DNA from: Podarcis muralis
Lineage: Eukaryota
Length of the DNA: 64,000 bases
Reading direction: 5' to 3'
NCBI RefSeq assembly: GCF_964188315.1
Contig: NC_135656.1
Coordinates: 111,166,001 to 111,230,000, forward strand
In this document: one piece after another, positions 1-64,000 of the stretch
How positions within the stretch are numbered: position 1 is the first letter of the stretch
Layout: every line of letters starts with the position of its first letter
Notes under the pieces: model-generated
What the model was told of the DNA's origin: nothing
Databases searched by the model: none
The model's input: only the letters and a program-made list of their open reading frames with translations
Position numbers and translations under genes: made by a program

Positions 1-11907: not shown

Positions 11908-12113
11908 GTAGGTTTTTTTCATTCAAGATCTTTGCACGCCAAGGTTGTGCGTCGACGACAGACTCGCAGCCAAGGCAGGGATCGTGGAGCATACCAGAAC
12001 CCCAGAAAGCCTGTCGCTTTAAAACTGCCTCGCACTTGGCCAGACTAACCCGAGGCTATTCCACAAAGCCCTCTAAATCATGTGCATAAAAGGTGAAGGT
12101 AAAGGACCCCTAA

Positions 12114-12463
12114 GGAACGCGGGTGGTGCTGTGGGTTAAACCACAAAGCCTAGGACTTGTAGATCAGAAGGTCGGCGGTTCGAATCCCCGCGATGGGGTG
12201 AGCTCCCGTTGCTCGGTCCCTGCTCCTGCCAACCTAGCAGTTCGAAAGCACGTCAAAGTACAAGTAGATAAATACGTACCACTCCGGCAGGAAGGTAAAT
12301 GGCGTTTCCGTGCGCTGCTCTGGTTCGCCAGAAGCGGCTTAGTCATGCTGGCCACATGACCCGGAAGCTGTACGCCGGGTCCCTCGGCCAGTAAAGCGAG
12401 ATGAGCGCTGCAACCCCAGAGTCGGCCACAACTGGACCTAATGGTCAGGGGTCCCTTTACCTT
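12114..12463 (+). mobile_element. Sauria SINE, nested in the tail of an antisense Sauria SINE
   Basis: Head gggacgcgggtggcgctgtggg-like, tail cctttacctt, flanked by a duplicated aaaggacccct. Other copies at about 19596-19903 (+), 22259-22555 (-), 43325-43654 (+), 51535-51894 (+) and 63144-63518 (+). Confidence 0.85.
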
Positions 12464-13036
12464 CAAAGGACCCCTGACAGTTAAGTCCAGTTGCGAACGA
12501 CTCTGGGGTTGCAGCGCTCATCTCACTATACAGGCCAAGGGAGCCGACGTTTGTCCGCAGACAGTTTTCTCATGTCATGTGGCTAGCATGACTAAGCCGC
12601 TTCTGGCGAAACCAAAGCAGCCCACGGAAATGCCGTTTACCTTCCCGCCAGAGTGGTACCTATTTATCTACTTGCGCTTGCTTTCGAATTGCTAGCATAG
12701 CATCCTTTAAACCCACAGACTGGTATGGCAGGAAAGGCTAGAACTTTCCTACTTCCTACTTTCCCAAAGTTCCGGAACTAATCGCTTCTTTCCTTAGCCA
12801 TTCCTTGCCCTGTGTGCAGCCTGAAAGTAGCTGCATGTGTGTGCAGTCGTGGGTCAGCTGGATGTGTGTAAATGGGGGATTGCCTGTACTGGATGTGTGT
12901 TGTGTTGTGTTGCCTGTGCATGCTGCACGTCCGATATGTGGAGCGGATTTCTGTGTATGTGTGGAGGACAGAGGGTGGGGTTTCTATGTTTGTTCCAGGT
13001 GCATTTGTGACACCAGTGTGGACGTTCTTTCCTCAG

Positions 13037-13267
13037 AAACAGTTAAACAAAGAAAAGCAGAAAATCAAAGATGCCTTTGAGAAGATGCAAAATTCTCTGG
13101 AGGAAAAAGAGAGTTCCTCGCTGGCCCGCCTGAGAAACCTAGAAAAGGAGATTAAGAAGAAGGTGGCGGAAAATGGCAACAGACTCTCGGAGGACATTTC
13201 TTACCTCACGAAATTGATCACTGAGCTGGAGGAGAAGTGTGAGCAGCCTCCACAGCTGTTCCTTCAG
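13037..13267 (+). CDS. TRIM-A coiled-coil exon (231 nt)
   Basis: cctcAG|AAA…CAG|GTGAGA; KQLNKEKQKIKDAFEKMQ…LEEKCEQPPQLFLQ. 231 nt, as in TRIM-C. Confidence 0.9.
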
Positions 13268-13387
13268 GTGAGATGGAGTCAATGTCGCCTGAAAGTGACA
13301 TTTGGTTTTCCACAGAGAAAACAGGGCAAATCAGTCCTCCTGGTAACACAAATATGAGACAGACTTCTCTGTATCTTTCTCTTTCAG

Positions 13388-13410
13388 GACATCGAAAGTA
13401 CCTTGCTCAG
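13388..13410 (+). CDS. TRIM-A 23-nt micro-exon (DIESTLL-R)
   Basis: ctttcAG|GACATC…CTCAG|GTATGC; paralogous to 46801-46823. Confidence 0.85.
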
Positions 13411-13683
13411 GTATGCAGCTTCTTCTCCTGCCATTACTGACTCTTAAAAATAAATAAATCCCTGCTTATTCCCCAGAAAGTCTTGATGCAGCTAACAGTA
13501 GCAAAAGCAGAATAAACAAACATTATAATGTCCATAGGCTGCAGGGCAAGGTGAGCAATAACTGGCTTTTCTTCTTCCTTTCTGTTACACAGTTTTTAGT
13601 CTAGCTTCTACACCCTTTGGATCTGACATTATTTGGCACAGATAATTTGTCCACAGCTACATTTGTCTTGACAGGGATGATGA

Positions 13684-14180
13684 TTTATACCCCTCCCATC
13701 TGGCTGGGTTCCCCCAGCCACCCTGGGCGGCTCCCAAAAGAATATTAAAAGCACTATAAAACATCAAACATTAAAAACTTCCCAAAACAGGGCTGCCTCC
13801 AGATGTCTTCTAAAAGCCAGATAGTTGTTTATTTCCTTGACATCTGATGGGAGGGCGTTCCACAGGGCAGGCGCCACCACCGAGAAGGCCCTCTGCCTGC
13901 TTCCCTGTAGCTTCACTATTCGCAGGAAGGGAACCACCAGAAGGCCCTCGGAGCTGGACCTCAGTGTCCGCGCAGAACGATGGAGGAGGAGATGCTCCTT
14001 CGGGTATACTGGGCCGAGGCCGTTTAGGGCTTCAAAGTTCAGCACCAACACTTTGAATTGTGCTTGGAAACATACTGGGAGCCAATGTAGGTCTTTCAGG
14101 ACCAGTGTTATATGGTCTCGGCGGCCAGTCTAGCTGCCACATTCTGGATTAGTTGTAGTTTCCGGGTCACCTTCAAAGGG
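13684..14180 (-). mobile_element. L2-clade LINE 3' fragment
   Basis: ORF 13764-14051 (-) 'ALNGLGP.Y.KE.L…RAFSVVAPALWNALP' and the L2 3' UTR. Confidence 0.8.
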
Positions 14181-14227
14181 ATGAAGCACATTCTTGTGTG
14201 AGCCCAAGAAGCCCCTCTGTATAGAAC

Positions 14228-14474
14228 TGCTAAGTTGTGGGTGAACATATCAGAGGACACAGCGATTCTTCAAACAGCTCTTGTTTATTCACAGGCCAGG
14301 ACAGAACTGAACTGAAGGGTTCAGTCAGCCTGCTTATATAGAGCTCCAGTACAATGTAACTGTAACAATTTTCTAAAACTATCCAATCACTGAATGTCAT
14401 TTTCAATCCCTTATTTGCATAACTATCTACAGTATCCCCCTGCTGGCCCAGGGTGAGAACTTGAGTACATAACA
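14228..14474 (-). mobile_element. Solo LTR (247 bp)
   Basis: TG…CA termini, 5-bp TSD AGAAC, TATATAAG and AATAAA on the - strand. Same family as 21340-21597. Confidence 0.85.
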
Positions 14475-14647
14475 AGAACCAGGCTGTAGTCCCCTCCAGT
14501 CCTCTCTCTCTACTTCCCCCAAAAGTGCTGGCTACTTAAAAACCTTTTCAAACGACAGGTGCCACGCATTGAATCTATAAAGCATTAGAGGAATTACCAT
14601 TCTTTAACCTTTCTTTTCGCAAAACCATGTTTCCGTCCTGGTTACAG

Positions 14648-14757
14648 GGAGAAACGAGCGGAGCATTCAGCAGACCTTTCCACCTGGTTGGAGGAGAGAC
14701 TCAAGATCTGTTGTCAGAAAAATTCAACGCTAGTAAACGCTATGGTGAAATGTGCAG
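14648..14757 (+). CDS. TRIM-A linker exon (110 nt)
   Basis: gttacAG|G…GCAG|GTATTT, phase 2 to phase 1; EKRAEHSADLSTWLEERLKICCQKNSTLVNAMVKCA. The frame is continuous with the flanking exons. Confidence 0.8.
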
Positions 14758-14814
14758 GTATTTGGGGCAGCTTGGGAGTCGGGTGGGGAGAGGGAGGGAG
14801 AGAGGTTGAGCTCT

Positions 14815-15378
14815 CAAATATATTCCTGTGGAGGAAAGCGATCTAGGGCCCGGGATGGAATGTGCAACGGAAACATCCACCCGTCTGTGAAAAGGCAAAA
14901 TTCCTTGCCAGTGAAAGGCATAGAAACAAAAACATTGTGATGCCTTTCTGCAAATCGATGGTGCAAACCTGGGAGGTTCTGGAGAGGCTTAGCAACTGCA
15001 TTTTGGAAGATTGCTGTAGAGCTGGAAACATTGCAGTAAATATGATAGCCATGTTCAAATATATAAAAGGATGTCATATAGAGGAGGGAGAAAGGTTGTT
15101 TTCTGCTGCTCCAGAGAAGCGGACACGGAGCAATGGATCCAAACTACAAGAAAGAAGATTCCACCTAAACATTAGGAAGAACTTCCTGACAGTAAGAGCT
15201 GTTCGACAGTGGAATTTGCTGCCAAGGAGTGTGGTGGAGTCTCCTTCTTTGGAGGTCTTTAAGCAGAGGCTTGACAACCATATGTCAGGAGTGCTCTGAT
15301 GGTGTTTCCTGCTTGGCAGGGGGTTGGACTCGATGGCCCTTGTGGTCTATTCCAACTCTATGATTCTATGATTCTATG
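14815..15378 (+). mobile_element. CR1 LINE 3' fragment
   Basis: ORF 14862-15299 has the CR1 RT C-terminus (KYIKGCH.EEG..LFS…RTRSNG.KL…RF.LNIRKNFLTVR) and a (ttctatga)n tail. Confidence 0.9.
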
Positions 15379-15496
15379 AATTTTATTTTCAAAAAAATGA
15401 AATCTACATATATTTATTACATATTGATGAGCTCTTTGAGCGAATTTGTCATTTTTAAACCTAATGTTTCCTTCCTTCTCCCACCTCCTCAAACAG

Positions 15497-15523
15497 ATTC
15501 TCTGGAGGAAGCACTGAAGAAAG
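15497..15523 (+). CDS. TRIM-A 27-nt micro-exon (D-SLEEALKK)
   Basis: aaacAG|AT…AAAG|GTAATT, phase 1-1; paralogous to 49252-49278. Confidence 0.85.
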
Positions 15524-16323
15524 GTAATTTTGGGGGGACAGAATACCAAGGGATATTTTGATGGGATAAGTTGCCAGTAGGTCCGTCTGCTGACCACAGA
15601 AAGCCACCCACTTTAAAACTGTAGCACATCTAATGTAATTCTAATTTATGTGATGATCTTAATCGAGGTCAAGTTGACATATTGATATTTTGTACATTGC
15701 TGCTGCTTCTTGCTTGCTGGTGAGTCACACAAAGCAATAATCAACCTAAAAAAGCAAAACAACCCATGAAATACAGTACCTCATTTTTATATTTCAGAAG
15801 GTTTGAATAAATTTCTCACTCACACTACAGTGCCTCTGGAGCAAAAACTGGAGAAAGGTAATATTATGGAACTAAATGAGAACTAAATCTTGGTGGGAGA
15901 TGGTGCTTGGAAAAGAGTCAAAGAGCAGAACTGGTTTTATTCTGGGAATAAATTCAGTAAATTGAGTAAATAATAATTGTTTCTTAACTGTGCCTGACAT
16001 GCCATCCAAAAGTTAATTCATTCAGCATAGCCCTATATTTAAATGCCGATCTTAATCAGGGAAGTACTGTAACAGGGCTTTTTTTAAAAGAAGCAACCGC
16101 TGAAACATGTATGATTATTGTTTTATTCTATTGCTTCTTAAACGAGAACTGAATAAAAGTAAGTTCTAGAAGAATTAGATGGAAACACAAGCCCCCCAAT
16201 GAAAATAAGGACACCCAATGACACATAAAACATTAACCATAGTCGCTGAGAGCATGTCATTCAAATAAAAACTACCAAGTCTAACAAATGAGTAATTATT
16301 ATTATTATTATTATTATTATTAG

Positions 16324-16376
<53 letters not shown>

Positions 16377-16980
16377 AATTGAATTTATATACCGCCCTAT
16401 ACCTGGAGGTCTCAGGGCGGTTCACAAAAAAGATCACAATATATAAAATCAAAATAAAAAGAATAACCCAATAATGCCCCACCCCAAAAAAGAGCTACAT
16501 TTTAAAAGGGCATAGGATGTTGATGAAGTCAACCAAAGGCCTAGTTAAAAAGGAACATTTTTGCCTGGCACCTAAATGTGCATAATGAAGGCACCAGGCG
16601 GACTTCCCTGGGGAGAGCATTCCACAGATGGGGAGCCACTGCAGAAAAGGCCCCGTTCTCGTGTGATCCCCCTCCAAACCTCTTGAAGAGGAGGCACACG
16701 AAGGAGGGTCTCAGAAGATGATCTCAGGGTCTGGGTAGGTTCTTATGGAAAGAGGCGGTCCTTGAGGTATTGCGGTCCTGAGCCATTTAAAGCTTTATAG
16801 GTCAAAACCAGCACTTTGAAATGGGCCTGGAAACTAATTGGTAGCCAGTGCAGTCGGACCAGGATCGGTGTAATATGCTCAGACCGTCTTGCTCCGGTGA
16901 GCAACCTGGCCGCTGAATTCTGCACTATCTGAAGTTTCCAAACCGTCTTCAAAGGCATCTCTGCGTATAAGTATGTAAAT

Positions 16981-17482
16981 CATAGCTGTCAACCGTCCCT
17001 TATTTGGCGGGAAACTCCCTTATCCCAGTGCCGTGTCTTGCTGCTGTCCCTTATTGATGATGTCCCTTAAATTTCCTGGGTTTCATGCTCACCTGGCTCG
17101 GGAGGGAAGCAGCGGCTCGGGGTCCTCCGCCACAAGAGAGCACGCACGCTGGCACCGTCATCCTGGTGCAAGGAGTTCCATCGGCCCTTCCCCGCTGGAG
17201 AGAGGGGGGGAGGGAGAGAGACTCTCACCCACACCGCCCACAAGCCCAGAGGCAGTAGTGGTGGCGGCAGCTGAGGAGGCGGCCTGAGGGAGGATGGGGA
17301 GGGGATGGGGAGGGACGCAGAAGGGTGGCGCCGCAACAGCCTCATGCCGGATTGACAGCATCTGTCAATCCTACCAATGTATGTAACTCTTTACAACAGC
17401 AAAATCCCTTATTTTGGCTGCTGATCCCTTATTTTCGAGGCTGCTGGTCCCTTCTTTTCAAATCTGTAAGTTGACAGCTATG
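16981..17482. mobile_element. hAT-type MITE (TIR catagctgtcaac)
   Basis: TIRs catagctgtcaac…gttgacagctatg with an 8-bp TSD ATGTAAAT. Other copies at 37003-37190 (TSD GGCTGAGG) and 23235-24888 (interrupted by L1). Confidence 0.9.
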
Positions 17483-17653
17483 ATGTAAATATGTCTCTGA
17501 TTGGAAATGGGTAGAAACCACAGCTAAAGGTGGTGTTCCCAGGTGTAGCGGATGCGAAGGGATCGTTCCTTCTCACCTGCTTAGGGAGTGTACACTTGCT
17601 GGCCGGGAGATTTAAGCCCACGTTTATTTTCTCTTTCTCTGTGTGCCCTTCAG

Positions 17654-18210
17654 TGAGCGTGACTCTGGATCCTCTCACGGCACACCCTCTGCTCGCGCTG
17701 TCTGCCGATCTGAAGAGCGTGAAGGTTGGGGACGTGCCTGATGACCAGGCAGAGGACACGGACGAATTGCTCTCCATACCCTACGTGCTGGGCCGCGAGA
17801 AGTTCACGTCCGGGAGACATTGGTGGGAAGCCGAGCTGGATTTAAATGAAGAAGACAAGGAATACATGGATCAGGAGTGCTTGTGGATCGTAGGGGCGGC
17901 AAGAGAGTCCTTCCAGGGAAATAAAGGTTTCGACCTCAGCCCTAAAGCTGGGGTCTGGGCTGTGGGGGTGAGCCCCTTTTCCAAAAAGCTCACTGCTTTC
18001 ATTTCCCGCAAGCCAAGCCATTCGCACTTGGCGCATCAGGTGAGGAAGATCCGAGTATCCCTGGATTACAAAGCACGCCAGGTGGAGTTTTTTGATGCCG
18101 ATACAGATGCCTCCATTTTCACTTTTTCGGCAGCTTCGTTCGCTGGGGAGGCCATTCGTCCCTTTTTTTGTCTGGGGGGAGAAGGACTTGAATTGAAGTG
18201 TGGGAACTGA
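17654..18210 (+). CDS. TRIM-A terminal exon: PRY/SPRY (B30.2) domain 1
   Basis: Phase-1 acceptor cccttcAG|TG; VTLDPLTAHPLL…VLGREKFTSGRHWWE…KIRVSLDY…VEFFDAD…IRPFF; stop TGA at 18208-18210. The joined model with both RING exons is 591 aa. Confidence 0.92.
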
Positions 18211-18258
18211 GCAGAATATTCACCAGTCCTGGTCTTTCCCTGAAAACAGATAGCTAGC

Positions 18259-18540
18259 GGAAGCTTTCCTTCTGGTGCAAATAGCAGCTGTGGGGGTGTA
18301 TTAGGGCTGTGCTAATGGAAGCTTTCCTTCTGGTGCAAATAGCAGCTTGGGGGTGTATTAGGGCTGTATTCGTGGAAGCTTTCCTTCTGGTGCAAATATC
18401 AGCTGTGGGGGTGTATCAGGGCTGTGCTAATGGAAGCTTTCCTTCTGGTGCAAATAGCAGCTGTGGGGGTTTATTAGGGCTGTATTCGTGGAAGCTTCCC
18501 TTCTGGTGCAAATAGCAACTGTGGAAGTGTGTATTAGGGT
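18259..18540 (+). repeat. ~58-bp minisatellite, 5 copies
   Basis: Unit ggaagctttccttctggtgcaaatagcagctgtgggggtgtattagggctgt(gctaat/attcgt) starting at 18259, 18317, 18374, 18432 and 18490. Confidence 0.95.
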
Positions 18541-21139
18541 TCTGCTGAGACCCCACTGATCTGCCTCGTGGCCCCAGTTTGCGGTCCCTGGGTCTGCACA
18601 TCACCCACGTGCAGACAGGGATGTCCCACCCTCTGACAGCCCTGGATTGCTCTGGGCTTTGCAACCCAATCCAGGGCTATTTGAACCTGACTCGGTTGAT
18701 GCCCAGATTCTCCCCCCTTTTCCCCAAATCAGCCTGATTCAGTTTGGGACTCAGCCAAACGCGCTCTGCAGCCATAGTAGGTACAGGAGGAGAAATTAGG
18801 TTTGATTTTCATGCTAATGCAAAAATACCAAATTTACACTCCCCATAACAATGTGTGAACCAAAGCCTAGCTATCCTTCAAAATCCACACTTCTCAGAAT
18901 TTTGCTATGCAGAATTTAGTAGTCTTCTAGGCAGATAATATGTGCATTAGGGGGAATTGTGCTTAAAATTGCATATATTAGCGACTATAGAATACAAACA
19001 TGCATTATGTCTAGCGAAACTACTTGCAAAAATGGGTATATTAGCCAAAATTGCATAAGGAGAAATGCATACTAAAATTTCTATGCTGAGCTTATCCACC
19101 TGGATTTTTAAAAATTCCAATCATATTCCTTAATCTAATCAAGAAACAAGCTTTTTTTCTGATCCTATGCACTATTCTACATATGCATATGCACTCTAGA
19201 ATTCCTAAAGTAACCAGTATAATCCAGCATGCTTGAGTAATTAGTGTGTGAAGAGGTTAAAACCATAGAGTAAGCTGTCCTGCCAGGCTTTGTCTATTTT
19301 ACTTCCCCCTCACCTTGGGAGGAAATGGGTAACCAAGCCCTTTGGATTTCTGTATGGAAGGATCTCTGAACTGGTCACTCCAGCCAGCAGCATAGCTTTA
19401 ACCTGCCTCCTTTGTTTCAGACCAGAATGGAGTTCTGAAACTAGCATTTTTCTATACCAATAGTTTAGATACTTTTGCATTCATGTAGTTGAGCAACGAT
19501 TTTGACTGACTCCGTATCTTTTCTGTCTGCTGTATGGAAAAGCACATGAATAGTTTTGTAAGGAAACCATTTTATGTGGTCTATCTCTGTGACGCGGGAC
19601 GCGGGTGGCGCTGTGGGTAAAACCACAGTGCCTAGGACTTGCTGATCGCATGGTCGGCGGTTCGAATCCCCGCGGCGGGGTGAGCAAGTAGATAAATAGG
19701 TACCGCGTTATAGCGGGAAGGTAAATGGCGTTCCGTGTGCTGCGCTGGTGCAGGCTCGCCAGAGCAGCGATGTCACACTGGCCACGTGACCCGGAAGTGT
19801 CTGCGGATGGCGCTGGCTCCCGGCCTCTAGAGTGAGATGAGCGCACAACCCTAGAGTCTGTCAAGACTGGCCCGTATGGGCAGGGGTACCTTTACCTTTA
19901 CCTTTTATCTCTGTGCTGGGGAATCAATATAGCTTGGAAAGAGCTTTTTAAAAAGGGTTTACAGCCTATATTTCCATGTGTTTCTTTGCTGCATGTTTTG
20001 CGATGTTACGTAAATCTCTGCTGGGGTTTTCTCACCAAAGGGTACTTGCCCCAAACTTGGAACCTAGACTTCTAGTATGCCAACAACCAGCACATAAGCA
20101 GATACATTTAACAATGCACATCGCTGTATATTTAACACTATGTATCAATAAACTTATAAAGTTACTCTGCAGAAATGTACCGCAGTGTGTTGTTTTACTC
20201 TTTTATACTTATTATACATATACCATACTTTTTGAGGAAAGTGTATCATTATACATGAGTGGAGCACCATTATCTTCCCACTGAAAAAAACTCAAATTTA
20301 TCTCTGCACATCTAGGAACAGGTGAAGAGATGCCATATAAGAAGAAGGGTCAAGTATGATTTTCTGACAAGATTTCCATACCTCTCGTTTAGAAAGTAAG
20401 CCATAACACAAGGACATATGTTTTTGAATTCATCTGTTCATCTTTCCACATCCATTAGCCAAAAAAAAAATCAAACACACACATACACATTTTTAAAACA
20501 GGAGGAACGCTTGCTTAGAAGTTGCATGTGGTTTTTCTCCCCACAAAAAATAAATTTAATTTTTCATGACCCAAAACACTTCCTTCTCTAGATTGAAAGA
20601 GCAAGGTACAGTGGTACCTCGGGTTAAGTACTTAATTCGTTCCAGAGGTCCATTCTTAACCTGAAGCACCACTTTAGCTAATGTGGCCTCCTGCTGCTGC
20701 CGTGCCGCTGGAGCACGATTTCTGTTCTCATCCTGAAGCAAAGTTCTTAACCTGAAGCACTATTTCTGGGTTAGCGGAGTCTGTAACCTGAAGCGTATGC
20801 AACCTGAGGTACCACTGTATTCAAACTGAGGCTACCAAGGAACCAATGGCTTCTGTAAGCAGATAACACACTGCTCATTCCCTATGTAGTTCCTGGGAGG
20901 AAAGAAGTTTTTGAAGGAGAAAGAAAGGTACAGTCCCTAAACACCCACGTGCTCTATAGACCTGGTCAACATTATGTCTGAACAGGAAATTCCAACACAA
21001 ATAGTGTATGCTATGCTTCAATGGGCCTGCTTCAATGTCCCCACATATTCCTCACACCCCATCCTGCCCTGCACATATTGAGCACAAGCCAATGTCTTCT
21101 TCTTCCAAAGCAACTACTCTATTCCGAACTTAAAAATCG

Positions 21140-21782
21140 AAAGCGCAATGCTGGTGGTCAACAAAAGAGGCTGAAAGACTCCCTCAAGGCAAATCTTTAA
21201 AAATGTAGTATAAACACTGACAACTGGGAAACACTGGCCTGTGAGCGCTCCAATTGGAGAACAGCCTTTACCAAAGGTGTCATGAGTTTTGAAGACACTC
21301 GAACTCAGGACGCAAGGGAGAAACGAGTTCAGAGGAAGGTGTTAAGTTGTGGGTGAACATATCAGACAACACAGCGATTCTTCAAACAGCTCTTGTTTAT
21401 TCACAGGCCAGAACAGAACTGAACTGAAGGGTTCAGCCAGCCTGCTTATATAGAACTCCACTAGAACGCAACAGTTACCATTTTCTGTAACTATCCAATC
21501 ACTGAACGTCACTTTCAATCCCTTATTTGCATATGTGGACCTGAACTATCTACAGTATCCCCCTGCTGGCCCAGGGTGAGAACTTCAGTACATAACAGAA
21601 GGCACGCTTGGCAAACCCTCACCGTGATCAACTCCCATTTGGAAACCTATGTCCCCACTGTGGAAGGACATGTGGGTCCAGAATTGGCCTCCACAGTCAC
21701 TTACGGAGTCATTGTTAAGACTGTGTTCATGGAAGATCATCTTACTTGCCTACGAGTGATCGCCAAAGAAGAAGAAGAAACC
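21140..21782 (+). mobile_element. RTE-clade LINE 3' end, interrupted by a solo LTR
   Basis: Reads …INTDNWETLACERSNWRTAF…KARLANP…CPHCGRTCGSRIGLHSHLRSH once the LTR is removed; (gaa)n tail. Confidence 0.75.
21340..21597 (-). mobile_element. Solo LTR (258 bp)
   Basis: TG…CA termini, 5-bp TSD GAAGG, homologous to 14228-14474. Confidence 0.85.
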
Positions 21783-23532
21783 ATTAGCATTCCTTACACA
21801 ATCAGTGTATAAACCTTATTAAATAAATAAGTAAACAAGTTACGTAATTTTGCCACAGCAGACAGCGAGATGAGTAACTTAGCTCAAAAACTTTTCATGT
21901 TCTGAATTCACACGCCTTCTTCCATTCCCTGCTTGGAAGTAAGTCCCATTGAACTCAATGGGGTTTGTTTCTGAGTAGACCTGTACAAGGGCTCTTCCGC
22001 ATTTGATTTTCTGCTGCACTTTCTAAGCACAGACCCAAGATTTATTGGACCATGTCTGAGCGGTTGGGGGGGGTGTCCCACCACTTTCCCCAGGAAAACC
22101 TGCTGTACACCACTGAATTGGAACAAATGGCAATCTGCAGAAAACCCTATTGCTGTCCATTCCGATTCAGCAGTAAACAGTTTTCTGAAGGGAAGCAGCG
22201 AGGGGGGGGGTTGACACTTCCGGACACAGACCAACAAATTTCAGACCAGTTGCTAGGAAGTGCGGCATCTCGCTTTACTGGCCGAGGGAGCCAGCGTACA
22301 GCTTCCGGGTCATGTGGCCAGCATGACTAAGCCGCTTCTGGCGAACCAGAGTAGCGCACGGAAACGCCGTTTACCTTCCCGCCGGACTGGTACCTATTTA
22401 TCTACTTGCACTTTGACATGCTTTCGAACTGCTAGGTTGGCAGGAGCAGGGACCAAGCAATGGGAGCTCACCCCGTAGCGGGGATTCGAACCGCCAACCT
22501 TCTGATCAGCAAGTCCTAGGCTCTGTGGTTTAACCCACAGCGCCACCCGCGTCCCTTTCAAGCACTTAATGGGGTTTTATTATGCAGATAGATCAACAGA
22601 CTCCATTCTGGAAAAATGAAAGAGTAGTTAATTTATCTCATTCACTCAGCCAGGAGTCCAGGACAACTGAACTAAGAAAGAGAGAGAAAATTACTAGGAT
22701 GATGTGTGGGTAACAATGGGCAAGGGCTGGTTTAAATAAGCATAGCAACAAAGCAACAAACAAACAGGAAAACAGTAACCACATAAACATTGTGGAAAAT
22801 TTTAAAACATCCTTTTTCAAAACGATCACTAGACAAGGTGCTACCAGAGAGAAGGCCCTTTCTGACACCCAGCTCCCTTAACGTCAACTAGCAGACACCC
22901 AATTTCTTCAATATAGCGCTGTTTAATATACGTAGCAAAAAATTAGAGATGTGAAGGCCCAGGGGGAAGAAAAAAAGAAAAGGAGGGGGAACCCAGTCCC
23001 CCCCCCCATATATTTCTCAGGGGCAGAGGGGTTGACTTTAGTTTCCAAAAATGGTGGGAGGACCTGGGGTGGATTTCCCCAAACTTTCTGCTGTCTCCCC
23101 CTGGGCTTTACATCTGTACACAAGCTCTGCTTCCCACACCACTCTCAGCCACAAGCCTCTGAGGGCAGAGATGCCGTTTCCTACCTCAACCACTCAGAGG
23201 GTTTCCTTCCAAAACCTAACAAACACCTTCAGGGCATAGCTGTCAACTTAGATTTGAAAATAAGGGACCAGCAGCCAAAATAAGGGATTTTCCAAGGTAT
23301 GTTCAACTTCTGAGCCCCTCCGAGCCAAAGGCAGAAAGCCCAGCCAGCAGCCAAACGAAGCCTCAAGTGGTGGTTCCCACACCACAGCAACCTGGCAAAG
23401 GGGATGCAGCAAGGAAAGCCACCGTCACCTCTCCGCTGGGAAGCGCTGAGCAAAGGTGAGTCCCCAGGCAACACAGCCGATTTGATCGGCACAAGGCATG
23501 CAAGCTCCACCCCCCAGTCGTTCTTAGACTCC

Positions 23533-24670
23533 TTTTTTTTTTTTTTTGCTTCATAATTTTTATTGATTTGCATATTAAAAAGATATAAAACATAAAAGCT
23601 ACATTCTCATTTTCACAGATTGTTTGGTACGACTTCCTTCAACCTTTCCACAAATCATCCATAATATCCTTATAAGAATCCGCATTTCTTAATTTGTATT
23701 GTCATTATCCATCCTGGTTCTTCTCTTTCTCTTTGACAGTACCCTTTTCTTTTTACAGAGCTCCTTTAAAACCCACTAGTGTTATCTGTCCTTCACTCAA
23801 GTTTTCCAGATAATTCGTAAAGTTTTCCCACTCCTTAATGAACCTCTGGTCTTTGGAATATCTAATTTTCCCTGTCATCTTATCCATCTCCGTGTAATCT
23901 AACAGTTTTGCTCTCCATTCTTCGATTGTCGGCAAATTCTCAGATTTCCAATTTTGAGCTAATAAGATTCTTGCAGCCGATGTTGCATACTGGAAAAACT
24001 TATAATCTTTCTTTTTTATCTCCCTTCCTACCAATCCCAACAAAAAAGCCTCAGGTTTTTTAACAAAAGTATATCTTAAAATCTTTTTCATTTCGTTATA
24101 CACCCCCTCCCAGAACCCTTTAACTTTTTGACACTCCCACCACATGTGAAAAAAGGACCCCTCCCTTTCTCTACACTTCCAACATTTGTTACAGGTCCCG
24201 TACATTTTGGCTAATTTTACAGGAGTTAAATACCAACGGTAAAACATTTTCATTAGATTCTCCTTTAGTGTCACACAAGCTGTAAACTTAAGGTGTGTTT
24301 TCCAGAGTTTCTCCCACTCTTCAGCATATATATTATGGCCGATGTCTCTCGCCCAATGTATCGCTACCGATTTTACTTCTTCATCTATTAAATTCCAGTC
24401 TAGTAGCTGGTTATACATTTTAGACAAAATTCTATAGTTGTTGTTCAATATTTCAGTCTGGAATCTAGAGTCTTTGTCGGCGTATCCTTTATCTGTAATA
24501 TCTTTCTTAAACATTCCATTTAACTGAAAGTAATGCAGCCAGTCATATACTTTCTCCTTAATCTGATCGTACGGCTTTAATTTCCACTTCCCTTCTTCTT
24601 TCGTTAACAGTTGCTCGTATGTGGGCCAGTTATCTCTCGTATTTATCTTTTTGACACTCATCACTTCTAG
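23533..24670 (-). mobile_element. 5'-truncated L1-clade LINE (ORF2 C-terminus, 3' UTR, poly-A)
   Basis: ORF 23753-24664 carries 'KMFYRWYLTP.KL..MY…CWKC…GSFFHMWWEC', the L1 C-terminal Cys/His knuckle. Poly-T on the + strand from about 23533. TSD tcgttcttagactcc at 23518-23532 / 24682-24696. Confidence 0.9.
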
Positions 24671-25105
24671 CGGCGATAGACTCGTTCTTAGACTCCTTAT
24701 TGGGTGAGCAACGCAGCCAAGCGTTGGAGCCTCCCTCCTCCCTGGCCGGCAGGGAAGGAGGGAGGGAGAGGAGCTGCTTCCTTTGAAACTCGGGGAATTT
24801 AAGGGACATCATCAATAAGGGACAGCAGCGGGACACAGCGCTGGGATAAGGGACTCTCCCGCCAAATAAGGGACGGTTGACAGCTATGCTTTAGGGATGC
24901 TACCACAGGCAAGCCCAAGCGAAGCCTCCCACACAACATGCAAGTTTCTCCTTCATTCTTGGGGCGCTGGGGTGAGGTGGGGTGAAGTTTACTGGCCCTC
25001 CTGAAGCCTGGCCAAAATGAGGTTTGGGGGAGTTGTGGTCCGGCAGCCGAGAAACTGGTCCTTTTCCTTGACCCATGCAATTCTCTCTCTCTCTGCCCTG
25101 CACAG

Positions 25106-25647
25106 TGAATGTGACTTTGTACCCAGACACGGCGCACCCCAACCTCATCCTGTCCGAGGATCTGAAGTACGTCCAATGGGGAGACAGGCGCCAGGACCTG
25201 CCCGACAACCCCGAGAGATTCGACAAGGAGATGTTTGTCCTGGGCCGCGAGAGATTCACTTCTGGGCGGCATTGGTGGGACGTGGAGGTCGGAGGGGAAT
25301 GGGCCGAGTGGGCGGTTGGTGTGGCGCGAGAGTCTGTCAGGAGGAAGGGGGACGTCACCCTTAACCCTAGCGAGGGGTTCTGGGCTCTGCAGAAGACCAT
25401 GGTGGACACTTTTGGGTCCTTCTCCGATTGGCAGCTCTCAGCTTCGACTTCCCCTAAGCTGACCGTCGTGTACGCCAGAAGCGAGCTCAGGAAGATCCGA
25501 GTATCCCTACACTACGAAGAGGGCCTCGTGGAGTTTTTCGACGGCGACACCAACAACTCAATCTTCGCTTTCCCCTCAGCTTCCTTCTCTGGGGAGAGGA
25601 TCTGCCCGTTTTTCCACCTGAAGTGGGGAGGCAAGCTGAAATGTTGA
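25106..25647 (+). CDS. Second PRY/SPRY (B30.2) terminal exon; alternative last exon of TRIM-A or an orphan exon
   Basis: Strong pyrimidine tract and phase-1 acceptor ctgcacAG|TG; VTLYPDTAHPNLILSED…LPDNPERFD…GRHWWDVEV…KIRVSL.YEEG.VEFFD…ICPFF; open to TGA. No RING or coiled-coil exons were found between 18210 and 25106. Confidence 0.8.
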
Positions 25648-28327
25648 CTCTCGAGGATCCATTTCCGCAACTCTTGAAAATGAGGGCGCTTTCTTCTCTA
25701 GGCCTAGGCAAGGAGGCGCAGCCTGATAAATTTTTAGCACTTCCAGTTCTCAGCCCTGCAGATTTTAGTCAGGCGAGTCGTGGTAATTAAGGATGCTATT
25801 GGCCTTTGGCTGTTATTTACTAAAAAAAATAAGCCAGCATGTGGACGTCAAATCCTGACTGGAGCTTCGGCTGGGGCAAAGCAACACATAGCACTTTTTC
25901 CAGTTTGGATAGCCCCCGTCACATTTAGTAAACAAAAGTCAAGCACACAAGGAGATAACCACATGCTTATTTGGCCCTTAGTATATTTCATCAGTGGGGC
26001 CAAAGTGGAAGTATACACCCATAGCATTAAAAAAATGAGTAAAATGAGATTAGAGCCTCCTTTCTCATTGCTATATTTTGAATTGTCTTGCCCTCTCTTC
26101 ATTATTTTATTACTGTCCTTTTAACCCAGGATCTGTGGCCCTTCATATGTCATTGGACTCTACCTCCCATCAACCCCAGCTAACATGGCCAATTATCAGG
26201 GGTGATGGGAGCAGTAGTCCAGCAAAATCTGGAGATCCACAGGCTTCTCATTGACTTTTCAAAACCTGCAAGGCAAGAAAACCAAGCAGCAGCTCAGATT
26301 TTCATTGCGTGTGGTGCAATTATGCATTGAATTGCATTCCCGCAGCTATCAAATTGTGGCTAATAGGAAGCTTTTAGTCATAGAAACCCTGATAGAAAGA
26401 GGAACTCTTACACACAAGATTCATCCTTTCCTTTTTTATATATTTTTGTTGAAGAGGCTATTTGAAAGCACTGAACTGAAATAAAAACCTTTAAAACGAA
26501 GTCTGTTTGGCATGCTACAATCGTTGCGTTTATTTCCACCATTCTTCAGATGGGTATAATCATTAGAGCTGCAGTCAGGAAGTGGTAGCTGTGTGCCTTA
26601 ATCCCTTTTAAAATACAGTGGTACCTCGGGTTACATACACTTCAGGTTACATACGCTTCAGGTTACAGACTCCGCTAACCCAGAAATAGTGCTTCAGGTT
26701 AAGAACAGTTTCAGGTTAAGTACGGACCTCCAGAATGAATTAAGTACTTAACCTGAGGTACCACTGTAAGCAACTATCCTACTTTTAAGACATCTGAAGG
26801 CAGCCCTGTTTAGGGAAGTTTTTAATGTTTAATGATGTACAGTGAGAGAGGAGGAGGCCTGGGCTTGGAGTCAGGGGTGTTGCTATGGAGCTGGAGTACA
26901 AAACCAGGATTTCTGAATAGTGGAAAATGGGGTGCTTTTACAGTGGTACCTCGGGTTACAGACACTTCAGGTTACAGGCTTGGCTAACCCAGAAATAGTA
27001 CCTCGGATTAAGAACTTTGCTTCAGGATGAGAACAGAAATCGTGCAGCGGCAGCAGCAGGAGGCCCCATTAGCTAATGTGGTGCTTCAGGTTAAGAACAG
27101 TTTCAGGTTAAGAACGGACCTTCAGAATGAATTAAGTACTTAACCTGAGGTACCACTGTAGGTATTTCCTTGGAACGCCCCCTGTGGGAGAGGAAATTAG
27201 TTGAAGAAGAAAACACTTTGTCGAAAAGTAGCCAGGAAATGAAAGAATGTGACAAGAGGCTGGAAGCAGATCAGGCCATCAAAAGGAATGGGCAGGAATT
27301 CCCCATGTGTGAAATCAGAACAGCTCCGATTTCTTTTATCTCTGAAGAACTTGTTAAGGAAAGATGAAGATCCAGTGTTTCCCAAACTTGGGCCTCCAGC
27401 TGTTTTTGGACTACAACTCCCATCATCCCTGGCTAGCAGGGACAGTGGTCAAGGATGATGGGAATTGTAGTTCAAAAACAGCAGGAGGCCCAAACCCTGG
27501 ATTAGACCTTCCTCCCTGGAAAGATGTTCTCTCTGCATCTATAGAAGCATATAATGATCATTAAGCTTACTGTTAATGACACAAAACCCTCCGATATAAA
27601 GCCTCTGGAAACCTTTCCCCTCCAGTCTCTGTGTACGTGTAAAAAATATATATATATTCCATCAAGCAGCAGCACAGAAAGTGAGGATCATCTGGTAGTG
27701 GGTTTCAGGCAGGGATTCCTTCCACCTGGTGATACCGAATTAAGGAACTTAATTAAGGAACTTCTCCGTGCAAAGTATGCAAAATTATTCCTCTGAACTG
27801 CAGCCTCTCCCTGTATGTCTTCTCCTGGGGCATTTTGATCACTGGTAGTTTATTTATCCACTCAATACATGCCTTTTTCTTTGCAATTAAATTTCAAGCC
27901 CACCTTTCTTCCCAAAGGAGTATGACACATGCACTCACACACCAATTTCTGTTGTTAAACGTTTCCAGGCTTGCTTACTATTATGGGCTGTCTACTTAAG
28001 AACCTGTGCTGGCATTCAGCTGTAACAGAATTTTATGGAATTCTGGGTGATGTGGAAAAACTGGAAAGACACCAAAGAGATTGTATAAATGCTATAACTT
28101 CAATCATCCAATGGTGCCATATAGGGGACAATTCAGAAGAGAGAAGTGGGATTCTCAGAGTTGTGGCAACGGGCAGTGGCTTAGATGGGTTTTTCTTCTT
28201 AGAAAGTCAATCAGTCCAATCCATGGAACAATCTATCAATGATCCTAGGCACAATGGCTTTATGCCATCTGCAGAATGAGAGGCCTGATGCAGAATAACT
28301 GGTCATCAGCCACTGTGAAACAGGATA

Positions 28328-28923
28328 CAGTGGTACCTTGGTTCTCAAACGCCTTGGTTCCCAAATGCCAAAAACCTGGAAGTGTTCCCGTTTTTAAACG
28401 TTTTTCGGAAGCCGAATGCCCAATGTGGCTGTCTGCTATTGTTCCCGGGGCGCCTGCACCAATCAGAAGCTGCACCTTGGTTTTCAAACATTTCGGAAGT
28501 CAAACAGACTTCTGGAACTGATTAAGCTTGGCGCTCTTTTTTTTGCTCTTTATTTTGAGTTTTTGCTTTTGAGGCTTTTTCGGTTAATTTGTGTGCCTGC
28601 AGAAATGGATAAAAGCCCCCCAGCGAAACAATGACGATCATCAATGCAGGTCAGGAAAAATAATAATTCTAATTTTTATTATCTACAATAGTGTCTTATT
28701 TATTTTATAGTGGGGTACATTGATTATTGCTTTCATTTCATGGCTCAATGGTCTCGTTAGATAGTAAAATTCATGTTAAATGGCTGTTTTAGGGGTAGTT
28801 TTTGAAAGTCTGGAACGGATTAATCCATGACTTTCTGTGAGAAAGCGCGCCTTGGTTTTGGAACGCTTTGGTTTTGGAACGGACTTCTGGAACGGATTAA
28901 GTTTGAGAACCAAGGTACCACTG
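28328..28923. mobile_element. Tc1/mariner-type MITE (TIR cagtggtaccttggttctcaaac)
   Basis: TIRs with TA duplication on both sides. Confidence 0.8.
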
Positions 28924-29128
28924 TACTAGATTAGATGAGCCTTTAAACTATTTATTTATATACATGGAGGGCTCTTTCCATGCCCATGGGTCTCAGGGGG
29001 GAGCTGCTACTACCAGCCCAGCATAAAATGCCCCCCTCTGCCCCCAACTCAGACATAAAGACACTTGACCATCCCACTCTGGGTTTCAAGATCGCTGAGA
29101 GGCAGAAAAACTATTAGATAAAGCAAAC

Positions 29129-29134
29129 TTTATT
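29129..29134 (-). terminator. Candidate poly(A) signal of the LRR gene
   Basis: AATAAA on the - strand about 72 nt past the stop codon at 29207. Confidence 0.55.
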
Positions 29135-29206
29135 AACAGAGACCCTGTCTTGGCCCCAACACAAGAGGAGCAGCCGTCTTCGGCAACAGCAGAAACAGCA
29201 GGCTTT

Positions 29207-30520
29207 TCACTCCCAGGAAATCTCCATGTCCAAACCCTCACTCCTGACTCTCCTGAGGAATTCGTCATAGTCTGCCCTGAAGATGCGTGAGCAAGCCGGC
29301 ACATCGATGAAGCTCAGCTGGTTTTCCGAGGACAACAGCAGGTGGATGGTGCTTCCGGACACCCTGGTTTCCATCAAGGAGAGCTTCTGGAGGTGAGTCA
29401 GGGCTGTGGCCGGCGGCTCCAGCACCTGCTCAAACACGCTGTCCAGGGAGAAAGGCAGGCAAGCCAGCAGCAAGCTTTCGAGTTGCGGCGAATGTCTCAG
29501 CAGGGACACAAGGCATGCTCTGAACACGGCTTTGTGCTGGGAAGGAAGGGGGCCTTCTGAGTCAGGGTACATCAGGAAAATGTACCGGAGGTGGGGGAAT
29601 TGATGAGGCGCGGGGCTGAAATTTTCCTCCAAGTCTTCAATCATTTCCTCGTCGTCATCGTCGTCATTGTCATCAGGGGCACACACTGCTGGAGGAGGGA
29701 GGTTAGCCACCAATTTCCGGAGGTTCAGGCAGTGGCCCAGGAAGGTCCAGAAGGAAGAGGCATCTTCGCAGAGAAAGCCACTCAATGAAAGAGAGTGGAG
29801 CTGTGGTCCGAGGGCGGCTGCCATCGGCAGAAGATCAGCAACATCGCACTGGCTGTCGTTGTCAAGGGTCAGGCAGGAGATGTGGCGCCACGGTGCAAAG
29901 TCCTGGCCAAAGCCCCCAGGGTTGCCTTCGAGAATCAGAGTCACGTCGGCCAAGTGCGGGCACACGGCTAAAACGGCGGGCAGGCAGCTCAGTGCCACAT
30001 CGTCCAATTCTGTGAGGGTCAGCGTGAGCCCGTGGCCGCTATGGGCGGACATCCTGCGTCTCGCCAGCTCCTCCAGCGAGGGGAACTCGGGGGCGACTGG
30101 GACGTTGTTGAACTGCCGCCTGTAGATCGCGCACACAGCCTCCAGAACGAAAGGGTGGTCCAAGATCTTCAGGCTCCGCAAGGCCAGGAGCAGAAAGACC
30201 AAGTGCTGAACCATGCATTGGAGGAGAGGTCTACCCATCAGGTATCTGGCTCTGAGCACCTTCAAGGCCGGCGAGCGGAGCGAGCCCGTGGCAGGGTCGT
30301 AGGCCAAGTGGAGGAGGCACTCTGGAGAAAGCCTGCTGCAATCGACAACATCCAGTTCAAGTAGCTGCCGGCAGTGGGAGCCCACGGCAGCAAGCACCTG
30401 GGCATTGCACTGGGTGTCCGACAGGTTGAGTTGGGCGAGGCTCGGCAAAGCTTTCACCAGGTCGACGAGGGAGTCTGCGGGGATCCGGCAGCAGCCTCTG
30501 ATATCCAGGGAGGACAGGTT
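29207..30520 (-). CDS. LRR gene, last coding exon (437 aa of cysteine-type leucine-rich repeats)
   Basis: Phase-0 acceptor ctttccctgacatggcAG|AAC, extending ORF 29207-30457 by NLSSLDIRGCCRIPADSLVDL. Repeats such as LxxLDIRGCCRI, LLELDVVDCSRL, LHSLSLSGF, LQKLSLMETRV. Open to the stop. Confidence 0.88.
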   Translation of the reverse strand, partial: NLSSLDIRGCCRIPADSLVDLVKALPSLAQLNLSDTQCNAQVLAAVGSHCRQLLELDVVDCSRLSPECLLHLAYDPATGSLRSPALKVLRARYLMGRPLLQCMVQHLVFLLLALRSLKILDHPFVLEAVCAIYRRQFNNVPVAPEFPSLEELARRRMSAHSGHGLTLTLTELDDVALSCLPAVLAVCPHLADVTLILEGNPGGFGQDFAPWRHISCLTLDNDSQCDVADLLPMAAALGPQLHSLSLSGFLCEDASSFWTFLGHCLNLRKLVANLPPPAVCAPDDNDDDDDEEMIEDLEENFSPAPHQFPHLRYIFLMYPDSEGPLPSQHKAVFRACLVSLLRHSPQLESLLLACLPFSLDSVFEQVLEPPATALTHLQKLSLMETRVSGSTIHLLLSSENQLSFIDVPACSRIFRADYDEFLRRVRSEGLDMEISWE

Positions 30521-30829
30521 CTGCCATGTCAGGGAAAGAGAAAGGGAAAGGTTTGTTTTTGCTCACGTGCAACAGCGTTTGCAGACCTCCAGATTCGCCG
30601 GACTACAAATCCCATCAGCCGCAGCCAGCACAGAGGCGTATGGGGCAGCACCAAGTTGGCAGAAGTCNNNNNNNNNNNNNNNNNNNNNNNNNNNNNNNNN
30701 NNNNNNNNNNNNNNNNNNNNNNNNNNNNNNNNNNNNNNNNNNNNNNNNNNNNNNNNNNNNNNNNNNNNNNNNNNNNNNNNNNNNNNNNNNNNNNNNNNNN
30801 NNNNNNNNNNNNNNTCTGGCTGAGTTTCT

Positions 30830-31640
30830 CCAGCCACTCTGGGCGGCTCCCAATCAAGTATTAAAAACTTTACAGCGTTAAATATTAAAAACTTCCCTGA
30901 ACAGGGCTGCCTTCAGATGTATTTTAAAGATAGGATAGCTACTTATTTCCTTCACATCTGAAGGCAGGGTATTCCACAGGGTGGGCACCACTACCGAGAA
31001 GGCCCTCTGTCTGGTTCCCTGTAACCTCACTTCTCGCAATGAGGGAACCGCCAGAAGGCCCTCGGAGCTGGATCTCAGTGTCCGGGCTGAACGATGGGGG
31101 TGGAGACACTCCTTCAGGTATACAGGACCGAGGCTGTTTGGGGCTTTTAAGGTCAGCACCAACACTTTGAATTGTGCTCAGAAATGTACTGGGAGCCAAT
31201 GCAGGTCTCTCAAGACCGGAGTTACATGGTCTCAGCGGCTGCTCCCAGTCACCAGTCTAGCTGCCGCATTCTGGCTTAGTTGTCGTTTCTGGGTCACCTT
31301 TAAAGGTAGCCCCACATAGAGCGCATTGCAGTATCCAAGCGGGAGATAACTAGAGCATGCACCACTCTGGCGAGACAATCCGTGGGCAGGTAGGGTCTCA
31401 GCTTGCCTACCAGATGGAGCTGGTAAACAGCTGCCCTGGACACAGACTTGACCTGCGCCTCCGTGGGCAGCTGCAAGTCCAAAATGACTCCCAGGCTGCG
31501 CACCTGGTCTTTCAGGAGCACAGTTGCCCCATTCAGGACCAGAGTTTCCCCTCACCTGCCCACCCCCTGTCCCCCCAAAAAACAGTACTTCTGTCTTGTC
31601 AGGATTCAACCTCAATCTGTTAACCGCCACCCATCCTCAA
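30830..31640 (-). mobile_element. L2-clade LINE fragment (intron of the LRR gene)
   Basis: ORFs with 'LRLNPDKTEVL', 'QVRSLGVILD…LVISRLD', 'RQRAFSVV.P.LWN.LP'. Further copies at about 32480-32760 (+) and 32760-33490 (-). Confidence 0.85.
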
Positions 31641-32186
31641 ACCACTTCCAAACACTCACACAAAATAGAGAGAACTAATTGACAAATAGTGGAAACCAGG
31701 CCGCTTGGAAAGGGTGCTTCATCCTTCGGCAAGAACTTGAACTGAGTCGATTGCTGTGTTGTTACCTGTTTTGACTTTCTTAAAAAGGAGTGAAGTTGAG
31801 ACCAGGCCAACCATGGAAAGAGGACATCCCCAAATTTCTCTTTCACTGCAGGGACCAGTAAGGAACTCTGCATATCAAGTTTCCGCAAACCATTGTTTCT
31901 TAGAGTGCCATTCCTCCACGTTAAGAGCCCTGTGCTTGTTGTAAACATGGGATAAAGGAAGGCGTATCAAGTGAGCTAAGCCGCCAGCAGCAAAGCGCAG
32001 GTGCAGGTGCGAGCAAGACTCCCGCAGGGCAGATCCACAGGTGTCTCAAGCACACAACTCAAGCTAAGAATCCAGGAGGAGCCCTGCACAGACAGGCCAG
32101 GAGGCGACAAGAGAGGAGTCCCCATTTTAGAGGAAGGAGCTCCCCCCAGGAACCAAGTCAGAGCACAAAGCATGCACACCCCTTAC

Positions 32187-32353
32187 CTTGCAACGCACTG
32201 CGATGATGTCGGCAACGGCCTTGATGACCAGCCTCGGGCACACGTTCAAGCTCAGCACCGTCAGCTGCGGCACCAGGAGGAAGCGCAGGACCGGTCGGTT
32301 CAAGCGATTGCCTTCCTCCATTAACTTGAACAGCTTCTGGACAAGGGAGTCAG
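32187..32353 (-). CDS. LRR gene, coding exon 2 (end of Cul2-box and first LRR)
   Basis: Acceptor cctccccacccAG|CT (phase 1), donor AAG|GTAAGG (phase 0); (P)DSLVQKLFKLMEEGNRLNRPVLRFLLVPQLTVLSLNVCPRLVIKAVADIIAVRCK. Confidence 0.85.
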
Positions 32354-32707
32354 CTGGGTGGGGAGGAAATACCCAGATATAAACACAAAGCTTTGCACAA
32401 CAATTAGACACATGCTTTCCTCAGGTGATTAGGAGCTAGAAGCAAACCAGAAGGTGCAGAGGGTAACAGGGAAAGTTCCCCTGGCTATAGGGAACCAGGC
32501 AGAGGGCCTTCTCGGTAGTGGCACCCGCCCTGTGGAACGCCCTCCCACCAGATGTCAAGGAAACAAACAACTATCCGATTTTTAGAAGACATTTGAAGGC
32601 AGCTCTGTTTAGGGAAGTTTGTAATGACTAATGTTTTAACGTATTTTTAATATTTGGTTGGAAGCCGCCCAGAGTGGCTGGGGAAACCCAGCCAGATGGG
32701 CAGGGTA

Positions 32708-32758
<51 letters not shown>

Positions 32759-33875
32759 TATCATTTATACCCCGCCCATCTGGCTGGGTTTCCCCACCCA
32801 CTCTGGGCAGCTTCCAACAAAATGTTAAAATACAATAGTCCGTCAAACATTAAAGGCTTCCCTAAACAGGGCTGCCTTCAGATGTCTTTTAAAGATAAGA
32901 TAGCTGCTTATTTCCTTCACATCTGATGGGAGGGCATTCCACAGGGCGGGCACCTCTGGCTGGTTTCCTGCAACCTCACTTCTCACAAGGAGGGAACCAC
33001 CAGAAGGCCCTGGACCTCAGTGTCTGGGCTGAATGATGAGGGTGGAGACGCTCCTTCAGGTATACTGGACTGAGGCCGTTTAGGGCTTTTAATGTCAGCA
33101 CCAACACTTTGAATTGTGCTTGGAAACATACTGGGAGCCAATGCAGGTCTTTCAAGACTGGTGTTATGTGGTCTCAGTGGCCACTCACAGTCACCAGTCT
33201 AGCTGCTGCAATCTGGATTAGTTGTAGTTTCCGGTTTACCTTCAAAGGTAGCCTCACATAGAGCGCATTGCAGTAGTCCAAGCGAGAGATAACCAGAGCA
33301 TGCACCACTCTGGCGAGACAGTCCGCGGGCAGGTAGGGTCTCAGCCTGCGTACCAAAAGGAGCTGGTAGACAGCTGCCCTGGACACAGAATTGACCTGCC
33401 CCTCCATGAGCAGCTGTGGGTCCAAAATGACTCCCAGGCTGCACACCTGGTCCTTCAGGGGCACAGTTACCCCATTCCGGATCAGGGAGTGCTCCACACC
33501 TGCGCGCCTCCTGGGGAACTTTGCTCTGGACCACAACTCCCATCATCTCTGACTACAGGCCGTGCTGGCTGGGGCCCATGGGAATTGGAGTCCAACAGCA
33601 GCTGGACGGCCACCAGCTCCCCAGCTCTGCCTTAAGAGATGGAGCCTTCCTACCTAGGCAGCTTTTCTAGCCAGGTGAGCTTGAGAACCAGTTTTTACAG
33701 GACCACCTGCATAAGATGCTACAAGGCTCAGAGATGCAAATTGCAGGAGGCTACAAGACGCCCGCCCCCCGAAATAATTCGCCCGATTGCCTTTTTGAAA
33801 TGCAATCTGTGGCTTGGCCATGGGGTCTTTGTGGCCGGTCTCTCCTTTGCCTCCCATGTGCCGTGTCCCTCTTAC

Positions 33876-34026
33876 GCAGGCAGATGTAGGGCTCTGCAAC
33901 AGAGCGAACGAGGTGTCCATCCTGGTGGTTTTCTGCACAAACTTTGGCCCAGATGCGCTGGATATTTTTAGCCACATTCTCCAGGCACAGCCATTCCAGT
34001 GAGCGGACCGTTCTCCTCTTGGGCAT
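33876..34026 (-). CDS. LRR gene, coding exon 1 (start codon, BC-box)
   Basis: ATG at 34026 preceded by a pyrimidine tract and a CAGCAG acceptor (so the 5' UTR is spliced). MPKRRTVRSLEWLCLENVAKNI…EPYICL; donor C|GTAAGA, phase 1, matching exon 2. Total protein 543 aa. Confidence 0.8.
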
Positions 34027-34174
34027 GGAGCTGCTGGAGACAGAAGCATGAGAGAAGGGTGAGAGGGGAAAGCTAGGCCTTTGCAAGGTAGGTTTTCAAG
34101 TCAAAACTGTAAACACCACGACTGATCTGTTAAGATCCTGCCAAGGACTCTTTGCTTTCTTGATTACAGTGGTA

Positions 34175-34941
34175 CAGTGGTGCCCCGCAAGACGAACGCC
34201 TCGCAAGACGGAAAACCCGCTAGACGAAAGGGTTTTCTGTTTTGGAGGCGCTTCGCAAAACGAATTTCCCTATGGGCTTCCTTCGCAAGACGAAAGCCCA
34301 TAGGGAAATCTCCGGGACAGCGGGGAAGCGCAGCGCATCTTCCCCACTGTCCTCGGACCTCCTCCGAAGGCTGGCGGCGGGCGGAGAGACCTCCTCCCGC
34401 CGCCAGCCTTCGTTTCTCCGCTATCCCGGACGGCTTTTGAAGGCAGGCGGGGGGGGAGCAAAGACTTTCGCCCCCCGCCGGCCTTCAGAAGAGGTCCAAG
34501 ACCTCTTCTGAAGGCCGGCGGGGGGCAAAAGTCTTTGCTCCCCCCTGCCTGCCTTCCTGGGGGCTTTTAAATCGCCCCGGGACAGCGGAGAAGTACTCCG
34601 CTGTCCCGGGGTTTTTTAAAATGCTGGCGGGCGGCAGCGGAGGCTTCGCTGCCGCCCGCCAGCATTTTAAGATCGCCCCGGGACAGCGGAGAAGTCTCCG
34701 TCCCGGGGTTTTTTAAAATGCTGGGGGTGGGAAGAAAAGCCCTTGTCCCCCCCCCCCCCCAGCCTTCAGAAGAGGTCAGGGGACAGACTGTCCCCGGACC
34801 TGGTCTGAAGGCGGTTTCCATAGGAACGCATTGATTGATTTTCAATGCATTCCTATGGGAAACCGTGCTTCGTAAGACGAAAAACTCGCAAGAAGAAAAA
34901 ACTTGCGGAACGAATTAATTTTGTCTTGCGAGGCACCACTG
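34175..34941. mobile_element. Tc1/mariner-type MITE with internal inverted repeats
   Basis: TIR cagtggtgccccgcaagac / gtcttgcgaggcaccactg, TA flanks, internal hairpin at about 34440-34556. Confidence 0.8.
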
Positions 34942-35759
34942 TACCTGTAATCCCAGGAACTACATAGGGAATGAGCAGTGTGTTATCTGCTTACAGAAGC
35001 CATTGGTTCCTTAGTAGCCTCAGTTTGAATACAGTGGTACCTCAGGTTACAGACGCTTCAGGTTACAGACTCCGCTAACACAGAAATAGTACCTCGGGTT
35101 AAGAACTTTACCTCAGGATGAGAACAGAAATCACACGGCAGCGGCGCGGTGGCAGTCAGAAGCCCCATTAGCTAAAGTTCTCAGGTTAAGAACACTTTCA
35201 GGTTAAGAACAGACCTTAACCCGAGGTACCACTGTATTGTGTCAGGTATGCACAAGGTATTTCCTGGCACCCCACAAATCTCAGGTAGGCTCCCCTGGTA
35301 CTGATGTCCTTTCAGAGGCAGGTGAACTGGTGTATCTAATTTTAACCGAATGATTTTCAATGAAAACAAAACCAGACGTTGTTTTCATTCAGTTTCTGAA
35401 AGTTTCCCTGTTAGGAGAAGTACCAATTTATAAAATGATTTCTAACTCAACTTTGTATTTCATATTCTTTGGTGCTGAATCCTCATCAGCCTTGCTAAAA
35501 TCTGTGTCAGCCAGCCCAAAATTAGCCAAGTATTCCAAAAGTGGGCAAAAACGTTAAGTCAGTACTTGCTGGCTGGTCACTGGGTGTAACGAAGTAGATC
35601 AGTTAACGTAGGAGTCAGCAAACTTTTCCAGCAGGGGGCTGGTCCACTGTCCCTCAGACCTTGTGGGGGGCCGGACTATATTGGGGTGGGGGGATGGACA
35701 AATTCCTATGCCCCACACCCGGGGTTGGTGCATATCGGAAATCTAACGGGGGAGGGGGC

Positions 35760-36800
35760 GAGCATGCTGGCTACAGACCCGTCAAGGACACACTCCGGAA
35801 TAGAGACGCGGAGGGAAAGTCGGAAGAAACAGCCCGCGGCTGTTGGGACTGGCCACTTCGCGTTTGCGTTTTGGAAATCAAACAGAATTCCTGGCCCAAA
35901 TTAAGACGCGCCCCGGGGTTAGGAAACCCACGAGGCGGTAGCGGGGGGCTCACGAGCTGGGGCCAAGGCCGGGGGAGCAGGGGAAGCCACCGCGCCCATG
36001 CTGCCTCCCAGGAAGGCACGACAGGCGCCTCCGCCCCAGAATAACGCCGGGGAAAGCGGAGCAAAAAAGCGCACTTTGGGGAGGCGCCCGAGAGACGCGC
36101 CCCGTCCCGGGCCACCTGCGTACTCTACTGAAGCGGGGGGGGGGGGGGAGAGAGAGAGAAACGGGGGCGGAGGGCACCCCCCCAAAAAAATGCACCCTGG
36201 CCGCCCCCCTTTGACAACCGTCTGGGGGCAGGAGTGGATCTGCCCACCAGAAAGCTCCGATGGTTCCCACATTTCCTCTCCCGTCTCCAGGCTTCGCTTG
36301 CAGGCAGCAGACGCCCACCTGCGCAGATACCGCCCGCTTCTCCCGCGCTTACTGCAGCGCCCAGGACGCCCACCGCCCTCTCCTCCCCACTGCCTTGGCG
36401 GGGTGGGGGGTGGGAAGGCAAAGAAGCCCTGTCCCGCTCCTTCCTTCCCTTCCGCCGCGGAGCTCTTGCCTTGCCTCTGCGGGCGCGCCGTCGAAAAAAC
36501 AGGAGCGAAGACGCACGTGGCGAGCAGGAACCAAACTAAGACTCGCGGCGGGGGCGGGGCCTCTTCAAGGTTCGGCCGGGTAAACCACGCCCCCTCACCG
36601 AAGGCGACGTTTTCCTAGGCAGGGTTGGGTCCCAGCTGTGTGTTGCACCTGCGCAGTGCCGTCGGAGCCCGGCAGGTGTAAGCGCGCCCTTGATGGGCGA
36701 AGGCGGCCTTGGGAGCGTCTGGCAGCTTAGAGACCGGGCTCGTGGCTGGCGGGGCGCGCTGCGATTGGTTGGCTCCGGGAGCGAGGCTTGAGCGTGGGGG
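35760..36800. promoter_or_regulatory. CpG island, probable promoter and non-coding first exon of the - strand LRR gene
   Basis: Visibly GC- and CpG-rich with GC boxes (ggggcgggg) and a CCAAT box on the - strand (gattgg near 36763). Lies about 1.7-2.8 kb upstream of the spliced LRR start exon. Boundaries are approximate. Confidence 0.6.
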
Positions 36801-39800
36801 AAATCCTGCCGGCAAAGTTGCCTTGAGGGAGACCTTGAAAAGGCTGCAGCCCAAGAGTTGTTACAGGGTTGATTTTCATGCCAGGGACGCTTCTGGGATT
36901 TTTATTTCTCAATACATCAGTGTTTCCCAGACTTAGCTCTCCAGCTGATTTTGGTGGATGCAGGGACACCCAAAAGGTGCTCTGCTCCCTGCCAGGCTGA
37001 GGCATAGCTGTCAACCTTCATATTTGAAAATAAGGGATCAGCAGTCTTGAAAATAAGAGATCAGCAGCTTCACCTGTCCCGGGGACAGTCTACGGGATAT
37101 CTAACAATCTGGGATAGCAGTGGGAAGCAGCGGAAAACAGCACTGGAATAAGGGAATCTCCCGCAAAAAAAGGGAAGGTTGACAGCTATGGGCTGAGGAG
37201 CTGTGGGGTCTCCTTCTCACAGTGGAGTGGCCCCCTCCTGTTCCTTTTCTCAACGCCACAAGCAGGCAGAAACTCCGCCCGGCTCCACCTGCAGACGCAG
37301 CTACAGGCGTCGCCCACTAGTCCCTGAATGCTCTGCAGGCCCCATCCTCAGGTCCCCTGCAATACAGTGGTACCTCAGGTTAAGTACTTAATTCGTTCCG
37401 GAGGTCTGTTCTTAACCTGAAATTGTTCTTAACCTGAAGCACCACTTTAGCCAATGGGGCCTCCTGCTGCCGCTGCGCTGCCGGAGCACGATTCCTGTTC
37501 TCATCCTGAAGCAAAGTTCTTAACCTGAAGCACTATTTCTGGGTTAGCGGAGTCTGTAACCTGAAGCGTATGTAACCTGAAGCATATGTAACCTGAAGCG
37601 TATGTAACCCGAGGTACCACTGTATTAGCAACAGAAGCAGCAACCAGCTTCTTTCTTTCTTTTTAATATTTTTTATTCAAAATTAAAACAAAACATATTA
37701 TCCAAAAATATATCACCCTTATTCCCCCCCCCTCCCGTTTTTCATCCCTCCCCCCACCCTCCCACACAAAACCCACCCACCCCCACCTTCCCTCAGTTCC
37801 AGTCTTTGGTTTCTCTGAGAATGCTGTTTCCTGCATGTTACAAAGTTGTATAGATCCTCAAACTATTTAGCTGATTATTATCAATAAAAGGTTTGTGTAT
37901 GTTTATTCAAAGTATCAACCAGCTTCTTTCGACGCCGGACCCTGATCTGCAGATGCTCTGGTGGGCCCCTGCCATCGAGGGCGCCGCCTGTAAATCACCA
38001 GGTGGGGAGAGATGCTATTTCTTATTTAATAATACTTCTTGTATTTTTTATTCTTTTGCACCCTCTCAACAGCTCAACACCCTATTCTGCTCTAAATCCA
38101 GAGCTGGCCCAGCATCTCTGTGTAAGGTTGGGAGACGGTGGCATAACGTAGGTTGCCAGTGCCCGGGGCAGGCAAGCCACCAACACCACTGAAGCACCCC
38201 ACCCCAGGGATTCCCGCTGCCCCTGCCCCCTTTTACCCATTAATATGGGCTTCCTCAAGCCTCATTCATTTAGGTTCAAAACTCCATTCATAAAGTACCT
38301 CTTTGCTCAGATCCCTGACAGCCACGCAACAGCGGCCCTCAGGGTCAAGAGGAAAATGACACCAACATATCTGCAAAGGCATTGCATCTGCCTGGGGAGG
38401 CCAGCTCAGTTTGCAGAAGGAGCCTGCGACTCCGGGACAACACAGGAAATCATTGAATATGGCAAACATAGTGATTCACTGAATCTACATATTGGCTCAA
38501 TGTTATTCTATGAGAAAACTTTAGAAGCGCATAAGATATCACTCGGCGTATCAGTCTTCTCTGTTCCAATGGCATTTAGGACCCAGGGAAGTGAGGTTTC
38601 AGGAGAGGGGTTAGCAAGCCCACTCCAGTTTGCCATAATCCCCGAGATGTAGAGTTTTGGATTTGATATCCCGCTTTATCACTACCCGAAGGAGTCTCAA
38701 AGCGGCTCACATTCTCCTTTCCCTTCCTCCCCCACAACAAACACTCTATGAGGTGAGTGGGGCTGAGAGACTTCAGAGAAGTGTGACTGGCCCAAGGTCA
38801 CCCAGCAGCTGCATGTGGAGGAGCGGAGACGCGAACCCGGTTCCCCAGATTATGAATCTACCGCTCTTAACCACTACACCACAATCAGATCTGCAGAAGC
38901 TTTCCAAGGAGTCATAACCGGTGATATCCTGCCAGGCGGTTAACCATCTCATTCACAATGCTTACTCACCCCATAGTGGAATTAAACCCTAACAAGACAA
39001 CGGGGTGTATCTGACATGACTCAGGAAGTAAGGAATTGTACTTTCTATTGTACTGTAATGGAGTAAGCAAAAAAACCAAAACACCTATACTTGATTGAGA
39101 GGGGTGTGCCTGGATCTCAGATTTCTGCCTGACACCATACCTTTTCTGTGATATATCTATGATGTTTTGAGGATGCATCTAGAAATGTATTACGCCAGAG
39201 TTTCTCAAACTTGGGCCTCCAGCTGTTTTTGGACTACAACTCCCATCATCCCTAGCTAGCAGGACCAGTGGTCAGGGATGGTGGGAGTTGTAGACCAAAA
39301 ACAGCTGGAGGCCATGGGCATAGCCAGGGTTTTTGTTGGGGGCCAGGACTTGATGGGGGGCAGAACTGACGTGATTGGTCAGTTAGTTCAGTATTTCTGT
39401 TGTTTTACTTGATCTGGGGAGGGGCAGCAGCTGGCCCCCTCCTCCCCCCTTGGCTAAGCCCATGCTGGAGGTCCAAGGCTGAGAAACACTATACAGGATT
39501 ATGGGAAACTCTGAAAACTTTCAAAACCTGAAGTAACCATTTTTCCTGGTTTCTGGCTGCTTCATCTTTGGAGCTGGAAGTCTTGTTGCGACAATAAATA
39601 TCTGGCCTCCTGGCTGCTGTTTTGCTTCTGAAGCCTTTCGCTTGTGACCCCCGATCTGAACCCATGAGATTTGGGACTACAGTGGCACCTCGGGTTACAG
39701 ACGCTTCAGGTTACAGTCTTTGCTAACCCAGAAAAAGTACCTCTGGTTAAGAACTTTGCTTCAGGATGACAACAGAAATTGCACAGTGGCAGCAGTGGGA

Positions 39801-42756
39801 GGCCCCATTAGCTAAAGTGGTACCTCAGGTTAAGAACAGTTTCAGGTTAAGAATGGACCTCCAAAACGAATTAAGTTCTTAACCCGAGGTACCACTGTAG
39901 TTGGCTCCGAAGAGCGCCCCTCCCCCGCTGGTTCCCTGCCACGGAAAGGAGCCCAAAGATAATCTCTAGCCTAACCTCCTGCCATGCAGTTATCTCAACT
40001 AAAGCATCCATGACCGTCCAACAACATCTGCTTAAAAACCTCCAAGGAAGGAGAGGCCAAGAACTCCCCCCTACCACTATTGCCCCTCCTATTTGCCCCA
40101 GCTACACCCCCCTCCCGTTACCCACACACACACACCGCCCCACAGCCTTAGAGGCAGATCAGCCTCCCTTGCCTACAGATCACAACTTGCAGCCTCCACC
40201 GAAACCACGTGGCGGCCGAGAACCAAAACAATGCAGCGGCTGCGGAGGAGGAGGCGAGGTGGGCGGGGCCCTTCCCATGCTCTGCACCTCCAAGCCACGC
40301 CCCTCATTGACCACGCCCCTTTCGCTCGCTCACAAAAACAAGGCTGGCTGAAGATGCACATCAAAGCTTACAGTTCTTGTGAGCTCCAACATCAGCAGAA
40401 GTCAGGCACGGTGTGCACGCTGTGCCTTAAGGGGTGTGTTTGTGTGTGCGATGTTCTGGTTTTCTTATCTATATCCAATCAAGTTCTGCCCCCCCCTCAT
40501 GAGAACTTTTGTTATTATTATTTAAGCAACTAATCAGGGCCATCTTAAGCATATCCGGCGCCGTGGTGCAAAGATCCCACCGGTGGCGCCCCCCCCCAAT
40601 TTCCCAGAGTTGTTGACCTTTTTAAGGGGGGGACCCCAAAGTTGTTGACCTTTTGTAGGAAAGGCTCCCCAGAGTTGTTGACCTGAAATTGGGAATTCCA
40701 CAGATTTCACTACAGGGAAGGAGAGGCAAGATCTGGGGGTGAGGGGAACCTACAACCCTTCCTTTACTGGATGAAAAGAGAGAGATAAAGTGGGACAGAG
40801 GAANNNNNNNNNNNNNNNNNNNNNNNNNNNNNNNNNNNNNNNNNNNNNNNNNNNNNNNNNNNNNNNNNNNNNNNNNNNNNNNNNNNNNNNNNNNNNNNNN
40901 NNNNNNNNNNNNNNNNNNNNNNNNNNNNNNNNNNNNNNATTAAACATACTTTTACATCTTATTCAATTTTTTTGACTTCCATCAGTCCTGTCTGAAAATT
41001 TCCCAATCTAATCTCTCAGTATGCATTTCTTAGCTTCCCTATTACATTTCAAACTCATAACCAATATCTCTATCTTTTTCTACTTTGTAACGCTTTGTAT
41101 ATTTCTCCTTACAAAACTTTTTGTAGTCCCACTAGCGTAATTTGTTGATTACAGTTGCTCTTCAAATAATTCATATACTTCTTCCAATCTTCTGTAAATC
41201 TCTGGTCCTGCAGGTTTCGAATCCTTCCTGTCATCATGGGAGCTGGGCATGTTTAGCCTGGAGAAGAGGAGGTTAAGGGGTGATATGATTCCACCTAAAC
41301 ATTAGGAAGAACTTCCTGACAGTAAGAGCTGTTTGACAGTGGAATTTGCTGCCAAGGAGTGTGGTGGAGTCTCCTTCTTTGGAGGTCTTTAAGCAGAGGT
41401 TTGACAACCATATGTCAGGAGTGCTCTGATGGTGTTTCCTGCTTGGCAGGGGGTTGGACTCGATGGCCCTTGTGGTCTATTCCAACTCTATGATACTGGT
41501 ACCTCGGGGGTTTTTAACACAAACACACACGCCAACCCCGGTTGCTCCCTGATCCCCTCAAAGTGAGTGGGTGTGGTGGGACAGCAGCAGATTGTCCTCG
41601 CCCACAACCACACATGCAGGTGTGCATGTGCAGTCCACTGCATTTCGCAACGCTACATAAGGGAGAAATAAAAATGCACTTGGGAAGCCGCCGCTCTGAA
41701 AAGGAAGAGACGGGGTCCTTGCTTGCTGGTGGGGAGCTCTGACAGGGAGCTGCTGAGAGAGACTCCAGCATCCTCTTCGAAACCATTCTTTGGGGCTCCC
41801 CTCCCGTGCTCCTGCCATGCACAGGAGGCGTGGGAAGCAAGCTGGACACCGGGGCGTGCAGGGAAAGGGGAGGCCACCGGCAAAGCTGCGCAGCTCCCCC
41901 ACTCGCTGGGGCGCCCCTGAGATGTCTGTGCCGTGGCACAACGCGCCACTAAGCCCTGTGGGAAAGGCGGCTCTGCAACTAATGTGGAAATGTAGAGAAC
42001 TGAGTTTAAGGCTGGAAAAATGACAACGTGAACTCAAAAAGGACAAATTGGCTCACCCTTAAGAACCAAGCAACACCTGCATTTAGAGCACAGTGGCCCT
42101 TGATTCTCTCACCGCTGCTGTTTTGTTGTTCTTGTCCTTCTGTTTAGCTAATACAGTGGTACCTCGGGTTAAGAACATATTTCGTTCTTAACCTGAAACT
42201 GTTCTTAACCTGAGATACCACTTTAGCTAATGGGGCCTCCCCCGCCGCTGTGCGATTTCTGTTCTCATCCTGAGGTAAAGTTCTTAACCAATGGTACTAT
42301 TTCTGGGTTATTGGAGTCTGTAACCTGAAACATCTGTAACCTGAAACGTCTGTAACCCGAGGTACCAATATAAAACTAAATTGAAAGGGTTTTTTTTAAA
42401 TATATATATATATATACAGAGAAGGGGAGCACCACTTCCCTCTTTCTTGAGACAGGGGTCTGACGCTTTTGTTAAGGAAGTAAGAAAGGGATTGTGAGAA
42501 ACTCTCTCAACTCCTCAGCAGCGGCGGGGAAGGACAGAGTTGTTTATCCGTTAAAAGGAGGAAGGAGAAGGAACATAACAGAAACCAAAAGGAGCTATTG
42601 CCTCTCCCCAATTCATTATTAAAAATAGATGTGGAGAGCACAATAAGGGCAAGGCTTAATCCATTGTTATCCTCAGTGGGGCTCTTGTATGCCCCAGAGC
42701 TTGCCCTCCCTTGAAGTAGAAGCAGGAGAGTAAACACCTTGGCAGTAACAGGAATC

Positions 42757-42769
42757 AGAAAACGAAACC
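42757..42769 (+). promoter_or_regulatory. ISRE/IRF-E-like motif AGAAAACGAAACC upstream of the TRIM-C ATG
   Basis: Matches GAAANNGAAAC; about 32 nt before the ATG at 42802. Confidence 0.4.
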
Positions 42770-42801
42770 AAGGCTGTCGTTTCGCCCAGGGAGAGGCAGA
42801 C

Positions 42802-43194
42802 ATGGCAGCAGGAATGCCTGAGAAGCAGCTTCTCGAAGAAGTGACTTGCTCCATCTGCCTGGACTATTTCGAAGATCCAGTGACTACAAACTGTGGGCAC
42901 AATTTCTGCCGAGCCTGCCTGAGAGATGGGCTGGAGAAGAACCCTTTTTGCCCTCAGTGCAGAGCAGCCTTGAAGCCACGGCAATTCAAGCCCAACAGGA
43001 AACTGGCAAACATGGTCGAAATAATCAGGAAAATTGAGGAGGGGAAAAACGCTAACCTGTGTAAGGGGGACCAGGAACCCTGCAAACTCTTCTGCAAGGA
43101 TGACCAGGTCCTCATATGCGTGATCTGCAACCTATCCAAGGAGCACCGAGATCATCAGGTCGTCCCTGTGCAGGAGGCTGCCCAGGAGTATAAG
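42802..43194 (+). CDS. TRIM-C exon 1: RING (C3HC4) plus B-box2 (TRIM39/TRIM27-like class IV TRIM)
   Basis: gacATGg; EEVTCSICLDYFEDPVTTNCGHNFCRAC…CPQC; B-box CKGD…CKDD…CVIC…HRDH; donor aag|GTAGGG. Confidence 0.92.
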
Positions 43195-44039
43195 GTAGGG
43201 AATTGCCACTGTTTGGGGGTCCAGATGGATAGAGCAGGAGGAGACACAATAGATGAGTCTGAAATGGTACATGGTGTGGAGAGCACTGCTGTTCTTTTAT
43301 TTAAGCCAGCACTAGGCAGAAGGTGGGACGCGGGTGGCGCTGTGGGTTAAACCACAGAGCCTAGGACTTGCCGATCAGAATGTCGGGGGTGAGCTCCCAT
43401 TGCTTGATCCCTGCTCCTGCCAACCTAGCAGTTCGAAAGCACGTCAAAGTGCAAGTAGATAAATAGGTACCACTCCGGCGGGAAGGTAAACAGCGTTTCC
43501 GTGCGCTGCTCTGGTTTGCCAGAAGCGGCTTAGTCACGCTGGACACATGACCCGGAAGCTGTACGCTGGCTCCCTCGGCCAGTAAAGCGTGAGCGCCGCA
43601 ACCCCAGAGTCGGCCACAACTGGACCTAATGGTCAGGGGTCCCTTTACCTTTACAGGCAGAAGGTAGTTTGGGATCTGCTGGTGGAACTGTAGGTGATTT
43701 GCAATAGGTTAGAAAGGCCTCTTGATTCCCAAATGTTTAATAATAATAGCACAATTGTAGTTAAGCGGCATATAAAGTGTTTAAGTGTTTAAATAAACGA
43801 AAGACCTACAATCTAAGTATGCAAAATAGAGGTGGGGTCATGTAGCGAATCACAAGAGGATTGTGTCGGTGGTGGTGTTGTCGTTGTTGTCGCCCCGGCA
43901 GCCAAAACCAGGAAGCTTTGAAATTAAGAGCTGGGCCTCATCTACAGTCCATCGGATCAGACTTGGCTTTATAAGGAACTCAGTTGGGGGAAACTGGACT
44001 GGCTGACTAAGCAAAAGTCTTTTTTTTCTGTTTGTGCAG

Positions 44040-44135
44040 GGGAAAATCGTGGCCCAGCTCCAAGCCCTGGAGAAAAAGAGAGAAAACATTTTGCACCGGG
44101 AACAGGCTGAAGATGAGAAGAAGCAGAAATATTTA
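44040..44135 (+). CDS. TRIM-C coiled-coil exon (96 nt)
   Basis: tgtgcAG|GGG…TTA|GTAGGT; GKIVAQLQALEKKRE…KQKYL. Confidence 0.9.
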
Positions 44136-45004
44136 GTAGGTGTTTGTTCCTCCAGCTCCAGTACTGGGGATGAACATTTTGGAAGTCGAACGGACTTCTG
44201 GAACAGATTCCGTTCAACTTCCAAGGGATGACCGTACTACCAATTTCACACAAGCTCATTCTTGTCATTGTAGACACATGCAAAGCAGATGCTCCCCCAG
44301 ACATTTCCAAATGACGGAATTATTCAAAATGCAATTTAAAACAAGCAATTTAAACTATCCTCAATGCACATTTTGAACCGACATAGCCAGCGGCGGAGAA
44401 CGGGCGGGGCGGTGCAGGCGGTCTGCCCCAGGTGTCATCCCTGAGGGGGGGTGACAACCCCCCCCCCGGGTGGATCACCGCCACGCCAATAGGGATGCCC
44501 ATAGGGACGGGACAGGACATGCGGTGCCAGTAGAGACAGGGTGCACCGTGGGGCCTCAGCTGATCTACAACTGGGGGGAGGCAGTGGGCGGACAGTGGCT
44601 GTGCCATGCAGTCCCATCCTGTCCCCCGTGCGCACCACGTCCCTATGGGCGGTTCGCCTTGCCCCTATGGGCAGTTTGCCCCGTCCCTTGGCATGCCGCC
44701 CCAGGTGCCCAAGAGGCTTCCTCCGCCGCTGGACGTAGCAGGCTGTTGAGGTATAAGGTGCCCAGAAAACCTTTTAAGAGAATACATGGGTACGGGTCTT
44801 GTGGAGACCGTCAGTACTTGCCAGAGGAAGGGAAGCATCATGATGTCAAAACGATCAACAATTATCTGACATTCAGAAGACATCTTAAGGTAGCCCTGTT
44901 CAGGGAAGTTTTTAATGTGTGATTTTAGTTTATTTTTGGTCTCTGTGGAAGCTGCCCAGAGTGGCTGGGGAAACCCAGCCAGATGGGTGGGGTACAAATA
45001 ATAA

Positions 45005-45057
<53 letters not shown>

Positions 45058-45553
45058 GTGCCAAATTACAGTGGTACCTCGAGTTACATACGCTTCAGGT
45101 TACAGACGCTTCAGGTTACAGACTCTGCTAACCCAGAAATATTGCTTCACGTTAAGAACTTTGCTTCAGGATGAGAACAGAAATTGTGCTCCGGTGGCGC
45201 GGCAGCAGTGGGAGGCCCCATTAGCTAAAGGTTAAGAACGGACCTCCAGAACGAATTAAGTACTTAACCCGAGGTGCCACTGTAATTCGTTGCTACAGGC
45301 ACATACTGTTGCTTAATTTGGAGGGGTTGTATGTCCTCCCCGCTCACCCCCCTAAAAATCTGCTCTGGACGTTCCCCTATCCCCCTGGAGCAGATTTGAG
45401 GTCGCCTGGGGATTGTAGAAAAGGAAAGGGGAATTCTGTTGTGTGAACAGAAGTGTGTTGTGCAAGTGGGACAACAGCGTCGGATACAACCCAGTCTCCT
45501 ATTCGCCTGTTTGCCACCTTTCCTTATGTCTCTCTTCCCCCTTGCCCCTCTAG

Positions 45554-45784
45554 TCACAGGTGGGATTGGAGAAACTCAATATCAGGTGTGTTTTCAAGCA
45601 AATGCAGAAGTTCCTTAAGGAAAACGAGCGCCGTTGGCTGGCCCAGCTAGGAGATCTGGAGAGAGAGGTTGAGAAGACATGGAAAGAAAATGTTGCCAGC
45701 CTCTCCGATGAGTCTTTCCGCCTCAACACGCTTATGAGCGACATGGAGAGGAAGAGGCAGCAGCCAGACAGCAAATTCTTGCAG
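45554..45784 (+). CDS. TRIM-C coiled-coil exon (231 nt)
   Basis: cccctctAG|TCA…CAG|GTGAGA; SQVGLEKLNIRCVFKQMQKFLKENE…QQPDSKFLQ. Confidence 0.9.
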
Positions 45785-46800
45785 GTGAGATTTGAGACGG
45801 AGATGGATCCCACTCTCTTGTTATGAAAAAACGCGCCTAGACTTTCCATTGTTGCACCCATAACCTAGGTTTAAGGTGACATTTACCTCCTATCTTTCAT
45901 ATCTCAGCTTCTAACACTGTACAGTGGTACCTCAGGTTACATACGCTTCAGGTTACAGACTCCGCTAACACAGAAATAGTACCTTGGGTTAAGAACTTTG
46001 CTTCAGGATGAGAACAGAAATCGTGCTCCAGCGGTGCGGCAGGAGGCTCCATTAGCTAAAGTGGTGCTTCAGGTTAAGAACAGTTTCAGATTAAGAACGG
46101 ACCTCCAAAATGAATTAAGTACTTAACCTGAGGTACCACTGTACAGTCATACCTCGGGTTACAGCCGTGTCAGGTTGCATTTTTTTGGGTTACGGACCGC
46201 CGAAACCCAGAAGTACCGGAACGGGTTAGTTCCGGGTTTTGGCAGTTGCACATGCTCAGAAGAACTAAATCGCACTTTGCACATGCGCAGAAGTGCTGAA
46301 TTTCAACCCGCGCATGTGCAGATGCGCAGGCGCAGGTTAGGAATGCTGTGGGTTGCGAACATGCCTTCCACATGGATCACGTTCGCAACCTGAGCGTCCA
46401 CTGTATAAGAATTATTAAATAAGTCTGAAACAAGGCAACTGACACAGGCATCCTTCAAAATTTGCACGTCTCTTAATTTTGCCGCGCACGTCTCCAGCAA
46501 AACACTGGGTACAAAAACGCGTATAATGAGGTAAAAATGTATACGCCCATGAAAATAGCATCAAAATGCATTGTATTAAGGGAAATGGATGTACAAAAAT
46601 GTGTATATTTGAGGGAGAAATGCATAGAAAAATGCACATTTATTAGGAGACTGATGAATTTCCATGAAGGACTTCCATCGCAAATAGTTTTGGAAATGTC
46701 GAGAGCTGCATTTAGGGCTGCCAAAATCAGAAGCTGCAGGAAAGTGGAATTAACAGATTCACCTGTCCCAACCTGAGACCCATTTCTCTCTCTCTTTCAG

Positions 46801-46823
46801 GACATCAAAAATACCCTGAGCAG
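46801..46823 (+). CDS. TRIM-C 23-nt micro-exon (DIKNTLS-R)
   Basis: tctttcAG|GACATC…GCAG|GTATGT. Confidence 0.88.
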
Positions 46824-47623
46824 GTATGTGACTCTTCCTCTCTCTGCTTGCTGTTCTTTCTGGTTTTGATGGTCTCTTGCAGCAAAAGCAACAAAGGATA
46901 TTGCGGCACCTTTAAAGACAAATGGATTTATTCGGGTGTGTAAGCTTCCGTGGATGACTGTTCCCTTGATCGGATACCTGATGTTGTTACCATGAGTTTC
47001 AGGAACATAGCTACATAGTTGGAGAGGGAGGGGCAGTATCGTAAACAGTGAGGTCAAAAGGAAGTGAAGGTTTTGAGCAGCGGACTCCTCTCTCTTTCGC
47101 TTTCACTTTGTCTCGCTCTCTAACACTCACTCACCAATTACAGCGGTACCTCGGTTTACGAATGTAATCCATTCTGGAAGACCATTTGAGTTCTGAAACG
47201 TTCAAAAACCGAAAACAGTCGACAATTAGGCTTCAGGATCTTGCACACAGCAGAAGCTGCGTGGCATATTCAACTTCCGAGATGTGTTCGGAAACCGAAG
47301 CATTTGCTTCTGGGTTTACGGCGTTCATAAACTGAAATGTTCGACAATGGAGACGTTCGAAAACCGAGGTATTGCTGAAGGAACCTTGTCACGAGTAAAT
47401 AAGATATCCGGTCTGCCGCTTCATGCTACAACGGGATAAGGTTCTTCTGGTGCTGCTGAACTACAGCTCCCATCATGCCTGACCATTGCCCATGCTGGCT
47501 GGGGCTGATGGGAGTTGTAGTCTAACAATATCTGTAGGGTCATGGATTCCTTGTGATTCAGGCCTGCAGGAGGAGACAGTGCTTTCAAACCATTCTTTTA
47601 ACTGGCTCTCAACTTCTTTCCAG

Positions 47624-47739
47624 GTATCAGGAGGGGCAACTGAGGCAGGTGGTGGAGCTTTCTCCAGGGCCTGAGGAAGGACTCAGAAGTTACTCTCATA
47701 AAAGTCTGGTTCTCAAAAAGGTCATGGAAGAAATTGAAG
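47624..47739 (+). CDS. TRIM-C linker exon (116 nt)
   Basis: ctttccAG|G…GAAG|GTATTG, phase 2 to phase 1; YQEGQLRQVVELSPGPEEGLRSYSHKSLVLKKVMEEIE. Confidence 0.85.
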
Positions 47740-49251
47740 GTATTGGGGGACAGCTCTAGGAGGCGGGCGGGTTTTCCAGACTGGGTGCATGCAAAGCGAG
47801 GGGCTGGCTTTCTCTGCAATGTCCCAGGTGTCTGACAGGTGAGGCTGTGTCACACCTCTTCCCGTTTCCTAAAATGGGGCTCAGGGTGTCTTCCGTAAAA
47901 GGATGCTCCTCATCAAAGGTCACCTCTGCACCAAACATTTGAAGCACTGTTATTATATCACTTTAACAGTCATGGCTTCCCACCCCCTGGGAATGGTAAC
48001 TTGTCCTGGGAATCCTGGGAATGGTAACTTGTCAAGAGTGCAGAGAAATCTTCTCACTTCACAAAACTACAATGCTGGGAGTAGTTTAATAATCAGATCC
48101 TTCTGAGAACTGTAGCTCTGTAAGAGGAATGAGGGTCTCCCAGAGTTTGGAGACCCACAGACCACATTATACTGGCTTATCAGGAATGTCACAAAACAAT
48201 GCCACCACAAACTGGCTTATAAGTATAAAACCAAATTTACTAGAATAATAACTAGAATAGAGATAGACTTGTAACCATTCAAACAACAAACATACTAAGG
48301 TGCCATGTGCAAGACAAAGCCTGGAGATACTGTAAACATGGAGTGGATAAATGTACAACTCTATCTTAACAAGTTACACGTGCAGTAAACGTTATAGTAA
48401 AGGTAAAGAGACCCTTGACCATTAGGTCCAGTCGTGACCGACTCTGGGGTTGCGGTGCTCATCTTGCTTTATTGGCCGACGGGGCCGGCGTCTCCTGTTT
48501 CTTCTCTTCCCTTGGTTTTCGTTGCCAAAGCAAGTGTGGTGGCAGCAGGGTTTTCTCTCCATCTCTCTGTCATCAACAAATGTGCACTCCAAAAAAGGAA
48601 CCAAAAGAGTCTGAAGCAGAGACCAGAGGAAGATCCTGCGCTGCCGAATCCAGGGCGCCCCAAACGGCGGAATTTATGCCATTGTAAAGTGGCCCCTTAG
48701 GGAAAGTATTCCTGTATTGTAGTCAATGTCATGCCTACTCAAAGTAAACTTATTGAAATTAATGGCCATGGGCATGTTAGGTCCAGTAATTTCAATGGGT
48801 CTACTCTGAGTATGAGACATACAGCTGCTGGGTGACCTTGGGCTAGTCACACTTCTCTGAAGTCTCTCAGCCCCACTCACCTCACAGAGTGTTTGTTGTG
48901 AGGGAGGAAGGGAAAGGAGAATGTTAGCCGCTTTGAGACTCCTTTGGGTAGTGAGAAAGCGGGATATCAAATCCAAACTCTTCTTCTTCTTCTTCTTCTT
49001 CTTCTTCTTCTTCTTCTTCTTCTTCTTCTTCTTCTTCTTCTTCTTCTCCTCCTCCTCCTCCTTCGATTCTTCCTCTCCATCAAGTTGCTTCCCTTTACAC
49101 ATAAAGCAGTTTTCAAATTTTTAAAGAAGAAGCATAGATTTCTTCACTAGAGTTATTTAAATGCTGGTCGTACAAAGTTATTTTGTGATTGACTCATGTT
49201 GCTATGTGCCTCACCTGAAGTAAATTTGTCCTCCTTTCCTTCCCATAACAG

Positions 49252-49278
49252 AGTCTTTGGAAGAAGCACTGCGCAAAG
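49252..49278 (+). CDS. TRIM-C 27-nt micro-exon (E-SLEEALRK)
   Basis: cataacAG|AG…AAAG|GTAATT. Confidence 0.88.
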
Positions 49279-50306
49279 GTAATTTTGTGGTAGTTTTATG
49301 GGAAGCAAAACTCTGGAGAGGGGAGACGATGGGAGGAGTCCCACTTTTAAATGAGAGATGGGGAGAGGAAAGTGTTTGCATTGCACCAGGTGAAAGGTGG
49401 AGAGGAAATGATGCAGTTTGGGGTTTTGGCGAGGTTTCCTGGAGGACTCCTAAGGAGAGGGGAAAGGGGAGAGGAGGCTGAGGGAACCCTCCACAAGGGA
49501 GGGTGTTCAAAAAGGGGTAAGAGGCTGCCAGCGCTGCAGGCAAGGGGTGACATAACTGAGCTCCAGAGGGAAGCTGCAGAAAAAATGTACAGTGGTACCT
49601 CAGGTTAAGAACTAAATTCGTTCTGGAGGTCCATTCTTAACCTGAAACTGTTCTTAACCTGAGGTACCACTTTAGCTAATGGGGCCTCCCACTGCCTCCG
49701 CATGATTTCTGTTTTCATCCTGAGGTAAAGTTCTTAACCCAAGGTACTATTTCTGCGTTAGCTGAGTCTGTAACCTGAAGCGTCTATAACCCAAGGTGCC
49801 ACTGTAGTTGCTCAAGGGAGCCGTGGACTCCAAAAGGTCGAAAACCTCTGGTGTAGACAATACTAAATTAGATTGCAGGGGGTTGGACTACCATGCCCTT
49901 TGGGGTCCCTTCCAATTCTGCGATTCTGTGATTATAACACTCAGCCTTGTTATATGGCTTCCTAGGTTTCTAATTAAAATGCTCATCTCAGTTTTCTGTG
50001 TTTCTTTCATCGTTCTTTTTTTTTTCATGAAACGACATACTTGCTATATGTATTATTATCTCGCTTTACGTTTCTCCACATTTTATTCCCCAAAAACAGA
50101 GCCGGCAAAGGAAACAATGAGCAAAGGTAAATATTAGCAGGAAAATGCAGCAGATGGGGGGACTCTTGATGGGTGAAGAAGGCTTAAATATCTATAATGA
50201 GGTTGCATCTGGCAGGTGGTTCCACACACCTTTCTTTCAGAAATGTCAAAGAACCTGACTGATAGAGGCAGACCAGAGTAGTGGCTCACAGAGATTGCAG
50301 ATGTGG

Positions 50307-50344
<38 letters not shown>

Positions 50345-52697
50345 ATGCCTATATTGACGTTCCTTCCAGTGGAACATAGGGAGGCAAACACCAAAGTAAA
50401 ATTAAACACCAACCACCACCACCACCAAATTAAAAAGAAAATAAAAACTATTTTAAAAAATAAGAAGAACATGAAAAAAAAACATTTTTGATGTTAAGAT
50501 CAATTAAAACATTTTTAAAAATTGCCAGCAGCCAGTCATTGCTCTTCTGCTTTAAATTGCCAATATAATCGCAGTTCTTCCAGACTTAATAGATTCCAAA
50601 CAACTTTCTGCAACCTTGTGAGCAGAATCTTCTCTTTCCATCTCCAGATGTTGTGAAGCGGGAAGTTTTCAATGGGACCATAATGTGAGGGGCAGTATCA
50701 AATTCTCCCTCCCCCTTTACTGCACGCTCAGCTATGATTCATCCTCCTCAGTCGCAATTGATGGGGTGGGGAGAAATTGGCTCAGCTGTGATGCTATTGA
50801 AAAGGGAAGGGTTAAAGTGATAGAGCTGATTTATAGGGAGGAGAGACAGACCTTAGATTCTCCATAAAAAAGTGACTTAACTAAGGGCTTATCCACATTT
50901 ATCTTTTGCCCCATGCTTCCTAGGCACAGGTTCTGCACTTAAAAGCTCTGCATCCGAGTATTTGTTTGTTTTGCCCTAGCGCTTTCCTCCTGAAAACCTG
51001 CTCTTTAGCGCTCAATCAGAGCAAACATCAATCAAACATCAATTCAAGTTTTCCCGCAGATTGCCATTTGCTCCGATTCAGCTTCAAAGAGCAGGTATTT
51101 GTGGGGAAATCTCTGGGGCCGAAGAAAGGGTGCCTGGAAAAAGTGGGATGGGGAGGCAAGTGTGGACAAGCCCTCAGTGTGACTGTTTTGCTTTAAATTC
51201 CCAGTGTGGAAGCTGAGGGAGGGTGTGAGCTGACCCCGTGATGTCCTCTGTTTTTTGTTGGTTGTTATGGGCATGCATTTTTGTGCTTTTATATTGTGAA
51301 CCGCCCTGTTATCTTCAGACAAAGGGTATAAGAATCAGCGAGAATGCTGACTGCTAAAAATTGGAAGGGAGAGAAAACCGCTACGAAGGAAGAATGGCAA
51401 ATTAAATTGTGTGAATACTTAGAACTAGCAAAAATGACAAAGGTAATCAGGAACCAATCAACCCAAAAATTGTTACAGATTGTATTTAGAAAAACACTGT
51501 TCCCAAACAAAATCCTTAATATGCTTTGACTACTACGCGGGTGGCACTGTGGTCTAAACCACAGAGCCCAGGGCTTGCCGATCAGAAGGTCGGCGGTTCG
51601 AATCCCCGCGACAGGGTGAGCACCTGTTGCTCGGTCCCTGCTCCTGCCCACCTAGCAGTTTGAAAGCACGTCAAGTGCAAGTAGATAAATAGGTACCACT
51701 CTGGTGGGAAGGTAAACGGCATTTCCGTGTGCTGTTCTGGCTTCGCCAGAAGCGGCTTAGTCATGCTGGCCACATGACCCAGAAGCTGTCTGCAGACAAA
51801 CGGCGGCTCCCTCGGCCAGTAAAGCGAGATGAGCGCCGCAACCCCAGAGTCGTCCGCTACTGAACCCAATGGTCAGGGGACCCTTTACCTTTACTTTTCT
51901 CAAAATAGATAACAATAGATAATGCATATTATGTACAATCAATGAATTAAAAGAAGAAAAGGGACAAAGTTAAAATGTAAAGAAGAAGTAAGGAGCCGCA
52001 ATGAGGTGTAGGGAAGTCACTCTTAAAGATTTTAAGACTTAATGTAGCAGTATTATTTGATGTTGAATTACTTTGGTTTTTTGTGTGTAGCTTATTACGT
52101 CTTGAATAACGAATGGAATAACTGTACTAATAAGCAAACTCAATAAAGGATATATCCAGAATATCCAGAATTTTGGGGCGAAGGGTTTTCCCTGGGGAGG
52201 AAGTGGGCCAAGCGGAAAACTGCTTTGACCCACGCTTTCTAGGTACGGGAACAGCGGAAGTGTGGGCGAGCCCCAAAAGGAGGGAGGAAAGGAACAAGTT
52301 CAGAAGCAGGCAGGGGAAGTGGAGGAGACGGCTCTGCGGGACTTGACATCTTTCCGCAGGGCCTGCAAGACAGAGCTGTTCCACCAGGCCTTTGGCCAGG
52401 GCACAGCCTGACCCCCTCCTTTGGCAATCCTTGTAGAACTCTGGCCCAGTGGTTGCCATTTGATTTTATAATATTGATTTTAGAATGCTGTGTTACTTTT
52501 ATTGCTGTTAGCTGCTCTGAGCCTGGCTCCGGCTGGGGAGGGCGGGATATAAATAAAAATTTATTATTATTATTAATTATTAGTATTATTATGGGGAGGC
52601 CCTAGTCACTCGGCAGCCACCAAGTTCAACCTTTTCTTTTTCTCTCTCTTTTTAACTCCGCTCACCTTCTTTCCTTTCTCTCTCTTTCCCCCTTCAG

Positions 52698-53233
52698 TGA
52701 ACGTGATTCTGGATCCCGACACAGCACACCCTTTCCTGGTTCTCTCGGAGGACCTGACCAGCGTGAGATGGGAAGACGGATATCGGGGCCTGCCCGAGAA
52801 CCCCAGGAGATTTGACAGGGAATTCTGCGTGCTGGGCTGCGAGAGATTTGTGTCGGGAAAACACTGGTGGGAGGTCGGGGTGGAAGAGGAGGAAGGGGCG
52901 ATGTGGGCCTTAGGGGTGGCGCGAGTTTCCCTCAGGAGGAAGGGGTGTTTCAGCTTCAGTCCGAAGGAAGGCATCTGGGCTGTGGGGAAGAGACCGCACG
53001 GCCTGCCTTGGCCTTGCCAGCTGTTTGCTTTAACTTCCCCTGAGTGGACTCCTTTGGCCTTGAGCCATGGGCCCAGGAAGATCCGGGTGTCCCTGGACTA
53101 TGAAGCGGGCCAGGTCCACTTTTTTGATGCCGATTCAGATGGCTTGATCTTTGCTTTCTCTTCAGCCTCCTTCTCTGGGGAGAGGATCCTGCCCTTTTTC
53201 CAGGTGGTCTCAGGGGTCACAATGAATTGCTGA
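52698..53233 (+). CDS. TRIM-C terminal exon: PRY/SPRY (B30.2) domain
   Basis: Phase-1 acceptor cccttcAG|TG; VILDPDTAHPFL…LPENPRRFD…GKHWWEV…KIRVSLDYEAG…ILPFF. The seven exons total 1422 nt = 473 aa plus stop. Confidence 0.93.
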
Positions 53234-53421
53234 ATCTTGAGGGGAATCCTCATTTACACCACACACAACACCATTAATGGAGGCCCTTTTGACTCCGATC
53301 ATTGGGGTGGGGAATCTGAGGCCCCTCCAGATGCTCCCATCATCCCTCATGCTGGCTAGGGGCTGGTGGGAACGATGACCAACATCTGCAGGGCCACAGG
53401 TTCCCCACCTCAGATCTATGC

Positions 53422-53759
53422 TGAAATATACTCGGAGTCGAGAGTGGATTTCATGCTCTTTATTCAACTCATAGTGGTGAGGAGGAATGGAAGTTCCCCC
53501 AGAATGTCTGCTTTATATACATTATTTACACAATGGGCCCCATGTGATTGGCTAATTCCGGGATTCACCTGTAGGCCAATTAGGTTGCGGATTCACTTCC
53601 ATCTGGAGCTGGATTGGGTGGCTCCTGTGGACCAATCAGACTGCTGCATTCTGAATCCTATTGTTCTAGGACCAATCAGACTGCTGTATTCTGAATCCTA
53701 TTGTTCTAGGACCAATCAGACTGCTGCCTTTTGGACCCTATTCAACTCAGTACATAACA
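53422..53759 (-). mobile_element. Solo LTR (338 bp) with internal tandem CCAAT-containing repeats
   Basis: TG…CA termini, 5-bp TSD TATGC, and about 2.5 copies of a ~40-bp unit containing ggaccaatcagactgctg. Confidence 0.85.
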
Positions 53760-55530
53760 TATGCTCAGAGCCAAGCAAGAGGCTACAGTCTGAGCCCCTC
53801 AGGGCAACACATTTATCGAGCATTCACCCTCATTTGCTTACATGAAGGTTTGGCTTTATCTAGTCTTTCCCGAATATTCCTCCCGCTTTGCTGGTGTGGC
53901 AGTTACACAGCGACAGACAGACGTTTGTTCTGCGTTCATCCACATCCTGGTTGGATGGGGTACAAAACCCCTTCATTGATTATTCGGATGAACACTTTAG
54001 TCTTAACCGATTGATATTTGCTGTATTTTTTGTCTTTAAACCTTTCACAAGTCGCTTTGTGGCTCTTTTGTTTCAAAAGGCGATGGATAAATAAATAAAT
54101 AAATCTCCTTACTTGCTTTCAGAGTGTATGCGTGCCTCCCTGTTATTAAGTCAGCCCACACTTTTTCATGCATTTCTTAGACACTTTCCAAACTGCAGGA
54201 AGTCAGGTTATTTTTTTCGTTAAGTGGGTTTGTTGCGTTGGGATAGGTGACCAGCTCCACTTTAAATGCTCAGGGGTAAGCAACCTAAGGCCCAGGCGCC
54301 AGATGCGGCCCAATCGCCTTCTCAATCCGGCCCACAGACGGTCCAGGAATCAGCGTGTTTTTACATGAGTAGAATGTGTGCTTTTATTTAAAATGCATCT
54401 CTGGGTTATTGGTGGGGCATAGGAATTCGTTCATTCCCCCCCCCCCCCCCAAAAAAAAAATATAGTCTGGCCCACCACATGATCTGAGGGACGGTGGACT
54501 GGCCCATGGCTGAAAAAGGTTGCTGCCCCCTGCTTTAAATGTTCAAACCTAAATTTCTGGTGCAAACTTACCACAAAATAGTGACTGTCTGGAGGCGCTT
54601 TTAGCCACTTCTGGGTATTTATTCATTTTATTTATTTCATAAAAGTTATACACCATGTGATTCTTTAAAAAGAGATCTTAGAATGGTTTACAAAAAGATT
54701 GAAACATAAAATATTGGTAAACACAGTTAAAAGCAGCAATTTAAAGAAACAAGATAAGGAAACAAGATAAATAAAGAGTTGTGTAAACTAATCATGGTCA
54801 ATGTAACAATTTCCTTCTAACTTCCTCCAGCCCATCTAGTCATAAAACAATTTGAAAACAAGTTTCCTAACATGTTCTAACTTCTATGTAACTTAGCATC
54901 CTAATATTTTGAAATAAAATGCACACTGTATAAACGTAAATAAATTAAAAATACTTTCCAGCTATCAACAGGTTAGAAGATAGGGACAAAACAAGAGGGC
55001 AAGAAAAACATACATTTAAAGAAGATTGGAAAACATTTATTGAGTATATGGGAAATAACTGTACAGCTGAAAACACTGGCAGCATTAAGATAAACTCAAC
55101 AGAGTAAATAATTCTTGATGGATGTAAAAGTGGAAAATTGATTTGAATGGTTATAGTAAAATATGCAGGGATTTGGATATGTAAAATGAACCATGGAAAG
55201 AAAAGAAGGGAAGTCACTGGATATTTTGAAGTTTGTAAAATGTTTATTAAATTATAAAGCAGAAAATTTAATAAAAGTTATTATATAAAAGAAGAAGAAG
55301 ATAGGGACAAAACTAGAATTAATGGGCTGTATGCCTTTCATTGCCTCTGACTCCATCATGTTACTTGGAACCTTGCGCTATTAATCTATAGTGTTTGATT
55401 TTGGTATGGAAATTTGTTCTAATGTGTTTAGTTCTGGCTATTCCATTTTACTTTTGTTTTAAGAACATAAGAAGAGACTCTCAGGCTAATGGCCCATCTA
55501 GTCCAGCATCCTGTTCTCACAGTAGTAGTA

Positions 55531-55572
<42 letters not shown>

Positions 55573-56691
55573 TTATTTATACCCCGCCCATCTCTGGGTG
55601 GCTCCCAACAGAATATTAAAAACACTATGAAACATCAAACATTAAAAATTTCCCTAAACAGGGCTGCTTTCAGATGTCTTCTAAAAGTCTGATACTTGTT
55701 TATTTCCTTGACATCTGGTGGGAGGGCGTTCCACAGGGAGGGTGCCACCACCGAGAAGGCCCTCTGCCTGGTTCCCTGTAACTTTGCTTCTCACAGTGGG
55801 GGAACCGCCAGAAGGACCTCAGAGCTGGACCTCATTGTCCAGGCAGAACGATGGGGGTGGAGACGCTCCTTCAAGTATACAGGACTGAGGCCATTTAGGG
55901 CTTTAAAGGTCAACACCAACACTTTGAATTATGCTTGGAAACTTTATACAGTGGTACATCGGGTTACATACACTTCAGGTTACATACGCTTCAGGTTACA
56001 GACTCTTCTAACCCAAAAATAGTGCTTCAGGTTAAGAACTTTGTTTCAGGATGAGAACAGAACCCGTGCTCCGGCAGCGCAGCTGCAGCAGGAGGCCCCA
56101 TGAGCTAAAGTGGGGCTTCAGGTTAAGAACAGTTTCAGGTTAAGAACGGATCTCCGGAACGAATTAAGTGCTTAACCCGAGGTACCACTGTAAAGTTCTC
56201 TCATGCTGCCTCTTGAGTGCCTTTCAACTAAAAAGTCCCAAACATTGCCGCCTTTCTTATTTTATTTATTTATTACACCACCTTAGCCTTCCAAGGATCA
56301 AAAGGTGGTGTACATGGTTCTCTTCCTCCCCATTTCATCTTCACAACAACCCTGTGAGGTAGGCTAGGCTAAGAGATGGCGACTGACCAGTGATCCCCTT
56401 GATCATTTTGATGGTCCTTTTCTGAACTTTTTCCCCCTTTCCTTTGACCTCAGTTATTATACGACGTTTATTATAAATAAATATNNNNNNNNNNNNNNNN
56501 NNNNNNNNNNNNNNNNNNNNNNNNNNNNNNNNNNNNNNNNNNNNNNNNNNNNNNNNNNNNNNNNNNNNNNNNNNNNNNNNNNNNNNNNNNNNNNNNNNNN
56601 NNNNNNNNNNNNNNNNNNNNNNNNNNNNNNNNNNNNNNNNNNNNNNNNNNNNNNNNNNNNNNNNNNNNNNNNNNNNNNNNNNNNNNNNNNN

Positions 56692-56931
56692 TATCTTCCC
56701 GTGTAAAAGTTGGGGTGTCTAGGCGACGTTTCGACGAGGTCTCACTCGTCATCTTCAGGCTGGTGCTTTCGGCTTCTTGTTACTGTTCCAGTAACAAGAA
56801 GCCGAAAGCACCAGCCTGAAGATGACGAGTGAGACCTCGTCGAAACGTCGCCTAGACACCCCAACTTTTACACGGGAAGATACCCGAGGACACCAAAACC
56901 TGCATTCCTGTACCCGTGAAAATCTACGAAA

Positions 56932-56935
<4 letters not shown>
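56692..56935. mobile_element. Penelope-like element end in inverted arrangement
   Basis: Perfect 94-bp inverted repeat (56692-56785 / 56789-56882) containing ctgaaga…gaaacgtc, followed by cccgtgaaaatctacgaa and (TA)n. Family assignment is from recalled motifs. Confidence 0.65.
56816..56849 (+). ncRNA. Candidate minimal hammerhead ribozyme core (mirror copy on the - strand at about 56725-56758)
   Basis: CUGAAGA, U, stem II GACGAG/CUCGUC, then GAA-ACGU-C (palindromic stem III, NUH = GUC). Stem I pairing is weak. Confidence 0.5.
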
Positions 56936-56983
<48 letters not shown>

Positions 56984-57608
56984 CATTTTAGAATATTCAT
57001 GTAAACAACCTTAAAATATCAATGTAATGAATTGGAAAAAAATGTTTAAAAGCACTTTTCAAAAACAAGCAAACTTCGAGTCCTTTTTGTTGGGGATAGT
57101 TCAGATGGAAATTCCCAGGTGTCGTTTAGCCCAAAAATGGAAAACGAGCAAGGTCCCAACTAAAGAAGAATGGCAACTTAAGCTGATGGAATACGTGCAG
57201 CTTGCAGATTTAATGTATAGAATAAGAGAACAAGAAGAACATACGTTTAAAGAAGATTGGAAAATGTTTACTGGATATATGGAGGAAAATTGTGTTTATT
57301 TGAAAACGTGGGCAGCTTTAAGATAAATTCAACAGTGTAAATAAGTTTTGATGGATGAAATAATGGAATGCTGAATGGTTCAGTTTAGTTAAGTAAAATA
57401 TGCAGGGATTTAGGTTATGCAAAATGAAACATGTATAGAGGAGAAGGGAAGTCATTGATATTTTAAGGCTCTCTCTATTTATTTTTAAGCTGCTTCTGCT
57501 CTGAAAGCGGCTCCTCCAGCTTCCACCGCGCGGTTTATTCTCGCAGGATCCTCCTCTGCTTTCCCCAGGGATCAACCCGCAAGGAAACGCCCAGGCAGCC
57601 TCGGAAGG

Positions 57609-57621
57609 GAGAAACGAAACT
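57609..57621 (+). promoter_or_regulatory. IRF-E/ISRE-like motif GAGAAACGAAACT upstream of the TRIM-D ATG
   Basis: Tandem GAAA half-sites ending in GAAACT, about 43 nt before the ATG, in the same relative position as the TRIM-C motif. Confidence 0.35.
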
Positions 57622-57664
57622 TAAAAAGAGGGTGTCTCTTAGGACTCTCCAGGGAGACGCAGCG

Positions 57665-58093
57665 ATGGCGGCCGTGCAAGGGCTCTGCGATGAAGTGACG
57701 TGCTCCGTCTGCCAGGACTACTTCAGAGACCCGGTGACTCTGGACTGCGGGCACAACTTTTGCCGCGCCTGCCTGGCGGGTCTCTGGGAAGGATCCGGCC
57801 CCGACTCTCCCTCCTGCTGCCCGGAGTGCAAAGAAGCCGTGCAGCCCAGGAACTTCAAGCCCAACCGGCAACTAGCCAACGTCGCGGAGCTGCTCAAGAA
57901 ACTCCAGGAGGGAGAAGGGGGAGGAAGGCGCGCATCAGGCGCGGGGCAGGGGCGCATGTGCCAAGCGCACCAGGAGCCGCTGAAGCTCTTCTGCAAGGAC
58001 GACGAAGCGCCCATCTGCGTGGTGTGCGACAGGTCCAAGGAGCACCGAGAGCACCGCGTGTGTCCCATGGAAGAGGCTTCCCAAGAGTACAAG
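57665..58093 (+). CDS. TRIM-D exon 1: RING (C3HC4) plus canonical B-box2
   Basis: gcgATGg; DEVTCSVCQDYFRDPVTLDCGHNFCRAC…CPEC; CQAH…CKDD…CVVC…HREH; donor aag|GTAGGG. Confidence 0.93.
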
Positions 58094-58186
58094 GTAGGGA
58101 AGTCACGGCGGTTGGGTGGGTATCTGCCGGGACCAGCGCCACGCGCTTTTACGCGCTGCGCAACGAGGCTCACTACTTGCGCGCAC

Positions 58187-58987
58187 TGTTGTTGTTTAGT
58201 CATTTAGTCGTGTCCGACTCTTCGTGACCCCATGGACCAGAGCACACCAGGCATTCCTGTCTTCCACTGCCTCCCACAGTTTGGTCAAACTCATGCTGGT
58301 AGCTTTGAGAACACTGTCCAACCATCTCGTCCTCTGTCGTCCCCTTCTCCTTGTGCCCTCCATCTTTCCCAACACCAGGGTCTTTTCCAGGGAGTCTTCT
58401 CTTCTCATGAGGTGGCCAAAGTATTGGAGCCTCAGCTTCAGGATCTGTCCTTCCAGTGAGCACTCAGGGCTGATTTCCTTAAGAATGGAGAGGTTTGATC
58501 TTCTTGCAGTCCATGGGACTCTCAAGAGTCTCCTCCAGCACCATAATTCAAAAGCATTAATTCTTCGGCGATCAGCCTTCTTTATGGTCCAGCTCTCACT
58601 TCCATACATCACTACTGGGAAAACCAGAGCTTTAACTATACGGACCTTTGTTGGCAAGGTGATGTCTCTGCTTTTTAAGATGCTGTCTAGGTTTGTCATT
58701 CCTTTCCTCCCAAGAAGCAGGCGTCTTTTAATTTCGGGACTGCTGTCACCATCTGCAGTGATCATGGAGCCCAAGAAAGTAAAATCTCTCACTGCCTCCA
58801 TTTCTTCCCCTTCTATTTGCCAGGAGGTGATGGGCCCAGTGGCCTTGATCTTTGTTTTTTTGATGTTGAGCTTCAGACCATATTTTGCGCTCTCGTCTTT
58901 CATCCTCATTAAAAGGTTCTTTAATTCCTCCTCACTTTCTGCCATCAAGGTTGTGTCATCCGCATATCTGAGGTTGTTGATATTCCT
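58187..58987 (-). mobile_element. BovB (RTE-clade) LINE, 5'-truncated
   Basis: RT C-terminus NINNLRYADDTTLMAESEEELK…GTRRRGRQRTRWLD and a (caa)n tail. Shorter copies at about 60153-60493, 59850-59925 and 10437-10510. Confidence 0.93.
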
Positions 58988-61171
58988 TAAACTATTGCCG
59001 TGAAAAATCGAACGTGGACAATAAAAAGAAAGCATTGCCAGAAACATACAAGATGCAACCCAAACAATCGCTGTCAAACGGCGTGCCTCTGAGCTGTGCG
59101 CCAGATATATGGGATCAAGCGCATGGGGTGGGGGACAGTGTGAAAGCTCGGATGGAGGGCACCTTCTCTTGTTTTCTTTTTTGGGTAGGGTTGCACCCCA
59201 GGAAGGTCGTCCGTGCTGCAAACGCAGCAAAAACAACGCGGGAGGCAGCGGACCGCTGTGAGTCACTGGTCTCTGTAGCTGCAGCAGGCATTGTGACTGA
59301 TTCTCCAGGCATGCTCCGTTGTCTCTCCAGGCAGACAAATGTATGGGTTTCCTAAGCTGTCTGTTGGCACCCGCGGCCCACAGGGCCCTGTGCCTCCTGA
59401 TTTTTTAAAAATGTCTTTTTAAAATGGCAGGATGCCCTGTAGCACTGACTTCCAGCTGCCAAGCCTTTAAATTCCCCTTCTCCGAAATAACCTGGGCAGA
59501 GGGGGCCTTCCAAGGAAGAGGGCAGGGCCGTTGGAGATTTGCTTTCTGGCTGCTTACTAAAAGACTCTTTTTCTAAGGGGGGGTGAGAAAGGGGATTCCA
59601 GTGATGCTTGGAGGGGTGGGGGGGACAGGGGAAGGGCAACCAGAGAGACCAGTGGTTGTGGCGTGGTTGTGGTGTGCGGCTATGGGTGGGCCAAATGACG
59701 TGAATCATTCAAAGGTTCTGCTTTTGAAGACTGGGGTGTGACTATTTTTGAGTTGGAAATTGGTTTCGATTTGACCTCCCCCCCCCCCCTTTAGCTATGC
59801 AGAATGCCAGAATAGGAACCCAGCTCCAGTTTAGGATTATGTTGTTGTTGTTGTTGTTTAGTCATGTCCGACTCTTCGTGACCCCATGGACCAGAGCACG
59901 CCAGGCACACCTGTCTTCCACTGCAAATTTCCAGGATTTCACACATCAGCAAAAGTAGCAAGCATCTTCACAAAGGGGAAGGTCTCCATGTGTTTCTGAA
60001 TTGAAGATTTCTTTAAAGATGAACATGGAAATAACTTTCAAATGTCTCCACATATATTGCATCATTATATCTGTGCTAATCTTGGGAAGTGTGAATTAGG
60101 AAGTGTGAATGCAAACCAGATCAAACTCAAAAAACACCAGAACTAGAAAGCATGTTGTTGTTGTTTAGTCGTTTAGTCGTGTCCGACTCTTCGTGACCCC
60201 ATGGACCAGAGCACGCCAGGCACTCCTGTCTTCCACTGCCTCCCGCAGTTTGGTCAAACTCATGCTGGTAGCTTCGAGAACACTGTCCAACCATCTCGTC
60301 CTCTGTCGTCCCCTTCTCCTTGTGCCCTCCATCTTTCCCGACATCAGAGTCTTTTCCAGGGAGTCTTCTCTTCTCATGAGGTGGCCAAAGTATTGGAGCC
60401 TCAGCTTCAGGATCTGTCCTTCCAGTGAGCACTCAGGGCTGATTTCCTTCAGAATGGAGAGGTTTGATCTTCTTGCAGTCCATGGGACTCTCAGGGAGCA
60501 AAGACAAAAAAAATCCTCTGCACCCCGTTCTATGGACCTGATTTGAGCCAAGATCCCTGGGATGCCAATTTGTGGGTCAAACTAGCACTCATGAAGATGG
60601 TGAGGGGACTCCCCAAAAACCTTAAGAGCTGCTTTGGGGAGGAATGGGGCGGGCATAAATGGGAAGGGGAGGATGGGTAAAATTGGGAGCTAAGGTTTGC
60701 AGAAGAAATGGCAGTTTCCAGAAAGGCAGAACCACCTGTGTGGTGTGTTGGTTTAGAGTGTTGGAGCAGGGCCAGGGTTCAAATTCCCACTCGCTTGTGA
60801 AACTCACTGGGTGACCTTGGGCCGGTCACTGCCTCTCAGCCTAGCCTGAGGTATCACAGGGCTGTTATTGGGATTAAATGAGGAGGATGGGGAGAACCAC
60901 GTATGCCAGCCAGAGCTTCTTTGGAAAAGAAGGTGGAATATAAATGCAATAAATAATAAATACATTAACCATTATTATTATTATTATTAATTAATTAAAT
61001 TTATATACCGACCTTCACCCAAAGATCTCAGGGCAGTTCAAAATATAAAAAACACAGAATAAAAGCACAAAATAAATAGCTGGAAGCAAAACAAAAAAAC
61101 ACCTCCCCCACAAACAGATTTAAATGGCCATAAATAAAAAAGCCATAAAATCATAAATCATAAAAGGCCAG

Positions 61172-61948
61172 TGTCAGGGGCTCAGGAGCAGAGGCACAGG
61201 GGAGAGAGGAAATGGAGAGCGAAGGGGAAGAATCTGAGGGCAGCGGAGGGCAGAATGACAGTGACCCGAGAGATTCCATAAGCCTCTCCAGTGAATCAGA
61301 AGATTCCCAGAAGGGGGCGCCGATGGCCAGGGCAAGGGGGGTCCCGGGGGGGACACACCAGAAGCAGGGGGCCAGCGGAGACTCCCAGAGCAGTAGCTGG
61401 AAATCAGGACCAGCTTCCCCACCAGAGCGTAGTGGGGGGGAAGAGCCCCATAGGTCAGAGTCAGGGTCTCCTCCGGAAGGCAGGGAGGAGGAGTCAGACC
61501 CAGCTAGCATCCCCGAAGAGGGAAGCAGCGACAGGAGCAGTATAACGGTCAGGAGGAAGGTGGCAGGCTGGGCGCGCGCGCCAAGTTCAAATGTACAGGC
61601 GCACGGGACAGCAGAAAGCACGGATTGGGAACCAGGTCCTAAAGCCCGCCGGAGGGAGGGGGAAGACTCAGGGGATTCAGCGTCAGAAGAGTCTAGGAAG
61701 GGCAAGACCTCGGCGGACAAGCGGACCCAGAGGAGGAGGGAGCAGAGGAAGAGGTGGAGCAAGGCTAGGGTCTTAAACTGGTGTCTGGGGGGAGGAGACT
61801 CAGACGGAGCTTCGGCGGTCTAGGGTTTAAGACGTAGAGCTGCGCGCCGTGGCTGTAAAAGAGAAACTGAACTTCAATAAAGACTATTTTATATAACAAC
61901 GGACTGGCGTTGGTTCTCTGTGAGCTGGGACCTGAGGCAGCTCTGACA
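61172..61948 (+). mobile_element. Solo LTR (777 bp) containing an intact 203-codon ORF
   Basis: TG…CA termini, 5-bp TSD GCCAG, AATAAA at 61876-61881; ATG 61212 to TAG 61823 lies inside. Confidence 0.85.
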
Positions 61949-62209
61949 GCCAGGTTTTGCTAATGTAATATCTTCCAGATGTTGTCAGACTCCCAAGGCT
62001 GTGTGTACACACCATAGGCTTAAATCACACCACTTCACCCAAAGGATCCTGGGAACCGTGCAGGGGGTTGGACTAGATGATCTTCACGGTTCCTCCCAAC
62101 TCTACAATTCTATGATGCTATGATTCTCCCCTAGCCCATCGTTCTCTGATCAGACGTGTATTTTTTTTCCTGGGCTTCAGGTGGACTGACCTCTGAATAA
62201 TTGAAATTG

Positions 62210-62597
62210 AAATACTTTATTGTCACTTGTACAACTTGTATACAGTGAGATTACACGAGCACCTCCACCCCACTCAGCTCTCTTAGTCAAAATTCCCCTC
62301 GTTTACTGACGCACACCCACCAAACCCGAAAGTCAGCTGCCCTGTTGTGATCTTTTCATTCAGCAGCCTAACAGCCCACGGATAGAAGCTGTTCTTTACC
62401 CTGTTGGTGCGACAAATCATGCTTCTATATCTTCTGCCTGAGGGCAGGAGATCAAGAAAGTGCCGGCCAGGGTGTGAATCGTCCCTGAGAATTTCCCTCA
62501 CTCTCCTGAGGCAACGCTCTTCCGCTATTTCATCCAGCGGATTCACGGGACAGCCCATAATATCTTCTGCTGTATTCACCACCCTCTGTAGGAGGGT
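62210..62597 (-). mobile_element. Rex1/Babar-clade LINE 3' fragment
   Basis: 'ILRDDSHPG…F.LLPSGRRYRS…RTNR.KNSFYP.AVRLLN' matches the Rex1 RT C-terminus as I recall it. Confidence 0.8.
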
Positions 62598-62629
62598 GAA
62601 TGTCGCAAAACTCTTTTATATTTTTTAAG

Positions 62630-62725
62630 GAACAAATCAAGGCCCGCCTAGAGTCTCTGAAGGATGAGAGAGAGAAACTTGTGGAGCAGAAATCAGCCGA
62701 AGAGTTGAGGAGGCAGGAGTGTGTG
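62630..62725 (+). CDS. TRIM-D coiled-coil exon (96 nt)
   Basis: ttttttaAG|GAA…GTG|GTAGGT; EQIKARLESLKDEREKL…RQECV. Confidence 0.9.
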
Positions 62726-63816
62726 GTAGGTATTTGTTCTTGCAAATCATGTGTTAGGACTCCTCAGGCCACCCTGTCACTAAGAGAAATATCTTCCTAT
62801 ATGTTGGCCGGTATTGGTGTTGTTCTGTGGAGGCTATGGACTCCTTAGACTAGGATGTACAGGGTGAAGCCATTTGATTGCTTCCCAAAATGCCCAGCTG
62901 AGCTGCTTCTTGTCGCTTTTCAAGAACACGGACAGGAAACAGATTTGTCACATACGCATCCCTGTTTACACACACATTCAAATCACCTGTGTGTTTGCTC
63001 CCCAAAGTGGCAGCTTGTTCGTCCCCCAGAACACAGTTGCCATTGGAGTACTGATGAGCAGAATGAACCGGAGGATGAGTAATAAACTTCCACAGGGGAT
63101 GGTACCTGTTTGTACCTGTTAGAATGTGTTTAGAAATCTGGGCGGGACGCGGGTGGTGCTGTGGTCTAAACCACTGAGCCTCTTGGGCTTGCCGATCAGA
63201 AGGTCGGCAGTTCAAATCCCTGCGATGGGGTAAGCTCCCGTTGCTCTGTCCCAGCTTCTGGCATACTAGCAGTTCTAAAGCACACCAGTGCAAGTAGATA
63301 AATGGGTACCGCTGTGGCGGAAAAGTAAACGGCGTTTCCGTGCGCTCTGGTTTCCGTCACAGTGTCCCGTTGCGCTAGAAGTGGTTTAGTCATGCTGGCC
63401 ACATGCTGTCTGTGGACAAACACTGGCTCCCTCAGCCTGCAAGCAAGATGAGTGCCGCAACCCCATAGTCGCCTTTGACTGGACTTAACCGTCCAGGGCT
63501 CCTTTACCTTTTTACCTTAGATTAGTTGGGCAAAATGCCCCATTACCTTAATCTATAGCAGTGTTTCCCAGACTGGGATCTTTAGCTGTTTTCAGACTAC
63601 AATTCCCATCACCCTGACCCCTGGTCTTGCTAGTGAGGGATGATGGGAGTCGTAGTCCGAAAACAGCTGGACTACGTTTGGGAAACGCTGATCTACAGCT
63701 TACGAAAGAGCATTATTATGAACAGTCAGCATCCTTTGACTGAAGCTCCTCGTCTCCCTTTGCCCTTTTCCAAATTTCTTTGTATTTCCCCCACTCCGCC
63801 CACTTCCCTCCCATAG

Positions 63817-64000
63817 GCGGGGTTAGAAATGGAGAAGCAGAAGATCAGAATTGCCTTTGAGAAGATGCAGGAGTTCCTTGAGGAGAAACTGAACCTGTGG
63901 CTCGGCCAGCTGGAAGATGTGGAGAGAGAGATGGGGAGGTGGCAGGAAGAGAACCTCTCCAGACTCTCTGAGGAGATTTCGCAACTCAGTGAGCTGATTG
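63817..64000 (+). CDS. TRIM-D second coiled-coil exon (runs off the window end)
   Basis: cccatAG|GCG; AGLEMEKQKIRIAFEKMQEFLEEK…LSEEISQLSELI. Homologous to the 231-nt exons; not present in the ORF track. Confidence 0.85.

What the first reader, a model, noticed from the sequence alone, without database searches (positions are those of the whole stretch)
29207..34026. Unnamed BC-box/Cul2-box/LRR gene: candidate Cullin-2 E3 substrate receptor inside a TRIM cluster
Seen: three - strand exons with matching phases join into a 543-aa ORF. The N-terminus has S-L-E-W-L-C-L-E-N-V, an exact fit to the Elongin-C BC-box (S/T/P)LxxxCxxx(I/L/V). About 31 residues later comes L-P-D-S-L-V-Q-K-L, fitting the Cul2-box phi-P-x-x-phi-x-x-x-phi. 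That box spans the exon 1/2 junction, so the ORF track does not show it. Roughly a dozen cysteine-type LRRs follow, with an acidic loop (DDNDDDDDEEMIEDLEE). Established: BC-box plus Cul2-box plus LRR is the architecture of CRL2 receptors such as ZYG11/ZER1, PRAME/LRRC14 and LRR1. Inference: I do not recognise this as any of those genes. It may be a new CRL2 adaptor family, sitting antisense among RING E3 ligases, which would put two ubiquitin-ligase systems in one immune-type locus.
Basis: partly seen in the sequence, partly recalled or inferred. Interest (0 to 1): 0.82.

Follow-up and report, generated by a model that had tools for sequence, protein, structure and literature searches.

The report
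RAD7-like Elongin-box LRR gene
This is a real three-exon wall-lizard gene, already annotated but unstudied, from an old animal family absent from every mammal hit; its front end matches the Elongin-C-binding box of yeast RAD7, so it probably picks targets for a ubiquitin ligase.

Summary
Three minus-strand exons with GT/AG borders join into a 543-aa ORF. It is identical to NCBI's 'uncharacterized protein LOC114592044 [Podarcis muralis]'. The N gap lies inside intron 2 and touches no codon. One RNA contig joins exon 2 to exon 3 exactly.

The BC box (S9-L10...C14...V18) is almost invariant in 37 tetrapod relatives and is kept in fish, amphioxus and invertebrates. A profile of the N-terminus hits one solved protein over that region: yeast RAD7 crystallised with Elc1 (E 5.9e-15). 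L10 and C14 fall on Rad7 L168 and C172, the residues changed in the Rad7 SOCS-box mutant. The three best structural matches of the N-terminal model are ZYG11B-ElonginB/C (two entries) and CRL2-APPBP2, but all at a weak Z of 5.0. None of 37 members has an F-box.

The Cul2-box proline is not family-wide. It is Ala in most tetrapods and Pro in fish, amphioxus and arthropods. Which cullin is used stays open.

The gene is not ZYG11, ZER1, PRAME or LRR1. It belongs to an unnamed metazoan family (zebrafish-style name si:ch211-214j8.12). No mammal appears among the hits. The window copy is a fast-evolving squamate paralogue. Its pairing with a TRIM exon is shared with Rhineura. Binding is untested.

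The parts
33876..34026 (-). Coding exon 1 (residues 1-50 plus the first base of codon 51). The start MPKRR is conserved family-wide.
   Evidence: An X2 RNA contig covers 33889-34035.
33973..34002 (-). BC box SLEWLCLENV (residues 9-18), at the start of predicted helix 10-33.
   Evidence: L10 is kept in 36/37, C14 in 35/37 and position 18 is V/L/I in 35/37. It aligns to Rad7 L168/C172 (PMC4551923).
32354..33875 (-). Intron 1 (GT..AG), mostly retroposon fragments.
   Evidence: Very high repeat-derived read depth.
32187..32353 (-). Coding exon 2 (rest of codon 51 to residue 106): the Cullin-box-like helix and the first LRR turn.
   Evidence: The exon 2/3 boundary is conserved in Rhineura and the P. 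lilfordi paralogue.
32331..32353 (-). Main part of the Cul2-box-like motif LPDSLVQKL (residues 50-58). L50 and the first base of P51 lie in exon 1 at 33876-33879.
   Evidence: Pro is present in only 3 of 37 tetrapod members, but also in fish, amphioxus and arthropods. Predicted helix 52-64.
30521..32186 (-). Intron 2 (GT..AG), which contains the assembly gap.
   Evidence: An RNA contig of X1 joins 32187 to 30520.
30668..30814 (.). Assembly gap (N), wholly intronic.
29207..30520 (-). Coding exon 3 (residues 107-543 plus the TGA stop): the bulk of the cysteine-type LRR solenoid.
   Evidence: AF2 pLDDT 86.5, about 16 strand-helix turns. LRR matches to FBXL2, FBXL17 and RAD7.
29624..29674 (-). Acidic loop DDNDDDDDEEMIEDLEE (residues 389-405). 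It is variable in relatives and modelled with low confidence.
   Evidence: RNA contigs show variant letters at 29666-29680.
29129..29134 (-). AATAAA, the likely poly(A) signal, 73 nt after the stop.
   Evidence: Read directly; not tested.
25075..25647 (+). Neighbouring TRIM PRY-SPRY exon, tail to tail with the gene. This pairing is shared with Rhineura.
   Evidence: Pfam PRY 6e-21 and SPRY 3.5e-13. It is 80% identical to an exon about 2 kb from the Rhineura orthologue.
42739..43350 (+). RING/B-box exon of the next TRIM gene, on the gene's 5' side.
   Evidence: Pfam RING 4.5e-12, B-box 5e-9.

Best explanation
The gene encodes a RAD7-like substrate receptor of an Elongin-C-based cullin-RING ubiquitin ligase.

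The proposed mechanism has three inferred steps:
1. The N-terminal amphipathic helix carrying the BC box (S9, L10, C14, V18) docks into Elongin C.
2. The next helices (52-64 and 70-76), which carry LPDSLVQKL, face the cullin. Cul2 is the best guess from the motif, but this is unproven.
3. The roughly 16-turn cysteine-type LRR solenoid (residues about 78-543) binds the protein to be ubiquitinated.

Shown here: the gene model, conservation of the box, its homology to the Rad7 SOCS box, the absence of an F-box, and the LRR fold. Inferred: Elongin C binding, the choice of cullin, and ligase activity. The substrate is unknown.

The window copy belongs to a squamate-specific, faster-evolving paralogue group. 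In Lacertoidea it sits tail to tail with a TRIM gene. That fits a shifting, perhaps pathogen-related, target, but this is speculation.
For: Gene model and identity. The exon 2/3 junction is seen in RNA.

BC box conservation:
- In 37 tetrapod members L10 is kept in 36, C14 in 35, L15 in 35 and W26 in 35.
- The box is also kept in teleosts, amphioxus (Ser for Cys, which the consensus allows), crinoids, molluscs, a damselfly and shrimp.
- It fits the consensus (S,T,P)Lxxx(C,S,A)xxx-phi given in PMC4878042.

Homology to RAD7:
- Profiles of the N-terminus hit 5zb2_A, 'Crystal structure of Rad7 and Elc1 complex', at E 1.6e-8 and E 5.9e-15 with a wider profile.
- The match runs collinearly from position 5 to 128. 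It is the only PDB hit that covers the first 70 positions.
- L10 and C14 align with Rad7 L168 and C172, the two residues replaced in the Rad7 SOCS-box mutant. That mutant strain fails to ubiquitinate Rad4 after UV (PMC4551923).

Fold of the N-terminal 112 residues:
- Without Foldseek, the best 3 of 48,161 chains are ZYG11B-EloB/C (9bid_A, 9lk2_A) and CRL2-APPBP2 (8jal_A), each aligned from its own N-terminus.
- Swiss-Prot models rank AMN1, rhp7, PRAME, RAD7 and LRRC14B among the top matches, interleaved with F-box/LRR proteins.

Other points: there is no F-box Pfam hit in any of 37 members at E up to 1. The full model is confident (pLDDT 86.5, pTM 0.83) and is an LRR solenoid behind N-terminal helices.
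Against: - No binding data exist for any family member.
- The structural matches of the N-terminus are weak (Z 5.0; Foldseek E above 1). The tool itself warns that such values can reflect a common helical arrangement.
- The window protein alone hits RAD7 only at E 0.1.
- The Cul2-box proline is Ala in 31 of 37 tetrapod members.
- Rad7 acts with Cul3, not Cul2.
- The motif pair arises by chance in 2.5% of shuffles.
- A conserved N-terminal helix could also be only a cap for the LRR solenoid.
- Expression is low, and the exon 1/2 junction was not seen in reads.
Confidence: 0.62

Rival explanations
1. It is an SCF-type F-box/LRR receptor that binds SKP1-CUL1, as the automatic names of relatives suggest (FBXL15-like, FBXL2, FBXL6, 'F-box domain-containing').
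For: The LRRs are most like FBXL2 and FBXL17. Some database names say F-box. F-box and BC-box modules are related in shape, and SKP2 appears among the weak N-terminal fold hits.
Against: No F-box family (PF00646 or PF12937) is hit in any of 37 members at E up to 1. All FBXL and SKP2 sequence matches start at profile position 69 or later, that is, in the LRRs only. The N-terminus matches the Rad7 SOCS box instead.
Confidence: 0.08
2. It is an LRR binding protein with no ligase role, for instance an inhibitor or scaffold like ribonuclease inhibitor or AMN1. The conserved N-terminal helices would only cap the solenoid.
For: Ribonuclease inhibitor matches the solenoid nearly as well as FBXL2 does (Z 17.8 against 18.7). 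AMN1 is the best Swiss-Prot match of the N-terminal model, and I found no paper linking AMN1 to Elongin C. The BC-box pattern is frequent in Leu-rich sequence.
Against: The exact BC-box residues (Leu, Cys, hydrophobic) are held from invertebrates to birds. They align with residues that Rad7 needs for ligase function. A cap alone would not need a conserved Cys at that position.
Confidence: 0.2
3. The window copy is a decaying or non-functional duplicate. The conserved A paralogue would do the work, and this B copy would be drifting inside a TRIM cluster.
For: The B copy evolves about twice as fast. Podarcis and Zootoca are 75.6% identical in B against 88.4% in A, and the B branches are longer. 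RNA depth is very low, and zero in two bulk RNA runs.
Against: The ORF is intact. Near full-length B-clade proteins are on record for Zootoca (542 aa) and Rhineura (540 aa); the Lacerta entry is shorter (466 aa). The window protein keeps all 35 invariant family columns. Splice sites are canonical. One spliced RNA contig exists.
Confidence: 0.1

Closest known systems
Yeast RAD7 (S. pombe Rhp7): the SOCS-box LRR subunit of the Rad7-Rad16-Elc1-Cul3 GG-NER E3 ligase
   Same: It is the only characterised protein with significant sequence similarity to the N-terminal box. The PDB hit 5zb2_A scores E 5.9e-15 and is collinear over about 120 residues. L10 and C14 equal Rad7 L168 and C172. In both, the box is followed directly by cysteine-type LRRs to the C-terminus. 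Rhp7 and RAD7 also appear among the fold matches.
   Different: Rad7 has about 160 extra N-terminal residues, whereas here the box starts at residue 9. Similarity beyond about residue 140 was not detected by sequence. Orthology is untested. No Rad16-like partner or DNA-repair role is shown. Animals pair Elongin B/C with Cul2 or Cul5 (PMC4878042), not Cul3.
VHL-box CRL2 receptors with repeats: ZYG11B/ZER1, APPBP2, PRAME/LRRC14, LRR1
   Same: The architecture is the same: a BC box, then a phi-P-x-x-phi-x-x-x-phi helix, then a repeat domain. The N-terminal model's three best solved matches are ZYG11B-EloBC (two entries) and CRL2-APPBP2. PRAME and LRRC14B are among the Swiss-Prot matches. Eighteen of 37 members touch Pfam LRR_Zer-1.
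   Different: There is no significant sequence match to any of them. There are no ARM repeats as in ZYG11/ZER1. The structural Z is only 5.0. The Cul2-box Pro is missing in most tetrapod members.
AMN1 homolog (258 aa, mammals to yeast)
   Same: It is the best Swiss-Prot structural match of the N-terminal 112 residues (TM 0.56, 23-25% identity, aligned 1-112 to 1-91). It also has cysteine-type LRRs.
   Different: It is half the length. The E-value is only 0.07. No Elongin C link was found in the literature searched.
FBXL F-box/LRR proteins (FBXL2, FBXL17, SKP2)
   Same: They give the closest LRR sequence and fold matches.
   Different: There is no F-box, and the matches do not cover the N-terminal 70 residues.

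Membership tests
Elongin BC-box (VHL-box/SOCS-box) cullin-RING substrate receptors | BC box (S,T,P)Lxxx(C,S,A)xxx-phi near a helix start | tested here: met
   SLEWLCLENV at residues 9-18, at the start of predicted helix 10-33. The consensus comes from PMC4878042.
Elongin BC-box (VHL-box/SOCS-box) cullin-RING substrate receptors | The BC box is conserved in homologues | tested here: met
   L10 36/37, C14 35/37, position 18 V/L/I 35/37. It is kept in fish, amphioxus and invertebrates.
Elongin BC-box (VHL-box/SOCS-box) cullin-RING substrate receptors | Physical binding to Elongin B/C | not testable with these tools
   Needs co-IP or a complex prediction with ELOB/ELOC. Only indirect support exists: homology to Elc1-bound Rad7.
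CRL2 receptors (VHL box) | Cul2 box phi-P-x-x-phi-x-x-x-phi downstream of the BC box | tested here: inconclusive
   LPDSLVQKL is present in the window protein. Pro is found in only 3 of 37 tetrapod members and Ala in 31. Pro is present in teleosts, amphioxus, a damselfly, shrimp and Nucella.
CRL2 receptors (VHL box) | N-terminal fold like that of solved EloBC-bound receptors | tested here: inconclusive
   The top 3 of 48,161 chains are ZYG11B-EloBC (two entries) and CRL2-APPBP2, but at Z 5.0. Foldseek was not significant.
CRL2 receptors (VHL box) | Binding to CUL2-RBX1 | not testable with these tools
RAD7/Rhp7 | Significant sequence homology that includes the SOCS box residues | tested here: met
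   5zb2_A at E 1.6e-8 and 5.9e-15. L10/C14 correspond to L168/C172.
RAD7/Rhp7 | Orthology (reciprocal best match or a tree with fungal and plant RAD7, AMN1 and FBXL) | not tested
RAD7/Rhp7 | Long N-terminal extension before the box, and partnership with Rad16 | tested here: not met
   The box starts at residue 9 in most members. Only the extension was tested; a Rad16 partner could not be tested.
F-box/LRR (FBXL) | An F-box domain N-terminal to the LRRs | tested here: not met
   No F-box Pfam family is hit in any of 37 members at E up to 1.
ZYG11/ZER1 | C-terminal ARM-like repeats and sequence similarity | tested here: not met
   The whole C-terminus is LRR. No ZYG11B hit appears in the PDB sequence searches, although ZYG11B chains are in the library.
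PRAME/LRRC14 | Sequence similarity to the PRAME family | tested here: inconclusive
   No named PRAME/LRRC14 protein appears among the hits. Whether PRAME chains are in the PDB copy was not checked. There is only a weak N-terminal fold match (E 0.36).

The most novel reading that the evidence does not exclude
This family is the animal counterpart of yeast and plant RAD7. Non-mammalian animals, from invertebrates to birds, would then keep a Rad7-type Elongin-C ligase receptor that mammals have lost. In squamates a duplicate was freed, expanded in tandem in Anolis and Varanus (several copies also in Phrynosoma), and in Lacertoidea became locked next to a TRIM gene, perhaps as a paired immune or antiviral ubiquitin-ligase module.
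Probability: 0.2. Interest if true: 0.75.

Novelty: new member of a known kind. Interest (0 to 1): 0.55.

Why it matters
Elongin-BC receptors are a short, well-counted list drawn mostly from mammals and worms. This points to an old and widespread but wholly uncharacterised LRR family with a conserved BC box. It appears to have been overlooked because no mammal carries it in the searches run here.

Its only characterised relative, yeast RAD7, is usually described as having no animal equivalent. If the family binds Elongin C, it adds a receptor to the cullin-RING repertoire of fish, amphibians, reptiles and birds. It also gives a testable link to Rad7-type biology.

The squamate duplicate evolves fast, forms tandem arrays, and in lacertids and amphisbaenians sits paired with a TRIM gene. 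That makes it a candidate for lineage-specific, possibly immune, substrate targeting.

Tried and rejected
- F-box reading: rejected. No F-box Pfam hit in 37 members.
- Membership of ZYG11/ZER1, PRAME/LRRC14 or LRR1: rejected for lack of any sequence match and for lack of ARM repeats.
- Whole-model fold searches gave only generic LRR solenoids (FBXL2, ribonuclease inhibitor, TLR8, TIR1). They do not discriminate.
- Foldseek on the N-terminal model alone: nothing significant.
- Exon 1/2 junction in reads: not found. Two bulk RNA runs had no reads on the exons.
- TRIM linkage as a family trait: rejected. There is no TRIM exon within 10 kb of the A paralogue (P. lilfordi), or of the Phrynosoma, Motacilla, Anolis or Varanus copies. 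Only Rhineura shares it.
- A missing exon in the N gap: rejected.
- Literature: no paper holds the zebrafish-style symbol ch211-214j8.12. None links AMN1 with Elongin C or Elc1.
- A second copy in the window: none.
- dN/dS was not attempted. At 52% protein identity to the only orthologous DNA in hand (Rhineura), synonymous sites would be saturated.

Full report
**1. The observation**

Reading the minus strand of 29000-34300 and joining 34026-33876, 32353-32187 and 30520-29207 gives 1632 nt, in frame, with a single terminal stop and 543 codons. Each intron begins with GT and ends with AG, behind a pyrimidine-rich tract.

The BC box SLEWLCLENV is residues 9-18. LPDSLVQKL is residues 50-58, and the Pro-51 codon is split by intron 1. 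The acidic run is residues 389-405.

The assembly gap 30668-30814 lies wholly inside intron 2, 148 nt upstream of the exon-3 acceptor. No coding letter depends on it. I did not try to fill it.

A search of the large protein collection with exon 3 returned a 543-aa protein identical to the spliced product: 'uncharacterized protein LOC114592044 [Podarcis muralis]'.

**2. RNA evidence**

Reads and contigs of four RNA runs were laid on 29100-34100.
- One contig of run X1 joins 30520 to 32187, skipping 1666 nt with ends CT..AC on the + strand. That is the exon 2/3 splice, and it spans the gap-bearing intron.
- Exon 3 is covered at depth 2-7 in X1 and X2.
- An X2 contig covers 33889-34035 of exon 1.
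- The exon 1/2 junction was not seen.
- Two bulk RNA runs had no reads on the exons, so expression is low in what was sampled.
- The very high depths inside the introns come from retroposon copies, not from this gene.

**3. The family**

An alignment of 37 full-length relatives (A1) has 53% mean column identity. L10, C14, L15 and W26 are each kept in at least 35 of 37. In contrast, Pro-51 is present in only three members: the window gene and its Zootoca and Rhineura orthologues. It is Ala in 31.

A full HMMER scan of 1.84 billion representatives with A1 found 89 proteins below 1e-30. The ones that carry names come from many groups:
- sharks, bichirs, gar and teleosts (where the name is 'si:ch211-214j8.12')
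- a lungfish, frogs and amphioxus
- crinoids, an annelid, a nemertean, bivalves, a gastropod and octopus
- a damselfly, shrimp and an ostracod

All are 'uncharacterized' or carry automatic FBXL-like names.

A second search with the slow-evolving tuatara member listed 120 proteins from reptiles, birds, amphibians, coelacanth, sharks and rays. None came from a mammal. Given how densely mammals are sampled, this fits loss in mammals, but it is not proof.

The Cul2-box position is Pro in teleosts, amphioxus, the damselfly, shrimp and Nucella. It is Thr or Ser in some invertebrates and Ala in most tetrapods.

**4. What the N-terminus is**

Pfam finds only LRR families. No F-box is hit in any of the 37 members even at E up to 1. 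Eighteen members touch LRR_Zer-1.

Profile searches of all PDB sequences gave these results:
- The full-length profile matches FBXL2 and FBXL17 through the LRRs only. It matches RAD7 (5zb2_A, 'Crystal structure of Rad7 and Elc1 complex') over profile positions 5-140.
- The N-terminal profile A2 gives RAD7 as the only significant hit (E 1.6e-8, positions 5-92).
- The wider profile A3 raises the RAD7 hit to E 5.9e-15 over positions 5-128. Every other hit starts at position 69 or later.

In the printed alignment, the family's L10 and C14 sit on the Leu and Cys of Rad7 'SLQSLC'. These are chain positions 8 and 12, which correspond to L168 and C172 with the construct's offset of 160. A paper on the Rad7 E3 ligase states that the Rad7 SOCS-box mutant carries L168A and C172A, and that the mutant strain fails to ubiquitinate Rad4 (PMC4551923).

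The window protein alone gives the same alignment, but only at E 0.1.

**5. Structure**

AlphaFold2 with A1 gave a confident model (pLDDT 86.5, pTM 0.83). It has helices 10-33, 52-64 and 70-76, a low-confidence loop at 33-45, and then about 16 strand-helix turns.

Whole-model searches return LRR solenoids of every kind: FBXL2 at Z 18.7, ribonuclease inhibitor at 17.8 and Rad7 at 15.8. They say little about function.

The N-terminal 112 residues were modelled alone (pLDDT 74.8).
- Foldseek gave no significant match.
- The Foldseek-independent scan of 48,161 chains ranked ZYG11B-ElonginB/C (9bid_A, 9lk2_A) and CRL2-APPBP2 (8jal_A) first to third. Each is aligned from its own N-terminus, all at Z 5.0.
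- Against Swiss-Prot models, AMN1 ranks first (E 0.07, TM 0.56) and rhp7 (TM 0.62) next. PRAME, RAD7 and LRRC14B also appear among the top 26, interleaved with F-box/LRR proteins.

Each value is weak. The recurrence of Elongin-C partners at the top is suggestive, not proof.

**6. Chance**

In 20,000 shuffles of the protein, a relaxed BC box within the first 40 residues followed by a Cul2 box 10-70 residues later occurs in 2.5%. The motifs alone would not carry the claim. Conservation and the RAD7 homology do.

**7. History and neighbourhood**

A maximum-likelihood tree of 48 members places the window gene with Lacerta, Zootoca and Rhineura in a 'B' clade. That clade also holds two Varanus copies and the multi-copy iguanian sets (Anolis, Pogona, Phrynosoma, Sceloporus).

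A separate 'A' set holds one slower copy per species, among them lacertids, Rhineura, Elgaria, a Sceloporus copy and snakes. The split comes after geckos. Support for the B clade is 91 (SH-aLRT), and some forks are unresolved.

The B copy diverges about twice as fast. Podarcis and Zootoca are 75.6% identical in B against 88.4% in A. Podarcis and Rhineura are 53.7% identical in B against 68.7% in A.

In the window the gene lies antisense between TRIM genes. A PRY-SPRY exon at 25075-25647 and RING/B-box exons at 42739 and 57632 are confirmed by Pfam. The Rhineura B orthologue has a PRY-SPRY exon 80% identical to 25075-25647, tail to tail about 2 kb away, so this pairing is shared across Lacertoidea.

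The A copy of P. lilfordi, a Phrynosoma copy, the Motacilla gene, and the Anolis and Varanus arrays show no TRIM exon within 10 kb. Anolis and Varanus carry tandem arrays of the family itself.

**8. Verdict**

The reading 'BC-box LRR receptor of an Elongin-based ligase' is the best-supported explanation (about 0.6).

The specific claims of Cul2 and of a brand-new gene are not established. The gene is annotated, and the family is old and widespread but unstudied. Its nearest characterised relative is yeast RAD7, not ZYG11, PRAME or LRR1. Which cullin it uses, what it targets, and whether it is a true RAD7 orthologue remain open.

Noticed in passing
window 30815-31630 and 32440-33540 (introns 2 and 1): Retroposon fragments inside both introns draw very high depth in RNA contigs (up to about 40,000), with many loose ends and cross-joints. 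This is an abundantly transcribed repeat family, not part of the gene. The assembly gap abuts one copy.
   Followed up: partly
window 29666-29680 and 29913: RNA contigs of X1/X2 carry four letter differences around the start of the acidic loop and a 3-nt deletion at 29913 within exon 3. These may be allelic variants of this fast-evolving gene, or come from another individual.
   Followed up: no
window 34033-34040: An AG acceptor sits just upstream of the ATG (tctccag|cagctccATG). An X2 contig fits up to 34035 and leaves 30 of its letters off this stretch, at an end the table does not specify. This hints at a separate 5' UTR exon further upstream.
   Followed up: no
window 17530-18210 and 25075-25647: Two PRY-SPRY exons lie on the + strand behind one TRIM body (Pfam-confirmed). 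The second exon is the one conserved next to the Rhineura orthologue.
   Followed up: partly
L005 (Anolis carolinensis) 1-33388 and L006 (Varanus komodoensis) 1-28109: The family forms tandem arrays. Anolis has at least three full-length copies plus several exon-3 fragments within 33 kb. Varanus has three copies, one of them inverted.
   Followed up: partly
window 58196-59338 (-) and 23753-24664 (-): Long ORFs of 380 and 303 aa look like retrotransposon proteins (reverse-transcriptase-like and LINE ORF2-like tails), lying inside the TRIM cluster.
   Followed up: no
L003 (Motacilla alba) 13882-17152: In this bird the family's single copy sits next to a short-chain dehydrogenase gene near a chromosome end, not next to TRIM genes.
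   Followed up: no
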